Source of the DNA: Clostridiaceae bacterium
GTDB lineage: Bacteria; Bacillota; Clostridia; Saccharofermentanales; DTU023
Assembly (NCBI GenBank): GCA_012838355.1
Contig: DUPJ01000013.1
Location: 1 to 62,753, forward strand
Direction: 5' to 3'
DNA length: 62,753 nt
Both the position numbers and the translations under genes were made by a program. The notes under the pieces were generated by a model. That model saw only the letters and a program-made list of their open reading frames with translations, was not told where the DNA came from and did no database searches. Positions 1 through 62,753 of the stretch are shown here, in pieces; the stretch's first letter is position 1; each line of letters begins with the position of its first letter.

Positions 1-337
1 ACCCGATCAGGATCGTGTTCAGGCGAAGCAGCATCATGCCGCGGACCTGTTCCTCGAGAAGCGGCTCGCCGACGGCACAGGCATGGCTTCGCAGCAGATT
101 CGTCTGCAGGCGGGCGTTTTCACCTGGTGCAATGACGACCTTGCTCAGTTCCCCGAATCCGGTCGATATGCCGTATGTCGGTGCGCCGCTCGCGGCAATG
201 CGCGTGACGGCTGCAAAGCTGTCGCGCACTTTCTGCATCGCGTCACCGCAGAGCGAGACCGGCCGTCTGAACCGTGCGACGTCAAGAAACCCTTGAAGAT
301 CAAGTGACCGCCCGTTCAGAACAAGCGAATCGGTCAT
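1..337 (-). CDS. hutH: histidine ammonia-lyase (aromatic amino acid lyase family), N-terminal part; gene continues past the left edge
   Basis: My minus-strand translation from the ATG at 337..335 gives MTDSLVLNGRSLDLQGFLDVARF...GAPTYGISTGFGELSKVVI...LQTNLLRSHACAVGEPL, which is HAL-like. The ORF is open to the window edge, so it is absent from the ORF track. Its ATG overlaps the deoD stop (ATGA). Confidence 0.7.
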   Translation of the reverse strand, partial: MTDSLVLNGRSLDLQGFLDVARFRRPVSLCGDAMQKVRDSFAAVTRIAASGAPTYGISTGFGELSKVVIAPGENARLQTNLLRSHACAVGEPLLEEQVRGMMLLRLNTILIG

Positions 338-1044
338 AGCGATGCAGCCAGCTTCAGCGCCACGCGGATCATGTCGTTCAATCCCTGTTCACGTTCAGCG
401 GGAGGCATCTGATCACCCGTAATCACGTGGTCGGAAATCTGCAGGAGACAAAGTGCATTGACACGGTGCCGCATGGCCGTGACGTACAGGGCGTACGATT
501 CCATCTCAACAGCGTCAACGCCCAGCTCAATCCAGGTGTTGCGATCGGCTTCAGACGGTTCATAAAAAACGTCTGCGCTCTTTATATGTGCAATTTTTAA
601 CGATTTCCCCAGCGCGGCCGCCGTTTCATCGGCTTTTTTCAAAAGTGAAAACGATGGACCGGCCGAGAGCGTCCCCTGAACGTGGAACTGTCCGGCCCAG
701 TTTGAATCCGTCGAGACGATGCCGGCCGCCAGCAGATCACCGACGGCGATGCGCTCACTGTATGCGCCTGCCGTTCCGATACGAATCAGATTTTTGACGC
801 CATATGCCGTAATCAGCTCGTGGCTGTAAATGCCGATCGACGGCATCCCCATGCCGGTGCCCATCACGGAGACCTGCCGACCGTCGTAAGTACCGGTAAA
901 GCCAAACATATTGCGGACTCGGTTGAAACAGACGGCATCCGTGAGGAAATTTTCCGCCACATATTTGGCCCGGAGCGGATCGCCCGGGAGCAGAACGGTT
1001 TCGGCGATGTCGCCGGGGTTTGCTTCGATGTGAGGTGTGCTCAT
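334..1044 (-). CDS. deoD: purine nucleoside phosphorylase, DeoD type
   Basis: 236-aa ORF. The N-terminus MSTPHIEANPGDIAETVLLPGDPLRAKYVAENFL and the central GMGMPS motif are typical of DeoD. Confidence 0.9.
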   Translation of the reverse strand: MSTPHIEANPGDIAETVLLPGDPLRAKYVAENFLTDAVCFNRVRNMFGFTGTYDGRQVSVMGTGMGMPSIGIYSHELITAYGVKNLIRIGTAGAYSERIAVGDLLAAGIVSTDSNWAGQFHVQGTLSAGPSFSLLKKADETAAALGKSLKIAHIKSADVFYEPSEADRNTWIELGVDAVEMESYALYVTAMRHRVNALCLLQISDHVITGDQMPPAEREQGLNDMIRVALKLAASL

Positions 1045-1057
1045 AAGATTCTCCTGT

Positions 1058-2734
1058 TCAATCTATTGCTTTCATTTTTGTGTTTTGCGCCGATCCGGAC
1101 GGCACGCCAAGCATGGCAGCAGCCAGCGCCAACGTTTTGGCGTCGTCCTGCCGGCCGGACAGCAATCTGGCAATTTCGCTGACTCGGCGTTCACCTTCCA
1201 GCTTTCTTAAAACGGTCTCTGTGCGCGCATTGATTTCACGTTTTTCAATCAGATAGTGGTGATCGGCAGAAGCCGCAACAGCCGCACTGTGCGTGACACA
1301 GAAGACATGACGGCTGCGGCCGAGTGCTTTCAGTTTTTCTCCGACCAGCTGTGCCGTGTGTCCCGAGATGCCGGTATCAATTTCGTCAAAGACGAGAACC
1401 GGCAGGTCGTCCAGCTCGGCCAGAATGCTCTTGATGGCCAGCAGCACGCGTGATGCCTCGCCGCCGGACGCTATCCTGGCCAGCGGCATGAGCGGTTCAC
1501 CGAGATTTGCTGAAATGAGAAAGCGGACTCGATCCGTTCCGCCCTCCATCACACTCCAGTCAAGTTCGTCCCCTGCCCAGGCTGAAACCTCAACATCAAA
1601 GCGCACCTTCGTCATGTCGAGATCCTTTAGTGACGCCATAATCAGGGCCGCCACTCGTGTCGCTTCTTCGCTGCGGATCCGATGCAGAACGAGTGCCTGC
1701 CGCCGCAGTTCAAGATCCGCCTGCCGAAGCGATGCTTCCAGTGCCTCGATCGAGTGGCCGGCTGCAGCCAGACGCTTCAGCTCGGTTTCACTCGTCTCCA
1801 GATGCCGAAGCACATCTGCGACCGTATTGCCGTATTTGTATTTTAATTTCCCGTATTCATCGAGTCTCGCATCTGTCTCTGCAATGATGGCAGGATCCAG
1901 ATCGATTCTGTCAAAAAAGCGCCGCAAATCGTGCGTGATGCCATCGACCAGTGCCATAGTCTCCTCGACCCGCTCGCGCAGGGCAGCGAGGGTTTTGCTT
2001 GCCTTGGCTCCGCCCTGCAGCCGGTCCTTGACGACCGCCAGCTGATCGGCGGCAGATGCCTCGCTGTCGGCAAGTGCGGCGAGTGCCTCTGCGAGGTCGC
2101 CGTACACCTTGCTGAGCGTTTTTTGCAGGCGGCTTTTTTCGCGCAGTTTTTCTTCTTCGCCGGGTATCAGTTCAGCCTGCCGGATTTCATCAATCTGGTG
2201 CGTCAGGACATCCATGCGTCGGGCCCGTGCAGCCGGATCACGGCCGAATGAGCGGAGCGTTTTGCGGTCGGCAAGCCAGCGCTGCCGTGTCGCTTCGTAC
2301 GCGGTGAGAGGATCGGTCAGCCGAGACTGACAAAATCGGTCCAAAAGGGGCCGGTGTGTCTCTTCGTCAAAAATGCGCTGGCCTTCACGCTGTCCGTGGA
2401 TGGCGATCAGCTGCTGCCCGCGCTCGCGCAATTGCGAGAGCGGCACCATGCGCCCGTCAAGCCGGGCGACCGTGCGGCCTGCGGCCATGATGTCCCTTCC
2501 GAGGATTGACTCCGTGCCGTCCTGATCGGTCACAAGTGCACTGAGATAGGCTGCCTCAGCCCCGCTGCGCACCAGCGACGTATCGGCACGGTCACCGGAG
2601 AGCTGCGCCAGTGCTCCGATCAAAATTGATTTTCCGGCACCCGTTTCACCCGTCAGCACGACAAAACCAGACTCCGGTCGAAACTGAATGTCGGCGATCA
2701 GAGCGAAATCCCGAATGTCTAGTTCGAGAAGCAT
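1058..2734 (-). CDS. recN: DNA repair protein RecN
   Basis: 558-aa ORF with N-terminal MLLELDIRDFALI and a Walker A motif (GETGAGKS), a long coiled-coil middle, and a C-terminal SMC-like signature (GGEASRV..LVFDEID). Confidence 0.93.
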   Translation of the reverse strand: MLLELDIRDFALIADIQFRPESGFVVLTGETGAGKSILIGALAQLSGDRADTSLVRSGAEAAYLSALVTDQDGTESILGRDIMAAGRTVARLDGRMVPLSQLRERGQQLIAIHGQREGQRIFDEETHRPLLDRFCQSRLTDPLTAYEATRQRWLADRKTLRSFGRDPAARARRMDVLTHQIDEIRQAELIPGEEEKLREKSRLQKTLSKVYGDLAEALAALADSEASAADQLAVVKDRLQGGAKASKTLAALRERVEETMALVDGITHDLRRFFDRIDLDPAIIAETDARLDEYGKLKYKYGNTVADVLRHLETSETELKRLAAAGHSIEALEASLRQADLELRRQALVLHRIRSEEATRVAALIMASLKDLDMTKVRFDVEVSAWAGDELDWSVMEGGTDRVRFLISANLGEPLMPLARIASGGEASRVLLAIKSILAELDDLPVLVFDEIDTGISGHTAQLVGEKLKALGRSRHVFCVTHSAAVAASADHHYLIEKREINARTETVLRKLEGERRVSEIARLLSGRQDDAKTLALAAAMLGVPSGSAQNTKMKAID

Positions 2735-2737
2735 GCC

Positions 2738-3238
2738 TTACGATTTTGTGAGTCGTTGTCCCATTTGCGGGTCCGTCTGCGAAAGCTCGATCAGACGGTC
2801 ACGCATCGCTTCGGCCATGTCCGAGCTGTGTGTCGCAACAAAAATGGTGTCGTCGCCCGCCAGTGATCCCATGAAGTCCTGCAGGTGCATGGAGTCGAGC
2901 GCAGCTGCCGCACCGGGTGCCATACCCGGCAAGGTCTTGATGATCACAAAATTCTGCGCCACATCGATCGATACCACTGAATCGCGAAAAGCGTTCAGCT
3001 GGCGCCCCGATGCACCTTCGCCGCTGCGATCCATCAGAACGTACCGTTTCTGTCCGTCGCCCGTCATCACTTTGATGATACCGAGATCCATGATGTCGCG
3101 TGAAACGGTCGCCTGGGTCACTTCCACATCTGATTCATTCAGCAGACGAACCAGTTCTTCCTGTGTCTCGATGCTATGCTCCTTGATCAGGCGCAATATG
3201 CGAGACTGCCGTTGATTCTTGTCGTGTTTCAGTTTCAT
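2738..3238 (-). CDS. argR: arginine repressor
   Basis: 166-aa ORF. It has a winged-helix N-terminus (RQSRILRLIKEHSIETQEELV..VTQATVSRDI) and a C-terminal GTLAGDDTIFV-type oligomerisation motif. It sits upstream of recN, as in Bacillus. Confidence 0.9.
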   Translation of the reverse strand: MKLKHDKNQRQSRILRLIKEHSIETQEELVRLLNESDVEVTQATVSRDIMDLGIIKVMTGDGQKRYVLMDRSGEGASGRQLNAFRDSVVSIDVAQNFVIIKTLPGMAPGAAAALDSMHLQDFMGSLAGDDTIFVATHSSDMAEAMRDRLIELSQTDPQMGQRLTKS

Positions 3239-4092
3239 CTTCCCGTTCCCCGTTGTTGTATTTTTGCCGACAACGTCTTGTAAAAACGATCGTCGCCGAG
3301 CCTTATCAACTCAAACATGTCGGACGCACGCGTGATATCCAGATATTCGCCTTCCGTCAGCGGATAATTCTCCTGACCGTCGATCGACACCATGGCCGGC
3401 TCCGTATGCGGCAGAAGCGTCAGTCGGATTCTTGACCGGTCCGACGTCAGATAACTGCGATTGTGCAGCGAGTGCGGGCAAAGCGGCGTAATCAGGAACA
3501 AAGACATCTGCGGATGGACAATCGGACCGCCCGCAGACAGTGCATAGGCTGTTGATCCGGTCGGCGTCGAGACGATTAATCCGTCACCGGGGATGCGCTC
3601 GACGTCCTCCTCGTTGATTGTCAGCATCACTGTCACAATCCGGCCTGAAATCCCGCGTCCCAGCACCACATCATTGAGAATCGTGTGCTGGTGTTTTTGC
3701 CCGTGATCGGTTCCGCGATGGCAGACGCTGATCATCATGCGTTTTTCCACAGAAAATTCGCCGCAAAAAAGCTGTTCGACTGCATAGTCGAGACTGTCCG
3801 GCGATATCTGCGGCAGAAATCCGACGCTGCCCAGATTCACGCCGATCGTCGGCAGCGGTGCCCAGCCGGTCAGTCGGACTGTCGACAGGAACGTGCCGTC
3901 CCCGCCAAGACAGATGAGCAGATCAGCGGACTGGAGCGTATCAACGTAGCAGACTGACGGCAGATCGAGCAGCGGTTTCATGGATGACAGCAGCAGGGCT
4001 TCCCCCTTATGAGCCGAGATCAGGGATATGAGGCGCCTGGTGTGCGCAAATCCCGTATCTCTTGCTGCATTAGGAAAAACTGCAATTCTCAT
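3235..4092 (-). CDS. nadK: NAD(+) kinase
   Basis: 285-aa ORF with the GGDGT motif (LGGDGTFL) and a PTGSTAYALSAGGPI motif. Confidence 0.9.
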   Translation of the reverse strand: MRIAVFPNAARDTGFAHTRRLISLISAHKGEALLLSSMKPLLDLPSVCYVDTLQSADLLICLGGDGTFLSTVRLTGWAPLPTIGVNLGSVGFLPQISPDSLDYAVEQLFCGEFSVEKRMMISVCHRGTDHGQKHQHTILNDVVLGRGISGRIVTVMLTINEEDVERIPGDGLIVSTPTGSTAYALSAGGPIVHPQMSLFLITPLCPHSLHNRSYLTSDRSRIRLTLLPHTEPAMVSIDGQENYPLTEGEYLDITRASDMFELIRLGDDRFYKTLSAKIQQRGTGR

Positions 4093-4096
4093 GCAC

Positions 4097-5986
4097 TCAT
4101 CCCTGTTGCGGTCGTGAAGTTTTTCTCACGGTATTCCATATTCCCCGCGCGTCCAATCCTTCTTCTCTCAGCAGTTCGTCTCTGGACGCCTGCCCCCGTG
4201 TAAGTTCTGTGTGACCGAGGCAAATAATTTTGCCGTCAAAGCCTCGATCGGCCAGCCCGCAGGCAATCGATTCGCCCGCTCCGCCCCTTCTTGCGCCGTC
4301 TTCCACAATGTATAAAACGTCAGCAGAATTGAGTAATTCCATCATACCATCAAAATTGATCGGATTTATGCACATTGTCGAAATGTGACGGCAGCCAATT
4401 CCCTCTTCTCGCAGCAGGCCGACCGCCTCCCTCACCTCTTCGAACAGTGCTCCGAGAGAGAGAATCACCGTTTTCCCCTCCCCCCCGTGATCGCTGATTT
4501 CGCAGACATCCCTGCGCTCAATCGCCGCGTCAGGCACCTGACTGCGCGGGTATCGGATCAGGGACGGACCGTTTCTCAAAAGCGCGGTTTCCAGCAGAAG
4601 ACGCAGATCCCCTTCCGTCTGCGGTGCAAACACGTGCAGATTGGGGGGAAGCTTGGCAAGCGCCAGATCGTAATATCCCTGATGCGTCGGCCCGTCGGCT
4701 CCGACGGCTCCGGCCCTGTCGATCGCAAACACAACCGGCAGATTCTGCAGGCAGACGTCGTGGATCAGCTGGTCGACGGCGCGCTGCAGAAACGTACTGT
4801 ACAAGGCAACGAACGGGCGCATTCCGGCGGCGGCAAATCCGGCCGCAAGTGTGACGGCATGCTGTTCGGCGATTCCGACATCAAAAAAGCGGTCTGGATA
4901 CGCGGCCAGAAAAGGCCTCAGTCCGGTGCCGTCGGTCATGGCAGCGGAGATCGCCACAATCCGCTCGTCGCCTGCGGCAAGTGATGTCAGTGTCCCGCCG
5001 AACACCTCGGAAAATGTCACGCACGGCGGCTTGGTTCTGCACACGCCGTTTTCGATGATGAACGGTGCCACCCCGTGATAGGCAGACGGTTCGGATTCAG
5101 CGAATTCATAGCCCTTGCCCTTGACCGTCTCGACGTGAAGCAAAACAGGGCCCGGAATATCGCGCACATGCTTCAGATGGTCGATGACGGCCGCCAGATC
5201 GTGGCCGTCGACCGGGCCGTAATAGCGAAAGCCGAGTTCTTCGAAGTAAACGTTGACCTGCCCCCGGGACACCAGCGAGCGGCCAACCCGTTTGACTGCA
5301 CGCAGGAGCGAGGCGATGCCCCGCCCGAAACCGCCGAGCTTTTCCATTCGCGTCTCCACGGTCGATTTCAGTTTGCGGTAGCGGCGCGAGAGCCGCACCT
5401 TTTCCAGATGCCTGGCGAGTCCGCCCACGCCTTTTGCAATTGACATCTGATTGTCATTCAGGATCACGAGGAGGTTATCTTCACCGTGTCCGACGTCATT
5501 CATGGCTTCAAATGCCATGCCGCCAGACAGTGCGCCGTCACCGATCAGGGCAATGACGCGATCGTCCCTGCCCTGCAGGCGATTGGCGCGGGCGATACCG
5601 GCTGCCGCCGATACCGAGGTACTGCTGTGTCCGGTCTCAAAGGCATCGAACGGACTTTCGGACCGTTTCGGAAAACCGGCCAGACCGCCCTTTTTGCGAA
5701 GTGTGTGAAAACGGTCGGCACGCCCCGTCAGAAGCTTCCAGGCATAGCACTGGTGGCCAACATCAAACACGATCTTGTCAGCGGGAAAGTTGAAGACGTG
5801 CAAGAGCGCGAGCGTCAGTTCAACCAGGCCAAGGTTCGACGCCAGATGCCCCCCGCCGGCTGCGACCTGATCAACGATGCGCTGCCTCAGCGCCGCCGCC
5901 ACCTCAGTCATGGCGTCAAGCGACAGTGACGGTATCGCTTCAGGTGCCGGAAACACCTGTGGTTCACTTGCATTCATGCGTTTCAC
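4097..5986 (-). CDS. dxs: 1-deoxy-D-xylulose-5-phosphate synthase
   Basis: 629-aa ORF with GGHLASNLGLVELT, a thiamine-diphosphate-binding GDGAL..NDN motif, and a transketolase-like C-terminus. Confidence 0.93.
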   Translation of the reverse strand: MKRMNASEPQVFPAPEAIPSLSLDAMTEVAAALRQRIVDQVAAGGGHLASNLGLVELTLALLHVFNFPADKIVFDVGHQCYAWKLLTGRADRFHTLRKKGGLAGFPKRSESPFDAFETGHSSTSVSAAAGIARANRLQGRDDRVIALIGDGALSGGMAFEAMNDVGHGEDNLLVILNDNQMSIAKGVGGLARHLEKVRLSRRYRKLKSTVETRMEKLGGFGRGIASLLRAVKRVGRSLVSRGQVNVYFEELGFRYYGPVDGHDLAAVIDHLKHVRDIPGPVLLHVETVKGKGYEFAESEPSAYHGVAPFIIENGVCRTKPPCVTFSEVFGGTLTSLAAGDERIVAISAAMTDGTGLRPFLAAYPDRFFDVGIAEQHAVTLAAGFAAAGMRPFVALYSTFLQRAVDQLIHDVCLQNLPVVFAIDRAGAVGADGPTHQGYYDLALAKLPPNLHVFAPQTEGDLRLLLETALLRNGPSLIRYPRSQVPDAAIERRDVCEISDHGGEGKTVILSLGALFEEVREAVGLLREEGIGCRHISTMCINPINFDGMMELLNSADVLYIVEDGARRGGAGESIACGLADRGFDGKIICLGHTELTRGQASRDELLREEGLDARGIWNTVRKTSRPQQG

Positions 5987-6879
5987 ACCGTCCTTTGCTC
6001 GAGATAGCGCCAGATCGCCCTCAGTGTCGTGACAAAAAGTCCGCCCGCTTCCAGTTCGCTGAGTGCCGCCCGGGCACGCGCCATTTCGGCGGCAAAGATG
6101 CGTTCGGCCTCCCGGCCGCCGTACCGGGTCACGAAGGTCAGTTTTCCGTCGCGCGCATCTTTGCCGGTTGTTTTCCCAAGTGTCCCGCTTGTCGACTGAA
6201 CATCGAGCAGATCGTCCTTGATCTGAAACGACAAACCGAGTGCGTCGGCAAAATCCGTCAGTTGTCCGCTGACATCATCGCCGGCAGCGCCTAAGCGTGC
6301 GCCCGCGAGTACCGCGGCCCTGATCAGAGCCCCCGTTTTTTTACGCTGAATCGCATACAAGGCTTTATCCGGCTCCTCGTGCAGCGACTCGGAAAGGTCG
6401 AGACACTGACCGCCAACCATGCCGCGAAAGCCGGCAGCGCGGGCCAATTCTGCCGCAGCCGCAAGTCTTTCCGGTGTTGACTTGACGACGAGTGCCTCAA
6501 AAAGGGTTTCGTAAGCGAGATTGAGCAAACCGTCTCCGGCTAAAATGGCATTGGCCTCGCCGAAGGCAGCATGGCAGGACGGCCGGCCCCGGCGCAGCAG
6601 ATCATTGTCCATCGCCGGCAGATCGTCGTGAATCAGGGAGTATGTGTGGATCATTTCAACCGCAGCGGCAAACGGCAAAGCCTCTGCCTTTGCAACACCG
6701 CACATCTGCGCCGTCGCGAGCAGCAGCACGGGGCGAATCCGCTTTCCGCCGACGGCCAGGCTGTACGCTGCCGCCTCGGCAGCCGTGCCGCCGTCCGCTT
6801 TTGCAATCGCAGGCAAAAAAGCCGGCAGGTGCTCGTCAATGTATGCTTTCAGTGAATCAGGCGACTGTTCAGCGGTCAT
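5983..6879 (-). CDS. ispA: polyprenyl (farnesyl/geranylgeranyl) diphosphate synthase
   Basis: 298-aa ORF with two Asp-rich motifs (IHDDLPAMDNDLLRRGRP and FQIKDDLLD). Confidence 0.88.
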   Translation of the reverse strand: MTAEQSPDSLKAYIDEHLPAFLPAIAKADGGTAAEAAAYSLAVGGKRIRPVLLLATAQMCGVAKAEALPFAAAVEMIHTYSLIHDDLPAMDNDLLRRGRPSCHAAFGEANAILAGDGLLNLAYETLFEALVVKSTPERLAAAAELARAAGFRGMVGGQCLDLSESLHEEPDKALYAIQRKKTGALIRAAVLAGARLGAAGDDVSGQLTDFADALGLSFQIKDDLLDVQSTSGTLGKTTGKDARDGKLTFVTRYGGREAERIFAAEMARARAALSELEAGGLFVTTLRAIWRYLEQRTV

Positions 6880-7087
6880 CGAGCGATACCTCCTGACCGT
6901 CTTCGGTCAGACGGCGCAGGCGCTCTTCAACCTGCTCCAGCTCCGCTTGGCAACGCTTGGCGAGTGCCATGCCTTCTTCATAAAATGCAAGCTGTTCCGC
7001 CAGCCCCAGTTCGCCTTTTTCCAATTCGGCGGCGATCTGTTCCAGGCGCTGCACGGCTTCTTCATAAGTCTGCTGTTTGTCAACCAT
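6869..7087 (-). CDS. xseB: exodeoxyribonuclease VII small subunit
   Basis: 72-aa helical protein (YEEAVQRLEQIAAELEKGEL) directly downstream of xseA. Confidence 0.88.
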   Translation of the reverse strand: MVDKQQTYEEAVQRLEQIAAELEKGELGLAEQLAFYEEGMALAKRCQAELEQVEERLRRLTEDGQEVSLDDR

Positions 7088-7089
7088 TG

Positions 7090-8373
7090 TCAGTTAATCC
7101 TTTCTTCCACGGATACGCGATCGACGGTGACGTCGGCCTTCCCGTCATGGAAATGCACCTGAAGCTGCGCACCGGCAGCTGTCTTTGCAGCCCCCGGAAC
7201 GAGCCGGCCTTCTCTGTCTGTCACATACGCATAACCGCGTCCCAGAATCGCCTCCGGATTAAGCGATCCGAGCCGGCCGATGGCGTGACTCAAGGTCATG
7301 CCCGTGCGCAGCATCGTTGCCTTCATCGCTCTGCCAATCTGCTCCGTCACGCGATCGAGTTCGCGCCGGCGTTCCTCCTGCCCCCTCTGCATCTGCCCCT
7401 TGAGAGATGCCGCGGCGAGATCAAGCGCCTGCTGGCGATGTTCCAGCACTCGCGACGGGTGGCGCCCGGCTGCCCGCCTGAGCCATTCTGCCAGACGACG
7501 TCTTTTTTCGCCGCGATTGACGGCAAAAGCCGTTTCCATTCGCCTGACCGCGTGCGCCAGCGCGGCCGCCAGCTCAGCCCGGCTGGGCATGACGCGGGCA
7601 GCCGCTGCCGATGGCGTCGGCATACGCAAATCTGCGGCAAAATCGATCAGCGTGATATCCGTTTCGTGGCCGACAGCCGAAATCACGGGAATCTCTGAAT
7701 CAAAGACAGCGCGTACAACAATTTCCTCGTTGAACGCAAACAGATCTTCAAACGATCCGCCGCCCCGGCCCACGATCAGAACGTCGACCTTTTTGTCACG
7801 ATTCGCCTGCCTCACTGCACCGGCAATCTGTGCCGGCGCATCGGCACCCTGCACCGCTGCCGGATAGAGCAGCAGATCAAACGACGGGGCGTTTTTCCGC
7901 AGTACAAACAGAATATCCGACAGCACCGCACCGGACATGGAGGTCACAACCCCGATGCGCGCAGGCCAGACCGGGATCTCCTTTTTTCGTTCAGCTGCAA
8001 AAAGGCCTTCTTTTTCGAGACGCTCTTTCGTCTCAAGAAAGCGTCGGTGGAGATCACCAATGCCTTCCTCTTCGATGCGTACGACGGTCAATTGAAATCG
8101 GCCGTCTTTCTGATACAGGCCGGCACGGGCATAACACAAAACCTTCATCCCGTTTTCCGGCCGAAACGCGAGCCGCTGTCTCGCCAAACCGAAAAAAACG
8201 CAGGAAACCTGCGCATCCTGGTCTTTCAGCGTGAAATAATAATGGCCGGACGGATACAGTTTGCCACCCGAGATCTCACCCACCACAGCCAGATCGGAAA
8301 GCACCGGATCGTCTCCGAGCCTTCTGGCCACATAGCGGTTCAGCCAGCTGACAGACCGTGGCTCGACAGCCAT
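7090..8373 (-). CDS. xseA: exodeoxyribonuclease VII large subunit
   Basis: 427-aa ORF with an OB-fold N-terminus (VVGEISGGKLYPSGHYYFTLKD) and GRGGGS..DL..FN and SAVGHETD motifs. Confidence 0.92.
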   Translation of the reverse strand: MAVEPRSVSWLNRYVARRLGDDPVLSDLAVVGEISGGKLYPSGHYYFTLKDQDAQVSCVFFGLARQRLAFRPENGMKVLCYARAGLYQKDGRFQLTVVRIEEEGIGDLHRRFLETKERLEKEGLFAAERKKEIPVWPARIGVVTSMSGAVLSDILFVLRKNAPSFDLLLYPAAVQGADAPAQIAGAVRQANRDKKVDVLIVGRGGGSFEDLFAFNEEIVVRAVFDSEIPVISAVGHETDITLIDFAADLRMPTPSAAAARVMPSRAELAAALAHAVRRMETAFAVNRGEKRRRLAEWLRRAAGRHPSRVLEHRQQALDLAAASLKGQMQRGQEERRRELDRVTEQIGRAMKATMLRTGMTLSHAIGRLGSLNPEAILGRGYAYVTDREGRLVPGAAKTAAGAQLQVHFHDGKADVTVDRVSVEERIN

Positions 8374-8816
8374 CAGGTATCCTCGTCGAAAACCGTTTCA
8401 TCCGGCGTCTGTTCCGGATTGAGCGTACGGTAAATCGTGCCGAGCACCGCGTTGATGTACGCACGCGACTCGTCATTCGAGTATTTTTTGGCCAGCACGA
8501 CACATTCGTTGATCGACGCCGCCCTCGGCACATCGTCGGCATAACACATCTCAAACGTCCCGATTCTGAGAATCGTCAGGTCGATCAGGGGCAGCCGCGT
8601 GATGTCCCATTTGTTCAGTGTGGGGGCAATTCGCTCATCGATTGCCGCCACATGTTCTGAAACCCCGTCCAGCAAACGGTCAAAGTATGTCAGATCGTCG
8701 TCCGCCAGATTATTTTCCGCGACAAAAAGCTGTCGCTGCGACTCGTGGTCGTCCTTTTGCACTTCATAGCTGTAAAGCAGCATGAAGGCCAGCTCTCTTG
8801 CTCTGCGTCTGCCCAT
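8373..8816 (-). CDS. nusB: transcription antitermination factor NusB
   Basis: I trimmed the 195-aa track ORF to an internal ATG that gives MGRRRARELAFMLLY, the canonical NusB start. This ATG overlaps the upstream gene stop (ATGA). Confidence 0.88.
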   Translation of the reverse strand: MGRRRARELAFMLLYSYEVQKDDHESQRQLFVAENNLADDDLTYFDRLLDGVSEHVAAIDERIAPTLNKWDITRLPLIDLTILRIGTFEMCYADDVPRAASINECVVLAKKYSNDESRAYINAVLGTIYRTLNPEQTPDETVFDEDT

Positions 8817-9061
8817 CAGCGAAATAACCCCGGTGGAAATATGCGGTCCAGCAGCGTCTTGATTTTCTCGCGATCGCTGAACCAGCGGATACCGATGTAG
8901 TAACCTCCCAGTGTCGCGGCTACCACAAACAGCATGCGGAAAAAGCCGAATGTGACCCAAAGCAGCGCCAGCAGCAGGGCAAGCGATGCCCCGACCAGAC
9001 CGGGATTCTGTGAACTGAGCCGGTCGCCGATCGCCGCAAGCATGTGTTTAAGCGGCCGCAT
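8816..9061 (-). CDS. small integral membrane protein (DUF2273-like, Asp23-associated)
   Basis: 81-aa ORF with two hydrophobic helices. It occupies the usual position downstream of the AmaP and Asp23 genes. Confidence 0.6.
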   Translation of the reverse strand: MRPLKHMLAAIGDRLSSQNPGLVGASLALLLALLWVTFGFFRMLFVVAATLGGYYIGIRWFSDREKIKTLLDRIFPPGLFR

Positions 9062-9612
9062 CAGCGCTCCACACGCGTGGCCATGGCTTCCACCTTATTA
9101 ATGCGCACGGGCACTTCGGCCACTTCAATGCCGGTGTATTTTTCCACATCTTTTTTGACGCGTTCCTGAACCCTGGCCATCATGACCGGCAGTTCCACAT
9201 CCGGATACGTCATAATCGTCATGCGGATCGACAGCTTGTCCCCGCTGATCGCGCCGATGGCCGCTTTCGCAAACTTGACGCCGGATTGCGACGCTTTGGC
9301 GGCATTCAGTGCAATGCTTTCAATCGCACCGACGCCGATATTGATGTCACCGATCTCGTTTTTCTGAAGTCTTGCCTTGCGCAGCCGCCCTGTAAAGAGG
9401 ATGAAGGCGAACAAAACAAGAAAGCCGAGCAGACCCACGCCACCGATAATGATGGCAATCAGGCGATCACCCGGACGTTCGCCCAGTTTTCCGATCCAAT
9501 CCAGAACACCGGTCAGCACGCTGGGCGACACCCCGATCGTGAGGATAAACAAAAAAACGACCCCGAGTAGAAAAGCCATAAACAGGATCAAGGTTCTGGT
9601 CAATGCATTCAT
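9061..9612 (-). CDS. amaP: alkaline shock response membrane anchor protein AmaP-like
   Basis: 183-aa ORF with two N-terminal TM helices followed by a soluble domain. It overlaps the Asp23-family gene by 4 nt. Confidence 0.6.
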   Translation of the reverse strand: MNALTRTLILFMAFLLGVVFLFILTIGVSPSVLTGVLDWIGKLGERPGDRLIAIIIGGVGLLGFLVLFAFILFTGRLRKARLQKNEIGDINIGVGAIESIALNAAKASQSGVKFAKAAIGAISGDKLSIRMTIMTYPDVELPVMMARVQERVKKDVEKYTGIEVAEVPVRINKVEAMATRVER

Positions 9613-9986
9613 ATTACTTCTTCATCCATTTCCACGCCCATGACGTGCACGTTGACGGCATCAACTTCAAGGCCCGTAAAACGCTCGACATCTCGCTTGA
9701 CGTTTTCCTGAATGTGCCAGGCCACGTCCGGTATGACGAGGCCGAACCGCACGTTCGGATAGACTGTCATCTCCACGGCATGACGCGCCTCATCGGAGAA
9801 TGACACCAGAACGCCGTTGCCTTCATGCTCGTAGCCGAACGCTTCCTTCAGCGTGGCCACCACACCGGGAGCCAGTGAGCGGACACCCTCGGTTGCGAGC
9901 GCCGCCTCAGCGGCATATTGTGCCACAAATCCGCGGGACATGGTGCGTTCACCCCGGATCGACCAATCGCCGCGTTCGCCGTCCAT
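9609..9986 (-). CDS. Asp23/Gls24 family envelope stress protein
   Basis: 125-aa acidic protein. The N-terminal FVAQYAAEAALATEGV region and the context (AmaP, DUF2273, nusB) fit the family. The start could instead be the internal ATG at 9941. Confidence 0.7.
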   Translation of the reverse strand: MDGERGDWSIRGERTMSRGFVAQYAAEAALATEGVRSLAPGVVATLKEAFGYEHEGNGVLVSFSDEARHAVEMTVYPNVRFGLVIPDVAWHIQENVKRDVERFTGLEVDAVNVHVMGVEMDEEVI

Positions 9987-9991
9987 ATGGG

Positions 9992-10549
9992 TCAGGCACG
10001 CTCCATGTACTGTCCGGTGCGTGTATCAATGCGAATAATCTCGCCCTGTTCGATAAAGAGGGGAACTTTTACGACATGTCCCGTTTCCAGCGTCGCATTC
10101 TTGCTCGCATTGTTGGCGGTGTCGCCGCGCACTGCCGGCTCGGTTTCGACGATTTCAAGTTCAACAAAAATCGGCGGTTCAACGTTGATGATGTCGCTCT
10201 TGTAAGACAGGATCTTGCAGACCGTTCCTTCTTTCAGGTACGGCAGCACGCCTTCCAGCATGTCTGTCGTGAACGGCAGCTGCTCGTACGTTTCCGTATC
10301 CATGAAATAGTACAGATCGCCGTCCTGATACAGATAGGACATGTCGCGCCGCTCCAGCTGAGCCTGCTCAAACTTTTCCGACGGGTTGAACGAACGCTCC
10401 ACCACACTGCCAGTCTTGACGTTCCGGTATTTGGTGCGGACGAACGCGGCACCTTTGCCCGGCTTAACATGCTGAAACTCGACCACCTGAAATAATTGCC
10501 CATCCATCTCGAACGTTATTCCATTGCGGAAATCTCCCGCACTGATCAT
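9992..10549 (-). CDS. efp: translation elongation factor P
   Basis: Trimmed to [17 protein letters not shown], with a GGAGG RBS 7 nt upstream. The [12 protein letters not shown] loop is present. Confidence 0.93.
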
Positions 10550-10600
10550 ATGTATCCTCCTCGTTGAACGGCTGCATGGCAACCGTAATCGATCCTCAGT

Positions 10601-11197
10601 TTACGGCATTTGCCGGGGCATGTAAACGGAAACGGCCGGTGCTGCAGGTACACCGGCATGCCCCTTCCGGTCAAGCCACGTGACGATCGCTTCGCCGGCG
10701 CGCTTCAGCCGAATCGTCACGAGCTCATGCCTGTCCCGCCGGCTGACCAGCAAGGCGCGCACACCAAGCCGATTTGCCGACCAGACATCGGTAAACAGCT
10801 GATCGCCCGCCACGAGAACCTCTTTCGCCTGAAGCCCCCTCCGCTTCAGCTCGGCGGACAAGGCAGCCGGATCCGGCTTGGAGACGCCGGGCACTGCGTC
10901 GATCCCGAGCGCTTCGGCGAACCTTTGATCTCGGTTCAGGGCTGCATTCGAGTAAAGGCAAACCGCCAGCCCGGCACGCTGCATGACGGCAACGGCTTCG
11001 CGCGCATAGCGGTCCGGCTTGTCGCTGCCGTGAACGGCGAGCGTATTGTCGAGATCAACCGCGATCAGGCGGATACCCGCCTGAGCGAACCGGGGCCAGT
11101 CCACCAGCCGCAAATCATCGGTCCGGTAAGCCGGCAGCCACTGAGGGAACATCACTGATCTGTTGGGGCGGCGTTCATTTTCGGTTGTATCCGGCAT
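10601..11197 (-). CDS. yqeG: YqeG-family HAD-IIIA phosphatase
   Basis: 198-aa ORF with the HAD motif I DLDNTL and a GDQLFTD motif. Confidence 0.7.
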   Translation of the reverse strand: MPDTTENERRPNRSVMFPQWLPAYRTDDLRLVDWPRFAQAGIRLIAVDLDNTLAVHGSDKPDRYAREAVAVMQRAGLAVCLYSNAALNRDQRFAEALGIDAVPGVSKPDPAALSAELKRRGLQAKEVLVAGDQLFTDVWSANRLGVRALLVSRRDRHELVTIRLKRAGEAIVTWLDRKGHAGVPAAPAVSVYMPRQMP

Positions 11198-11233
11198 GGC
11201 CGTATTGTATCATGCGCTTCATGAGGAAAGTCC

Positions 11234-12598
11234 ATGATCGTCTGTAAATTCGGGGGCACTTCACTCGCTGATGCCGTTCAAATCGACAAGGCCGCTGCCA
11301 TCATGATGAGCGACCCGCGACGCGGTATCATGGTCGTATCGGCACCCGGCAAGCGTTTTTCCGCTGACACGAAGGTTACAGACCTTTTATTCCAGCTGGC
11401 CGAGCTTGCCTACAGCCGTCTCGACACGGAAGCTGTCATGGCGGCAGTCAGGGACAGGCTTGTCGCCATGGTTCTGGATCTCGGCTTGAAGCTCGAGATC
11501 GCGCATTCGCTGAACCAGACACTTGCCGCCCGCCTGCTGCGCCGCGATCTGCCCCGGCGCGAATTTTACGACCAGATCGTGGCGTTCGGCGAAACGTGTT
11601 CCGCCCGCATCATGGTGCAGTATCTGCGCAGCCTGGGACGCGATGCCCGTTTTGCCGACCCGGTTTCACATGGACTCCTGCTCCATCTTGAACGCGGCCA
11701 CACCGTGATTGATGAACGCAGCTATGCCGCACTGGCTCTGTCGCTGCTGCCGCGAAAGGACCGCGAAATAATCGTCTTTCCCGGCTTTTACGGCGGCGAT
11801 GAAAACGGTCACATTCTGACGTTTTCCCGCGGCGGATCGGATATCTCCGGTTCGGTTGTGACAGCTGCGGTCGATGCTGAACTCTACGAAAACTGGTCAG
11901 ATGTGGACCACGTTTATGCGGTCAATCCTAACCTGGTGCCAAATCCGTGTCCGATCCATGAAATGAGTTACCGCGAAATGCGTGAGCTCGCCTACATCGG
12001 CTTTACAATCGTCCATCCTGAGGCACTGCAGCCGGTGTTTCTGAAAAAAATCCCGATCGCCGTCAAAAATACGAACAAACCGCAGGGGGTCGGCACGCGC
12101 ATTGTCGCCGACCGCGGCCACATCACGCACCCTGTGACCGGCATAGCCGCAGCCGACCACTTCTGCGCCATCAGTCTGCGCAAAGTCCTGATCAACCATC
12201 AGGTCGGGATTCTGGCATCCATCCTTAACGTATTTGCCGATGAGGGCGTCTCCGTCGAGCACGCGCCAACGGGCATAGACTCCGTCAGCATCGTTGTCAG
12301 GGAAGTCAATTTCCCGCCGGAGAAGGAAGAGCGCGTCCTTTCGCAGCTGAAGGCCCTCGGCTTTGTTGCCCCTGTTGTCGCCAGAAACCTGTCGTCCGTC
12401 ATGCTTGTCGGCGAAGGCATGCTGGACAGCATTACGGTCGTGTCACGAGCAGCCGAAGCCTTGGCCAAGCAGCGGATATCGGTAGAGGTCATGCTGCAGG
12501 ACTACTATGAAATATCGATTCTCTTCATGATGTCAGAAGCGGAGCGGGAACGAGCCGTTCCGGCACTGTACGCCGAATTTTTCGCAGATTGCCATTGA
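11234..12598 (+). CDS. aspartate kinase
   Basis: 454-aa ORF with N-terminal MIVCKFGGTSLAD, an amino acid kinase fold and C-terminal ACT-like repeats. Confidence 0.85.
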   Translation: MIVCKFGGTSLADAVQIDKAAAIMMSDPRRGIMVVSAPGKRFSADTKVTDLLFQLAELAYSRLDTEAVMAAVRDRLVAMVLDLGLKLEIAHSLNQTLAARLLRRDLPRREFYDQIVAFGETCSARIMVQYLRSLGRDARFADPVSHGLLLHLERGHTVIDERSYAALALSLLPRKDREIIVFPGFYGGDENGHILTFSRGGSDISGSVVTAAVDAELYENWSDVDHVYAVNPNLVPNPCPIHEMSYREMRELAYIGFTIVHPEALQPVFLKKIPIAVKNTNKPQGVGTRIVADRGHITHPVTGIAAADHFCAISLRKVLINHQVGILASILNVFADEGVSVEHAPTGIDSVSIVVREVNFPPEKEERVLSQLKALGFVAPVVARNLSSVMLVGEGMLDSITVVSRAAEALAKQRISVEVMLQDYYEISILFMMSEAERERAVPALYAEFFADCH

Positions 12599-12599
12599 G

Positions 12600-14435
12600 T
12601 CACGGCCGTTTCGCGTAATCGATTATGCGACTCGTGTCAAAATAACGGTCAAAGCGCGTGGCCGTCGGATTTCTAAGCGCATCGCCGCCCGCCAGATTCA
12701 TATCCATGTGGGTATAGCCGTCGCCGTAAGCAAAGTAGGCGATGGTCCCGTGTGCAAGCAGCCTTGAGTACCCGAGCTGGACGAGCAGGGACGTTTTTTC
12801 CGAAACGGTATTGACATGGCGTCCGCCCGGATAGGAAAAGGTTCTCAGTTCGCCCAGAAATGGTCCCAGAACCGCCTTGAATAACTGGTCGTCTTCCCGG
12901 ATTGCATCGACCGTGACGTCTGGCAAATTTAAATCGCCATACGTGTTCGATGCAAACTGATAGCCCATGAGACGCAGACGGTCTGCCACCGCTTTTGCAT
13001 CCGTCCGCTCCGCCTCAATCTGTTCATCATTAAGCAAAACCGGGGCCATCCCGTTCATCGCGCGCTGTTCGTTTTTCAAAATGGCCTGCGCCGGATTGAG
13101 GACGTAGCCGAACAAACCGTACTGCCCGGTGACGGCGATCGTTGCTTTCGCACCGTTGAACGAAAAATCCGGATAGTCCCGAATAAACGCTTCCAAAATG
13201 GATACGGCATCACCGTCCTTGATCGGCTGCACCGCCCCGTCATCACCGATCAGGGCACCGGTGACGCCGTCTTCACCGTCCAGAACAAGGCGGTCAATCG
13301 TGCCGGCCAGCGAGCGCGTCGCCGCAAAATGGAAGCTGTCAAAGACGAGCACCAGCGGTTTCTTCCCCTCGGGAATGCTGAAGGCTTTGAATTTTCCGCC
13401 AGCGGTGATAAAGGCGTCGTCCGAGACCAGCACATAGCCGTTGTCGTAGAGCGCTTTCAGCATCGCCTGAAACTCACCTGCCAAAAGCAGAAAACGGTCA
13501 TTCGCCTCGGCATAGCGGTTGCCCGCAAATGCCTTTTCGGCGTCGGCAATCAAGGGTCTTACAGCGATGTGATCGACCGGCAGATCCCATGTCGAAAAGG
13601 ATTTCGGCAGATGAGCGTCGGCTTCCACGTTGAAATTCAGGAGTTCGGCGTCGTACGGAAAAATCGGCAGAATAACATTCAGCAGCTCTCTCGCCGAATA
13701 GTACTTCTGCTGTTCCAGCAGAAACGACACATTGCGAATCGTCTCAGAAAGCAGATTTTCCCGCGCCTCTTCTGCGCGTGCTTCAATATAGCCAAGCGTG
13801 AAATGGGACATGCTGCGGTCATTTTGAAGCTGTTCCCACTTTCTGGTCGCATCAAGCCAGCTGGAAGCCGCCATAAGGGCTTCAGCCTCAGCTATTTTCG
13901 GCCTGGCCGCAATCATGGCGTCATGCTCATTTTCGACACGTCCGTACGTCTGGTAAACGACGTCAATCTGAAGCGTCTCATCAAGCATGTGCCGCATTTC
14001 CTCATCGCTGTAGCTGCCGCTGAGATACTTATAGGTATAAGCAACGAAAGCATCCAGCAGCGCATTGGTGCTGAGAGTGTCAAATATCGTGAAGAAGTCG
14101 CGGTCATCAGCGCTCAAAACGGCACCGTTTGCTATCTTGTCGAAACGTGAAGCCGCTTCCGAGGCGATCGTTTTCTCCACGAGATCCGCCACGGCGTCGG
14201 CCTGAATCTGCCGTTCCGATCCTTCCGGTGCCTGATTTCGCTCTTCCAGAGCTAATTGATACAAGTCGACCACGCCGGCCCGGTCACCGGCGGCATAAGC
14301 CGTTTCGAATGCCGCTTCGGTGACAAGCGGCCGCCAGTAGATTCTGGTGGCGACATAGACGGCCGCGATGCCCGTCAGCAGGATGACGACCAAAAGGATG
14401 ACGAGCGGTCGCCGCAGCCGGTGAATACTATTCAT
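12600..14435 (-). CDS. membrane-anchored extracytoplasmic protein; C-terminal half resembles a polysaccharide deacetylase (NodB-like); function unknown
   Basis: Trimmed to MNSIHRLRRPLVILLVVILLTGIAAV, which has one N-terminal TM helix. The C-terminal region has FSYPGG and HGT stretches that recall the deacetylase fold. The ATG overlaps the stop of the upstream topoisomerase gene by 8 nt. Confidence 0.4.
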   Translation of the reverse strand: MNSIHRLRRPLVILLVVILLTGIAAVYVATRIYWRPLVTEAAFETAYAAGDRAGVVDLYQLALEERNQAPEGSERQIQADAVADLVEKTIASEAASRFDKIANGAVLSADDRDFFTIFDTLSTNALLDAFVAYTYKYLSGSYSDEEMRHMLDETLQIDVVYQTYGRVENEHDAMIAARPKIAEAEALMAASSWLDATRKWEQLQNDRSMSHFTLGYIEARAEEARENLLSETIRNVSFLLEQQKYYSARELLNVILPIFPYDAELLNFNVEADAHLPKSFSTWDLPVDHIAVRPLIADAEKAFAGNRYAEANDRFLLLAGEFQAMLKALYDNGYVLVSDDAFITAGGKFKAFSIPEGKKPLVLVFDSFHFAATRSLAGTIDRLVLDGEDGVTGALIGDDGAVQPIKDGDAVSILEAFIRDYPDFSFNGAKATIAVTGQYGLFGYVLNPAQAILKNEQRAMNGMAPVLLNDEQIEAERTDAKAVADRLRLMGYQFASNTYGDLNLPDVTVDAIREDDQLFKAVLGPFLGELRTFSYPGGRHVNTVSEKTSLLVQLGYSRLLAHGTIAYFAYGDGYTHMDMNLAGGDALRNPTATRFDRYFDTSRIIDYAKRP

Positions 14436-16674
14436 GCTCGTCGTCGAAGGCAAGCTGCCTCGACTCCAGCAACGCATCCTTGACGGGACGGCCGGCCGCC
14501 GGCACCTTCTTCACCCTGAATGATTGTGCTTTCAGCCGTTCGAATGATGCGGCACGTCTCACCAGCTGCACCTCATGACCTTTGCTCAGGCGCATCATTT
14601 GAACGCCCTGTGACGTGCGGGTCACCTTTTCCGGAATCAGGTCGGTCGAGAGGACGGCGAGCTTGCCGTTGGTCGATACAAATGCCAGATCATAAGGTTC
14701 GCTGCCGACAAAGTCGGCGTACGCCAGCGGCGATTTATCGGAATAAGCTGATACCAGTTTGCGGCGGTTGGACTTTGTCTCGTAGCGGTCGAGCGGCACG
14801 CGCAGCGCCTTGCCGTTTTCAAAGCAAAACAGCAGATGCCCCTGATATCGGTCATCCAGAGGCAGCATAAATTCAATCTTTTCGCCTGGATCAAGCTCCA
14901 GCAGATTCGGGGTGTACTCGCCGAACTCAGAGGGCTTGTGGTCAACTACATCGTATAGCGCCAGGCGGTATGCATTCGCCCGGTTGCTGATAAACAGCAC
15001 CTCTGTCTTGTTGGTCGCTTCATATTCCAGGCGAATGCGGTCGCCTTCCTTCAGCTTCAGATCGGCACCGGTGCGCAGCGACGTGAGCGCCAGTTTTTTC
15101 AGATAGCCCTCATCCGTCAAGTAGACACGGACGTTGTAGTCCTCGATCAGATCCTGCTTCGTGAATGTCTTCAGCTCTTCTTTGTCAATCAGAATCGTCT
15201 TGCGCTCGCGTCCGTACTTTTTCGCAATGTCGAGCAGTTCACCCCTGATCTTCCGATCGATTCGCCGCTTGCTTGCCGCCAGCTGGCGGAGCGAATCAAT
15301 CTCCTTTTCCAGATCCGAGATCTCCGACGTGCGCTTCAGCAAAACTTCACGGTTCAGCTGCCTGAGCCGGATCTCAGCCACAAATTCTGCCTGCCGCTCA
15401 TCGATCTGAAATCCCGCCATGAGCCGCGGGACGACTTCCTTTTCGCGTTCGGTTTTGCGGATGATGGCGATGGCCAGATCAATATCAAGCATGATCAGCT
15501 GAAGCCCGTTCAGCAAATGCAGCCGGTCCTCCAGTTCTGCCCTGCGGTGATCCGCCTCACGGCGCACGCACGTGCGCCTCCAGGCGAGCCAGGACTGCAT
15601 GATTTCGCGGACACCGAGCACTTTCGGCGTATCCTCGATCAGCACATTGAAATTCGCCGAAAACCCGCTTTGAAGTGATGTCATCCTGAGCAGTTTTTGC
15701 ATCAGGAGCTCAGGATCAACGCCGCGCTTGTACTCCAGACTGATCGACAGACCATTCAGGTCCGTCTCGTCGCGCACATCGGACAGATCGCGAATTTTGC
15801 CTGACTTGGCCAGCGCCGTGATCTCCTCGATAATCGCTTCAATGGTTGTCGTATACGGAATTTCAGTGACCAGAATGCGCTGCGCTTTCTTGTCGATCGA
15901 AAACACGGCGCGCAGCTGGAATGTGCCGCGCCCCGTTTCATACACGCGGCGCATGTCGTCTTCGTCATAAAGGAGCCGCCCTCCCGTGGAAAAATCAGGC
16001 GCTGGCATCCACTTCAGCAGGTCGGCATCGGCATCATCGATCAGTGCGGCTGTCGCCTCGCAGACTTCCTTCAGGTTGAAGGAACAGATGTTGCTTGCCA
16101 TGCCGACCGCAATCCCCTGATTCGCATTCACAAGTACCGTCGGAAACTGAACGGGAAGCAGGACCGGCTCCTTCATCGTGCCGCTGTAATTGTCGACAAA
16201 ATCGACGCTGTCCCGGTTCAGTCCGGCAAACAGCAGTTCAGCGCTGGCATCGAGGCGCACTTCGGTGTAGCGGGCGGCCGCATACTGCATGTCGCGCGAG
16301 TAGATGCGTCCGAAATTCCCTTTGGAATCGATCCAGGGGTGAATGAGCGCACCGTTGCCGCGCGTCAGTCGCACCAGCGTTTCGTATATCGCCTGGTCGC
16401 CGTGCGGATTCAACGCCATCGTCTGTCCGACCACATCGGCCGATTTGGCGCGCGCTCCGCCGAGCAGCTTCATGCGATACATGGTATAGAGCAATTTGCG
16501 ATGCGACGGCTTGAAGCCGTCAATTTCCGGGATGGCCCGCGAAACGATCACACTCATCGCATACGGCATGTAATTCTCGCGCAGCGTTTCCGTGATGGGC
16601 TGCAGCGTGACCGCCGCAGCCTGCCGTGATTCTGGCGCAGCGATATCAGATTTTTTTCGCTTTTTAGAGGACAT
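14428..16674 (-). CDS. type IIA DNA topoisomerase subunit A (ParC/GyrA-like)
   Basis: Trimmed to MSSKKRKK. It contains YMPYAMSVIVSRAIPEIDGFKPSHRKLLY and the catalytic-Tyr region AARYTE. It follows and overlaps the subunit B gene. Confidence 0.85.
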   Translation of the reverse strand: MSSKKRKKSDIAAPESRQAAAVTLQPITETLRENYMPYAMSVIVSRAIPEIDGFKPSHRKLLYTMYRMKLLGGARAKSADVVGQTMALNPHGDQAIYETLVRLTRGNGALIHPWIDSKGNFGRIYSRDMQYAAARYTEVRLDASAELLFAGLNRDSVDFVDNYSGTMKEPVLLPVQFPTVLVNANQGIAVGMASNICSFNLKEVCEATAALIDDADADLLKWMPAPDFSTGGRLLYDEDDMRRVYETGRGTFQLRAVFSIDKKAQRILVTEIPYTTTIEAIIEEITALAKSGKIRDLSDVRDETDLNGLSISLEYKRGVDPELLMQKLLRMTSLQSGFSANFNVLIEDTPKVLGVREIMQSWLAWRRTCVRREADHRRAELEDRLHLLNGLQLIMLDIDLAIAIIRKTEREKEVVPRLMAGFQIDERQAEFVAEIRLRQLNREVLLKRTSEISDLEKEIDSLRQLAASKRRIDRKIRGELLDIAKKYGRERKTILIDKEELKTFTKQDLIEDYNVRVYLTDEGYLKKLALTSLRTGADLKLKEGDRIRLEYEATNKTEVLFISNRANAYRLALYDVVDHKPSEFGEYTPNLLELDPGEKIEFMLPLDDRYQGHLLFCFENGKALRVPLDRYETKSNRRKLVSAYSDKSPLAYADFVGSEPYDLAFVSTNGKLAVLSTDLIPEKVTRTSQGVQMMRLSKGHEVQLVRRAASFERLKAQSFRVKKVPAAGRPVKDALLESRQLAFDDEHE

Positions 16675-18646
16675 CAAGATCTCCCAGGTAGTCGCGTCCG
16701 TGCAATTCAATATAGCGTTTGCGTCCGGCCAGATCGTCTCCCAGCAGGACATCAAACATGTCTTTCATCGGTCCTTCCGCTTCCGGCATCACCGCAATCA
16801 GGCGTCTCGTTTCCGGATTCATGGTCGTCTGCCACATCATCTCCGGCTCATTTTCCCCGAGCCCCTTGGAGCGCTGCAGCTTTATCCGTCCCTCGCCAAG
16901 CCCTGCCAGAATTTTGGCCTTTTCCGATTCATTGTAGGCAAAATGCGTTTGTTCCAGCTGCCTCGTGGCATGCGTGATTTCATAGAGCGGTGATTCTGCA
17001 ATAAAAACTTTGCCGGCTGCGATCAGGCTCGGCATCAGCCGGTAGAACATGGCAAGAATCAGTGTCCTTATTTGAAAGCCGTCAACATCGGCATCCGTGC
17101 ATATGATGATTTTTCCGAAACGCAAATTGTCGAGTGAAAATCCAGGTATGTCCTTCATGTGCTTGCCGCCGATTTCCACACCGCAGCCCATGATGCGCAC
17201 CAGATCGACGATGATCTGATTTTTGAATATGGCGGCATAGTCCGCCTTAAGACAGTTCAGAATCTTGCCGCGAAGCGGAATGACAGCCTGAAACTCAGCG
17301 TCACGTGCCATTTTTACGGATCCCAGCGCCGAATTGCCCTCAACGATGTAAAGCTCGCGCTGTTCGATGTCCTTGCTGCGGCAATCGACGAAGTTGCCAA
17401 CCCGGTTCGTGAAATCGGTGCTGCCCATCAATTTCTTTTTCAAATTGAGACGCTGCTTCTCTGCACTTTCGCGGCTCCGCTTGTTGATCAGGATCTGGTC
17501 GATAACCTTCAATCCCTCCTGCTGATGCTCAATAAACCAGATTTCAAGCGAGCTTCTTATCAATTCAGTCATGAATTCTTGTATGTATCGATTGCTGATT
17601 GCTTTCTTTGTCTGGTTCGCATAGGAGGTGACTGTCGAAAACGAACTGGAGATCAGAATCAGACTGTCTTCGATATCCTGAAACGTTATTTTGCTCTCGT
17701 TCGCCTTGTATTTTCCCGCTGCTTTGATCCAGCGGTCCACTTCCGACAGAAGGGCGCTGCGCACGGCCCGGTCCGGCGATCCGCCGTGCTCAAGCCAGGA
17801 CGAATTGTGAAAATAGGTGATCTGTGACGTGCGGCCGGAGAAGGCAAACGCGATTTCTGCAAGTACATTGTAGTCATCCTTGTCCTTGCGGTCCCGCCCC
17901 GTTCCCTCTCCCTTGATCAGGAAAGGCTTGGAAAGCCGATTCTCGTCCGACAATTCTGCGACATACCCGAGGACGCCGTCCGGATAGCAAAATGCCTGCT
18001 GCGTGTCGTCCAGCTTGTCGCTGAATTCGAACGTAATGCCGGCATTGACAATGGCCTGCTGCTTCAAGACGCGCTCAAACCATTCTTTTGGGATGGCGAT
18101 TTCCGTGAAGACTTCAAGATCCGGCATAAACCGCTGCGTCGTTCCCGTGCGCCTGCCTTTGAATGGCTCCTGCCGCAGGCCTCCGATATTCTCGCCCTTT
18201 TCGAAATGAAGCGTGTATTTCTGCCCGTCGCGCCAGACGGTGACATCATACCACGCCGATGCATATTGGGTGGCACAGGCACCCAATCCATTTAGACCTA
18301 AACTGTAAGCGTAGTGTCCGCCTTCCGTGTTGTAATATTTGCCGCCGGCATACAGTTCACAGAACACGAGTTCCCAATTAAACCGCTTCTCACGCGGGTT
18401 GTAGTCCAGCGGGATACCGCGGGCTTCGTCTTCGACCTGAATCGAATGGTCTGCAAAGCGCGTGATTTTTATCGTTTTCCCGTAGCCCTCTCTTGCCTCA
18501 TCAATTGAGTTGGAAAGAATTTCAAAAAAGGCTTGAAAGCATCCGGCCAGATCGTCAGAGCCAAATATGACACCGGGACGTTTCCGCACGCGGTCGGCGC
18601 CCTTCAGTGACGTTATGCTTTCGTTGCCGTATAGTTTTTTGGCCAT
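16664..18646 (-). CDS. type IIA DNA topoisomerase subunit B (ParE/GyrB-like)
   Basis: Trimmed to MAKKLYGNESITSLKGADRVRKRPGVIFG, with a GGAGGGG RBS upstream. It has a GHKL ATPase domain, a Toprim EGNSA motif and a TDADVDG motif. Confidence 0.85.
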   Translation of the reverse strand: MAKKLYGNESITSLKGADRVRKRPGVIFGSDDLAGCFQAFFEILSNSIDEAREGYGKTIKITRFADHSIQVEDEARGIPLDYNPREKRFNWELVFCELYAGGKYYNTEGGHYAYSLGLNGLGACATQYASAWYDVTVWRDGQKYTLHFEKGENIGGLRQEPFKGRRTGTTQRFMPDLEVFTEIAIPKEWFERVLKQQAIVNAGITFEFSDKLDDTQQAFCYPDGVLGYVAELSDENRLSKPFLIKGEGTGRDRKDKDDYNVLAEIAFAFSGRTSQITYFHNSSWLEHGGSPDRAVRSALLSEVDRWIKAAGKYKANESKITFQDIEDSLILISSSFSTVTSYANQTKKAISNRYIQEFMTELIRSSLEIWFIEHQQEGLKVIDQILINKRSRESAEKQRLNLKKKLMGSTDFTNRVGNFVDCRSKDIEQRELYIVEGNSALGSVKMARDAEFQAVIPLRGKILNCLKADYAAIFKNQIIVDLVRIMGCGVEIGGKHMKDIPGFSLDNLRFGKIIICTDADVDGFQIRTLILAMFYRLMPSLIAAGKVFIAESPLYEITHATRQLEQTHFAYNESEKAKILAGLGEGRIKLQRSKGLGENEPEMMWQTTMNPETRRLIAVMPEAEGPMKDMFDVLLGDDLAGRKRYIELHGRDYLGDLDVL

Positions 18647-18741
18647 TGCCCCTCCGTTCAACGTAAGATTGTCACACGCACGCGGGCCGTGGTCAAGCGG
18701 ATGCCGGCTGAGCCGCATGACAACGCGAGCCATTTCGCCTT

Positions 18742-18769
18742 TTGACAAATGCCGGACACGTGATACAAT
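18742..18769 (+). promoter_or_regulatory. sigma-70-type promoter for the tRNA-Gly/tRNA-Arg pair
   Basis: TTGACA (18742..18747), a 16-nt spacer, then TGATACAAT (extended -10; -10 hexamer 18764..18769). It lies about 30 nt upstream of the tRNA. Confidence 0.55.
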
Positions 18770-18798
18770 GGCCCTTGTCAGCCGAACGGGTGACACAT

Positions 18799-18872
18799 GC
18801 GGGTGTAGTTTAATGGTAGAACATCAGCCTTCCAAGCTGACCGTGAGAGTTCGATTCTCTTCATCCGCTCCA
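18799..18872 (+). tRNA. tRNA-Gly (anticodon UCC)
   Basis: I folded a cloverleaf by hand. The acceptor is GCGGGTG/CATCCGC with one G-U pair. The anticodon stem is TCAGC/GCTGA with loop CTTCCAA. The T loop is TTCGATT and the CCA end is encoded. Confidence 0.85.
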
Positions 18873-18893
18873 CTTTGAAATGACGGGCAAAAC

Positions 18894-18970
18894 GGGCATA
18901 TAGCTCAGCTGGACAGAGCAACAGCCTTCTAAGCTGTGGGTCGCAGGTTCGAGTCCTGCTATGCTCGCCA
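18894..18970 (+). tRNA. tRNA-Arg (anticodon UCU)
   Basis: GGGCATATAGCTCAGCTGGA D-arm, anticodon loop CTTCTAA, T arm GCAGGTTCGAGTCCTGC, and an encoded CCA end. Confidence 0.85.
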
Positions 18971-19026
18971 AATATGCCCGTCTTCCCTTTTTACGGGTTG
19001 CTCGGGGAGCGGCCCTTTTTTTTCTT

Positions 19027-20388
19027 CTAGTGTCCCACCATGGCCGCGTAAACATAGCCGATACGCCCGTCTTCGAGACGGATCAGCACCCAGCCGTCGA
19101 CAGGTTCGCTCAGTTTCCAGATCAGGTCGCCGCGCTTGACAGTGCCGAGCAGGCGCCCGCCGCCGCCCTCATGGTAGACCGTGAGCGAATTGACGTCGAC
19201 TTCCCATTCAATCTCATAATCGGTACTGAGCGTCACAACGCTTTCACCGCTTTCGGGCGTTACCACCAGAACCGTGGGAGCCGTCGTGGCCGTCTGCCTT
19301 CGGTTTCGCGCGATGAGCGCACGGCCGCCTGCGGCCACCAAGAGCAATAAGAGCAGCAGAAGGGCAAAAAAGACAATGCGTGACAGCAGTACCTGTCCCG
19401 GGAAAAGATTCATCAGCCGTTTGACGAGACCGCCTCCGTCACGTCCGAACGACGCCATGTCCTTCGTTTTCAAGCGGTCGAGCCGGGTCGTTCCGCGTTC
19501 ACTTTCAGCGAGCGTGCGGCTTCCCGAGGGATACGATCCGTTCTTTGATTCCAGCCTGATTTGAGTCGGCTCCGGCTCGACCAGATGGATCTTGTCTGAC
19601 GGTTTTTGCTTCGGTTCCGGCGGAGCCGCTTTAACGGGGATAAAAATGTTGCCGTTTTCCAGCCGCACAACCTTTGATTTCGGCAGATTGCCCGGAAACT
19701 GACGCTTCGATTTGAGTCCAAGTCCGTCCGTCGACTGATCTTCCTGTGTCCGCTGGATGTGAAAGGCCAGCCAGGGTTTGACCAGACCTTCGCCGTATGT
19801 CTCCGCGAGATCCGAAAGCTTGGCCATGACCGTCGATACTTGGCGCAGGGCTGAAAAGGTTTCGATTAACTCGCCGGCATCGAAGAGATCAACGAATTCG
19901 GGAGCGAGCACAAGCACATTGTCGCCGGCTTCGATATCGAACGAGTACAAGTCGAGACCAAAAAAACGAGGTGCACCTGCCGGCATGTCGATCGGCTGCA
20001 CACGGAACAGGCGGCCGGCCCGGTTCAGGTAGAGGCCGAAACGGGGTGCTGTGTAACAGACAAAGCGCGCCTCATCGATGAGGATCAGAAAATCGGCACG
20101 CAAATGTTCACGCTCTGCGGCTGACGGGAAAACGGCGAGCCCGCCCGTCTGCAGTTCCCGAAAGCAGCTCTCCCAAAGCCGCAGCTGATGCTTATCTTCC
20201 GCAATGGCGTTCGGCCGCTTGCGGTCTGTCATGATGCCGGTGACCATCTGTACACGACGGTTTCCGGTCATCACGTAGTTATGCTGTCTTTGCAACGCCA
20301 AACCGCCCAGGCTGCGATCGTTGATCTGAAAAGTCAACTCCTTCAGCGAAGCGGATGGTATATGAGCAGTTATGGTTGTTCGTATCAT
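19027..20388 (-). CDS. hypothetical bitopic membrane protein with C-terminal SH3-like domain
   Basis: 453-aa ORF. It has an unassigned cytoplasmic N-domain of about 215 aa, a low-complexity linker, one TM helix (IVFFALLLLLLLLVAAGG), and a C-terminus GDLIWKLSEPVDGWVLIRLEDGRIGYVYAAMV that resembles a bacterial SH3 domain. Confidence 0.5.
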   Translation of the reverse strand: MIRTTITAHIPSASLKELTFQINDRSLGGLALQRQHNYVMTGNRRVQMVTGIMTDRKRPNAIAEDKHQLRLWESCFRELQTGGLAVFPSAAEREHLRADFLILIDEARFVCYTAPRFGLYLNRAGRLFRVQPIDMPAGAPRFFGLDLYSFDIEAGDNVLVLAPEFVDLFDAGELIETFSALRQVSTVMAKLSDLAETYGEGLVKPWLAFHIQRTQEDQSTDGLGLKSKRQFPGNLPKSKVVRLENGNIFIPVKAAPPEPKQKPSDKIHLVEPEPTQIRLESKNGSYPSGSRTLAESERGTTRLDRLKTKDMASFGRDGGGLVKRLMNLFPGQVLLSRIVFFALLLLLLLLVAAGGRALIARNRRQTATTAPTVLVVTPESGESVVTLSTDYEIEWEVDVNSLTVYHEGGGGRLLGTVKRGDLIWKLSEPVDGWVLIRLEDGRIGYVYAAMVGH

Positions 20389-20441
20389 CTATGCCTCCGG
20401 TCGTCTGGCGGACATCGCCGCCCATACTGGACCGGAACCGC

Positions 20442-21062
20442 TTAATCGCCCACCTTGCCGAGAACATCCATGTCCAGATACCCGTCCGGCCGCAGCATCG
20501 CGTCACGGAGGGTGCCCTCATAGCGAAAGCCTGACACTTCAAAGAGGTGCCTGGAACGATGGTTTCCGACCGCCACGCGCGCATATAGCCGGTGGAGCCG
20601 GTTCTGTTTTAGTAAGTGCTCCGTCAACAACCTGATCGCGGCCTTTGCCAGGCCTTTTCCCCGGCTTTCCGGGTCTGTCAGCGCAATGCCGAGTTCGGCA
20701 TTTTTGTTGTCGCGGTCGATCTGGTCAATACTGATCAACCCGATTGGCTTTTTGTCTTTTGAAATCGTCAGGAGAACATCTGTGTCGCCGTTGTTCCAAT
20801 CCTTGAACAACTCGCTGAGTGCCCGTTCGTCATACGTCTTCAGCGTACCCGGCAAATAATAGTAAAGTGCCGCCTCATCCTTAAAAAAAGGTTTGAACGC
20901 AGGGAGGTGTTCTCCCTCTACAGGCAATAATTCAATGTTCGTCCCGACGACTGGCAAGTCGAGGCCAAGTTGTGTACGTGCATTGTTCATTATATAAACT
21001 GGACCTTCAGGTCTCTCATTAACAAGATTTACAGGCGTAGGTTCCTTAATCGATAATAACAT
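20442..21062 (-). CDS. GNAT family N-acetyltransferase (RimJ/RimL-like)
   Basis: 206-aa ORF with an acetyl-CoA-binding core (ELGIALTDPESRGKGLAKAAIRLL). The start may be the internal ATG that gives MNNARTQ. Confidence 0.7.
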   Translation of the reverse strand: MLLSIKEPTPVNLVNERPEGPVYIMNNARTQLGLDLPVVGTNIELLPVEGEHLPAFKPFFKDEAALYYYLPGTLKTYDERALSELFKDWNNGDTDVLLTISKDKKPIGLISIDQIDRDNKNAELGIALTDPESRGKGLAKAAIRLLTEHLLKQNRLHRLYARVAVGNHRSRHLFEVSGFRYEGTLRDAMLRPDGYLDMDVLGKVGD

Positions 21063-21106
21063 AATGATCCGGTGAGGCCATCCATCAATTTGTCATTTTC
21101 AAAAAA

Positions 21107-21136
21107 TTGACAAGCTTTTCGAAGTGAGCTTACAAT
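21107..21136 (+). promoter_or_regulatory. sigma-70-type promoter for tRNA-Pro (and possibly the downstream LbH gene)
   Basis: TTGACA (21107..21112), an 18-nt spacer, then TACAAT (21131..21136). The tRNA starts 10 nt after the -10 element. Confidence 0.55.
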
Positions 21137-21146
21137 GTGCCGACAT

Positions 21147-21223
21147 CGAGGTGTAGCGCAGTTGGCTAGCGCGCTTGCTTTGGGAGCAAGATGTCGGGGG
21201 TTCGAGTCCCTTCACCTCGACCA
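21147..21223 (+). tRNA. tRNA-Pro (anticodon UGG)
   Basis: Acceptor CGAGGTG/CACCTCG, anticodon stem CTTGC/GCAAG with loop TTTGGGA, T arm GGGGGTTCGAGTCCC, and an encoded CCA end. Confidence 0.85.
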
Positions 21224-21261
21224 TTATTCAGACGGCCGGATGCGGTCTTGCGGAGGACAGC

Positions 21262-21930
21262 ATGGAAGCATTGCAAACAAACAGCTTGTTGACCACAGAG
21301 GACACGCTTGCGAAAGGCTTGCTTGCAAACGTGCGTTACCCATGGGAAGCCTTGCCGCTGATCGGTCAATATATCATTCAATTGATATCTACAATCGATC
21401 TTTCCGACTTCAACGAGGTTGCTGACCGCGTTTTTGTCCACAAAAGCGTTCAGCTTGCCCGGAGCGCATGTCTTATCGGACCGGCAATCATCGATGCCGA
21501 CACCGAAATCCGGCACAATGCATTCATCCGCGGCAACGCCCTGATCGGCAAACACTGCGTTGTCGGCAATTCATCGGAGATCAAGAACAGCGTCCTGATC
21601 GCCCGCTGCCAGGTCCCGCACTACAACTATGTGGGAGACGCGATTCTTGGTGTCGGCGCCCATCTCGGCGCCGGTTCGATCGTCTCGAATTTGAAAGCCG
21701 ACAAGTCCAACATCGTCGTGCGTCTCGGCGACGAGCGCCTGGAAACCGGCTTGCGCAAGTTTGGCGCCATCGTCGGCGACGGTGCCGACATCGGCTGCAA
21801 CTCGGTTCTGGCACCGGGCAGCGTCATCGGCAAAGGCACACGGGTGTACCCCCTCTCGCTTGTGCGAGGCTATGTGCCGTCCCATTCAATTTACAAGCAT
21901 CAGGGTGAAGTTGTAGATATTCATGACTGA
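21262..21930 (+). CDS. left-handed beta-helix (hexapeptide repeat) transferase, GlmU C-terminal-like
   Basis: I trimmed the track ORF, which began inside the tRNA, to MEALQTNS with a GGAGGA RBS. Repeated [LIV]G-x4 hexapeptides are visible (IGKHCVVGNSSEIKNSVL.., VGAHLGAGSIVSN.., VGDGADIGCNSVLAPGSVIGKG). Confidence 0.65.
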   Translation: MEALQTNSLLTTEDTLAKGLLANVRYPWEALPLIGQYIIQLISTIDLSDFNEVADRVFVHKSVQLARSACLIGPAIIDADTEIRHNAFIRGNALIGKHCVVGNSSEIKNSVLIARCQVPHYNYVGDAILGVGAHLGAGSIVSNLKADKSNIVVRLGDERLETGLRKFGAIVGDGADIGCNSVLAPGSVIGKGTRVYPLSLVRGYVPSHSIYKHQGEVVDIHD

Positions 21931-21970
21931 TGCTGGAAACGGCATCAGATTCGGAGCGGCAGCGCACATC

Positions 21971-21997
21971 AAAAAAGGGCACGAGCGTGCCCTTTTT
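21971..21997. terminator. bidirectional intrinsic terminator between convergent genes
   Basis: AAAAAA-GGGCAC-GAGC-GTGCCC-TTTTT. The GC-rich stem has an A-tract on one side and a T-tract on the other. It lies between the LbH gene (+) and rbr (-). Confidence 0.7.
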
Positions 21998-22017
21998 AAA
22001 TGCTGTCATGTTTTCGT

Positions 22018-22611
22018 TTACTTCAATGCGACGTACTGTTCAAAATGTGCCTGGCCGTGTTTGCAGGCCGGGCAAACGCGCGGGGCTTCCTGGCCTTCAG
22101 CGAGGTAACCGCAGTTGCGGCATTTCCAGACGACGACTTCATCTCGTTTGAAAACAGAACCGGTTTCCACGAGCTCGGCGAAATAGTTGTAGCGCTCTTC
22201 ATGGTATTTTTCCACTTCGGCTATGTGCTTGAACGATTCGGCCACTTTGTCAAAGCCTTCTTCGGCTGCAGCCTGTCCGAAGTTCTTGTAAAGATCGGAC
22301 CATTCTTCACGCTCGCCGGCGGCGGCGCTTCTGAGGTTCTCGGCCGTATTGCCCAGCGCGACCGGATATCCTGCCGTAAACTCGACCATTTCCGGTGTAT
22401 TGGCGCCAAGTCCTTCAACGAGATGCTTGAAGAAAACCTTGGCGTGTTCACGCTCCTGCTCGGCGGTCTCAATAAAGATGCCTTCGATTTGCCGATAACC
22501 TTCCTTATTGGCAACGCCCGCATAATACGTGTAACGGTTTCTCGCCTGCGATTCGCCGGCAAATGCTTTCATCAGATTCTGCTCGGTTTTTGAGCCCTTA
22601 AGTTCTGCCAT
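22018..22611 (-). CDS. rbr: rubrerythrin
   Basis: 197-aa ORF with a ferritin-like N-domain (TEQNLMKAFAGESQARNRYTYY; ExxH motifs) and a C-terminal rubredoxin-type CxxC..CxxC (CRNCGY..CPACK). Confidence 0.92.
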   Translation of the reverse strand: MAELKGSKTEQNLMKAFAGESQARNRYTYYAGVANKEGYRQIEGIFIETAEQEREHAKVFFKHLVEGLGANTPEMVEFTAGYPVALGNTAENLRSAAAGEREEWSDLYKNFGQAAAEEGFDKVAESFKHIAEVEKYHEERYNYFAELVETGSVFKRDEVVVWKCRNCGYLAEGQEAPRVCPACKHGQAHFEQYVALK

Positions 22612-22698
22612 GTAGTCCTCCCACTAGATGATTCGATGAACAAATTATAACCATAGTATGAAGTACAAGGCAAACCAGCCGGGTCATGATTGCCGCTG

Positions 22699-23436
22699 TT
22701 ATTCAGGGATTTGCATAAGCCGGTCGGCAGATACCTGCAAAGCGGCCTGGCTGAGATGCTGGCGAAAAGGATGAAAGGCAGCGGCAACCGGTTCGGCTCG
22801 CATCTCCATCTGTACTTTTGTTACGGGATGTGTGAAATGCAGACACTCCGCAAACAAGGCAATGGATGGGGTGGCGAGATCCGGCGCGGTGTCCGGGCCG
22901 TAGCGCCGATCGCCGAGCAGCGGGAAATCCCTCGACGCAAACTGCAGCCGGATCTGATGCGACCGTCCGCTGAGAAGCCTGATGTGAGCAAGCGACAAAT
23001 CACGGTCGGGGTCTTTTGCCAGACTGGCAGCAACGAGGTCTGCCGGGCGGCCATGTGCTTCGTCCGTCGTATAATAGCGGCCGTTTTTTGTTTTGGCCGA
23101 GAGAAAGTCTTTCCAGTAAACGGGGCCGTCCGGCAGCGATCCGTGCGTCACAGCCAGATAGTATTTTTGAATATCCTTCTGGCGGAACTGTTCGGACAGC
23201 CGTTTTGCCGCCTTGGACGTTTTCGCGAACAGCATGACGCCGCCGACCGGCATATCAAGCCGGTGGACCAGTCCGAGAAAGACATTGCCGGGCTTTTTGT
23301 CACGTTCCTTGATCATCTGCTGCAGTGTGCTGAGGATGTCCGGCTTGCCGCTGCGATCCGCCTGCGAAAGCATAAATATTGGCTTTACGCAGACAAGAAT
23401 ATGGTTGTCTTCGTACAGAAGCGTTATCGCGTCCAT
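22699..23436 (-). CDS. RluA-family pseudouridine synthase (no S4 domain)
   Basis: 245-aa ORF with the catalytic HRLDMPVGGVMLFAKT motif and a SGRSHQIR motif. Confidence 0.8.
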   Translation of the reverse strand: MDAITLLYEDNHILVCVKPIFMLSQADRSGKPDILSTLQQMIKERDKKPGNVFLGLVHRLDMPVGGVMLFAKTSKAAKRLSEQFRQKDIQKYYLAVTHGSLPDGPVYWKDFLSAKTKNGRYYTTDEAHGRPADLVAASLAKDPDRDLSLAHIRLLSGRSHQIRLQFASRDFPLLGDRRYGPDTAPDLATPSIALFAECLHFTHPVTKVQMEMRAEPVAAAFHPFRQHLSQAALQVSADRLMQIPE

Positions 23437-24299
23437 CGTGTCGTCAATCCAAGGCTGAGCGGGATCCCGCGCAGCGTGCCGTGCAAGCCGAGTTCATCCG
23501 TCTCGTACGTGCCGCCATGCTGTGCCAGCGCGAGTTTCAGGCATGTCTCCGCATTGCCTGGTGTCAGCCCGCTGTACGTATTCAGCAGCACAAACGCGGG
23601 ACCGGCATCCGGCAGCAGCTGACTTAATTGGGAAAGCAGCAAAAAGAGATGCTCTTCGAGCCGCCACATCTCGCCGCCCGGTCCGCGTCCATACGTGGGC
23701 GGGTCCAGCACAATACCGTCATAGCGTCGTCCCCGCCGGATTTCACGCTTCACAAACTTTTCGGCGTCGTCGGCCAGAAATCGCACGGTGACGTCGTCGA
23801 GTCTGCTCAGCTTCAGGTTGTCCCTGGCCTTGCCCAGCATGCCTTTGGCCGCATCGACGTGCACGATTTCCGCCGGATGTGCAGCGGCCATCGCGAGTGT
23901 TGCACCGCCTGTGTAGGCAAACAGATTCAAGAGACGCGGTGATTTGCCGCTTTCCTTCAGGCGCATCACCTCGGCGCAGAGATAGTCCCAGTTCGCGGCC
24001 TGCTCGGGAAAAACGCCCGTATGCTTGAAGCCCATGCTGGAAAGCGAGAAGACCAGTTTCGGGCCATTTTTCAAGCCGTAGGCGATGCGCCATTTATCGG
24101 GAAGCGGCCGCCGCAGCGTCCATTTGCCTCCGCCGGTGCCGGAGCGCGTGTAGAACGCGTCCGTTTCCGGCCATGGTTCATGGGGCCAGAATGCTGCCGG
24201 TTCCGGCCTGACAACGGTCGTCTTTCCCCAGCGTTCGAGTTTTTCGCCGTTACCCGAATCTATCAATTCGTAATCCTGCCAGTTGTCACTGATGAACAA
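23424..24299 (-). CDS. class I SAM-dependent (rRNA-type) methyltransferase
   Basis: 291-aa ORF with LNLFAYTGGATLAMA (SAM motif I) and a VLDPPTYGRGP motif typical of RlmI/RlmK-like enzymes. Confidence 0.75.
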   Translation of the reverse strand: MFISDNWQDYELIDSGNGEKLERWGKTTVVRPEPAAFWPHEPWPETDAFYTRSGTGGGKWTLRRPLPDKWRIAYGLKNGPKLVFSLSSMGFKHTGVFPEQAANWDYLCAEVMRLKESGKSPRLLNLFAYTGGATLAMAAAHPAEIVHVDAAKGMLGKARDNLKLSRLDDVTVRFLADDAEKFVKREIRRGRRYDGIVLDPPTYGRGPGGEMWRLEEHLFLLLSQLSQLLPDAGPAFVLLNTYSGLTPGNAETCLKLALAQHGGTYETDELGLHGTLRGIPLSLGLTTRWTR

Positions 24300-24392
24300 T
24301 CGTGCCTCCGCGGCGTGTCGCCGCCATGCGTCTTCCCTGCAATGCTTGCGCTATAATGGTTTATATTAAACCAGCAAAAGGAATCATGCCAT

Positions 24393-25082
24393 ATGCCCAC
24401 ATCTCACATCCTGATCTGCGACGATGACAATGTCGTTCATGAATCCCTCGGACTTTATCTTGATGCAGAGAACTTTTCGCACGCATCGGCATTTGACGGC
24501 GAACAGGCGCTCCGGATGTTCGAGCGCGAACACCCGAACCTGATCATTCTCGATCTGATGATGCCGAAAATGTCCGGCACCGAAGTCATCCGGGAAATTC
24601 GCAAAACATCGACCGTGCCGGTGATCATGCTGACGGCCAAAAGTGAAGAGATCGACCGGGTTCTCGGGCTTGAACTGGGCGCCGATGATTACATTGTCAA
24701 GCCATTCTCTCCGCGCGAGGTCATTGCGCGGATCAAGGCTGTGCTGCGCCGCATGAACGATCAGAGCAGCACCGTCTCTTCCGTGCTGCGTTTTCCCGGA
24801 CTTGAAATCAATCTGGACAATTACCACGTCAAGGTCGGCGGAGAACAAGTTCCGTTCACACCGAAGGAAGTGGAGATCCTGCATTTGCTCGCCTCACATC
24901 CGGGACAGGTCATGGACCGGGAACAAATCCTTTCCAAAGTATGGGGCTATGACTATTTTGGCGATACGCGCACCGTCGACACGCATATTAAGCGCATCCG
25001 CCAGAAGATTGATCAGAAAGATGCTGTTTACGGCCTGATTACGGTATACGGCGTCGGTTACAAATTCGAAGCGTCCACGTGA
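24393..25082 (+). CDS. OmpR-family response regulator
   Basis: 229-aa ORF with a receiver domain (ILICDDD..ILDLMMPKMSG) and a winged-helix output domain (LTPKEVEILHLL..TVDTHIKRIRQKI). Confidence 0.9.
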   Translation: MPTSHILICDDDNVVHESLGLYLDAENFSHASAFDGEQALRMFEREHPNLIILDLMMPKMSGTEVIREIRKTSTVPVIMLTAKSEEIDRVLGLELGADDYIVKPFSPREVIARIKAVLRRMNDQSSTVSSVLRFPGLEINLDNYHVKVGGEQVPFTPKEVEILHLLASHPGQVMDREQILSKVWGYDYFGDTRTVDTHIKRIRQKIDQKDAVYGLITVYGVGYKFEAST

Positions 25083-26899
25083 GATCATCGCTCCTCTTCC
25101 GCCGCGTCTTTACGCTTCTCGCCGCCGCCCTGATTCTCTGGATTGTTCTGACGGCCATTTTGTATGCCTTTATTGCCCGCCCTGTTTTCACGGATATGAA
25201 GGCGCGGGAAATCGAGCCGCTGGCGCATATTCTGGCTGATCGCGCCGGTCTGACCGACGACTCCCTTGACAACTTTGTGCACGAAACGGTGGGCTACGCC
25301 AACGAGATGTTCGGCAACTGGATGTTTGTCATCAGCCGCAATACACCTTTTATATTTCATACGCCGCTTCCGGACAGCATGACGTCGATCCGCCAGGAAA
25401 TCGTCTCCACCGTTTCCGATGCAGATCGTCAGCTTGCAAAAGCGGATTCGGTCGTTTTTACGAAATCATTCAAGGGACAAAGCAGCGCGTTTTTGTTCGT
25501 CGTGGTCCCGATTGGCGCGCCTCTGGACGGCCCGGGATCGCTCGCCATTGTACAGCCGATGTCGGAGATCAACGCCGGCATTCTGAGCCTCAATCTGGCA
25601 CTGCTGACATCATCGCTGGCGATCCTCCTCATCATGATCGTACCGATCATGCTCGCAACCATGCGCATCCTGAAACCGCTCCACTCGGTGCGCCGCGTGG
25701 CCATGGCCATGAGTGCCGGCGACTTCTCGCAGCGGGCGGATGAATCGGCCAGCGGCGAATTCCATGATCTGGCCGTGGCTGTCAATCACTTGGCCGGCGA
25801 ACTGTCCAGTCTGATTGCACAGCTCACATTCGAGCGAAATCGGCTGCGCCAGATACTGAACAGTATTGCGGAAGGCATTATCGCCGTTAACAAGGAAGGC
25901 CTCGTGACCGAGTGCAATTTGAAAGTCTGGGATGTGTTTGGCGTCACGACCGATATGTCGCGTCCGCTTTCACCCGACGTATTCTTGCAGACGACAAAAC
26001 TGAATGAATTCTTCCACGATGCCATGACGATGAAACAGGACGTCGCCCATGTCATCAGCAAGGATCACCGTCAGATCTACTGCCTGATCACCCCCCTGAT
26101 CAATGAACGGGGCACACATGATGGAGCGGTCGGACTGTTTCGGGACATCACGGAAAGTGAACGACTGGAACAGACGCGCCGCGACTATATTGCCAACGTT
26201 TCGCACGAACTGAGGACGCCGCTCACGGCCATGCGCGCATTGCTCGAGCCGCTGGCCGAAGACATGGTGCGCAAGGAAGACGACAAAAAGCGCTATTACG
26301 CCATCCTGCTGCGGGAAACGATGCGTCTTTCCCGACTGATCAACGACATGCTTGAATTGTCCAGATTGCAGGCCACAGACGACAGTGCCGAACTATGCAT
26401 CGTCCAGCTGGAGCCAATCATCTCGAATGTGCTGCAGCGTTTTCAGCCAGTCGCAGAAGAACACGATGTCAGCCTGAGCGCTCCCGGTTCCATGTCCGAC
26501 TGCCCGAACGTCTGGAGCGATCCCGACTGGCTTGAACAGATTATTGCCATCTTTGTCGACAACGCGATCAAGTTCACGCCCAAAGGAGGCGACATCACGC
26601 TTGGCATCAAAGCGGATTCGGATACGGCAGCGATCAGCGTGCGCGACAGCGGCGTCGGCATAGCACCGGAAGATATCGATCATGTGTTTGACCGTTTTTT
26701 CAAGGCCGACCGTGCTCACAATGAACCGGGCACCGGTCTCGGTCTGTCCATCGCCAGTGAAATTGCGCGACAGATTCACGCAACGCTGTCTGTCAAGAGC
26801 GAACCGGGCGAAGGTTCCATCTTTACCGTCCATGTCCGGACTGCCGATGCGGCCATCAAGGATATGCCGGTCACGATTGACGCAGAGGAGTCCCCATGA
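25079..26899 (+). CDS. sensor histidine kinase (2 TM, HAMP, PAS-like, HisKA, HATPase_c)
   Basis: 606-aa ORF with the H-box SHELRTPLTAM, an N-box VDNAIKFTP, and G-boxes DSGVGI and GTGLGLSI. It overlaps the response regulator stop (GTGA). Confidence 0.9.
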   Translation: MRSSLLFRRVFTLLAAALILWIVLTAILYAFIARPVFTDMKAREIEPLAHILADRAGLTDDSLDNFVHETVGYANEMFGNWMFVISRNTPFIFHTPLPDSMTSIRQEIVSTVSDADRQLAKADSVVFTKSFKGQSSAFLFVVVPIGAPLDGPGSLAIVQPMSEINAGILSLNLALLTSSLAILLIMIVPIMLATMRILKPLHSVRRVAMAMSAGDFSQRADESASGEFHDLAVAVNHLAGELSSLIAQLTFERNRLRQILNSIAEGIIAVNKEGLVTECNLKVWDVFGVTTDMSRPLSPDVFLQTTKLNEFFHDAMTMKQDVAHVISKDHRQIYCLITPLINERGTHDGAVGLFRDITESERLEQTRRDYIANVSHELRTPLTAMRALLEPLAEDMVRKEDDKKRYYAILLRETMRLSRLINDMLELSRLQATDDSAELCIVQLEPIISNVLQRFQPVAEEHDVSLSAPGSMSDCPNVWSDPDWLEQIIAIFVDNAIKFTPKGGDITLGIKADSDTAAISVRDSGVGIAPEDIDHVFDRFFKADRAHNEPGTGLGLSIASEIARQIHATLSVKSEPGEGSIFTVHVRTADAAIKDMPVTIDAEESP

Positions 26900-27636
26900 G
26901 AATCAACCAGTACATCGCAAAAAGCGGTTATTGCAGCCGCCGTGAGGCCGACCGGCTGCTTGCGGACGGGAACGTCACGCTGAATGACAGGCCGGCTTCT
27001 GTCGGCGCGGACGTTAAGGCTGGTGATGTGGTCAAAATTAACGGCAGGCGAATCACGCCGAAAACGAAAGGCGAACTGGTATATCTCGCGTTCCACAAAC
27101 CGGTCGGCGTCACCACCACGACAGATCTGCGACGGCGGGACAACATTATTGCCTTCATCAACTACCCCGAACGCATCTTTCCTGTCGGCAGACTCGATCG
27201 TGACTCGGAGGGGCTGATCCTCCTCACCAACGACGGTGATATCGTGAATCGCATTTTGCGCGCGGAGTACGGTCATGAAAAGGAATATGAAGTTACGGTC
27301 GACAGGCCGCCGACCAGCGCCATGCTGGCCGAAATGGAAAGCGGCATCATGCTTGACGGACGGATGACACTGCCGGTAAAAATAAAAATGACCGGAAACC
27401 GGTCATTTCGAATCGTTCTTCGTCAGGGGCTAAATCGCCAGATCCGCCGCATGTGCGAAGCGGTAGGGCTTCAAGTGACGAAATTGCAGCGGCTTCGCAT
27501 TATGCATGTCACGCTCGGAAATCTGAAACCCGGCACGTATCGCCTGCTCACACCGAAAGAAATGAGGGACATGCGACTTCTCCTCGAACAGGCAGAAGCG
27601 GAGGCTAATCCGCGGCCGCCTCGAACACCTTCTTAA
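26896..27636 (+). CDS. rluF: 23S rRNA pseudouridine synthase, RluF-like (S4 + RsuA-type catalytic domain)
   Basis: 246-aa ORF with MRINQYIAKSGYCSRREADRLL (S4 domain), the catalytic GRLDRDSEGLILLTNDGD motif, and GLNRQIRRMCE. Its ATG overlaps the kinase stop (ATGA). Confidence 0.85.
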   Translation: MRINQYIAKSGYCSRREADRLLADGNVTLNDRPASVGADVKAGDVVKINGRRITPKTKGELVYLAFHKPVGVTTTTDLRRRDNIIAFINYPERIFPVGRLDRDSEGLILLTNDGDIVNRILRAEYGHEKEYEVTVDRPPTSAMLAEMESGIMLDGRMTLPVKIKMTGNRSFRIVLRQGLNRQIRRMCEAVGLQVTKLQRLRIMHVTLGNLKPGTYRLLTPKEMRDMRLLLEQAEAEANPRPPRTPS

Positions 27637-27883
27637 TCTTTTTGTAGGACGGTCTGCCTTCAAATATCTTTTTCCCGCCGACAAAGAATGAGGGCACGAA
27701 ATAATAATTGTGTGCGTTCGCGATCGCCGTCTCGTTCAGTTCATTGACTTCGCGAATCGGTATGTCCTTATATTCCGGATGGCGGACAAATAGCTCCGCC
27801 ATCAGCTGACGTGCACGCAAGCAGTGCGGGCACTGCGGCAGGTGGAAAAATAAAATCTGCCTGTCATCTGCTTTTTCGTTCAT
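27605..27883 (-). CDS. thioredoxin-fold / glutaredoxin-like protein with a CPHC active site
   Basis: 92-aa ORF with FFHLPQCPHC..VPSFFVGGKKI, which looks like a glutaredoxin-type fold. No signal peptide. It starts 3 nt after the stop of the upstream small ORF. Confidence 0.65.
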   Translation of the reverse strand: MNEKADDRQILFFHLPQCPHCLRARQLMAELFVRHPEYKDIPIREVNELNETAIANAHNYYFVPSFFVGGKKIFEGRPSYKKIKKVFEAAAD

Positions 27884-27886
27884 GCA

Positions 27887-28087
27887 TTATCCTGCTTTCC
27901 TGTATCGCGCGCTGAGCGGCTTTACGTTGGTCGCCTGCGGAAGCGGTACCGGTTCAGTAACGTCCAGCAGATCCTGCCACTCAACATAACGCTTCGCTTC
28001 AAGCTTTTCAAAATGGCGCATCATCCCGTAACCGGTGAGACCTGTGCCGGCCAGAACGAGAAAAAGGAGTGCATTGATCAACGGCAT
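27887..28087 (-). CDS. 66-aa single-pass membrane protein, unknown function
   Basis: N-terminal TM helix (LINALLFLVLAGTGLTGYGMM) followed by a basic stretch. A GAGGA RBS lies 7 nt upstream. It is the first gene behind the LexA-box promoter. Confidence 0.5.
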   Translation of the reverse strand: MPLINALLFLVLAGTGLTGYGMMRHFEKLEAKRYVEWQDLLDVTEPVPLPQATNVKPLSARYRKAG

Positions 28088-28119
28088 ATCGGTATCCTCG
28101 CGAACTTTTTGTTGTTCCG

Positions 28120-28168
28120 AGTATAACCGAACAATTGTTCGCAGTCAATCAATGCGAACAATTGTTTC
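28120..28168 (-). promoter_or_regulatory. near-consensus sigma-70 promoter with two LexA (Cheo/SOS) boxes
   Basis: On the minus strand: TTGACT (28148..28143), a 17-nt spacer, then TATACT (28125..28120). A perfect palindrome CGAACAATTGTTCG (28128..28141) fills the spacer. A second box, GAAACAATTGTTCG (28155..28168), lies just upstream of the -35 element. Both fit the Firmicute LexA consensus CGAAC-N4-GTTCG. Confidence 0.7.
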
Positions 28169-28681
28169 CTAAACGTGATCCGCGTCGTAATCCAGCGTCA
28201 GCGTTGAAAGACCGGTCGTCAGCGCTTCATAGGCAACGCCGGCGGCATCAAACATACGCTTGGACGCAATCACCGGATCTGTGTCTTTGTATTTGTCGGA
28301 AAGATAGTAGACGTGCCGGATGCCGCTTTGAATGATCGCTTTGCTGCACTCATTGCAGGGAAACAGCGGCACGTATATTTTGCAGCCTTCCAGATTGAAA
28401 CCGGAGCTGTTCAGGATGGCGTTCAATTCGGCATGCGTGACATACGGGTACTTGGTTTCAAGGTAGCGGCCTTCTCTTGCCCACGGAAACAGATCGTCGT
28501 CGCAGCCGCGCGGAAATCCGTTGTAGCCGATGCTTACGATTTTGTTCTGGTCATTCACGATACAGGCGCCAACCTGCGTGTTCGGATCCTTGCTGCGCCT
28601 TGCGGCGAGCAATGCGATTCCCATGAAATATTCATCCCAGGAAATATAGTCCTCGCGCTTGCTCATTTTCAGTCCTTTCAA
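28169..28681 (-). CDS. comEB: deoxycytidylate (dCMP) deaminase
   Basis: 170-aa ORF with the zinc motifs HAELNAI and PCNECSKAI. The start may be the ATG at 28666 (MSKREDY). Confidence 0.88.
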   Translation of the reverse strand: MKGLKMSKREDYISWDEYFMGIALLAARRSKDPNTQVGACIVNDQNKIVSIGYNGFPRGCDDDLFPWAREGRYLETKYPYVTHAELNAILNSSGFNLEGCKIYVPLFPCNECSKAIIQSGIRHVYYLSDKYKDTDPVIASKRMFDAAGVAYEALTTGLSTLTLDYDADHV

Positions 28682-31467
28682 TCTTCCGATTCTTCGATGT
28701 AGACGGGCAGCTTGCCGGGAGCGATCGCATCATTTGCATACGCGCCGCTATCCAGTGAATCAGCTAAACCATCTGCCGCCCGCTTCTTTGCGAGTTTTTG
28801 TGCTTTCCGTCTGCCGAGTACAGGGCAAAAAAGCCGCAAGGCAACGAGCAGCAGAGCAAATACCAGAAAACTGGCAAGCGTGACCAGAAGGCCGGTCGTG
28901 AAGCCGTCCGGTTTGAAGCGCATGACAATCTCGTGCTGACCGGCCGATACGGGGATGGCCATCATGCTCTTGTCTACTTCGGTGATCTCAACCGCACTGC
29001 CGTCCACAGATATCGTCCAGCCGGGATCGAACGGTATGGCGATGAAGAGCATGCCGTCTTTTGCGGCATCGACCGTACCTTCAATATGCGTGGAACGATG
29101 CGACCGTACATACATGGCGTCCTGCCACAGCAGGCCGACTGTGCGTTCCAGATCGGGCACGGACAGCTGACTGACATACAGCTCGAATTCACCGCTGCTG
29201 GCCGCATCGCTTTCCAATACGATATGGACGGTAACACTCGCATTTGCCGGCACATAACCGAGGTCGATCACACCGCTGCGTCGAACCGGTGCCGTAAATC
29301 GATTGTTGTCAATCAAAATGTCGGCATGCCGGCCCTTGTGACCGCGCAAATCAACACCGAGATACGTATTGGCACCGTTCGACGTATCCCAGCTGATTGA
29401 GAAGGTCGCTTCCTGGTCGGGCAGATCCTTGCCGAAATGGTAGACGCCCGGCGTCTCTGTCGGGCCCAGTACGCCGCCGACATGCTGGCCCAGGTCGATA
29501 CTGACCGGCGTCAGCACACGCCAGGCTTCCGTATTGGGCAGCATGGCCTCGAGCAGACTGGTCTGATTTTCAAACGGACTGCGATCGTGCGAGGTGAAGC
29601 TCAGTACGGCCGGATCGACCATATAGGCCAGCGGCAGCGCGTGGCGGTTCTCGTAGACGTAGACGCCGCCGTCATCATTTTTCAAGGTCAGTGTTCTCGC
29701 CTGCTCTGAGATTTTCGGCTGTTCTCGGTAAATCAGGTAGCGGATGCCGAGAAGGCTGTCCATCAGAATCGTTTGACCATCGTACTTATAGCTGTTGATG
29801 GCATTGCTGGAATACCCCATGTTTTTAAAGAAGGTGACGCCATCCTTGCGCATCGTTGAGGCAAATATGGTCGAGCCGTAAAAACCGTACAGGAACGGAT
29901 CATTTGATGTTTTGTCAGGTACAATTTCCGTTCGATAAAAAGCATCATCCGATGATTCTTGCAGCATGTCGGACGCCTTCCTGATCGCCTCGGCTGTCGT
30001 CCCGTATGCATAACCTTCACGCAGGCCGAAGTACTCGTTCTTGTCGAGATAGTGGAGCGATCCGCCCGTGTGCAGGACCATCTCGAAAAAGATGACCGAA
30101 AGCAGCACGAATGCAATCGGCTGGCGGCGCTGCCTGGCAAGCTTGAAGCGCGACAGGACAATCGTATAGACGATGAGGAAGAAAATCGTTGCATATACGG
30201 TGAACGTGGTAAATTTGAGCGTCGTTTCAGGCGCTGCCAGCAGCACCAGAATAATTGCGAGCATGCCGGTATAGCCAAGTTCACGATTGCCGAATGTCTT
30301 TACAGAAGGCAGCGCGTCATACAGGATAAAAATCAGAAGAAAAATATAGACGAACGAATTCCGGTACGGCAGCTGATTCGGAAAGTGCGTGCCATGCCAG
30401 AGAAAATTGAGGATGTTCGTATTAAAGCTGAGAATCAGGAATGCGAGCATGCCCAGGTTTGAAACACGCCGCCAGAGCGGAATGCGGGCTGAAAAGAAGT
30501 AAACGGGTACGAGCAGGAGGAGCAGGATGCCGCCGTACAGATTCGGCATGCCGTCACGCACGGTCGGTTCGAGAAGCATGACGTGCTGGGCAAAATAATC
30601 GATCAGATCAAACGTCGATTCGACTGTTTTCGGGAAGCTGTCGCCGGCCGCGGACGTCAGCTGGAGCGCCTTGTACGTTGGCCAGACCAGGACCGCGCTC
30701 ATGCCGATGCCAAGCAATGTCAGGCCGAGTGTCTTGAGCGACGTCAGCAGGCGTGCCGGCACGCCCTTCTCCGATCCGAACGTGAACAGCACGACCGGGT
30801 AATAGAAGAACGTAAATATCAGCACGAACATGGCCATGTAGTAATTGACGAACAGAAGGTAGCCCACGCTGATCGGATACAGCCAGTAGTTTTTCTCCCG
30901 CACGAGCAGGATCAGGCCAAGAATGACGAGCGGCATGGTGTAGAGGGCATCGAGCCACATGACATTCCAGCCGTAAGCCATTTGATAGCTTGACAGGGCG
31001 TACATTGTGGCAAACGCGATGGACAGCGGTCCGGTGCGAAGATACGCACGCCGCAGGAGCAGATTGAACGCGTATCCTGCCAGCGACACCTTAATCAGGG
31101 TCAGCATGAGAATGCCTTCAGCCAAAAAGGCCTTCGGGAAAATCAGGAGAATTAGATTCAGAGGACTGGCCAGATAATAGGCAAACAGAGAATAAAAATT
31201 GACACCCGTGCCGCCGCGAAATGAATAAAAGAGGCTGTCGCCGCTCAAGAGCTTATCGCGCAGTTCATTCAGGAACGGCGCGTACTGGTGATACAGGTCA
31301 ACCGTGAGAATGTGGCGGTCGCCGAACGGGAACACAAGCCGCGTCGCATAGCCGATCGCCAGAATGATGAATGGCAGCAAAAACGCGAGATATCCGTACG
31401 ACTGATTACTTCCGGGTGCCCGCATCATCCCGTCCTTTGTCCACCTGCTGATTTTCATAAGCCCCAC
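28678..31467 (-). CDS. YfhO-family polytopic membrane protein (putative glycosyltransferase)
   Basis: 929-aa ORF with many N-terminal TM helices, a large extracytoplasmic domain and a C-terminal TM helix. The start LAFLLPFIILAIGY..FPFGDRHILTVDLYHQYAPF is typical of YfhO. Confidence 0.75.
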   Translation of the reverse strand: MGLMKISRWTKDGMMRAPGSNQSYGYLAFLLPFIILAIGYATRLVFPFGDRHILTVDLYHQYAPFLNELRDKLLSGDSLFYSFRGGTGVNFYSLFAYYLASPLNLILLIFPKAFLAEGILMLTLIKVSLAGYAFNLLLRRAYLRTGPLSIAFATMYALSSYQMAYGWNVMWLDALYTMPLVILGLILLVREKNYWLYPISVGYLLFVNYYMAMFVLIFTFFYYPVVLFTFGSEKGVPARLLTSLKTLGLTLLGIGMSAVLVWPTYKALQLTSAAGDSFPKTVESTFDLIDYFAQHVMLLEPTVRDGMPNLYGGILLLLLVPVYFFSARIPLWRRVSNLGMLAFLILSFNTNILNFLWHGTHFPNQLPYRNSFVYIFLLIFILYDALPSVKTFGNRELGYTGMLAIILVLLAAPETTLKFTTFTVYATIFFLIVYTIVLSRFKLARQRRQPIAFVLLSVIFFEMVLHTGGSLHYLDKNEYFGLREGYAYGTTAEAIRKASDMLQESSDDAFYRTEIVPDKTSNDPFLYGFYGSTIFASTMRKDGVTFFKNMGYSSNAINSYKYDGQTILMDSLLGIRYLIYREQPKISEQARTLTLKNDDGGVYVYENRHALPLAYMVDPAVLSFTSHDRSPFENQTSLLEAMLPNTEAWRVLTPVSIDLGQHVGGVLGPTETPGVYHFGKDLPDQEATFSISWDTSNGANTYLGVDLRGHKGRHADILIDNNRFTAPVRRSGVIDLGYVPANASVTVHIVLESDAASSGEFELYVSQLSVPDLERTVGLLWQDAMYVRSHRSTHIEGTVDAAKDGMLFIAIPFDPGWTISVDGSAVEITEVDKSMMAIPVSAGQHEIVMRFKPDGFTTGLLVTLASFLVFALLLVALRLFCPVLGRRKAQKLAKKRAADGLADSLDSGAYANDAIAPGKLPVYIEESED

Positions 31468-31535
31468 CCAATCCGATACAATCCCAAATATTGTAGCACG
31501 GTGCAGCCTTTTCGTTTCCTTACAAGTTCTTGACA

Positions 31536-31562
31536 GGAAAAAAGCGGCACCGAAATGCCGCT
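31536..31562 (-). terminator. intrinsic terminator after the YtxH/DUF948 operon
   Basis: On the minus strand: GCGGCA-TTTCGG-TGCCGC followed by TTTTTTCC. Confidence 0.65.
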
Positions 31563-31612
31563 CTCATATTCTTATTCACGCGTAATGTGACAGACGCGAG
31601 GGTGCGCATCCG

Positions 31613-32083
31613 CTACTTCTTCTTTTTTTTGCCGAATAAACTGATCAGGATACTGGCCACAACGGCAACAGCATCCGCCGCTGATTCAAATGTGTCGGAT
31701 TTTACTCCGAACACCTTTTTCTTCGGCTTTACGAAACCGGATACGGCCCCTGCCATGCTGCTTGCCGCATCACCTACGCTGGATACGACACCGCTGACCG
31801 AGCCCGTCATTTTTTCCGCGTCATGCAGCATATGCGGCACTGTTTCAGTGGCTTCCGCAACGAGCTTGCTGACATTTTCCGTTATTGAAGGCAGCTGCTT
31901 CAATGATGCCGCCAACGGTTCTTCACTCGCTTTCATCGTAGTCGAGAGCGATTTGAGCAGACCGGCGACGCGCGCCAGCACGATGGCCAGAAAAACCAGG
32001 GCCGTAACGCCGGCTAATCCGAGCAAAATTTTGATCAGCTCATCCGCCGAGACAGAACTGTTTAACACGTACGTCCCGAACAT
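31613..32083 (-). CDS. DUF948-like membrane-anchored stress protein
   Basis: 156-aa ORF with one N-terminal TM helix, an Ala/Ser-rich helical region and a lysine tail (GKKKKK). It is paired with a YtxH gene, as in general-stress loci. Confidence 0.5.
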   Translation of the reverse strand: MFGTYVLNSSVSADELIKILLGLAGVTALVFLAIVLARVAGLLKSLSTTMKASEEPLAASLKQLPSITENVSKLVAEATETVPHMLHDAEKMTGSVSGVVSSVGDAASSMAGAVSGFVKPKKKVFGVKSDTFESAADAVAVVASILISLFGKKKKK

Positions 32084-32084
32084 A

Positions 32085-32534
32085 TCAGAACTTCTTTACG
32101 TTTTCTTTGGCTTTTGCAGCCGTTTCTTCAACGTGTTCGGCTGCGTCGGCGGCAGCATCCTTGGCGTCTTCCTTCGTCTTCTCAAGGCCGTTCTTTACGT
32201 TTTCTCTGACGTTTGCGGCAGTTTCTTCGACGTGTTCAGCGACGTCAGCGGCAGCATCTTTAACGTCTTCCTTCGTTTTCTCGAAGCCGCTCTTAATGTT
32301 TTCGACTTTTTCTTGCGCAATGTCCTTGACTTTGTCGGCCGTCTCCTTGACTTTATCAATACCGATTTCGGCCTGTGCTTTCAGATCGGCGCGCGTCTCT
32401 TTGCCGGACTTCGGCGCAAACATCAGACCGGCGATGCCGCCGGCGATAATGCCGCTCAAAAGACTGAATCCGGCACGTCCCCTGGCCTGCTGCTTCTCAA
32501 CGACATTAAAATAGTCCATCCATTTCTTTTTCAT
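32085..32534 (-). CDS. YtxH domain-containing protein
   Basis: 149-aa ORF with LLSGIIAGGIAGLMFAPKSGKETRADLK (YtxH signature), followed by charged helical repeats. Confidence 0.7.
   Translation of the reverse strand: MKKKWMDYFNVVEKQQARGRAGFSLLSGIIAGGIAGLMFAPKSGKETRADLKAQAEIGIDKVKETADKVKDIAQEKVENIKSGFEKTKEDVKDAAADVAEHVEETAANVRENVKNGLEKTKEDAKDAAADAAEHVEETAAKAKENVKKF
32088..32288. repeat. 99-nt tandem duplication inside the YtxH gene (33-aa protein repeat)
   Basis: TTCTTTACG recurs at 32092 and 32191. The protein copies are FEKTKEDVKDAAADVAEHVEETAANVRENVKNG and LEKTKEDAKDAAADAAEHVEETAAKAKENVKKF. Confidence 0.8.
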
Positions 32535-32654
32535 GTGGTTCTCCTTATACTCTCAATTTTTGGTGCATTGAAAGGGTCTTGCCTGCTTGTCTGATCAGTA
32601 TAACGTAAGAATACCGTGTTCGTTATCATGGTTACGTGAGACACAAAGAGAAAA

Positions 32655-33012
32655 GGCGCGTTTCCGGTTACCCTGTAAGCCGGGTTCTGTCTGGAATCGT
32701 CATCTATCTGGACCGCATCTCGCGACGCGGTTCGAGCCACCTCCATCGACATTCGGGTCAAATGCTTGTCGGCCGCGGTGTTGCTCCGGACGGGGTTTAC
32801 ACAGACGGGATCCGTCGCCGGATCCCCGGTGCGCTCTTGCCGCACCTTTTCATCCTTACCGTAAAACGGCGGTTATTTTCTGTTGCACTTTCCTTGAAGT
32901 TGCCTTCACCGGGTGTTACCCGGCGCCCTTACCCTGGGGAGCCCGGACTTTCCTCACCCGCATAGCGTTGGCACAACGGGCGCGACGATTCAGGTAGCCG
33001 GAAACGACTGCC
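32655..33012 (-). ncRNA. rnpB: RNase P RNA (bacterial)
   Basis: Reverse-complement reading shows GAGGAAAGTCCGGGCTCC (universal P4 region), ACAGAAAATAACCGCC, and a 3' CAGAACCCGGCTTACAGG. P1 pairs CGTTTCCGGCTACCTG with CAGGGTAACCGGAAACG. An extended -10 element TGCTATAAT lies just upstream (33027..33019). The ends are good to about 10 nt. Confidence 0.85.
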
Positions 33013-33033
33013 TGATTAATTATAGCAGTCATG

Positions 33034-33807
33034 TCAACGGACGGGAGCGTACACGGGGAGAGCCGGAAATGAATCATTCAGAAGCGTCTTGACGTGGCCC
33101 ACAAACGGCATTTCGGTGCGGTCATGGCCGGCGACGATAAGATCAATGCCGCGCGCGGCCAGCATCAGAGACAAGTGGTGCTTGCATTCACCGGCTATCA
33201 GCAAATCGACCCTCCGCGCCTGACACGCCAGGACAACCTCTTCATCCATGGAGCCGGGCCAGACTGCCAGCACGCGAACAAAACGGCTCAGATCACCGAC
33301 CAGGCGGGCGAACGGTGCGTCCAGCCTGTCCATGCAGAGCTGCAGCAAGCGGCCGGTCGTCTCATTCAGGTTTGAAAGCACCCTGCCAAACCCTTCATCG
33401 AACGCATGTGCGTCAAGCGCCACAAGCGGTTTTGCCTGCTGCTCGGGAAAGAGAATGCCGGCAAGGAGATCGGCCGTCCCGCCCCGGCAGGCATCGGCAT
33501 TGGTATGCGCTGCAAAAAGTGCGACTCCATTCTCTGCGCAGGTCAGCAGGTTATCGCCCTCGGGACTTTCAGATGTCAGGGTCTGAAGCGGCTGATAAAT
33601 CGGCGGATGATGCGTGATGATCATGCCGGCATCCTCCGAGAGCGCCGCCTCGATAACATCGGATGTCAGGTCAAGTGACACGGTTATCCCCCTGACCGCC
33701 GCATCCGGCCGTCCGAGGCAGAGGCCGACCGGATCTCCCGGCATCGCCAGAACCGGCGGCGCATATCGTTCCATCGCCTGCACAATATCCTGTACCTTGA
33801 TCGTCAT
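33034..33807 (-). CDS. Nif3-like dinuclear metal centre protein (YqfO family)
   Basis: 257-aa ORF with the ITHHPPIYQP motif and a C-terminal AGHDRTE motif. It sits downstream of trmK, as in Bacillus. Confidence 0.85.
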   Translation of the reverse strand: MTIKVQDIVQAMERYAPPVLAMPGDPVGLCLGRPDAAVRGITVSLDLTSDVIEAALSEDAGMIITHHPPIYQPLQTLTSESPEGDNLLTCAENGVALFAAHTNADACRGGTADLLAGILFPEQQAKPLVALDAHAFDEGFGRVLSNLNETTGRLLQLCMDRLDAPFARLVGDLSRFVRVLAVWPGSMDEEVVLACQARRVDLLIAGECKHHLSLMLAARGIDLIVAGHDRTEMPFVGHVKTLLNDSFPALPVYAPVR

Positions 33808-34481
33808 GCATCTATCCTCCCGATGTATTGTTCCAGCCGCGCCAGCGGCGATGCGGCCGTCGGATCATGCCTCACGACACGGCTGAGATGGCGTTTGAGC
33901 CGCCTCATATAAAGCAAAAAAGCGGCGTCCCCGAAATCGGCGTCCAACTGCGTCAGACAATGCGGGCCGATCCAGCGTTCGTCATCACTATACATTATTG
34001 ATTTGACTGAAGGTTTGACCGTCATCACCAGATATGTGCGCCCGCCTTCAGCCTTCACGGTCTCCGCCACGATCGCGAGGGACAGCTGAGAAAGCGTTTC
34101 ACGCAAAACTTCAGCGCGCGAATGCGGTGACAGCACATACATGGCGGCAGCCGATTCGATCTGAGTCAGTATCTGACCGATCTCCACACCGCCCAATCCG
34201 GCGATAACCACGCAGTCTCCAGCCTGAAGCAAACCGCTCGGGATGCCGTCGCCCCTGATTAGGGTCAGACGATCGTCCAGGCCCCAGCGCGAGACGTTTT
34301 TGGCGGCAACGCGCAGCGGTCCGTCTTTGTTGTCGATGGCCACCGCCTTCGCTTCGGGATCGCCGAGCAAATAATAAATCGGCAGCAGTGCGTGGTCACA
34401 CCCGACATCAATCAGGCGGGCACCGGGCAAAACAAGAGAGGCAATAAATCGGAGCCGGTCACTGACGCGGGGCGGTCTCAA
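33804..34481 (-). CDS. trmK: tRNA (adenine22-N1)-methyltransferase
   Basis: 225-aa ORF with [16 protein letters not shown] and IAGLGG motifs. Its ATG overlaps the rpoD stop. Confidence 0.8.
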
Positions 34482-36151
34482 TCGAGATACTCCCTCAATT
34501 TGCGGCTTCGGCTCGGGTGGCGCATTTTGCGCAGGGCCTTCGCCTCGATCTGACGAATGCGCTCGCGCGTGACATTGAATTCACGGCCGACTTCCTCCAG
34601 TGTGCGCGTACGTCCGTCGTCAAGACCGAAACGCAGTCGCAGCACCTTTTCCTCGCGCGGCGTGAGGCCTTTCAAAACCTCCATAATCTGTTCCTTCAGC
34701 AAGGTAAAGGCCGCCTGATCCGCCGGTGACGGGGCGTCATCGTCGGGTATGAAATCACCCAGATGGCTGTCTTCTTCTTCCCCGATCGGTTTTTCCAGCG
34801 AAACGGGTTCCTGCGATATTTTCATGATCTCCCGCACCTTGTCGGGGGTCAGGCCGATGGCCGCTGCGATCTCATCCACTTCAGGTTCCCGGCCCAGTTC
34901 CTGCAAAAGCTGACGCTGTATGCGAATCAGCTTGTTGATCGTTTCCACCATATGAACGGGGATGCGGATCGTTCTTGCCTGGTCGGCAATGGCGCGCGTA
35001 ATCGCCTGTCGAATCCACCAGGTCGCGTACGTCGAGAATTTGAATCCCTTCGTGTAGTCAAATTTGTCGACGGCTTTCATCAGGCCAAGATTGCCTTCCT
35101 GAATCAGGTCGAGGAACTGCATGCCGCGTCCCGTATAGCGTTTGGCAATACTGACGACCAGCCTTAGATTCGCTTCGGTCAGCTGCTGTTTCGCGTACTC
35201 GTCGCCTTCTTCCATGCGCTTGGCCAGATCCTTTTCCTGATCGGCCGTGAGCAGGTCTACCTTGCCGATTTCCTTGAGATACATGCGGACGGGATCGTCG
35301 ACCGTCATGGCATCATTGAATGCCTCCGCCTTCTTGCTGGTTTCACGCGTATCATCATCGCTGTCCACGATTTCGATGCCGGCACGCTCCAGTCCCTCGA
35401 TAATTTCATCCAGCTTATCTTCGTCATAATGAATCTTCTGCAGATAATCGAGGATTTCAGTCTGACTCAGCTGGCGATCCTTGCCGCGCGACTTCTGCAC
35501 GAGCGGGCGGAGAACGGCCAGGTCAAATGCCTGCAGCTCATGGTTATTTTCCACGTCCAGATCATCTTCGTCATCGTCTGTGTCGGCATCCTCCTCCTCT
35601 TCTTCCTCCACGTCGTCGACAAGGACATCACCCAGATCATCCTCATCCTCGACGTCACTGTCATCCAGACTGTCAAAATCCGGATCCTCATCTTCATCTG
35701 GCAGGTCGTCAGCATCAGCGTCCGCAAGAACGAGAACGTCCGTTTCAGGCGCTGACTTGGATTTACGCCTGGACGTTGACTTCTTCACCGTTTCCGGTGC
35801 AAGCGCTGCCTCATCTTGCGATGCCGATTCACCTGTCCCGGCAATTATTTTTTTCGCTGAGGAGCGTTTGCGCGCTGCTGCCGGCTTGACTTCAGGCGTC
35901 GCTTCTTCTTCTGCGGCAGCCTCGGGTTCGGCTTTCGCCTTTGTCTTCTTTGCCGGAGCGCGTTTTTGTTTTGCCGCCGGCTTGACTTCAGTCGCCGTCA
36001 CGTCTTCTGCGGCAGCCTCGGGTTCGGCTTTCGCCTTTGTCTTCTTTGCCGGAGCGCGTTTTTTCTGCGGCACCGCTTTTGTTTTAGCTCCGCTCTCGCT
36101 CGGCAGCGTCACTTCATTTTCCATTGTCTCGTTCGCATTATCCTTAGCCAC
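34478..36151 (-). CDS. rpoD: primary RNA polymerase sigma factor (SigA/RpoD) with a long repeat-containing N-terminal extension
   Basis: The C-terminal ~300 aa are canonical regions 1.2-4.2 ([52 protein letters not shown]). I chose the GTG start at 36151 because it has an AGAGGA RBS. ATG 36124 is an alternative. ATG 36253 from the track lacks an RBS and overlaps dnaG. Confidence 0.9.
35881..36072. repeat. 96-nt tandem duplication in the rpoD 5' region (32-aa Lys/Ala/Pro/Glu-rich repeat)
   Basis: CCGGCTTGACTTCAG occurs at 35881 and 35977. CTGCGGCAGCCTCGGGTTCGGCTTTCGCCTTTGTCTTCTTTGCCGGAGCGCGTTTTT occurs at 35911 and 36007. The protein repeat is [25 protein letters not shown], twice. Confidence 0.85.
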
Positions 36152-36231
36152 GTATCGTCCTCTTTCATGTCCTTCTCGCCATCGAGTTGTTTCGCAAAAG
36201 GCGTTCTTGCTGATTTGATTTTCGTATTCGT

Positions 36232-38010
36232 CTAAATGCGCTTCTGGCGCCATGTATTATACTGTTCAGATGCTTCTTTCAGCAGATTTTGGAGCGGTTT
36301 TCTCGCTTCTTCGTCCTGAGCCTGTTCAATGGCTTCAAGCAGAGCGTGCTTTTCTCGCTCAAAACGCCGTACTTTCAGTGCGGCAACGGCCCGGCGATAC
36401 ATGACAGTCCCGCCATCCGCCTGCTCCGACTTAATGGCGGCGGCCAGGAGCGCATCCGCCAGTTCAGGTGCGGCCTCTTCAACGAGACTCAGCAGGTACT
36501 GATAACTGTAACGTTTGGCGGCCATGGCTCCCTGCATGCTCTCAAAAAACGGGCGGAATCCCTCTTCCAGAAAGTCTTCCTCCTCAAGCGCAAACCCCTT
36601 CGTTTTCTGCAGGTCAGGATTATTTGAAAGCGCGAGCAAAACATACGTTTCGTCCGCCACCTGAGCCGCGGACGCGCGCGGTTTCGGCCTCGGTGTTTCC
36701 ACCGCAGTCTCTGCTTCATTCCGCCGCTTGCGAGCCACTTCCTCCTGAACCGCCGCCGGAGACGCGTGCAGCACTCTGGCAACCAGTTCAGCCTTCAGTT
36801 CACGCATGACTGCATTTTCCTCTGCCGCGAGCAAATCGGTTGCTTCGCGCTGATAGCGAAACACGTCGAGTTCACCGTCATCCTGTCTGGCCTGCTTTTC
36901 AATCAGGCGGAGCTTGAAATCGAGTTCATCCATTTTTGTTTCGAGCAGGGCTTTGAAACGGGACGCTCCATTTTTCCGTATGTACAGATCCGGATCCTTG
37001 AATTCAGGTACAGTCACAACCGATGCAAACACCTGCTTCTGCCGAAGCAGCTCAAGCGCCCGCAGCGATGCATTGATGCCCGCTTCGTCCGCATCGAGAC
37101 AAAGCGTTACCGGCCGGTCCATCTGAGCCAGAAGCTGCGCCTGGCGAGACGACATCGCAGTGCCGAGCAAAGCCACAGCCGTCGTCAATCCGGCCGCATG
37201 CAGAGAAATGGCATCGAAATAGCCCTCCGTCACGATCAGCGCTTCGTCTTTTTGCTTCTTGGCCAGATTCATGGCAAACAGATGCCGTCCCTTGGTGTAA
37301 AGCTCCGTCTCTTTCGAATTGATGTATTTCGCCTTCTCTTCACCCATCGCCCGTCCGCCGAAGGCCACAATCTGGCCTAGAAAATCAAAGATCGGGATCA
37401 TCAGGCGATTGCGAAAAACGTCGATAAGACGGCCATTCGATGCGCGCTGACAAACGCCTGCGGCAATGGCATCCGTCTCGGCAATGCCTTTTTCACGCAA
37501 ATGCAGCGTCAGCCGATCCCAGGCATCCGGGGCATACCCCAGTCCGAACGCGCGCTGTGTCGGCACGCTGATGCCGCGGCCCAGCAGATAGCGTTTCGCT
37601 TCATTGCCTTCCTGGACCGACAATGTGCGGTAAAAAAATCGTGCCGACTCGAGCAGAACCTGACGCAGACGCTGTTCCGCTTCCCGCCTCTGCCGATAAG
37701 ATTCATCTTCATCCAGCCTGATCTCAATGCCGGCCGCATCGGCCAGCGTCTGCACAGCCTCACGGAACGGCACGTGCTCTATTTCCGAGATGAATTTAAT
37801 GGCATTGCCGCCCTTGTGACAGCCGAAACAATAGAAGATGCGCTTGGCCGGCGACACAGAAAAAGACGGGGTCTTTTCACTGTGAAACGGACACAGGCCG
37901 AACAGACTGCCGCCTTTTTTTTCCAGACGCACATAGCGCGACACGACATCGACGATATCGGTCTCGTTCAAAATCTGATCAATGGTGTCCTGCGGGATTC
38001 TGCCTGCCAT
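36232..38010 (-). CDS. dnaG: DNA primase
   Basis: Trimmed to [27 protein letters not shown]. It has a zinc ribbon ([17 protein letters not shown]) and a Toprim domain (VTEGYFD..LDADEAG). Confidence 0.92.
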
Positions 38011-38133
38011 GTACCTTTTCATCCACTTCCTGAAGCGGCCTGAAATTAAAACTGCTCCGTCTGTATATACGACACGGAGCAGCCGCATACCTTCTTTTGG
38101 CATGCACTTCAGGGTGCGCCGCCAGGCGAGGCC

Positions 38134-38898
38134 CTACATCATGGCAACGTCGTTCACGATCAGGTTGAAAGTCAGGCCGAGAAAGAGCGCGGCATGCCGG
38201 CACATCAGCATGCGGCTCAGGAATATTTCAAAGTAATCCGAGACGGTTGAAATCGCGGTATCGACTGTCAGTCTGAGGTGACACGTTTTCGCCTCTGTAT
38301 CAATCGTCAGCTCGGAATGTGTCACAGCATAATTGACACGGTCGTGAATATCGAAATTGTCCAATCCATCAAGATTGTTGACGCGTGATCGGTGAACATC
38401 CGATTTATCGGACAAAATCACGGCTGCGGCAATGGCATTGACGGGCTGGCCGACCCCTTCATCATGATTGGCTATGGCCGTGGCGACCAGAATCGCATCG
38501 GCATAATCGCAGCCGAGACGCACCAGCAGCTCGTAGGCGAGCTGGGCGCCGATCAGTTCGTGTCCCGGACGCGAAATGGCGTTGCCGATGTCATGCAGAT
38601 AGCCCGCGATTTTCGCGATTTCCACTTCACGCTTTGAAAAGGACAGCGCAGACAGCACATAGCCGGCCCGCTCAGCGATGAGCGAGGTATGGCGTTCCGA
38701 ATGATCCGTATAGCGCAATGCCTCCATCATATGTCTGGCGCCCGTGATCAGCGCTTTGACCTCAGCATCCTGTTTCACCGTTTCCAGTGTGACACTCGGT
38801 TCTTCGACGACTTCTGCAGGCGGTGCATAAGGCGATTCGGATTCTGCCGCGGTTCGCCTGGAAAAATAGAGTCGATCGTCACTCGTTTTGTCGTACAT
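38134..38898 (-). CDS. HD-domain metal-dependent phosphohydrolase
   Basis: Trimmed to MYDKTSDD with an AAGGAGA RBS. It has H..HD motifs (HSERH.., GYLHDIGN, ANHDEG). Confidence 0.7.
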   Translation of the reverse strand: MYDKTSDDRLYFSRRTAAESESPYAPPAEVVEEPSVTLETVKQDAEVKALITGARHMMEALRYTDHSERHTSLIAERAGYVLSALSFSKREVEIAKIAGYLHDIGNAISRPGHELIGAQLAYELLVRLGCDYADAILVATAIANHDEGVGQPVNAIAAAVILSDKSDVHRSRVNNLDGLDNFDIHDRVNYAVTHSELTIDTEAKTCHLRLTVDTAISTVSDYFEIFLSRMLMCRHAALFLGLTFNLIVNDVAMM

Positions 38899-38911
38899 AC
38901 AGGTCTCCTTC

Positions 38912-40258
38912 TCAGATACGCACCGACTGCCCGCGATCAAGCCTGCGGGCAAAGAGCCACAAGGCCAGCTCAGCGCGCCGGCGAAGCAGGCGGCAGCCAC
39001 GTTCATCGTCCCCGGCAATGTCGCCGCTCCTGTGCAATCGGTTGGCGGCACAGCCGCCGCCGCAGATCGGGCGTGCAAAGCAGCTGTGACAGGCTTCAGG
39101 CGGATCGGTCAGGGCCGTGGCAAACAGATCCTGCACTTCAGCATTTCTGGCCGTCGGATCGAGCACGGAACCAAGACGAAATGATGTTTCGCCAACCAGC
39201 TGGTGGCAGGGATAAATGTCACCTTCCGGGGTAACGGCAATGTACTCGACGCCAACACCGCAGCCTTTGTGTCGCTTGAACGCACACGGGCCATCTTCCA
39301 GATCGAGGCGAAAATGAAAGAAGTCGACCGGCTCACCGGCTGCCTCCCTCGCATCCAGTTCAACTGCCAGCCGCTCGTACTCATCCATCACCTGATTCAT
39401 GTGCCATTCGCGAATGGCAAGCGGGTGCTCGTCAGGCAGTACGACAGGCTCGATCGAGACATGGCGCGATAACTCGGCCAGAGCAAAAACATCGGCAGCA
39501 AAATCGAGGTTTTCTGATGTAAAGGTTCCGCGCAGATGGTGTGCCTGATCGCCTCTGGATGAAAGAAGCGTGCGAATCCCGCGTGTCGTTGCCTCGTAGG
39601 AACCGCGGCGGCCGACAGCCGGCCGCACGGCATCGTGCACATGCTGCCTGCCGTCGATGGATAGGACGACATTGGAAAAATGCGCATTGATGAACGCCGC
39701 CTTTTCCTCATCCAGCAGGGTGGCATTCGTGGTCAGGGTCAGCCGGATATTTTTATTTTGCTTCCTGCCTTCGTCTTCACAATATGCCACGAGTGTTTTC
39801 ACTGTCTCCCAGTTGATCAGAGGCTCGCCGCCGAAAAAATCGATGTCAAGATTGCGCCTTGAACCGCTTTCGCGAATCAGGTAGTCAATGGCCTTTCTGC
39901 CGACATCACTGCTCATCAGCCCGCGCGGCCCGCCATAGTCACCTGTCCCGGCAAAGCAGTACGTGCAGCGCAGATTGCAGTCGTGGCAGAGATTGAGGCA
40001 CATCGCCTTGATGCGCGGCTCGTCAGGATACAGTTCTTCCGTTCTGAATGTCCGTTCGGGCGAGAAAAGCGCTCCGGCGCTGACGAGATCAAAGACGGCG
40101 CGGCCAACATCGGTCTTGAGATCGTCGTCCGTGACCTTCCCGTCATTGTTCACCGCACGCTCTACAACAAGAAGCGCTGCCTCGTCGAGCTGATGCAGCG
40201 CGCCTGATACGGAGTCGAAGGCAAAATGATCGCCCTGAACCGTAAATGTATGAACCAA
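38912..40258 (-). CDS. scfB: radical SAM/SPASM maturase for the SCIFF peptide
   Basis: 448-aa ORF with a TTG start 1 nt after the peptide stop. It has a CNLRCTYC radical SAM motif and a C-terminal SPASM Cys cluster (CGVG..YPCHQ..CHSCFARPICGGGCAANR). The N-terminus MVHTFTVQGDHFAFDSVSGALHQLDE matches the family. Confidence 0.88.
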   Translation of the reverse strand: MVHTFTVQGDHFAFDSVSGALHQLDEAALLVVERAVNNDGKVTDDDLKTDVGRAVFDLVSAGALFSPERTFRTEELYPDEPRIKAMCLNLCHDCNLRCTYCFAGTGDYGGPRGLMSSDVGRKAIDYLIRESGSRRNLDIDFFGGEPLINWETVKTLVAYCEDEGRKQNKNIRLTLTTNATLLDEEKAAFINAHFSNVVLSIDGRQHVHDAVRPAVGRRGSYEATTRGIRTLLSSRGDQAHHLRGTFTSENLDFAADVFALAELSRHVSIEPVVLPDEHPLAIREWHMNQVMDEYERLAVELDAREAAGEPVDFFHFRLDLEDGPCAFKRHKGCGVGVEYIAVTPEGDIYPCHQLVGETSFRLGSVLDPTARNAEVQDLFATALTDPPEACHSCFARPICGGGCAANRLHRSGDIAGDDERGCRLLRRRAELALWLFARRLDRGQSVRI

Positions 40259-40259
40259 A

Positions 40260-40406
40260 TTATCTCGCCTCGTTTTCGCAGGGCTGGTTTGCCACAGTAC
40301 AGCTGGTTTTGCAGGCCGACTGACATGATGTCTGGCATTCGCCGCAGGCGACCGTCACCTTTTCATTTGTCCATTTGCCTTTGGAAATCGTTTTGATAAA
40401 AGCCAT
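40260..40406 (-). CDS. scfA: SCIFF (six cysteines in forty-five residues) ribosomal peptide precursor
   Basis: Absent from the ORF track because it is under 60 aa. My reverse-complement translation gives MAFIKTISKGKWTNEKVTVACGECQTSCQSACKTSCTVANQPCENEAR*. The motif CGECQTSCQSACKTSCTVANQ-C is the SCIFF signature. An AGGAGA RBS lies upstream. Confidence 0.9.
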   Translation of the reverse strand: MAFIKTISKGKWTNEKVTVACGECQTSCQSACKTSCTVANQPCENEAR

Positions 40407-40425
40407 GGTTATCTCCTAAATAATG

Positions 40426-40764
40426 CTAATTGGACGATTCTTCGATCGACGGCGTAAAGATCTGGCTGACCGCACTCTTCTTAAACGTCATCATCGTATT
40501 TGCAACACTGGTGTAAATGGTGACTTCGTCGTCCGTCATACTGGCAATGCGGCCCACGATACCGCCGATTGTCATGACACTGTCACCGACCTTCATCTGG
40601 CTGATCTGTTCCTTCAGCTTCTTTTCCTTGTTTTTCTGAGGACGGATCATCAAAAAGTACATCACGACAAACATCAGAACGAGCGGCAGCAGCATGCCAA
40701 GCGAGCCGAACAGGCCTCCTGCTTCTGCCTGCTCCAATACAACTGGCAACCGATTAATCAACAT
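40426..40764 (-). CDS. yajC: preprotein translocase subunit YajC
   Basis: 112-aa ORF with one TM helix and the motif MIRPQKNKEKKLKEQISQMKVGDSVMTIGGIVG. Confidence 0.88.
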   Translation of the reverse strand: MLINRLPVVLEQAEAGGLFGSLGMLLPLVLMFVVMYFLMIRPQKNKEKKLKEQISQMKVGDSVMTIGGIVGRIASMTDDEVTIYTSVANTMMTFKKSAVSQIFTPSIEESSN

Positions 40765-40809
40765 TAAAAATCCCCCGCGGGAAGTATTTCAGGTCAACCC
40801 TGATGCGCC

Positions 40810-40839
40810 ATCATAGCATTTTGACGTCTTTTGTGTAAA
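40810..40839 (-). promoter_or_regulatory. putative internal promoter for yajC-scfA-scfB
   Basis: On the minus strand: TTTACA (40839..40834), an 18-nt spacer, then TGCTATGAT (extended -10; hexamer 40815..40810). It lies between the tgt stop and the yajC start. Confidence 0.4.
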
Positions 40840-40841
40840 GT

Positions 40842-43040
<2,199 letters not shown>

Positions 43041-43048
<8 letters not shown>

Positions 43049-44366
43049 GTTCCGCCTCCAGCATGCGTTGGATAGATGCAGCCGAACGCGCTCCGTAAAA
43101 CGCCTTGCGCGCCGCTTTGCGAGCCGGTGTGTCCGGTGTCGGGGCGAAAAGTCCGAAGTTTGCGTTCATGGGCTGGTAATCGGGGCTTTCCGACGAGATG
43201 ACGTATTGATGCAGGGCACCGATCATGGTGTCGCCGGCGGGCAGCAGCCGGTCGGCCATTGTCCGGCTCTTCCCTTCCAGGAGATGCCGGATGAAGCGGC
43301 CGGTGATCAGCCCTGACGATGCCGATTCCATGTAGCCTTCGACGCCGGTCAGCTGGCCGGCTGCAAAAATGCGGCTGTTTTGTTTCAGCACGTTGCCGCC
43401 GCCAAGCACCCGCGGTCCCTGAACGTACGTATTTCGATGCATCACGCCATAGCGGAAGAACTCCGCTTCGGCAAGCGCCGGTATGAGGCGAAATATTCGC
43501 TGCTGTTCCGGAAACGTGAGTCTCGTCTGGAAACCGACGAGTCCCCACATCTGTGCCGCGGCATCTTCGCGTCGCAGCTGAAGCACAGCATAAGGGCGTC
43601 GGCCGGTTTTCGGGTCTGTGAGCCCGGTCGGTCGCATCGGCCCGTAGCGTATCGTGTCGATGCCGCGGGCGGCCAGTCGCTCAATCGGCTGGCAGTGGGC
43701 AAATACGCGATCGTCATATGCCGTTGTCTCAACCACGCGACCGTTCAGCAGTGCGTCGTAAAACGTCCGGTATTCCGCCTCATTGAGAGGGCAGTTGATA
43801 TAATCGTCGCCGCCTTTGCCATACCGCCCTGCGGCAAAGCTGAGATCCGGGTTGATGCTTTCCGCACTGACGATCGGTGCTGTGGCATCGAAGAAATGCA
43901 GATGATCGGAGTCGATCTGAGCTGCCAGGTCCGGCTCGGTCAGCGGTCCGGTTGCCACCACCGTAAACGCCGTATCGACCGGGATCGCATCAACTTTTCT
44001 TGACTCAACAGTGACCAGCGCATGTTCTGTCAGCCGATTTGTGACGGCCGCGGAAAACCGTTCGCGATCCACGGCCAAGGCACCGCCGGCCCGCAAGCGC
44101 TGGCGGTCGGCAACGTCCAGCACGATCGATCCGAGGCTGCGCATCTCTCGCTTGAGCAAGCCGCCGGCCGTTTCAGGATCGTCTGATTTCAGCGAATTGG
44201 AACACACGAGTTCGGCATAACCGGGCAGGCGGTATGCCCCGAACACCTCGGGCTTGCAATCGATCAGATGCACAGAAAAGCCGCCGGCAAGCAGCTGCCA
44301 GGCACACTCAGCACCGGCCAGCCCCGCACCGATGATCGTGACATCAGGCTTTTTCGGAATCGTCAT
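43041..44366 (-). CDS. trmFO: methylenetetrahydrofolate--tRNA-(uracil54-C5)-methyltransferase
   Basis: 441-aa ORF with an FAD motif (VTIIGAGLAGAECAWQL) and FAAGQLTGVEGYMESASSG. Confidence 0.9.
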
Positions 44367-46488
44367 CCTTTGCCTTCTTCGCTTTCACAGCGCGTGCATT
44401 CGTCGGGCAGTCCTTGCTGCCGCAGCGTTTCGACACGTTTCGGCCATACCGTTTTTCCACCATGTACGACTGGCAGACAGGGCATGTTTCGCCGGGAATC
44501 GGCTTGTCCCAGGAAATGAACGGACACTTCGGGTCCTTCCCCTTCTGATCACAGACAAAGAATTGCCGCTTGCGCTTTCTGGCCGTCTTGATGATCACGT
44601 CAGAGCCGCAGAGCGGGCAGTCAACGCCGGCCTTCACCACAATCGGCTCGCTGTGATCACACGCCGGATAGCGCGAGCAGGCAATAAACCGGCCGTAGCG
44701 CCCCTCCTTGATCTGGAGATCGCCTTCCTTGCACTTCGGACATTTTCGGCCGATGTCTTCCACCGGCATCTCGATTTTTGCGACGCCTTTGTCTGCCTTC
44801 ACAATTAGTTCATGAAACGGCTTGTAAAACTCATCAACGATTTTCACCCAGTCATTATCGCCGGATTCCACCGTATCGAGCCGGTTTTCCATTTCAGCCG
44901 TGAATGCGGGATCGACGACAGAATCGAAGTGATCTTCGAGCATCGTGGTCACCAGGATGCCGAGTTCCGTCGGTTTCAGCGTCCGTCCCGGCAGCCGCTC
45001 CGCGTACTGGCGGTCCTGAATCGTCATGATGGTCGGTGCATATGTTGAGGGCCGGCCGATGCCGAACTCCTCCATCGCCTTGATCAGGCTGGCCTCCGTG
45101 TAGCGTGCCGGCGGCTGCGTGAATTTCTGCTCAGGCACGAGTTTTTCCAGTTGCAGCGTCTGCCCCTCTTCCAGTTCCGGAAGCTGCTGATCGTCTTCAT
45201 CCTTCTGCTGGCTCGACCAGAGCTTCATGAATCCTGCAAAGCGCATGCGCTCGCCTGCTGCCCGGAAGACTTGTCCATTCGCTTCCACCTCGACATTCAC
45301 GCGATCAAACTCGGCGGGCGACATCTGAGATGCCAGAAAGCGATCCCAAATCAGTTTGTACAGTTTCGCCTGCTCTTTCGTCAGCATGGACTCCACGGCT
45401 GACGGCGGCAGATCAAAATGACTCGGCCGGATCGCTTCATGCGCATCCTGCGACTTGTTTTTGTTTTTGAAATAGCGCGGTTTCGGCACAACATACTCGT
45501 CACCATACGTGTCCGCTATCAGGCGACGCGCTTCATGCAGCGCCTCGGCCGATACACGCACGGAATCGGTTCTTATATAGGTAATCAGGGCCGTCTGTCC
45601 ATGTCCCGGCAGCGTCACACCTTCGTAAAGCTGCTGTGCCAGACGCATCGTACGACCGGAGTTGTAACTCAGCATGCGTGACGCATCCTGCTGCAGGGTA
45701 CTCGTCGTATAAGGTGCCCAGGGCTGCTTCTTCGCCACCCGTTTTGCCACGCTTCGCACCGTATACGAGGCATCCTTGACCGCAGCCAGCACGGCATCGG
45801 CTTCTGCCTTGTCTTTCGGAACCGACTTCTTGACCTTGCCGCCTTTCAGGAACCCGTGGTATTTGGCCCGAAATACGCGTGTATCTTCGAACTTTTTCAG
45901 GTGTGCGTACAGCAGCCAATACTCTTCCGGAATGAATGCTTCGATTTCGCGTTCCCGCATGACGATCAGCCGGGTGGTAACGGATTGCACGCGGCCTGCC
46001 GACAGCCCCTTCTTAATTTTTTTCCATAAAAGAGGGCTCAGCTCGTAACCGACAAGCCGGTCCAGAATCCGCCGAGACTGCTGGGCATCCACCAAATCCA
46101 GATCGAGCGGCCGCGCATTTTGCACACCGTCCTGAACGGCCTTTTCAGTGATTTCGTTGAATGTAACCCGCAGCGGTTCGGTGGGATCCAGTTTCAGCAA
46201 GTGAGCCAGATGAAACGCAATCGCCTCTCCTTCACGGTCGGGGTCGGTCGCGAGCAGAACTCGGTCTGCATCGGCTGCCGCCGCCCGCAGCTCGCGAATA
46301 ACTTTTTCCTTGCCGGCCATCGTGACGTACTGCGGCTGATAATTGTCGCGCACATTCACGCCGATTGTCTTGCTCGGCAAATCCCGCACGTGTCCGACAG
46401 AAGCGGCGATTTTATAAGAGTTGCCGAGATAGCGGCCGATTGTTTTGGCTTTGGCCGGTGACTCCACGATTAACAGTGTCTTGCTCAT
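44344..46488 (-). CDS. topA: DNA topoisomerase I
   Basis: 714-aa ORF with a Toprim start (LLIVESPAKAKTIGRYLG), the active-site region GLITYIRTDS, and several C-terminal Cys4 zinc ribbons. Confidence 0.93.
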   Translation of the reverse strand: MSKTLLIVESPAKAKTIGRYLGNSYKIAASVGHVRDLPSKTIGVNVRDNYQPQYVTMAGKEKVIRELRAAAADADRVLLATDPDREGEAIAFHLAHLLKLDPTEPLRVTFNEITEKAVQDGVQNARPLDLDLVDAQQSRRILDRLVGYELSPLLWKKIKKGLSAGRVQSVTTRLIVMREREIEAFIPEEYWLLYAHLKKFEDTRVFRAKYHGFLKGGKVKKSVPKDKAEADAVLAAVKDASYTVRSVAKRVAKKQPWAPYTTSTLQQDASRMLSYNSGRTMRLAQQLYEGVTLPGHGQTALITYIRTDSVRVSAEALHEARRLIADTYGDEYVVPKPRYFKNKNKSQDAHEAIRPSHFDLPPSAVESMLTKEQAKLYKLIWDRFLASQMSPAEFDRVNVEVEANGQVFRAAGERMRFAGFMKLWSSQQKDEDDQQLPELEEGQTLQLEKLVPEQKFTQPPARYTEASLIKAMEEFGIGRPSTYAPTIMTIQDRQYAERLPGRTLKPTELGILVTTMLEDHFDSVVDPAFTAEMENRLDTVESGDNDWVKIVDEFYKPFHELIVKADKGVAKIEMPVEDIGRKCPKCKEGDLQIKEGRYGRFIACSRYPACDHSEPIVVKAGVDCPLCGSDVIIKTARKRKRQFFVCDQKGKDPKCPFISWDKPIPGETCPVCQSYMVEKRYGRNVSKRCGSKDCPTNARAVKAKKAKDDDSEKA

Positions 46489-46572
46489 GTTGCTCCCATT
46501 CCGAACGGCGCCGGTTTCCCGGAAAGTTCGCCACTATATATACCCTATAAGCCTCCGGCGTGTCAAAACGAG

Positions 46573-47481
46573 TCACTGGAACAGCTCGGGCCAGACCGGT
46601 TTCAGGTCGTTGATGCCAGCATACACGCCGGCTCCTTCGTCGATCAGGCTGTGACAGCTGTCAGAATCGTCCTTCAGAATGCTTCCCGGCACAGCAAACA
46701 CCGGTTTCCCCTGATCGGCGGCAAAACCGGCCGTAATAAGAGTACCGCTGTTTTTTCTGGCCGACGTTACGATCACCACATCGGCCAAAGCCGCTACCAG
46801 GCGGTTTCTGGCCGGAAAACGATACGGTTTTGGCGTTACGCCGGGACGGTACTCAGTCAGAAGCCAGCCCTGCTCGATGATTTGAGCAAAGAGATCTCTA
46901 TTTTGAGCCGGATACGCCAGATCGATGCCGTGCGCGAGCACCGCTGCCGTCATGCCGCCGTTTGCCAGAGCCGTCGCATGAGCCTGCCGGTCTATCCCCA
47001 TGGCGCCCCCGCTGATCGTGACAACACCCTTCGCCGTCATTTCGCGGACGAGCCGCTCCGTAACCCGCAGACCGTATTCGCCGGGCTGCCGGCTCCCCAC
47101 AACGGCAGCGGCCGGAGAAGCGAACAGGTTATCCGGAGATCGCCTGCTTTTCGCATAGAGAAACGGCGGGGCTGAAGCCACCGCAAAGAGGCGTGTCTGC
47201 CACATCGCCAGAGGCGGCTCAAGCGCAAAGACAGATGCGCGCGCAAGCATTTTCGCCTCTTGTCTGAACTGCGCGCGTTCAAGCCGGTAACGGCGGCGCA
47301 AAAAGGCGAGTATCTGCCTGCCGGCGGCATCTCCTGCTGAAGCGGCATCTCCACGAAGGATCAGGCGGAACAGCTGACCGGCGGCAAAACGGACAGCCGC
47401 GTACGTTATTGTGCCTGCGGCAAAGCATGAAGACAGGAACAACGCCAGCATCAGTCTCTCGACACGATCGAAATGGTCCAT
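46573..47481 (-). CDS. dprA: DNA-processing protein DprA (Smf)
   Basis: I trimmed the 507-aa track ORF to the in-frame ATG at 47481 (MDHFDRVER), because the extension runs antisense through ychF. A Rossmann-like core is present (VVGSRQP..TISGGAMGIDRQAH..YP..N..L). Confidence 0.8.
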   Translation of the reverse strand: MDHFDRVERLMLALFLSSCFAAGTITYAAVRFAAGQLFRLILRGDAASAGDAAGRQILAFLRRRYRLERAQFRQEAKMLARASVFALEPPLAMWQTRLFAVASAPPFLYAKSRRSPDNLFASPAAAVVGSRQPGEYGLRVTERLVREMTAKGVVTISGGAMGIDRQAHATALANGGMTAAVLAHGIDLAYPAQNRDLFAQIIEQGWLLTEYRPGVTPKPYRFPARNRLVAALADVVIVTSARKNSGTLITAGFAADQGKPVFAVPGSILKDDSDSCHSLIDEGAGVYAGINDLKPVWPELFQ

Positions 47482-47589
47482 AATCAAAACATACGCCGGC
47501 ACACAAAGCGGGACGGACCATCGTGCCGCCGGTTCGTGACATTGGCCGGCATTTTGATTATGATGCGTATCGGATAGCGGAGGCAAATT

Positions 47590-48672
47590 ATGAAACTGGG
47601 ACTTGTTGGTCTGCCGAATGTCGGCAAAAGCACGCTCTTCAACGCGATCACAAAAGCTGGCGCACACGTGGCGAACTATCCGTTTGCGACGATTGATCCG
47701 AATGTCGGCATCGTCCACGTGCCGGACCATAGGCTTGATGTACTGGCCGCCATGTACCGGCCGGAAAAGGTCACGCCCGCCATACTCGAAGTCGTCGACA
47801 TCGCGGGACTTGTCGCCGGTGCAAGCCACGGCGAAGGACTTGGCAATGCATTCCTGGCTAATATTCGGGAAGTGGATGCGATCGGTCATGTCGTGCGCTG
47901 TTTTGACGACGGCAACGTCACGCATGTCTCCGGAACGATCGATCCGGCCGCTGACATCGAGGTGGTGGAACTTGAGCTCATTTTGTCGGATCTGGCGTAC
48001 ATCGGGCGGCGCCTTGAAAAAACGGCGCGGGCTGCGAAATCCGGTGATCCTGCACTCAAGGAGGAGGTCCGTTTTCTGGAGGAACTCGAAACCCATTTGT
48101 CGGCATCAAAACCGGCCAGGACGTTCGCCGACGGCGGGCGCGAAAGGCCGCAGGATCTTTTTTTGCTGACATCGAAACCGCTTCTCTACATCGCGAATGT
48201 GGCTGAGGACGATATCGGCGGCCAGTCGCCCCACGTCGCAGCGGTGAAAACCGTAGCAGCCGCCGAGAATGCGCCGGTTATCGTCATAGCCGCCAAGATC
48301 GAAGCAGAAATGGCGGAACTGGATGACAGCGAACGCGCCGACTTTGAACAGGCGCTCGGTCTTCAGGAAAGCGGCCTCGACCGTCTGGCAGCCGAAGCGT
48401 ATCGGCTGCTCAATCAGATCTCGTATCTGACGGCCGGTCCGAAGGAGGTGCGCGCCTGGACAATCAGCAAAGGCACCAAAGCGCCCCAGGCAGCCGGCAA
48501 AATTCATACCGATTTTGAACGCGGATTCATCCGTGCGGAAGTGATCGCCTATGCGGATCTGATTGAAGCCGGCACGATGGCACACGCCAAAGAACTTGGC
48601 AAAGTGCGTTCAGAAGGCAAGGAATATGTGTTCCGGGACGGCGACGTCGTCTTATTCCGCTTCAACGTCTGA
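47590..48672 (+). CDS. ychF: redox-regulated ribosome-binding ATPase YchF
   Basis: 360-aa ORF with MKLGLVGLPNVGKSTLFNA (G1), DIAGLV (G3) and a C-terminal TGS-like domain (HTDFERGFIRAEV). Confidence 0.93.
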   Translation: MKLGLVGLPNVGKSTLFNAITKAGAHVANYPFATIDPNVGIVHVPDHRLDVLAAMYRPEKVTPAILEVVDIAGLVAGASHGEGLGNAFLANIREVDAIGHVVRCFDDGNVTHVSGTIDPAADIEVVELELILSDLAYIGRRLEKTARAAKSGDPALKEEVRFLEELETHLSASKPARTFADGGRERPQDLFLLTSKPLLYIANVAEDDIGGQSPHVAAVKTVAAAENAPVIVIAAKIEAEMAELDDSERADFEQALGLQESGLDRLAAEAYRLLNQISYLTAGPKEVRAWTISKGTKAPQAAGKIHTDFERGFIRAEVIAYADLIEAGTMAHAKELGKVRSEGKEYVFRDGDVVLFRFNV

Positions 48673-49290
48673 CGGCATGGCGGTCAGGGCAACGCCGCGT
48701 TTTCTCAGCTCGGGAACCATGACGGCGGCCACGTCGGCTTCCAGCTGTTCGAGACTGCCGTCATTTCTGATCTCACGATCGGCCAGCGCAGCATAATCCG
48801 CCTGCGGAAGCTGAACGGCCATGCGGCGTTTTGCGTCCGCTTCACTCATGCCCCGCCGTCTCAGCCGCTCCAGTCGGATCGCGTCATCTGCCGTCACCGC
48901 AATGACGAAATGCGCGCGATCCAAAAACCCCTCTTTCACAGGCAGCGGCACATCAAGAACGACGGCCTTGACTTTCTTTTTCGTCAGACGGTCAATCTCT
49001 TCCCCCATGGTCTTCAGCACATGAGCGTGGACAATGCGGTTGACCCGATCTCTGGCTGCATGGTTCTGAAAGATCAGGTCTGCGAGCAGCGGCCGGTTCA
49101 AGGCTCCGTCAGCATTGACAATCCTGCCTCCGAAAGCCTCTGCCAGTTCAGGCAGAGCAGCGCCGCCGCTGTCCGTCACATCTGCCGACAGCCGGTCGGC
49201 ATCGATCACCGGCATGCCCCAGCTTCCCAGCATCCGGGCAACGGTTGTTTTGCCGCTGCCAATGCCGCCGGTTACACCGATCACGAACAT
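48652..49290 (-). CDS. coaE: dephospho-CoA kinase
   Basis: Trimmed to MFVIGVTGGIGSGKTT (P-loop). Its ATG overlaps the polA stop (TAATG). Confidence 0.88.
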   Translation of the reverse strand: MFVIGVTGGIGSGKTTVARMLGSWGMPVIDADRLSADVTDSGGAALPELAEAFGGRIVNADGALNRPLLADLIFQNHAARDRVNRIVHAHVLKTMGEEIDRLTKKKVKAVVLDVPLPVKEGFLDRAHFVIAVTADDAIRLERLRRRGMSEADAKRRMAVQLPQADYAALADREIRNDGSLEQLEADVAAVMVPELRKRGVALTAMPSDVEAE

Positions 49291-51857
49291 TACGACTTCG
49301 CCTCGCCCCACGACGTGCCGGTGCTGACGTCGGCTTCCAGTTCGACTGAAAGCTGCATGGCACCTTCCATCGACTCCCTGAGGGCCTTGGCCGCCTCCGG
49401 CGCATCTTTTGCCGATGCCTCCACAATCAGTTCATCATGAACCTGCAAAAGCAGTCTCGCATCGAGTCCGAGCGCATGAAGACGGTTCTCCACCCGCACC
49501 ATCGCCAGCTTGATCAGATCGGCTGCCGTGCCCTGCACCGGCGCATTCATGGCAGCGCGTTCGCCGAACTGGCGAATGTTGCGATTCGACGATTTCAGCT
49601 CGTGCATATAGCGTCGGCGCCCTGTCAGGGTTGTGACGTACCCGCGTTCGTAAGCCAGCTTAATCTGCCGGTCGAGATACGCGCGGACATCCTTATAAAG
49701 CCGATTGTACGCATCGATATAGGCGCGGGCTTCCGCCACTGACGACTGCAGGCTTTGTGCCAGTCCGAAATCTCCAACGCCGTAAACGATCGAGAAGTTG
49801 ACCGTTTTCGCGATCGCCCGCTCTGCCGTTGTCACCTTGTCGGGCGGGATGAGAAACAGCTCCGACGCGGTTACGGCGTGCACATCTTCATGTGCACTGA
49901 AGGCAGCCTTCAGCTTCGCATCATCTGCGAGGTGAGCCAGAATTCTGAGTTCGATCTGAGAATAGTCCGCATCGAGCAGGACGTATCCGTCGTCGGCGAC
50001 AAACACGTCCCGGATGGCACGCCCGCGCTCGCTGCGAATGGGGACATTCTGCAGATTCGGGTGTACCGACGACAACCGGCCGGTTGCCGTCTCCACCTGG
50101 GTATATGTCGTATGTACGCGGCCATCCGGTCCGATTTCACGCAGCAGTCCCTGCAAAAACGTCTGGTTTAGCTTGGACAGTAACCGGTGTTCCTTAATCT
50201 GCCCAATAATCGGGTAATCCGGCTCAAGCCGGTCGAGCTCAGCCTGCGCCGTGGAATATTGGCCGCTCCGATTTTTCTTGCCGGGCGGAAGTTTCAGCTC
50301 CTGAAAGAGCACTTCAGACAATTGTTTTGGCGAGTTCAAATTGAAAGCATGTCCGGCCAGATCGAAAATATTTTTTTCCAGGCGCGCAATATCGTCTTCC
50401 ATAGCGGCGGCAAGGCTTCTCAGCCGGACGTCATCGACCCGGATACCGCGGTGTTCCATACGCTTCAGCACAGGGGCCAGCGGCATTTCGATCTGCCAGA
50501 ATACCGATTCAAGATCATCTTGCTTCAGTCGCAGAGACAATGGCGCATGAAGCGCAGACAAGGCAGCGATGTCGACGACTGCCTGCACCTCGGGTTCTTC
50601 AGATTCGGGCAGCGGTGAATCAAAGTAGCGGCCATATGTATGGGCCAGAACGGGCGCTTGTGATGACGACGGCTCGATCAGGGCCTGCGCGATGAAGGCG
50701 TCAAACGGCAGCACCGCCAGTTCAAGCGGGTCGAGCGCATGAAGCAGCTGCTTGTAATCCCAGACGATCCAGGCAAACGAGGAGTCTTCGGTCAGGGGCG
50801 CGAATGCGTCCCTGTTAATCCAAACATACCCGGCATGCCCTGCGAGGAGGATCTTATCATTCTGAGCCATGACGGCAACGGGCTGCGACCGGTCAATCTC
50901 AGCGAGGAAAGCAGACAGATTGTCAAAAGCCGTTCCGGTGTTCAGCGTCAGATTATCACTGCCGGCCGTTTTCGGTCCGGTCAGACCGAACCGCTGCAGG
51001 AGCTGCCGCAGCCCGAGCGACAGGAGCGTCGTCTGGAGTGCATCCCCGGGTTCAGGCATGACTGCATCCTCCAGCCGTACCGGCAGCAATTCAGGATCAA
51101 TCCGGCATTCAATCGCCGCCAGATGTCTGGAAGCCATGGCATCTTCCTCTCCGGCACGAAGCTTCTCGCGCTGAGCTTTGGCCACGGCGTCAAGATCGCG
51201 ATAGAGATTGCCGATGGTGCCGTGTGCGGCAATCAGACGAAGCGCTGATTTCTCCCCGATCCCGCGAACACCGGGTATGTTGTCCGACGGATCGCCCATC
51301 AGCGCTTTGACATCGACGAATTGTTCCGGCGCAATGCCGTAGCGTTCGCTGAAACGGGCCTGATCATAAAACTCCTGAGTCGACTGACCGCCGGACGTGA
51401 CCGGCAGTATGACGTGAGTCCGATCGCTGATCAGCTGGAAACAGTCTTTGTCCCCGGTCACGATGAAAACGCGCATGCCGGCATCTTCAGCCAGTCTGGC
51501 ATAGGTACCGATCAGATCGTCCGCTTCATAGCCGGCCAGTTCCGCTCTGGCGGTTCCCCAATCGTCCAGAATCCGCTTGATCCAGTGCATCTGGATCACG
51601 AGATCATCCGGCATCGGCGCCCGCTTTCCCTTGTAATCTGCATATTTCAGGTGTCGAAACGTCGGTTCCGGGCGGTCAAAAGCAACGATAAGATGCGTCG
51701 GTTCATACTGACGCATGTATTGCAGGACCATATTCAAAAACGTCATGATGGCGGCCGTCGGAACCCCCTCGGGCGAAGTCAGGCGGACGCGGCCGCTCAA
51801 GCCGAAATGGGCACGGTTCATCAGGCTGTTGCCGTCGATCAGCATCAATGTATTCAT
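49290..51857 (-). CDS. polA: DNA polymerase I
   Basis: Trimmed to MNTLMLIDGNSLMNRA with a GGGAG RBS. It has a 5'-nuclease domain and polymerase motifs A (LLDADYSQIELR), B (RAAMNAPVQGTAADL) and C (LQVHDEL). Confidence 0.93.
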   Translation of the reverse strand: MNTLMLIDGNSLMNRAHFGLSGRVRLTSPEGVPTAAIMTFLNMVLQYMRQYEPTHLIVAFDRPEPTFRHLKYADYKGKRAPMPDDLVIQMHWIKRILDDWGTARAELAGYEADDLIGTYARLAEDAGMRVFIVTGDKDCFQLISDRTHVILPVTSGGQSTQEFYDQARFSERYGIAPEQFVDVKALMGDPSDNIPGVRGIGEKSALRLIAAHGTIGNLYRDLDAVAKAQREKLRAGEEDAMASRHLAAIECRIDPELLPVRLEDAVMPEPGDALQTTLLSLGLRQLLQRFGLTGPKTAGSDNLTLNTGTAFDNLSAFLAEIDRSQPVAVMAQNDKILLAGHAGYVWINRDAFAPLTEDSSFAWIVWDYKQLLHALDPLELAVLPFDAFIAQALIEPSSSQAPVLAHTYGRYFDSPLPESEEPEVQAVVDIAALSALHAPLSLRLKQDDLESVFWQIEMPLAPVLKRMEHRGIRVDDVRLRSLAAAMEDDIARLEKNIFDLAGHAFNLNSPKQLSEVLFQELKLPPGKKNRSGQYSTAQAELDRLEPDYPIIGQIKEHRLLSKLNQTFLQGLLREIGPDGRVHTTYTQVETATGRLSSVHPNLQNVPIRSERGRAIRDVFVADDGYVLLDADYSQIELRILAHLADDAKLKAAFSAHEDVHAVTASELFLIPPDKVTTAERAIAKTVNFSIVYGVGDFGLAQSLQSSVAEARAYIDAYNRLYKDVRAYLDRQIKLAYERGYVTTLTGRRRYMHELKSSNRNIRQFGERAAMNAPVQGTAADLIKLAMVRVENRLHALGLDARLLLQVHDELIVEASAKDAPEAAKALRESMEGAMQLSVELEADVSTGTSWGEAKS

Positions 51858-51998
51858 ATTACTCCCGTCATGCCGCAGTCGATTCTCGCTGATCCGCGGC
51901 ATCTTTGTACCATTCTAGCCCATCGCATTCATCGCGTGTCGAACTGCCCGAAGCAAAGCAAACCTGCCCGTGTCGGTGTTCGCTTATCGTTCACTCAA

Positions 51999-52640
51999 TC
52001 ACTCGGAGCGGATTGTCACAGCCATCTGATCGGCGAATGCGGCGTCCAGAAAGTCGCGCACAGCACTGCGGTCGTCTTCTCTGATTGTCGCGAGAAACGC
52101 CTCCGCGGCCTCCGGATTTTCCCCGTCCAGCCTGGTGGCATCAGGCGATTTGGCGGCCGCTTCAGCTTCAAGTTCCTGCCCCCCGGCCGGCGCAGCCTCC
52201 TGAATCGAGTCCGCCGCCGGAGCGGCAAATGCGATCAGGACTTCTTCTCTTGCCAGATAAATCCGCGTGCCGTCTTTTCGCTCGGCTGCAATGCCTTCAT
52301 CCGCTGCAGCCATGCGCGCCTCCGGAACGGGACTGCTGTCGTTTTCTGCGATCATACGGACATGCTCGGATGGCGGTGTGCCCATATTCCGGTCGGCAAG
52401 AAGTCCGGGAATCACGAGCAACGCCACCAGTGCGGCGGCGGCCACTGATGATGCGATCAGGGGAAACTTTATCCGGTGGACGCGGCCGGCCTGCCGTTCG
52501 GCCTCGACGGCCGCCTTGATGCGCAGAGAAAGACCAGGATCTGGCTCTGCTTCCGGCTCATTCTGAAGCGCTTTGACGGACGACAGCCACAGGGCTTCGC
52601 CATCACTTGCAGGCATCCGGTTCATTTTTTCGTCAGTCAT
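51999..52640 (-). CDS. putative anti-sigma factor (single TM helix, no zinc-finger motif seen)
   Basis: I chose the start at MTDEKMNRMP because of an AAAGGAG RBS; ATG 52709 is an alternative. It has a central TM helix (IASSVAAAALVALLVIPGLL) and sits immediately downstream of an ECF sigma gene. Confidence 0.4.
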   Translation of the reverse strand: MTDEKMNRMPASDGEALWLSSVKALQNEPEAEPDPGLSLRIKAAVEAERQAGRVHRIKFPLIASSVAAAALVALLVIPGLLADRNMGTPPSEHVRMIAENDSSPVPEARMAAADEGIAAERKDGTRIYLAREEVLIAFAAPAADSIQEAAPAGGQELEAEAAAKSPDATRLDGENPEAAEAFLATIREDDRSAVRDFLDAAFADQMAVTIRSE

Positions 52641-52695
52641 AAGCGCTCCTTTCCCGCCTCGCGGCGTCTTCTTATCTGTTTGACGCGTCTTATTG

Positions 52696-53286
52696 TCATT
52701 TGGTTCCAAACTGTTTTTTCAAGATGGCACCCGCCATGCTTCTCGCCCGTGACAGGCGTGATTTTATCGTACCTACCGCCACACCGGCGGCGATCGCCGT
52801 CTCCTCATAACTCATCTGCAGCAGATCAATTTGAATCAGGGTCGTCCGGTACGGCTCCCGCAGTGACAGTGCAGCCTCACGCACGGCATTCACTGTCTCA
52901 TTCGTTATCACCGCATCAAGCGGTGTTGCGCGCTCGTCCGGCAGGATACGCTCCAGCGACCCCTCGTCCGTATCCACGCTGAGGGATACGTGCCTTCTGT
53001 TCTTCTGGCGGCGAAAAAAATCGTAGCAGCAGTTCAGGGTGATGCGTGTCGCCCATGTCTGCACGGAGGCATTCCCTCTGAACTGACGGATACTGCGAAA
53101 AATTTTGAGCGAGGCGTCCTGGACAATGTCCTCTGCGTCGCTTTCATTGCCGAGCACACGCATCGCCTGCCGGAACATGACCGGGAGCAACGCGTCCAGA
53201 AGCAGGTCAAAGGCAGCGGAATCACCGGCTTTCGCCGCGTTCAGCCATTGCTCGTGCAAAACATTCTGATCTGTTCCTCGCTCCAT
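52696..53286 (-). CDS. ECF-type RNA polymerase sigma factor
   Basis: 196-aa ORF with region 2 (AEDIVQDASLKIFRSIRQFRG..SVQTWATRITLNCCYDFFR) and region 4 (MSYEETAIAAGVAVGTIKSRLSRAR). Confidence 0.88.
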   Translation of the reverse strand: MERGTDQNVLHEQWLNAAKAGDSAAFDLLLDALLPVMFRQAMRVLGNESDAEDIVQDASLKIFRSIRQFRGNASVQTWATRITLNCCYDFFRRQKNRRHVSLSVDTDEGSLERILPDERATPLDAVITNETVNAVREAALSLREPYRTTLIQIDLLQMSYEETAIAAGVAVGTIKSRLSRARSMAGAILKKQFGTK

Positions 53287-53419
53287 CGCTGTCCTGATCT
53301 GCTTTCCCTGCTACAATGCAAACGGTGCACTCAAACGACAAGCATCGAAATCGATGCAAGATATCGTCTTGTTGCTCTATAATAGACCAGAATTCGGTGA
53401 ACTTCAGTAGGAGCGCGGC

Positions 53420-54847
53420 ATGGTTTTTTCAAGTCTCATATTCCTCTACGCATTTTTGCCTTTGTGTTTGATCTTCACGCATCTCGCATCGAAGACGAGA
53501 ACCCAAAATTACGTGCTGCTCGCATTCTCGCTCTTTTTTTATGCCTGGGGTGAACCGTTCTGGGTCATCCTTATGATCATGACGGGCGTCTTCATCTGGC
53601 TGACAGGACTTGCCATTGACAAGCATCGCGCTCATAAGACGAAGAAAAAGCTGTATCTCACGCTCGCCATTATCATCGCGCTGTCCAGCCTTGCTGTTTT
53701 CAAATATGCGGGGTTCTTCTTCCAGAACATCAATGCCGTATTCGGCACGAATCTGTCGATTCCTTCGTTTTCCCTGCCGATCGGCATATCCTTCTATACC
53801 TTCCAGACACTCACCTATGTGATTGACCTGTACCGCGGGCACGTAAAAGTGCAAAAATCGGTGCTGAATCTGCTGTTGTATGAGTCCTTGTTCCCGCAGC
53901 TGATCGCCGGCCCGATTGTCCGCTACGCCGATATCGACGATCAAATCAACCGCCGCACCATTTCGCTGGATGGCATTCGCACCGGCATCGGGCGTTTTCT
54001 CGCGGGACTGGCCAAAAAGGTACTGATCGCCAACATGGCCGGTGAAATTGTCGACCTTACACTGAACAGCGGTCATCTCGCCCAGCTGGACGGACTGGAG
54101 GCCATCATCGGCATCCTCGCCTATACGTTTCAGATTTACTTCGATTTCTCCGGCTATTCCGATATGGCGATCGGCCTCGGCCACATGTTCGGGTTTAACT
54201 TCAAGGAAAACTTCCGCCACCCGTATATTGCCAGATCCGTCACTGATTTCTGGCGCCGCTGGCACATTTCGCTGTCAACGTTTTTCCGTGATTACGTTTA
54301 CATCCCGCTGGGCGGCAACCGCCGCGGCCTGCCCGTTCAGATCCGCAACATGCTGATCGTGTGGGGACTGACTGGACTTTGGCACGGCGCCAGCTGGAAT
54401 TTCATCCTCTGGGGGCTATATTACTTTTTGCTTCTGACGGTAGAAAAAATCGGCTGGCTGTCCGCTCTGGAACGGCTGCCGAAAATCGTCGGACACCTCT
54501 ATCTGGCACTTGTGGTCATCTTCGGCTGGGCGCTGTTCTATTTTGTGGACATGAGCGAGCTCGGCATTTTCCTCGGTCGTCTGTTTGTTCCGCGCTCCGG
54601 CTATTTCGGCGTACGCGGCGTCATCATGCTGAAGAACCATGGTTTGTTCCTGATCCTCGCAGCGGTGGCGTCACTGCCGGTACTGCCGCGCATCCGTGCG
54701 TGGCTCAGATCACTCGCGAACCGCTTCAGCGCTTCGGATACCCTCATCGGCGGACTGCAGGCTGCATTTAACATCATACTGCTGCTGCTTTCAACCGCAT
54801 CCCTGGCAGCATCGAGTTTCAATCCGTTCCTATACTTCCGTTTTTGA
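53420..54847 (+). CDS. MBOAT-family membrane O-acyltransferase (AlgI/DltB-like)
   Basis: 475-aa polytopic ORF with MVFSSLIFLYAFLP, a conserved DFWRRWHISLSTFFRDYVYIPLGGNR block and the catalytic His region (WHGASWNF). Confidence 0.9.
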   Translation: MVFSSLIFLYAFLPLCLIFTHLASKTRTQNYVLLAFSLFFYAWGEPFWVILMIMTGVFIWLTGLAIDKHRAHKTKKKLYLTLAIIIALSSLAVFKYAGFFFQNINAVFGTNLSIPSFSLPIGISFYTFQTLTYVIDLYRGHVKVQKSVLNLLLYESLFPQLIAGPIVRYADIDDQINRRTISLDGIRTGIGRFLAGLAKKVLIANMAGEIVDLTLNSGHLAQLDGLEAIIGILAYTFQIYFDFSGYSDMAIGLGHMFGFNFKENFRHPYIARSVTDFWRRWHISLSTFFRDYVYIPLGGNRRGLPVQIRNMLIVWGLTGLWHGASWNFILWGLYYFLLLTVEKIGWLSALERLPKIVGHLYLALVVIFGWALFYFVDMSELGIFLGRLFVPRSGYFGVRGVIMLKNHGLFLILAAVASLPVLPRIRAWLRSLANRFSASDTLIGGLQAAFNIILLLLSTASLAASSFNPFLYFRF

Positions 54848-54873
54848 GTCCGTTTTCAGCGAAAAGGAGCATT

Positions 54874-55281
54874 ATGAGAAAAAACACAAAAAAGAAAACC
54901 GGCAGCATCATCGTGATTGCCTCTTTTATCTTCATATTATCGGTTACCGGCCTTTTGAAGCTGGTCTGGCCGGAACAGCGCATCTCGGAAGCCGAAGCGC
55001 GCACACTCGCGACAATGCCGTCCATCTCCGGCGAATCGCTGCGAGACGGATCCTTCCCGCTGGCCGTCGAAGCGTATTTCACGGATCAGTTTCCGCTCCG
55101 CAATACACTGATCCGCTTCTCCGATTCGATGCGCAACATGCTGCGCATCACAATCGGCGATGATGTGCAGATCATTCAGGGCAATCAGGATATGGGACAA
55201 GGTGATTCCAACGTGATTCTGGACGAACTCCCCGGTGACGAGCCGATGGGTGTCGGTTACACGAGCCCTTACGTCAACTAG
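54874..55281 (+). CDS. DHHW/AlgJ-like protein, N-terminal fragment only (probably truncated)
   Basis: Start MRKNTKKK with an AAAGGAG RBS. It has a signal-anchor helix followed by E-x-R-x-L..P...G.F....E.Y..DQFP.R, the N-terminal signature of DHHW partners of MBOAT proteins. The ORF ends after about 135 aa, before any DHHW motif. Confidence 0.5.
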   Translation: MRKNTKKKTGSIIVIASFIFILSVTGLLKLVWPEQRISEAEARTLATMPSISGESLRDGSFPLAVEAYFTDQFPLRNTLIRFSDSMRNMLRITIGDDVQIIQGNQDMGQGDSNVILDELPGDEPMGVGYTSPYVN

Positions 55282-58200
55282 CCGGACAGATGGTCTTTCG
55301 CGCGTGACAGCATCAGCTTGATGCGATTTTGCTGATTGACCTCACTCGTGCCGGGATCATAGTCAACAGGTACGATATTGGCATCCGGATGCAGCTTCCG
55401 AATCGCGCGAATCATGCCTTTGCCCGTAACATGATTGGGCAGGCAGGCAAACGGCTGGGCGCAGATGATATTCGGCACACCGTCCGCAATCAGCTCGAGC
55501 ATCTCGCCTGTCAGAAACCATCCCTCACCGGCACAGTTGCCGAGCGAAAGCACCTGTTTTGCATGCTCTGCAACAGCCGCGATGGACTTACCCGGATGAA
55601 ACCTGCGGGAGGCGGCCAAGGCTCTGTTGGCCGCTTTGCGGTATCGCTCCATCAGATTCACAGCCAGCGTCGCCGCCCGCTCACTCAGGAATGAGGTATT
55701 CAGCGCCTGGCGCGACCACTTCTGATTGTAAAAGCAGTAGAGGAAGAAATCGAGGAGATTCGGCATGGCCGCCTCAAACCCTTCGGCCTCAATAAAGTCA
55801 ATGGCATGGTTGTTGGCATCCGGCTGAAACTTGACCAGAATCTCACCGACCAGACCGACACGCTGCCGGTTCGGCTCCGTGACAAGTTCCATCGTATCGA
55901 ACGCCCGCACACATTCGCGGATCAGACCTGCGAGCGGGCGTGCCGGCCGGGACGAGCCGAAATAACGGGAAAACCGTGAGCTCCACTCTTCATACAGCTG
56001 ATTTGCCTGACCGGGGAATGCTTCGTACGGCCGCACTCTGAGCAGCACATTCTGCAGTACGTCACCTGCAATGATGGCCTGTATGCCGCGATGCAGCATG
56101 AACGGCGCATAATGAAAACCGCTGTTGCTTTCGATCCCGCTGGCCGACAGCGCAATCACCGGAATCTCTTCCAACCCGGCATCTTTCAGGGCTTTCCGCA
56201 GCAGCGCCACATAATTGGTCGCGCGGCAGCCGCCGCCCGTTTGGGTAATCATGACCGATGTGTTCTGCCGGTCATAATCGCCCGACAAAAGCGCACGCAT
56301 AAGCTGGCCGACAACCATGACGGTCGGATAGCAGGCGTCGTTGTTGACAAAGCGCAGTCCCGTTTCAACGTCGGCAGGCAGAGCCTTTTCCAGTATCTTC
56401 AGCCGGTATCCGGCCTGCCGGAATACCTGCTCGACGAGACGGAAATGGATCGGTGACATCTGCGGCGCCAGAATCGTGTGATTCGCTCTCATTTCTCCTG
56501 TGAATTCAACGCGTCTGGCAGCATATCTGGCGCCTGATGCCGGCCGCTGCTGCCGCCGGCGTTCCTCCATCGCAACCAGCAGTGAACGAAGCCGGATACG
56601 TGCCGCGCCCAGATTTGATACTTCATCGATCTTCAGGCAGGTGTAGATTTTGCCGTGAGCCCGCAGGATTTCTTCAACCTGATCCGTCGTAATCGCGTCC
56701 AGGCCGCAGCCGAATGAATTCAGCTGGACCAGTTCCAGATCGTCTCGCTCGGCGACACGGGAGGCAGCGGCGTACAGCCTGGAATGGTATGCCCACTGGT
56801 CGACCACGCGGAGCGGCCGCTCGCTCAGACGCCCGCGCAGAATGCTCTCTTCCGTGAAAACGGTCAGTCCCAGCTGATTGATCAGTTCCGGAATGCCGTG
56901 ATGAATCCCGGGATCGGCATGGTACGGCCGTCCGGCCAGAACGATGCCGAAACCGCCGTCTTTTTCCATCCTGTCGAGCGCATCTTCCCCTTTCGCAAAG
57001 AGATCCTCGTGATAGCGCTTGTCTTCTTCACAGGCAGCTCGCACGGCCCGCCGAACTTGTTCCCGACTGACGCCGAAGTCAGCAAAATACGGAAAAAGTC
57101 GCCTGGCCAGATGCTTGTGGTCATGCAGACCGACAAATGGATTGATGAAGCGGATGCCCTCCCCCTTAAGCCGTTCAAGATTGGTCCGGATCACCTCGGG
57201 GTATGACGCGACGATGGGACAATTGTACGTTTTGTCTGCGCCGGGCACCAGTTCATCTTCGAGCACGACATCAGGATAAAAAATCGTCTTCACACCGCGC
57301 GAAATGAGATCCTCAATATGTCCGTGTGCCAGTTTCGCCGGATAGCAGATGCTCTCAGAGGGGATTGAATCCATGCCGCTTTCGAACAGTGCCGCCGATG
57401 TGCTGCCGGACAACACAACGCGAAAGCCCAGCTGATCCAGAAACGTAAACCAGAACGGATAGTTTTCAAACATGTTGAGTGCCCGCGGAATACCGATTTC
57501 ACCGCATGGTGCCGCGTCCATGCTGCGCGGCTCGTAACCGAATGTGCGTTCGTATTTATGCCGGACCAGATTGGGCAGTTCCGATATCTTCTTTTCGGCA
57601 CCGGCACCGCGTTCACATCGGTTCCCCGACACATTGATGCGGTCACCGAAGCGCGATATCGTCAGCTTGCAGCGGTTTTCACACCGTCTGCACATCGTCA
57701 GCGTCGTCTTCTGCCTCAGTGCTGTGAGCGCTTCGCGCCTCAGCACGGTCTGCCGGGAACCGGCCGGTGCAGCTTCTTTCGCCATCAGCGCAGCTCCGTA
57801 GGCACCCATCAGACCGGCCAGGGACGGTCGCACAACCGGCCGGCCGAGCACCTTTTCAAATGCGCGCAGAATGGCATCATTCAAAAATGTGCCGCCCTGA
57901 CAGACAATGTGCCGGCCAAGCTGTTCCGGGTCCTTGATCTTGATCACTTTGTACAAGGCATTGCGGACCACCGAATAGGCAAGTCCCGCTGAAATATCGG
58001 CGACTTTGCTGCCCTGCTTCTGGGCCTGTTTGACGCGCGAATTCATGAATACCGTGCAGCGCGTGCCGAGATCGACCGGCATCTTTGCCTGCACGGCCAG
58101 ATCGGCGAATGCTTCAACTGAAACGTTCAGCGCAGCGGCAAAGGTCTGAATAAACGAGCCGCAGCCGGACGAACACGCCTCATTTACGGCGATGCTGTCA

Positions 58201-59507
58201 ATGATGCCGTCACTGATGTGCACGCACTTCATGTCCTGACCGCCAATGTCGAGAATAAAGTCGACATCCGGCTGAAACTCACGGGCACCGCGATAATGGG
58301 CCATTGTTTCGACCGTTCCGTCGTTGACGCAAAATGCGGCCCTGACAAGCTGTTCGCCATAGCCTGTCGCCATGGCGTAGGGAATCTCAATATCGTCGCC
58401 GAGCGTGTCATACATGCCGGACAGCATCGCTTTCGCTGTTTCGACCGGCTGGCCGTCATTGGCACGATAATCGGTATGCACAATCTTCCCGCCTTGATCG
58501 ACGAGGACGATTTTCGTCGTCGTACTCCCCGCATCGATGCCAAGGAAATAAGGCGGTGTACCGCCTTCTTCGGCAAACAGGGCGCTTTTTGCCGAATGAT
58601 GACGGGTGTGAAACTGTACCCGCTCTTCCTCAGTCTCAAACAGCGGGGCCAGCGTTTTTATCGGATCGCCATCCGCACGTCGCCGCCGCCAGCGCGCCAG
58701 ATATGCCGCGGCCGTAAAATGGGGCTCCTTTGCAAGCATGGCAGCGCCCATCGCAACAAAATACTGCGCGTTCTGCGGGCGGATGAACGAATGCACCTGC
58801 CGATCGAGCGTCCGCTCGAAGGCATAGGCCAGCTGATCCAGAAAGTGGAGCGGACCGCCCAGCAAAACGACGTGACCGCGAATCGGCCGTCCGCACGCCA
58901 GTCCGGCAATCGTCTGGTTGACGATCGCCTGAAAAACAGACGCTGCCAGATCGGCTCGTGATGCCCCGTCGTTGATCAGGGGCTGCAGATCGGATTTGGC
59001 AAAAACCCCGCAGCGAGACGCGATCGGGTACAGCGTTCGATGATCACCAGCCAGCTCATTCAGTCCCGCTGCATCCGTTTGCATCAGACTGGCCATCTGG
59101 TCAATGAATGAACCGGTTCCGCCTGCACAGACGCCGTTCATGCGCTGTTCCGGCGACGGTTTGAGGTACGTGATTTTGGCATCTTCTCCGCCCAGCTCGA
59201 TGATGACATCGGCCTCCGGGTAAAAGGTCATAACGGGCTTCGTTCCGGCTACCACCTCCTGCACAAACGGCAATCCAAGAGTCTTTGCCACATTCATGCC
59301 GCCCGAGCCGGTCACAGCTAGTGCCAGCGGCTCCTCCCCGCATCGGTTATCCAGGGCGACGAGCAAACGCTCGAGCTCCTTTCCAATATCCGCATGATGA
59401 CGCACATATTCGGATAATACCGGCTGACCCTTCTTTTCCAGCCACAATTTAATTGTCGTCGAGCCGATATCGATGCCGGCTCTATAGCTGCCGTTTGATT
59501 TTGTCAT
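55278..59507 (-). CDS. 1409-aa fusion: two BcrAD/BadFG-type ATPase (activase) modules + DUF2229-like region + 2-hydroxyacyl-CoA dehydratase-like domain
   Basis: Two actin-fold starts (GIDIGSTTIKLWL and GIDAGSTTTKIVLVD) are each followed by a cluster-Cys motif (CAGGTGSF and CSSGCGSF). Next comes a Cys-rich linker (CRRCENRCKLT..GNRCERG), then a long C-terminal dehydratase-like region. Its ATG overlaps the PBP stop (ATGA). Confidence 0.8.
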   Translation of the reverse strand: MTKSNGSYRAGIDIGSTTIKLWLEKKGQPVLSEYVRHHADIGKELERLLVALDNRCGEEPLALAVTGSGGMNVAKTLGLPFVQEVVAGTKPVMTFYPEADVIIELGGEDAKITYLKPSPEQRMNGVCAGGTGSFIDQMASLMQTDAAGLNELAGDHRTLYPIASRCGVFAKSDLQPLINDGASRADLAASVFQAIVNQTIAGLACGRPIRGHVVLLGGPLHFLDQLAYAFERTLDRQVHSFIRPQNAQYFVAMGAAMLAKEPHFTAAAYLARWRRRRADGDPIKTLAPLFETEEERVQFHTRHHSAKSALFAEEGGTPPYFLGIDAGSTTTKIVLVDQGGKIVHTDYRANDGQPVETAKAMLSGMYDTLGDDIEIPYAMATGYGEQLVRAAFCVNDGTVETMAHYRGAREFQPDVDFILDIGGQDMKCVHISDGIIDSIAVNEACSSGCGSFIQTFAAALNVSVEAFADLAVQAKMPVDLGTRCTVFMNSRVKQAQKQGSKVADISAGLAYSVVRNALYKVIKIKDPEQLGRHIVCQGGTFLNDAILRAFEKVLGRPVVRPSLAGLMGAYGAALMAKEAAPAGSRQTVLRREALTALRQKTTLTMCRRCENRCKLTISRFGDRINVSGNRCERGAGAEKKISELPNLVRHKYERTFGYEPRSMDAAPCGEIGIPRALNMFENYPFWFTFLDQLGFRVVLSGSTSAALFESGMDSIPSESICYPAKLAHGHIEDLISRGVKTIFYPDVVLEDELVPGADKTYNCPIVASYPEVIRTNLERLKGEGIRFINPFVGLHDHKHLARRLFPYFADFGVSREQVRRAVRAACEEDKRYHEDLFAKGEDALDRMEKDGGFGIVLAGRPYHADPGIHHGIPELINQLGLTVFTEESILRGRLSERPLRVVDQWAYHSRLYAAASRVAERDDLELVQLNSFGCGLDAITTDQVEEILRAHGKIYTCLKIDEVSNLGAARIRLRSLLVAMEERRRQQRPASGARYAARRVEFTGEMRANHTILAPQMSPIHFRLVEQVFRQAGYRLKILEKALPADVETGLRFVNNDACYPTVMVVGQLMRALLSGDYDRQNTSVMITQTGGGCRATNYVALLRKALKDAGLEEIPVIALSASGIESNSGFHYAPFMLHRGIQAIIAGDVLQNVLLRVRPYEAFPGQANQLYEEWSSRFSRYFGSSRPARPLAGLIRECVRAFDTMELVTEPNRQRVGLVGEILVKFQPDANNHAIDFIEAEGFEAAMPNLLDFFLYCFYNQKWSRQALNTSFLSERAATLAVNLMERYRKAANRALAASRRFHPGKSIAAVAEHAKQVLSLGNCAGEGWFLTGEMLELIADGVPNIICAQPFACLPNHVTGKGMIRAIRKLHPDANIVPVDYDPGTSEVNQQNRIKLMLSRAKDHLSG

Positions 59508-60910
59508 GGTCCTATTTTAGCCGTTCGCGCCAGCAAATCACCCGCAATCTGCGCACCGCTGTAGCCTTTGTTTTCGAGAATAACAGCCACCGCATACGGG
59601 TACCCGGGCGTGGCATCAAAGCCTGTAAACAGCGTATAAATTTCCGTCTCGCCCGCTTCATTCCTGGTTTCCATGGTCCCTGTCTTGCCGCCGATTGTGT
59701 GTCCTGCGACTTGTGCAGCCGTTCCCGTGCCGTTTTGCACGGCCGCCGTCATCAGCTGTTTCAGGGTCGGCCAGGTACGGGCCGGCACATTCAAAAGAGT
59801 GCGCACTTCTCGCTCGCCGTACCGTTCGCCAAGCGGATCCGTCAGGCTGCCGACCACATGCGGCACCATCATCCGGCCGTCATTGGCGACTGCGCCGGCA
59901 ATCATGGCCAGATGCAAAGGCGACATCGTTTCAACCGTGTCGCCCGCCGGCTGTCCGACGGCTGCCCAGCTGAGCAGTGGCAGATCGTCTCTGGTCACCT
60001 GAATGCGGCTTGCCGTTGCCGTCAGATACGGCAGTCCAAGCGTGCGGCCGAAGCCGAACGCCGCGGCTTCCGCTTCCAGCGAAGCGGCACCGACATCCAT
60101 ACCAACCTGTCCGTAGAATATATTGCAGGAGTTGCAAAAGGCCGCCGTCAGATCGACCCGTCCGTGCGCAGCAGCCGCATAGTTTTCAAACGCGCCGCTC
60201 TCGATCACGGGAACGTGCCCCTCGCAGTCAACGTGAAGCGCCGCATCATACGCCGCGGAGCCGAGCCAGGCTGACGTCGTGATAATTTTGAATGTAGATC
60301 CGGGTATGAACCGGCCGTTCAGTGCACGGTTAAACAGCGAACCGTCCGGAATATTGACCCAGCTGATAACATTCGCCGGCAAAGTAGACGGCGACGATAC
60401 TGCCGCAATGACGTCGCCCGTCCGGTAATTCAGCAGAACGACAGCGCCTTTTTGCCCGCCCATCAGCTGATAGGCGCGGCTCGACAGCGACGAACTGATC
60501 GTGAGATGGACATCATCCCCGCGGTAGCCCAGACCGCGCACATCAAGATTGAGCTGTTTCAAAAGATCCGATCGGTTGCCGAGCAGCGGTCCCTGGAGCT
60601 GGCTTTCGATCGTGTTCGTGATGTTGTGCGTGTAATCGCCGACGATGTGAAGCATCGCGAGCGCCACTTGAGGATCGGCTGCATACGCTCTTTCTCCGGA
60701 CGATGAGTCAGCCAGAATCACACCGTCGGCTGCGATGATTTTGCCGGCCTGGCGATAGCGTTCCCGCAGAATCTGCTTGTTTTCACCGGCAACGGCACGA
60801 AAGTGTGTTTCACTTCGGCGCTGCTGGACAACGAGTCCGGCCAGCGTGGCGACGGACAGGATCAGGAAAAAGACCAGAATGATTTTTACGTTTCGCAGCA
60901 GCTGTTTCAT
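59504..60910 (-). CDS. class B penicillin-binding protein (PbpA/FtsI-type transpeptidase)
   Basis: 468-aa ORF with an N-terminal TM anchor and the SxxK (STFK), SxN (SCN) and KTG (KTGT) motifs. Confidence 0.88.
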   Translation of the reverse strand: MKQLLRNVKIILVFFLILSVATLAGLVVQQRRSETHFRAVAGENKQILRERYRQAGKIIAADGVILADSSSGERAYAADPQVALAMLHIVGDYTHNITNTIESQLQGPLLGNRSDLLKQLNLDVRGLGYRGDDVHLTISSSLSSRAYQLMGGQKGAVVLLNYRTGDVIAAVSSPSTLPANVISWVNIPDGSLFNRALNGRFIPGSTFKIITTSAWLGSAAYDAALHVDCEGHVPVIESGAFENYAAAAHGRVDLTAAFCNSCNIFYGQVGMDVGAASLEAEAAAFGFGRTLGLPYLTATASRIQVTRDDLPLLSWAAVGQPAGDTVETMSPLHLAMIAGAVANDGRMMVPHVVGSLTDPLGERYGEREVRTLLNVPARTWPTLKQLMTAAVQNGTGTAAQVAGHTIGGKTGTMETRNEAGETEIYTLFTGFDATPGYPYAVAVILENKGYSGAQIAGDLLARTAKIGP

Positions 60911-62685
60911 TTTGCTATCACGCGCCGAACTTTCTCATAGGCTCCCGCCTCGGTCCGCGTCTGCACACCGAGCATCACGCCGAGCAATATAGTCTTGGCA
61001 AGCATCGAACTGCCCCCCTGTGCGATAAATGGCAGCGTCACGCCGGTCAGCGGAATCAGCCCGGTCGTTCCGCCGATCACGACGAGCGCTTCCATGAAAA
61101 ACAAGGATGCCGCACCGAACAGAACACTCGAAGAAAAACCGTCGCGCGCAATCACTGCAGAGCCAGCACCGCGCAGCCAGATGACCACAAACAAGATAAC
61201 AACGGACAGACCGACCAGCATGCCGAACTCTTCGGCCAAAACAGAAAAAACCATATCTGACGATGCGAGCGGAATCCCGCCCGGAGCGCCGTTGCCGAGT
61301 CCGACGCCAAAAAGCCCGCCCCGGGCAACCGCCTGCAGCCCGTAAACAATCTGGCGGTTCTGGTCATTGATTTCTTCCCACAGAGACATCCAGCCAAAGA
61401 TGCGCCGCTGCACGTAAGGAAACAGCCGATAAGCAGCAACAGCCAGGGCACTGCCGCCAATCAGGATGAGAATTGTCTTCAGAAACTCGGATGTCATGAC
61501 AGCAAAAACAATCAGGGTGACCGGCAGCAGGATCATGATCGATCCGAGATCGGGAAGCAAAAACATCAGGCCGAAATTGAACGCCGCCCAGCCGGCAAAG
61601 AGCCATTGTATCTTTGCCGTCGGCCGGTTCTTGAATACATAGGCCAGTACGAGCACATAGAGAATTTTAGCAAACTCAGTCAGCTGAAGCGAAATACCGC
61701 CCGGAAGATAAAGCCAGAGGCGTGCACCGTGCGTTTCGCCGCCGCGCCCCGCGGCATAAGTCACAAGATAGAAAAGCGGTGTCAGGATGATACCGGCCAC
61801 TGCCAGCTTTTCCAGCAGGCGGCCACGCCCCGCAATCAGGACAACGAACGGCAGCACGACGAATCCGAGGACGAGCGCACCGCCCTGAACGTAGTAGACG
61901 CGCGAAAGACGCGCTATTCGTTCTGCCTGAAGTACCGGATCGTCCGGCAGGATCTGCCCGATAAACGTCAGTCTGGCCTGCAGAATCAGGCCGATACCTG
62001 CCAGAAGCAAAATCGTCTGAAAAAGCACGGCATCAAAACCGCGGATGATCTGACCGAATATGGCCCAGATCAGAATACCGCAGAAAACAAATGCGCCAAG
62101 CGCAATCATGAATACAGGGCGAAATGCCGCAAGGCTGCCGCGCAGCTGGAAAAACATCAGCACGCCCGCGGCACCGATAAAAGCCAGCGTCAGGATGAGG
62201 GCAAACGGCGAGGCTCCCGATGGCATCGGCTGCTGCAGAAGCGGCTCGCCGTAAAGTCGGTCGTCAATGAAGTTGAACAATCCCGTACCGAGTCCGATTG
62301 AATCGCCGTGCGTCAGTTTCGTTTCTTTATCAACCGAGACACCGTTATGCCAGATGTCGGCTCCGCTCTCGAGCGGTCTCAAATACCAGACACCGTTAAA
62401 CAGGTAGATCATGGCATGATTCTTGCGCACGCCTTTTTCCTTGCGCCGGATATCGGCAAAGCGGCTTGTCCCGATTATCGTCGTGTGAAATAGTTTCTGA
62501 GCCCGCGCCAGCTTGCGGTCCAGAACATCGCTTTGAATGAGAAAAAAACCGTGTACCGGATGCAGCGCCCAGCGCATTTTCTTTCTCATGCCGCCGACGC
62601 CGTGATGAAGCAGCATCACGGCAGCCCACACGATCACAAACGCAAATGCGTAGCGGGCGATATGAGCAATGCCTGAAAGTGTCAT
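60907..62685 (-). CDS. SEDS-family peptidoglycan polymerase (FtsW/RodA/SpoVE) with an N-terminal TM helix and FHA-like domain
   Basis: 592-aa ORF. Residues ~45-150 look like an FHA domain (..IIGTSRFADIRRKEKGVRKNHAMIYLFNGVWYLRPLESGADIWHNGVSV..LTHGDSIGLG). The rest is a 10-TM SEDS core (PSEFAKI-like LTEFAKILYVL; GGGIPLASSDMVFSVLAEEFG; GVTLPFIAQGGSS). Confidence 0.8.
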   Translation of the reverse strand: MTLSGIAHIARYAFAFVIVWAAVMLLHHGVGGMRKKMRWALHPVHGFFLIQSDVLDRKLARAQKLFHTTIIGTSRFADIRRKEKGVRKNHAMIYLFNGVWYLRPLESGADIWHNGVSVDKETKLTHGDSIGLGTGLFNFIDDRLYGEPLLQQPMPSGASPFALILTLAFIGAAGVLMFFQLRGSLAAFRPVFMIALGAFVFCGILIWAIFGQIIRGFDAVLFQTILLLAGIGLILQARLTFIGQILPDDPVLQAERIARLSRVYYVQGGALVLGFVVLPFVVLIAGRGRLLEKLAVAGIILTPLFYLVTYAAGRGGETHGARLWLYLPGGISLQLTEFAKILYVLVLAYVFKNRPTAKIQWLFAGWAAFNFGLMFLLPDLGSIMILLPVTLIVFAVMTSEFLKTILILIGGSALAVAAYRLFPYVQRRIFGWMSLWEEINDQNRQIVYGLQAVARGGLFGVGLGNGAPGGIPLASSDMVFSVLAEEFGMLVGLSVVILFVVIWLRGAGSAVIARDGFSSSVLFGAASLFFMEALVVIGGTTGLIPLTGVTLPFIAQGGSSMLAKTILLGVMLGVQTRTEAGAYEKVRRVIAK

Positions 62686-62690
62686 GTCAA

Positions 62691-62753
62691 TTACTTAAGC
62701 AACTGGTCCAGAAATGAGCCGAGACCGCTCTCCGATGCATTGATGATGCCTTC
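62691..62753 (-). CDS. 3' end of an unidentified gene (continues past the right edge)
   Basis: The minus-strand frame reads ..EGIINASESGLGSFLDQLLK* and ends 5 nt before the SEDS gene start. It is too short to assign. Confidence 0.3.
   Translation of the reverse strand, partial: EGIINASESGLGSFLDQLLK

Follow-up and report, generated by a model that had tools for sequence, protein, structure and literature searches.

The single-pass membrane proteins induced by the SOS response that have been tested in Gram-positive bacteria inhibit cell division (PMC6851548). The class, whose features we took from the same source, includes YneA of Bacillus subtilis and Listeria, SosA of Staphylococcus aureus, ChiZ of Mycobacterium tuberculosis and DivS of Corynebacterium glutamicum. 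These proteins are expressed from promoters with LexA boxes, are small, and consist of one membrane helix with a conserved membrane-proximal segment and an extracellular C-terminal domain, which in YneA and ChiZ includes a LysM domain. They are poorly conserved outside a narrow clade. The common solution in Clostridia is a YneA-like LysM gene transcribed divergently from lexA, and triple operators guard lexA and yneA in both B. subtilis and Clostridium thermocellum (PMC8457756). A second group, SidA and DidA of Caulobacter and TisB and DinQ of Escherichia coli, comprises tiny, lineage-restricted peptides of the inner membrane that are induced by damage, have one helix each and lack an extracytoplasmic domain.

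Here we describe a putative SOS-controlled operon encoding a 66-aa membrane protein and a thioredoxin-like protein (the redoxin), found in a 62,753-nt stretch of clostridial DNA, a whole contig, which is referred to below as the window. The locus resembles the YneA/SosA/ChiZ/DivS class in its LexA-box promoter, in the small size and single membrane helix of its first product, in the conserved segment next to the membrane and in its restriction to a narrow clade. It also has multiple operators, as at lexA and yneA. However, the membrane protein has no detectable homology to that class and no LysM domain, and its tail is predicted by the positive-inside rule to be cytoplasmic rather than extracellular. 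The operon is not divergent from lexA but lies between dCMP-deaminase and RluF-like genes, and its coupling to a thioredoxin-like gene has no precedent that we could find in the class. With SidA, DidA, TisB and DinQ the protein shares its predicted induction by damage, its very small size, the single helix with no extracytoplasmic domain predicted and the restricted distribution. It is not homologous to them, and it differs in its charged tail of about 43 residues, predicted to be cytoplasmic, in its redoxin partner and in that no antisense RNA control is evident.

Organisation and conservation of the locus

Both genes are encoded on the minus strand, downstream of a promoter-like site with two putative operators (Table 1). 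In the window, 3 nt separate the small-ORF stop codon from the redoxin ATG. For comparison we used nine related contigs, which represent about seven lineages of Fastidiosipila-like Clostridia. The initial annotation had suggested checking whether the small ORF and its box are syntenic in related genomes, and the gene order was in fact identical in all nine contigs. Wherever a contig reached that far, the redoxin gene directly followed the small ORF, either overlapping it (by 20 nt in relatives) or separated from it by 3-17 nt. The neighbours were also conserved in all loci, with the dCMP-deaminase gene upstream and the RluF-like gene downstream. Elsewhere the contig encodes an FHA-FtsW/RodA protein (60907-62685) and a PBP (59504-60910). 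The operon is specific to this narrow, uncultured clade of gut and digester bacteria. A phage or defence origin of the locus was considered and rejected, as neither protein had a PADLOC match and the only PHROG match was a weak one to a generic thioredoxin; in viral contigs, no relatives were found beyond a 20-residue match around the CxxC motif.

Table 1. Predicted features of the operon and its promoter region in the window
Feature	Position	Strand	Remarks
-35 hexamer TTGACT	28143..28148	-	Best promoter-like site; TTGAC invariant in 9/9 aligned loci
-10 hexamer TATACT	28120..28125	-	Invariant in nine loci; spacer 17 nt, 18 nt in L003
Putative operator O1	28155..28168	-	GAAACAATTGTTCG, upstream of -35; other strand reads GAAC-N4-GTTT
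Putative operator O2	28128..28141	-	Perfect palindrome CGAACAATTGTTCG filling the 17-nt promoter spacer
O3 remnant in leader	28101..28118	-	GGAAC-N8-GTTCG; only the right half-site GTTCG still in register
Shine-Dalgarno GAGGA	28095..28099	-	7 nt before the small-ORF ATG; AGG invariant in all loci
66-aa single-pass membrane protein	27887..28087	-	ATG at 28087; hydrophobic helix, residues 1-23
92-aa cytoplasmic thioredoxin-fold protein	27605..27883	-	CPHC, residues 18-21, at 27821-27832

The promoter had initially been read as TTGACT-17 nt-TATACT with a perfect LexA box in its spacer, and this reading was recovered at 28148-28120. The site matched the consensus at 10 of 12 positions and was the top promoter-like site of the region in a promoter scan; the other promoter-like sites there were weak, and the leader is about 26 nt long. 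The composite pattern TTGAC-N3-GAAC-N4-GTTC-N3-TATAMT occurred once in the window with two mismatches allowed, and in none of 100 shuffles. The perfect 14-mer CGAACAATTGTTCG was likewise unique in the window. When up to two mismatches to CGAAC-N4-GTTCG were permitted, 44 sites were found in the window, of which only O1 and O2 were intergenic. Both had been described as fitting this consensus. The description is exact for O2, while O1 deviates from it at two positions and reads GAAC-N4-GTTT on the other strand, the form that LexA boxes take in clostridia and one that fits their consensus GAACnnnnGTTT (PMC4234289). O1 begins one base past the dCMP-deaminase stop codon (28169-28171), and no terminator was found between the yfhO-dCMP-deaminase unit and the operon. 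We also rejected GAACACGAGTTC at 18362 as a further target, since it is part of the parE coding sequence and about one bare GAAC-N4-GTTC is expected in the window by chance.

Among the related loci, the O2 arms GAAC and GTTCG were invariant and their position relative to the -10 hexamer was identical in every case. The centre of the palindrome, on the other hand, occurred in eight variants (AATT, AAAT, ATAT, ATTG, ATGT, ACAT, GTAT and GGTT). This combination of an invariant -35, -10 and pair of arms with four varying central bases is a clean operator footprint, of the kind left by a dimeric repressor. At the O1 position, a site of the form AAAC-N4-GTTCG was present in eight of the nine other loci, including L091, and was missing only in L001; measured from their centre, these sites lay 36.5-38.5 nt upstream of the first base of the -10 hexamer. 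Two or three boxes occupied fixed positions across the loci, and beyond these homologous sites no further box was found in any obvious intergenic region of the related loci.

The third element, GAAC-N8-GTTC(G) in the leader (28117-28101), had been described as a site with non-canonical spacing, a view that the comparison did not uphold. A canonical box, (A/G)AAC-N4-GTTC(G/T), starting 27-29 nt before the ATG, was present at the corresponding place in L002, L003, L005, L006, L008 and L010. In the window, L091, L004 and L001, a deletion of 3-5 nt in an A-run has left spacings of N8, N9, N9 and N7, respectively. Since the spacing varied from N7 to N9 among near-identical relatives and the element aligned to a canonical box elsewhere, we rejected the possibility of a variant operator. 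The element is what decay has left of a third box that the ancestor possessed. The motif GAAC-N8-GTTC alone was found twice in the window against 1.2 expected, which is not beyond chance. The region illustrates cleanly how operators are gained and lost in nature around an otherwise fixed promoter, with three boxes in relatives, two here and one in L001.

The CPHC thioredoxin-like protein

The second gene had been taken to encode a cytoplasmic thioredoxin-fold protein with a CxxC motif, and profile and structural searches led to the same assignment. The protein matched the Pfam families Glutaredoxin, with 26.1 bits (cutoff 22.9), and Thioredoxin_3, with 23.1 bits. Its best solved relative was 1FO5, the thioredoxin MJ0307, which also carries a CPHC active site (E 1.9e-5). 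The AlphaFold2 model had a pLDDT of 84 and the order beta-alpha-beta-alpha-beta-beta-alpha, and in Foldseek it retrieved thioredoxins with a probability of 1.00 and TM scores of 0.6-0.7. Residues C18, P19, C21 and P64 were invariant; the active site reads CPRC in P0003. All NCBIfam equivalogs scored far below their cutoffs, with 18.4 bits against 92.75 for the MJ0307 family TIGR00411. Because the protein passed the Pfam cutoff but fell far short of those for equivalogs, we regard it as a member of the superfamily and not as an equivalog. It shares with MJ0307 and other small archaeal-type thioredoxins the minimal fold of about 90 residues, the CPHC at the start of helix 1 and the cis-Pro loop, and it differs from them in its predicted SOS control and its pairing with a membrane peptide.

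The redoxin could itself be the effector, either by donating additional electrons to ribonucleotide reductase and so boosting the dNTP supply for repair, or by rescuing oxidised proteins as a reductant. We consider this rather unlikely. The membrane protein would then serve only as a tether or tuner, and the regulation by LexA would be unchanged. Several observations fit such a role. The redoxin was better conserved than the small protein, with identities of 63-65% against 42-48% in the same lineages; the CxxC of its thioredoxin fold and the cis-Pro loop are intact, and its nearest relatives are the MJ0307-like thioredoxins. Its only match in the phage library, weak and generic, was to the thioredoxin family phrog_22, whose category is nucleotide metabolism. 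In addition, the gene directly before the operon in every locus encodes dCMP deaminase, which belongs to the dTTP pathway, but this adjacency may be merely historical because the operon has a separate promoter. The motif itself speaks against a role as electron donor. CPHC is the oxidising type found in DsbA and MJ0307, whereas NrdH has CVQC. No NrdH model was among the NCBIfam matches, no NrdH or glutaredoxin equivalog was reached, and no nrd gene was found on the contig. Moreover, a redoxin acting as the effector would leave unexplained why a translationally coupled membrane peptide is constantly present upstream.

The 66-aa membrane protein

The proposal that the small ORF encodes a conserved single-pass membrane protein gained support from both its substitution pattern and its predicted structure. 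Over the first 38 codons, pS was 0.38 and pN 0.046, with values of 0.5-0.7 against 0.23-0.28 in distant pairs. The frame stayed open in all loci despite in-frame indels, and the Shine-Dalgarno sequence and ATG were conserved. As synonymous changes far exceeded non-synonymous ones and the frame was open everywhere, we conclude that the ORF is a real gene. Its product had one hydrophobic stretch (residues 1-23), with a mean Kyte-Doolittle hydropathy of 1.7-2.4, and this helix was conserved in all lineages. AlphaFold2 predicted a single helix from residue 3 to 43, followed by disorder. Next to the hydrophobic segment lay a conserved motif, RHFEKxExKxYxEW; the tail beyond this juxtamembrane stretch was variable, and the C-terminus was basic and closed with (K/R)AG. 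In all seven lineages there was no Lys or Arg before the helix and there were three or four in the next 15 residues. From this charge distribution, the protein probably has an N-terminal helix as anchor and a basic tail of about 43 residues facing the cytoplasm. It contained no cysteine, and we saw nothing that physically links the redoxin to it. The conserved basic C-terminus, (K/R)(K/R)AG, may resemble the MuA-type ClpX degron of the RRKKAI class, which is documented in reviews; the likeness is offered only as a lead.

The family is small. An exhaustive profile search among 1.84 billion representatives yielded six clusters, and about eight were found among 15 billion proteins; the former search returned orthologues only, with E values from 1e-8 to 1e-34. 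No match was found in Pfam or NCBIfam (E < 0.01), PHROG or PADLOC.

A protein of this kind might also be a membrane toxin like TisB or DinQ that depolarises or perturbs the membrane and so induces dormancy or persistence after heavy DNA damage, with the redoxin as a protective or neutralising partner. The predicted control by LexA, the very small size, the single helix and the restriction to one lineage would all suit a toxin, and multiple operators imply the tight repression expected for a harmful product. SOS-controlled membrane toxins are known from E. coli (PMC11575346). Several features nevertheless make a toxin improbable here. Neither an antisense or sRNA partner nor a long structured leader, as is usual in type I systems, was seen; the leader is short and the other promoter-like sites are weak. 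No toxin family or PADLOC entry was matched. The conserved sequence lies mostly in the charged tail, predicted to be cytoplasmic, and not in the helix. Finally, the operators are being lost in the sub-clade of the window, where O3 is broken and O1 has disappeared from L001, and this decay argues against an extremely toxic product.

Evidence for LexA control

The claim that a strong promoter with LexA-type operators controls the two genes as an operon was supported by the conserved footprint described above and by the occurrence of the same design at lexA and recA in metagenomes. Searching metagenomes for this promoter-operator arrangement gave 114 downstream ORFs, of which 30 (26%) encoded Peptidase_S24/LexA, 3 RecA and 7 YneA-like LysM proteins; DinB behind the same design was spotted by eye. 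The presence of one design before lexA, recA, dinB and YneA-like LysM genes supports LexA control well, and it is very probable that LexA binds the putative operators of the operon. The half-sites, the spacing and the placement across the -35/-10 spacer are those of the Firmicutes LexA (DinR) Cheo box at lexA, recA and uvrB. Compared with canonical LexA operators, only the cargo genes differ, and the regulation at this locus is ordinary. An attempt to assign one of the metagenomic lexA loci, L117, to this lineage by tetranucleotide similarity (r = 0.81) was dropped, as unrelated loci of the same list scored as well (L116 0.81, L128 and L126 0.80).

The palindromes could in principle be bound by another dimeric regulator, or be a conserved feature of the spacer, which would place the operon outside the SOS response. 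Calibration within the contig offers some room for this. No lexA, recA or uvr gene was found on the 62.7-kb contig, Peptidase_S24 included, nor a canonical SOS promoter, and the recN gene in the window has neither an intergenic promoter region nor a box; O1 and O3, moreover, each differ from CGAAC-N4-GTTCG at two positions. On the other side, the AAAC-N4-GTTC form of both sites is the commonest clostridial variant (PMC4234289), and clostridial LexA proteins use GAAC-N4-GTT(C/T) (PMC4234289; PMC8457756). Conservation of the LexA motif extends over Bacilli and Clostridia and takes in C. thermocellum, by DAP-seq (PMC8457756), and Clostridium difficile (PMC4234289). LexA of B. subtilis is reported to have bound heterologous sites from metagenomes (PMC3998124). 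With arms that are exact, invariant Firmicutes LexA half-sites around a drifting centre, and with lexA itself making up so large a share of the genes behind the metagenomic design, a regulator other than LexA is very unlikely.

Proposed mechanism

Our preferred reading, held tentatively, is a LexA-repressed two-gene operon whose products jointly form a damage-induced membrane effector that most likely delays division or growth. In the undamaged cell, LexA dimers bound to O2 in the spacer would block RNA polymerase, and further LexA would occupy O1, a weaker site lying before the -35 hexamer. O3 would have served as a third site in the ancestor, and would still do so in most relatives, but it is broken in this genome. 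Given that no terminator follows the yfhO-dCMP-deaminase unit, bound LexA probably also stops read-through. Upon DNA damage, LexA self-cleavage stimulated by RecA would free the near-consensus sigma-A promoter, and the resulting mRNA with its short leader would allow coupled translation of both proteins.

This coupling might suggest that the 66-codon ORF is an upstream ORF with a non-functional product, translated only to control redoxin expression, all the more as it reaches close to the start codon of the redoxin or beyond it, in tight coupling, and some of its conserved C-terminal codons double as the redoxin ribosome-binding site; such a role is extremely improbable in the face of strong purifying selection on the amino acids of the first 38 codons, a peptide profile that recovers its orthologues, a hydrophobic helix kept in every lineage, and the case of L008, where the C-terminal GRAG is separate from the downstream Shine-Dalgarno AGAAAGCAGGA, so that the C-terminus of the small protein is conserved in its own right.

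Under the proposed LexA-controlled effector model, the products would be the N-terminally anchored peptide with its basic cytoplasmic tail and a soluble CPHC thioredoxin-like protein. The two would cooperate on the cytoplasmic side of the membrane, with the redoxin either recruited by the peptide tail or controlling the peptide. Their constant pairing inclines us to think that they do act jointly. That the outcome is an arrest of division or growth after damage is possible, by analogy with the described systems, but less than probable. A more specific version, in which the peptide recruits an oxidising CPHC oxidoreductase to the inner membrane face so that a divisome or envelope-synthesis protein is redox-switched, seems doubtful; if true, DNA damage would be answered by a redox-based checkpoint of a new type, which differs from the extracellular mechanism of YneA and SosA.

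Of the earlier interpretation, the LexA-type operators, the small membrane protein and the redoxin were thus upheld, and a role of the pair as an SOS checkpoint or division-inhibitor module is a plausible conjecture, with which the single membrane helix agrees. Other features of the locus do not, in that the operon is not beside lexA, the protein has no LysM domain and its tail is predicted to be cytoplasmic. As YneA-like genes beside lexA are common in Clostridia, the lineage may already own a division inhibitor.

Implications

The regulatory logic of the locus is that of a textbook SOS operon, and the locus adds little in this respect. What is new is the cargo, an unannotated family of membrane peptides whose genes are in every case coupled to one for a thioredoxin-like protein with CPHC, and the gene pair is undescribed. 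The redoxin had been noted as unfamiliar among SOS division-inhibitor loci, and we likewise found no report in the literature of a redoxin partner for any small SOS membrane effector. The narrow and uncultured clade limits the immediate impact of the finding. If the pair is a checkpoint, it would represent a cytoplasm-facing, redox-linked route to stopping division in Clostridia. If it is instead a dNTP or redox helper, the SOS regulon would extend into thiol metabolism.

Promoter and operator architecture

Direct reading of the minus strand of 27000-28700 located all promoter and box elements, and the two boxes, promoter, leader element and two ORFs of the initial annotation were all present there.

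Coordinates of features in the window
Feature	Position	Strand	Remark
dCMP-deaminase gene	28169-28681	minus	stop codon TAG
Upstream operator O1, box GAAACAATTGTTCG	28168-28155	minus	begins at the base right after the deaminase TAG
-35 element TTGACT	28148-28143	minus	six bases downstream of O1
Spacer operator O2, perfect palindrome CGAACAATTGTTCG	28141-28128	minus	14 nt of the 17-nt promoter spacer
-10 element TATACT	28125-28120	minus	after the 17-nt spacer
Leader element GGAAC-N8-GTTCG (O3 remnant)	28118-28101	minus	
Ribosome-binding site GAGGA	28099-28095	minus	
Small-ORF start ATG	28087	minus	
Small ORF	27887-28087	minus	66 aa
Redoxin gene	27605-27883	minus	92 aa
RluF-like pseudouridine-synthase gene	26896-27636	plus	convergent
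Redoxin/RluF-like overlap	27605-27636		32 bp
Terminator-like hairpin	27409-27385	minus	within the RluF-like gene
GAAC-N4-GTTC match GAACACGAGTTC	18362-18373		inside the parE coding region
FHA-FtsW/RodA/SpoVE gene	60907-62685	minus	N-terminal FHA domain
Penicillin-binding transpeptidase gene	59504-60910	minus	directly after the FHA gene
ORF without Pfam domain	12600-14477	minus	
ORF without Pfam domain	19027-20388	minus	
ORF without Pfam domain	9800-10495	plus	
ORF without Pfam domain	22690-23622	plus	
Methyltransferase gene	23424-24299	minus	

TTGACT/TATACT was the top promoter-like site of the region in a consensus scan (10/12 matches). The composite pattern TTGAC-N3-GAAC-N4-GTTC-N3-TATAMT occurred once in 62.7 kb with two mismatches tolerated, and in 0 of 100 shuffles. 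The perfect O2 14-mer was present as a single copy in the window, which bore out an earlier visual scan that had found no other full match. Sites within two mismatches of it numbered 44, and the only intergenic ones were O1 and O2. By itself, GAAC-N8-GTTC occurred at chance level. The sole additional exact GAAC-N4-GTTC, within parE, can be explained by chance, as about one such bare 12-mer is expected in the window; in B. subtilis, LexA targets parEC. No terminator could be fitted into the gap between the deaminase stop and the small-ORF ATG (81 nt). Elsewhere in the window, four sizeable ORFs had no Pfam domain at E <1e-4, and the last one listed may not be real because it overlaps the opposite-strand methyltransferase gene.

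Evidence for LexA as the probable regulator

Peptidase_S24 and RecA genes were not found among the core genes of the entire contig, which carries recN, xseA, parEC, rpoD, dnaG, topA, dprA and polA. Metagenome contigs were scanned for the same promoter-operator design, giving at least 120 loci, and the first ORF behind each was searched against Pfam. Among the matches listed, 30 of 114 carried Peptidase_S24, 25 of these together with a LexA DNA-binding domain; RecA accounted for 3/114 and LysM (YneA-like) for 7/114, and one first ORF showed a DinB-like start. The enormous enrichment of lexA, which made up a quarter of the hits, indicated a bona fide SOS design.

DAP-seq of Clostridium thermocellum LexA recovered the B. 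subtilis motif, and lexA and a divergent YneA-like gene share three sites in that organism (PMC8457756). For C. difficile, GAACnnnnGTT(T/C) served to define the regulon, and lexA, recA and ruvC carry the GAAC....GTTT form (PMC4234289), which is exactly that of O1 and O3 on the opposite strand. The motif is reported to be well defined across Firmicutes (PMC3998124). The metagenomic lexA/recA design, the clostridial motifs and this breadth supported the earlier reading of LexA-type boxes on a near-consensus promoter, and LexA control of the operon is very probable. Four defining features of a Firmicutes LexA regulon were found, with the canonical SOS genes checked in metagenomes. Judged by sequence, the regulatory element is an ordinary member of this regulon.

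A soluble ~66-aa protein (MS..QYLK..E.EI..LN..ID.KIL.G..Y..EAR.HK.) recurred behind the design at no fewer than ~13 metagenome loci (L029, L037, L038, L042, L047, L049, L057, L060, L076, L086, L088, L099, L127), always with the box GTGAAC-N4-GTTCAC, and looks like an uncharacterised SOS-regulated family. Among the matches listed, an 81-aa family with the N-terminus MNIGMLWFDNDNKSDL and a second family, CEHR.V..DGRIVC.KI., also recurred (L017, L079, L081, L089, L118, L122; and L032, L040, L053, L078, L090, L109, L113, L125), and DUF6504 occurred at two loci.

Conservation of the operon and its operators

Homologues of the small ORF or redoxin were extremely rare, with 2-3 clusters each in a word-indexed search and 6 in a profile search. 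When 1.84 billion representatives were searched exhaustively with an HMM, only 6 were returned, of which two were new and more divergent. In 185,579 species genomes there was one hit, a Fastidiosipila sp. MAG (class Clostridia). As far as these searches reach, the operon is limited to one narrow, uncultured clade. Its linkage was obligatory: the contigs of the homologues (L001-L010) and L091, a metagenome contig from the window's own species, shared the order YfhO, dCMP deaminase, box-bearing promoter, small ORF and redoxin, so the synteny of small ORF and box that was to be checked in related genomes was preserved. Contigs of sufficient length continued with the convergent RluF-like synthase, a histidine kinase and a response regulator. 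The public contig of L007 (ENA ERZ925727 k127_32701, 1-971) was a chimera of unrelated fragments, with back-to-back Nextera adapters (CTGTCTCTTATACACATCT/AGATGTGTATAAGAGACAG) at its junctions (~103-139, 283-300, 462-497, 776-812); the C-terminal residues CLLYTSRCV of P0009, called on it, are adapter-derived.

TTGAC, TATACT, the spacer-box arms GAAC and GTTCG, the leader-site GTTC, the AGG of the ribosome-binding site and the ATG were invariant in the aligned intergenic regions. The central four bases of the spacer box varied (AATT, AAAT, ATAT, ATTG, ATGT, ACAT, GTAT, GGTT), and its centre lay a constant 9.5 nt upstream of the -10 start at all aligned loci. The upstream AAAC-N4-GTTCG site was found at every locus except L001. 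The leader site had canonical spacing in six relatives (L002, L003, L005, L006, L008, L010), and the window, L091, L004 and L001 have lost 3-5 nt from an A-run, which destroyed this spacing. The leader sequence, initially described as a third element with non-canonical spacing, is therefore instead a decayed third operator. The comparison indicates that the ancestral state is three boxes, with two in the window and one in L001.

The small membrane protein

Over the first 38 ungapped codons, the window and L001 small ORFs gave a pS of 0.38 and a pN of 0.046; distant pairs gave 0.5-0.7 and 0.23-0.28. The frame remained open across several in-frame indels (lengths 61-71 aa). Its substitution pattern marks the small ORF as a real gene. 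All members shared a hydrophobic N-terminus, (M)PL(I/V)N(A/G)L..L.L...GL.GY, which agreed with its annotation as a single-pass membrane protein. No K/R precedes the hydrophobic stretch and 3-4 occur in the following 15 residues, so the ~43-residue tail is predicted to be cytoplasmic by the positive-inside rule. The AlphaFold2 model was a single helix from 3 to 43 (pLDDT ~88 over the first 20 residues) followed by disorder, and the protein has no cysteines. Besides the helix, two segments were conserved: a juxtamembrane FEKxE...Y(L/V)EW, which is degenerate in P0010 and P0011, the most distant pair of members, and a C-terminus that is basic and has a final (K/R)AG. In L008 this C-terminus and the downstream Shine-Dalgarno are separate, implying that it is conserved in its own right. 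Pfam, NCBIfam, PHROGs and PADLOC gave no match, and NCBI names one orthologue "hypothetical protein".

The redoxin and its coupling to the small ORF

The redoxin passed the Pfam Glutaredoxin threshold (26.1 bits against 22.9) and scored far under all NCBIfam equivalog cutoffs. Its closest solved relative was the MJ0307 thioredoxin (1FO5, E 1.9e-5), with CPHC aligned in both. The AlphaFold2 model (pLDDT 84) was a minimal thioredoxin fold, with a TM of 0.6-0.7 to thioredoxins in Foldseek. C18, P19, C21 and cis-Pro P64 were invariant. A variant with 96% identity (P0003, from a 651-bp ENA contig) has CPRC for CPHC, so the active-site histidine is not strictly invariant, although this single short contig could carry a sequencing error. 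No signal peptide or hydrophobic segment was found in the redoxin, which is consequently cytoplasmic; with the Pfam score and fold model, this upheld its description as a cytoplasmic CPHC thioredoxin-fold protein. The Fastidiosipila orthologue (HHT44956.1) carries the NCBI name "thioredoxin". The redoxin is a member of the thioredoxin-fold superfamily and not an equivalog of MJ0307, Grx or NrdH.

Between the small ORF and the redoxin gene there were 3 nt in the window and in L010, and 17 nt in L008; in L002, L003, L005 and L006 the two overlapped by 20 nt. This tight arrangement implies coupled translation, and the two proteins probably function jointly. The 3' end of the redoxin gene overlaps the RluF-like gene, with no terminator between them; the nearest minus-strand terminator-like hairpin lies within the latter.

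Possible function of the pair

LexA on O2 would occlude the promoter, and may also occupy O1 and, in relatives, the leader O3. Because no terminator fits the 81-nt gap, bound LexA should also stop read-through from upstream. RecA-stimulated cleavage of LexA would then derepress the near-consensus promoter, and the peptide would insert in the membrane with its tail in the cytoplasm, the compartment of the redoxin. We tentatively explain the operon as encoding an effector pair that is induced by damage, is associated with the membrane and most likely delays division or growth; such a delaying function, taken for itself, is suggested with greater reserve. The explanation draws on analogy with tested LexA-controlled single-pass proteins (PMC6851548) and on the presence of several operators, a design also seen at lexA/yneA.

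The division-inhibitor analogy is weak in detail. The lexA adjacency, LysM domain and sequence homology of YneA, SosA, ChiZ and DivS were all looked for and were absent from the small protein, and its charge pattern leans against their topology, which is probably opposite. Furthermore, Clostridia usually have a YneA-like gene beside lexA, and the operators are being lost in the sub-clade of the window. On these features the small protein cannot be filed with YneA, SosA, ChiZ or DivS, but it may work like them. In line with the initial remark that the redoxin partner was unfamiliar from SOS division-inhibitor loci, a literature search found no SOS small membrane effector coupled to a redoxin. 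The only connection to a thiol system that it turned up was in a single C. difficile ribotype, where a strain-specific box lies 216 nt upstream of trxB (PMC4234289).

A role centred on the redoxin, in electron supply to RNR or thiol repair, would suit its better conservation and the neighbouring dCMP-deaminase gene. However, its active-site motif is not of the NrdH type, no nrd genes lie on the contig and the membrane peptide is left unexplained, making this role rather unlikely. A TisB-like membrane toxin is improbable. Binding of the boxes by a regulator other than LexA is very improbable beside the metagenomic lexA genes, and a non-functional upstream ORF is hardly credible beside the codon comparison.

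The contig also encodes an FtsW/RodA/SpoVE-family protein with an FHA domain, followed by a penicillin-binding transpeptidase. If the SOS peptide of the effector pair acts on the divisome, these two proteins would be its natural candidate targets.

Follow-up and report, generated by a model that had tools for sequence, protein, structure and literature searches.

What is encoded in the short spacer between yajC and a radical SAM gene that an ORF track leaves blank, and what would the product of such a locus do? For the window, i.e. the whole analysed stretch of 62,753 nucleotides, an earlier note had claimed that this spacer hides the gene of a six-cysteine SCIFF peptide and that the adjoining gene encodes its radical SAM/SPASM maturase. 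Based on family models, the alignment to CteB, the catalytic motifs, the conservation of the peptide core, the position of scfB directly after scfA in 70/73 loci and the recurrence of the pair on independent contigs, we consider it very probable that the pair constitutes a canonical SCIFF ranthipeptide system. What could be observed directly, at this locus and in its relatives, is to which families both genes belong, their catalytic motifs, their arrangement and their conservation.

The SCIFF/ScfB pair is an already known system which is found in nearly all Clostridia; it was reportedly described in 2011, and a crystal structure, in vitro chemistry and automatic naming by NCBIfam and Pfam models are already at hand. 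That the pair is known and widely conserved in Clostridia had been stated in the earlier note and agrees with a scan of one genome per species, in which at least 589 SCIFF genes were found. Features specific to the copy in the window, namely an atypical leader, a gene gap of a single nucleotide and the missing secDF, are minor.

The precursor peptide gene scfA

The stop codon of yajC at position 40426 and the radical SAM start at 40258 leave a gap of 167 nt (40259..40425). It contains a minus-strand ORF of 48 codons at 40260..40406 with the translation MAFIKTISKGKWTNEKVTVACGECQTSCQSACKTSCTVANQPCENEAR, in exact agreement in coordinates and sequence with the untracked ORF proposed before. The predicted ribosome binding site could likewise be read directly from the sequence, with the Shine-Dalgarno motif AGGAGA at 40412..40417 on the minus strand, five bases from the ATG. 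The 48-aa peptide belongs to the SCIFF family, as had been claimed, and was recognized by both family models searched, with 69.5 bits against a cut-off of 50 (E 1.6e-19) for NCBIfam TIGR03973 "six-cysteine ranthipeptide SCIFF" and 70.4 bits against a cut-off of 27 (E 1.2e-19) for Pfam PF13165. In principle, an ORF below the usual length thresholds of ORF calling could stay open by chance in a spacer that does not code, but E values of this size on two curated models, the at least 589 homologous peptide genes in other genomes and the strong Shine-Dalgarno motif with an ATG start leave this with a vanishingly small probability, and the HMM results already refute it. Absence of scfA from the ORF track is explained by 48-codon genes falling under ORF-length thresholds, the annotation lesson of this locus, and a curator of the family has likewise remarked that gene callers easily overlook SCIFF (PMC5300114).

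ScfA contains exactly six cysteines, at positions 21, 24, 28, 32, 36 and 43, and can be divided into a leader of approximately residues 1–20 and the cysteine-rich core of residues 21–48. The codons of Cys32, Thr34 and Thr37 lie at 40313..40311, 40307..40305 and 40298..40296 of the minus strand, respectively. The leader is atypical and begins with MAFIKTISKGKW; neither a Sec signal nor a double-glycine cleavage motif is present in it, with VA at the position of the common GG preceding the core. Cys-X3-Asp repeats of the PapA type do not occur in ScfA. One T separates the stop codon TAA at 40262..40260 from the TTG start of scfB, so that the radical SAM gene indeed starts 1 nt past the peptide stop, as noted earlier.

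The radical SAM/SPASM maturase ScfB

The gene scfB (38912..40258, minus strand) starts with TTG and encodes a radical SAM/SPASM thioether-forming SCIFF maturase of 448 residues. On TIGR03974 "thioether cross-link-forming SCIFF peptide maturase" ScfB scored 477.3 bits against a cut-off of 425, a margin of only 52 bits, which nevertheless places it in the family to which it had been assigned before. The scores on sister radical SAM models all stayed under their cut-offs (not_ScfB 410/855, nif11 261/519, PapB 241/340, QhpD 223/453), PF04055 gave 60.4 bits, and the full-length alignment to CteB (5WGG) reached an E value of 1.7e-114.

The radical SAM motif C94-X3-C98-X2-C101 is located at 39956..39979 of the minus strand and aligns with the CteB motif. 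Residues 87–101 (39956..40000, minus strand) in fact contain two overlapping CX3CX2C patterns, C87/C91/C94 and C94/C98/C101, of which the second alone aligns with CteB, where the counterpart of C91 is a serine. Further downstream, the SPASM domain (38993..39286, minus strand) was detected by TIGR04085 with 64.1 bits against a cut-off of 27, while the Pfam SPASM model fell just short with 19.3 against 21.5. Its eight cysteines (325, 333, 351, 390, 393, 399, 403, 422) are arranged as C333-X12-G-X4-C351 and C390-X2-C393-X5-C399-X3-C403 plus C325 and C422, would hold two auxiliary [4Fe-4S] clusters and all line up with cysteines of CteB. The CxxxCxxC motif and the SPASM cysteine cluster described earlier are hence both found again, and the predicted iron-sulfur ligand cysteines of ScfB are all conserved. 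Residues 1–85 (40004..40258, minus strand) are the putative counterpart of the RRE domain with which CteB binds leaders, as judged solely by the alignment, which starts from residue 1 and proceeds with low identity and one gap; the RRE domain of CteB itself has been described (PMC8172795). For translation of scfB, a GAGG at 40268..40271 of the minus strand, located inside the 3' end of scfA and nine bases from the TTG (junction AACGAGGCGAGATAATTTG), is probably a weak Shine-Dalgarno motif. A second SCIFF or ScfB copy was not found in the whole window.

The small margin on TIGR03974, taken together with 410 bits on NF040492, could suggest a maturase of the ScfB-related orphan class (not_ScfB) or of a PapB/QhpD-like ranthipeptide subclass with another substrate, with scfA as a decaying or coincidental remnant. 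We consider this exceedingly improbable, since 410 bits are far below the NF040492 cut-off of 855 while that of TIGR03974 is exceeded, an intact scfA with a strong Shine-Dalgarno motif and a fully canonical core lies 1 nt upstream, the peptide is devoid of the PapA-type repeats and the same peptide gene is found again, unchanged, on independent contigs.

Comparison with related SCIFF loci

All comparisons between loci use the 80 most similar (L001–L080) of the at least 589 loci obtained from the scan. The core of the window peptide, C-G-E-C-Q-T-S-C-Q-S-A-C-K-T-S-C-T-V-A-N-Q-x-C-E-N, equals the consensus of these best 80 loci, in all of which Cys32 and Thr34 are invariant. Thr37 is replaced by glycine in 11/80 of them, e.g. 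in the Faecalibacterium-type loci L045, L056, L071 and L080. Because Thr34 is invariant while Thr37 is sometimes glycine, the alignment favours Thr34 over Thr37 as the conserved acceptor for Cys32. The leader of ScfA keeps I4-K5-T6 and departs from the consensus of the best 80 loci at five strongly conserved positions (K2A, H3F, L12W, G19V and G20A), so that details of leader recognition could differ.

ScfB shares at most 49% identity with homologues from these 80 loci. Within the best 80 of the at least 589 loci, scfB directly follows scfA in 70/73, and the gap between both genes, 1 nt here, has a median of 86 nt, which puts the window copy at the tight extreme, together with its closest relative L001. 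Three loci, L015, L073 and L074, carry an intact scfA but nothing resembling ScfB within 6 kb, at a threshold as permissive as E=10, contradicting the expectation of an adjacent ScfB for every ScfA; in L073 the gene order is queA-tgt-yajC-scfA-gamma carbonic anhydrase-like-HD protein, and the peptide of L015 is extended at its C-terminus (60 aa).

The closest loci among the matches listed belong to Bacillota, Oscillospiraceae and Christensenellaceae MAGs, and among the best 80 the order scfB-dnaG-rpoD-trmK-nif3 is shared only with the Oscillospiraceae loci L009 and L018. The exact ScfB protein of this uncultured source organism was found on 12 contigs of public metagenome assemblies, and the four public contigs which were inspected show the same order queA-tgt-yajC-scfA-scfB-HD-dnaG as the window. 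On independent metagenome contigs, public gene callers predict the same 48-aa and 448-aa genes, with the 48-aa gene already tagged as PF13165. An rRNA gene was not found in the window.

Proposed mechanism and closest known systems

We infer the chemistry of the window pair from homology with Tte1186 and CteB. In the proposed mechanism, the ScfA leader with its conserved I-K-T motif would be bound by the N-terminal RRE-like domain of ScfB, whereupon the [4Fe-4S] cluster on C94/C98/C101 would cleave S-adenosylmethionine to yield a 5'-deoxyadenosyl radical, which in turn would take a hydrogen from the side chain of a core threonine. A cysteine thiolate at the open site of an auxiliary SPASM cluster would then close a sulfur-to-gamma-carbon thioether, in ScfA most likely linking Cys32 to Thr34 or Thr37. 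According to PMC8326336 and PMC8172795, a Cys32–Thr37 thioether was obtained in vitro for Tte1186a and CteA, which bears out the earlier statement on in vitro thioether chemistry of homologous maturases, and a Cys32–Thr34 S–Cgamma link was obtained on co-expression. PMC8326336 describes both the acceptor residue (Thr34 or Thr37) and the crosslinking of other cysteines as disputed in the literature. Considering the strong Shine-Dalgarno motif and ATG of scfA versus the weak motif and TTG of the abutting scfB, the sequence suggests that much more ScfA substrate than ScfB enzyme would be made. The mature peptide would act as a conserved, single-copy physiological factor of Clostridia, with a presumed role discussed below.

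Among known systems, CteA/CteB (thermocellin) from Clostridium thermocellum (CteB PDB 5WGG/5WHY) shares with the window pair the full-length maturase with its radical SAM motif and eight SPASM cysteines, as well as the peptide core with identical numbering of Cys32, Thr34 and Thr37. It differs in the leader, which is divergent in the window (AF for KH at positions 2–3, W12 and VA for GG before the core), and in gene spacing, the window genes being 1 nt apart instead of spacer-separated, in a genome of high G+C content (56%). Tte1186a/Tte1186 from Caldanaerobacter subterraneus, which is said to be the first SCIFF pair characterised in vitro, falls under the same family models. The residues of its reported Cys32–Thr37 link (PMC8326336, PMC8172795) are present in ScfA, too. 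The Clostridium pairs studied by knockout belong to the same precursor and maturase family and are the sole members with reported knockout phenotypes (PMC8102284), in a different order of Clostridia. PapA/PapB (freyrasin) and QhpD represent related radical SAM/SPASM enzymes, with thioethers at non-alpha carbons (PMC8172795), from which the window pair is set apart by the sub-threshold scores of ScfB on their models and by the lack of Cys-X3-Asp repeats in ScfA.

Physiological role and genomic context

The earlier note had called the physiological role of the peptide unknown. This is too strong, since knockouts of both the precursor and the maturase exist: in C. beijerinckii they led to lower expression of sporulation genes and to higher agr expression (Chen et al. 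2020, relayed by PMC8102284, PMC8326336 and PMC7778980); it holds insofar as the function is only partly explored. From these knockouts a quorum-sensing role was proposed (PMC8102284 and PMC7778980), a proposal which, in these accounts, stems from one study on two Clostridium species. The published knockouts suggest that the role of the SCIFF peptide is regulatory or quorum-sensing-like. SCIFF function being only partly understood, the yajC-secDF embedding described below and the invariance of Thr34 could, as family-wide facts, feed this question.

In the window, scfA and scfB are part of a tightly packed, co-directional minus-strand array consisting of trmFO, queA, tgt, yajC, scfA, scfB, an HD-domain gene, dnaG, rpoD, trmK, a NIF3-family gene and the RNase P RNA. 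The order queA-tgt-yajC-scfA-scfB-HD-dnaG-rpoD, which had been proposed before, is backed by curated models. The outer flanks are of housekeeping character, too (topA, dprA, coaE, polA, an ECF sigma factor, PBP/FtsW, a YfhO-family protein and a two-component system). Family models revealed neither an ABC transporter nor a leader peptidase nor an immunity gene in the array from trmFO to rnpB or in its flanks, as the earlier note had stated for transporter, protease and immunity genes, and the pair is not a bacteriocin system with dedicated export and immunity genes. A secreted sactipeptide-like bacteriocin exported by general machinery, for which export genes would be missing only apparently, could nevertheless be imagined, as ScfB shares homology with the maturases of sactipeptides and ranthipeptides, genome-mining tools class SCIFF clusters as RiPP biosynthetic clusters (PMC7778980) and the gene directly upstream is yajC, a Sec accessory gene. 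However, besides the missing genes, the leader contains neither a Sec signal nor a double-glycine motif, with VA in place of GG. Bacteriocins usually diversify rapidly, and the near-invariance of the SCIFF core across orders is the opposite of this behaviour. SCIFF is in addition widespread and never exceeds one copy per species (bioRxiv 10.1101/2025.02.12.637840), a wide single-copy distribution from which reviewers likewise argue against an antimicrobial (PMC8326336; bioRxiv 10.1101/2025.02.12.637840). We therefore regard a bacteriocin as very unlikely and retain a non-antimicrobial SCIFF peptide as the preferred reading.

The earlier note had reached the same conclusion by a different route, arguing that insertion into a translation/replication array suggests a housekeeping rather than a bacteriocin role. 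While its conclusion agrees with PMC8326336, the array argument is weakened by comparison among the best 80 loci, where dnaG follows scfB in only 2/66, both Oscillospiraceae. In contrast, 30/69 of these loci have yajC within 1.5 kb of scfA on its upstream side and 16/61 have tgt on that side, a TIGR04086/DUF3792 membrane protein immediately precedes scfA in 23/76, and in 25/70 secDF is one of the next three genes downstream, in many cases with recJ after it. The recurrent arrangement, observed in several orders (L002–L079), is queA-tgt-yajC-(TIGR04086/DUF3792)-scfA-scfB-(hexapeptide or gamma-CA-like protein)-secDF-recJ, and in the Lachnospiraceae loci L020, L053 and L058 it is permuted to scfAB-secDF-tgt-yajC with the same genes still together. 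Given this recurrence of yajC, TIGR04086 and secDF, the conserved context of SCIFF is an ancient tgt-yajC-secDF (Sec-accessory) operon and not dnaG/rpoD, whose proximity to scfAB is a lineage-specific rearrangement and thus renders the translation/replication argument weaker.

The window contains no homologue of secDF, of the TIGR04086 membrane protein or of recJ. The yajC-secDF synteny across several orders, together with scfA still lying 19 nt from yajC here where secDF is gone, allows for the tentative idea that the SCIFF peptide has a functional link to the Sec-accessory machinery (YajC/SecDF) instead of acting as an independent signal. We regard this as unlikely, with inherited synteny lacking functional meaning as an equally simple alternative. 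A literature search for SCIFF together with yajC or SecD, with the founding 2011 paper outside its coverage, returned no paper.

Transcript and further genes of the array

The gene yajC (40426..40764, minus strand; TIGR00739, 80.7 bits) ends 19 nt before scfA, which is separated from scfB by 1 nt and scfB from the HD-domain gene by 13 nt, and no credible terminator was found between these four genes. In the tgt-yajC gap, a candidate sigma-70-like promoter, TTTACA-18-TATGAT with an extended -10 TG, is located at 40810..40839 of the minus strand; with 10/12 matches it is the best such site in the 17 kb scanned. From the sequence we thus expect yajC, scfA and scfB to be probably cotranscribed from this site. 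An internal scfA promoter inside yajC was rejected as too weak, its candidate at 40517..40490 having only 9/12 matches, and so was an attenuator at the scfA/scfB junction, where the predicted RNA fold was no better than that of shuffled sequence (z -0.30).

The HD-domain protein encoded 13 nt past scfB (254 aa, 38134..38898, minus strand, Shine-Dalgarno GAAGGAGA) showed weak family matches, with 27 bits for HD, HDIG under its cut-off and approximately 60 N-terminal residues unmatched. Its gene was considered as a part of the system and discarded, since it is present on the four inspected same-lineage contigs but has a homologue in only 1/80 of the best loci (L073). The array ends with a bacterial class A RNase P RNA (268 bits, 32660..33001, minus strand), 32 nt past the NIF3-family gene. 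The rpoD ORF (34478..36253, minus strand, 591 aa) aligns with RpoD models only from approximately residue 249, and its N-terminal 215–248 residues or so form a low-complexity extension in which a basic segment ending in EVKPAA occurs twice, with a long acidic tract rich in Asp and Glu after it. Taken at its longest, the rpoD ORF has an overlap of 22 nt with the dnaG stop; in public gene calls it starts near 36150. Outside the array, a gene at 55278..59507 of the minus strand, located beside the PBP and FtsW/RodA (FHA domain) genes, encodes a 1409-aa fusion of a BadF/BcrAD-type ATPase with a DUF2229 protein, a CoA-enzyme activase architecture of the kind usual in anaerobes.
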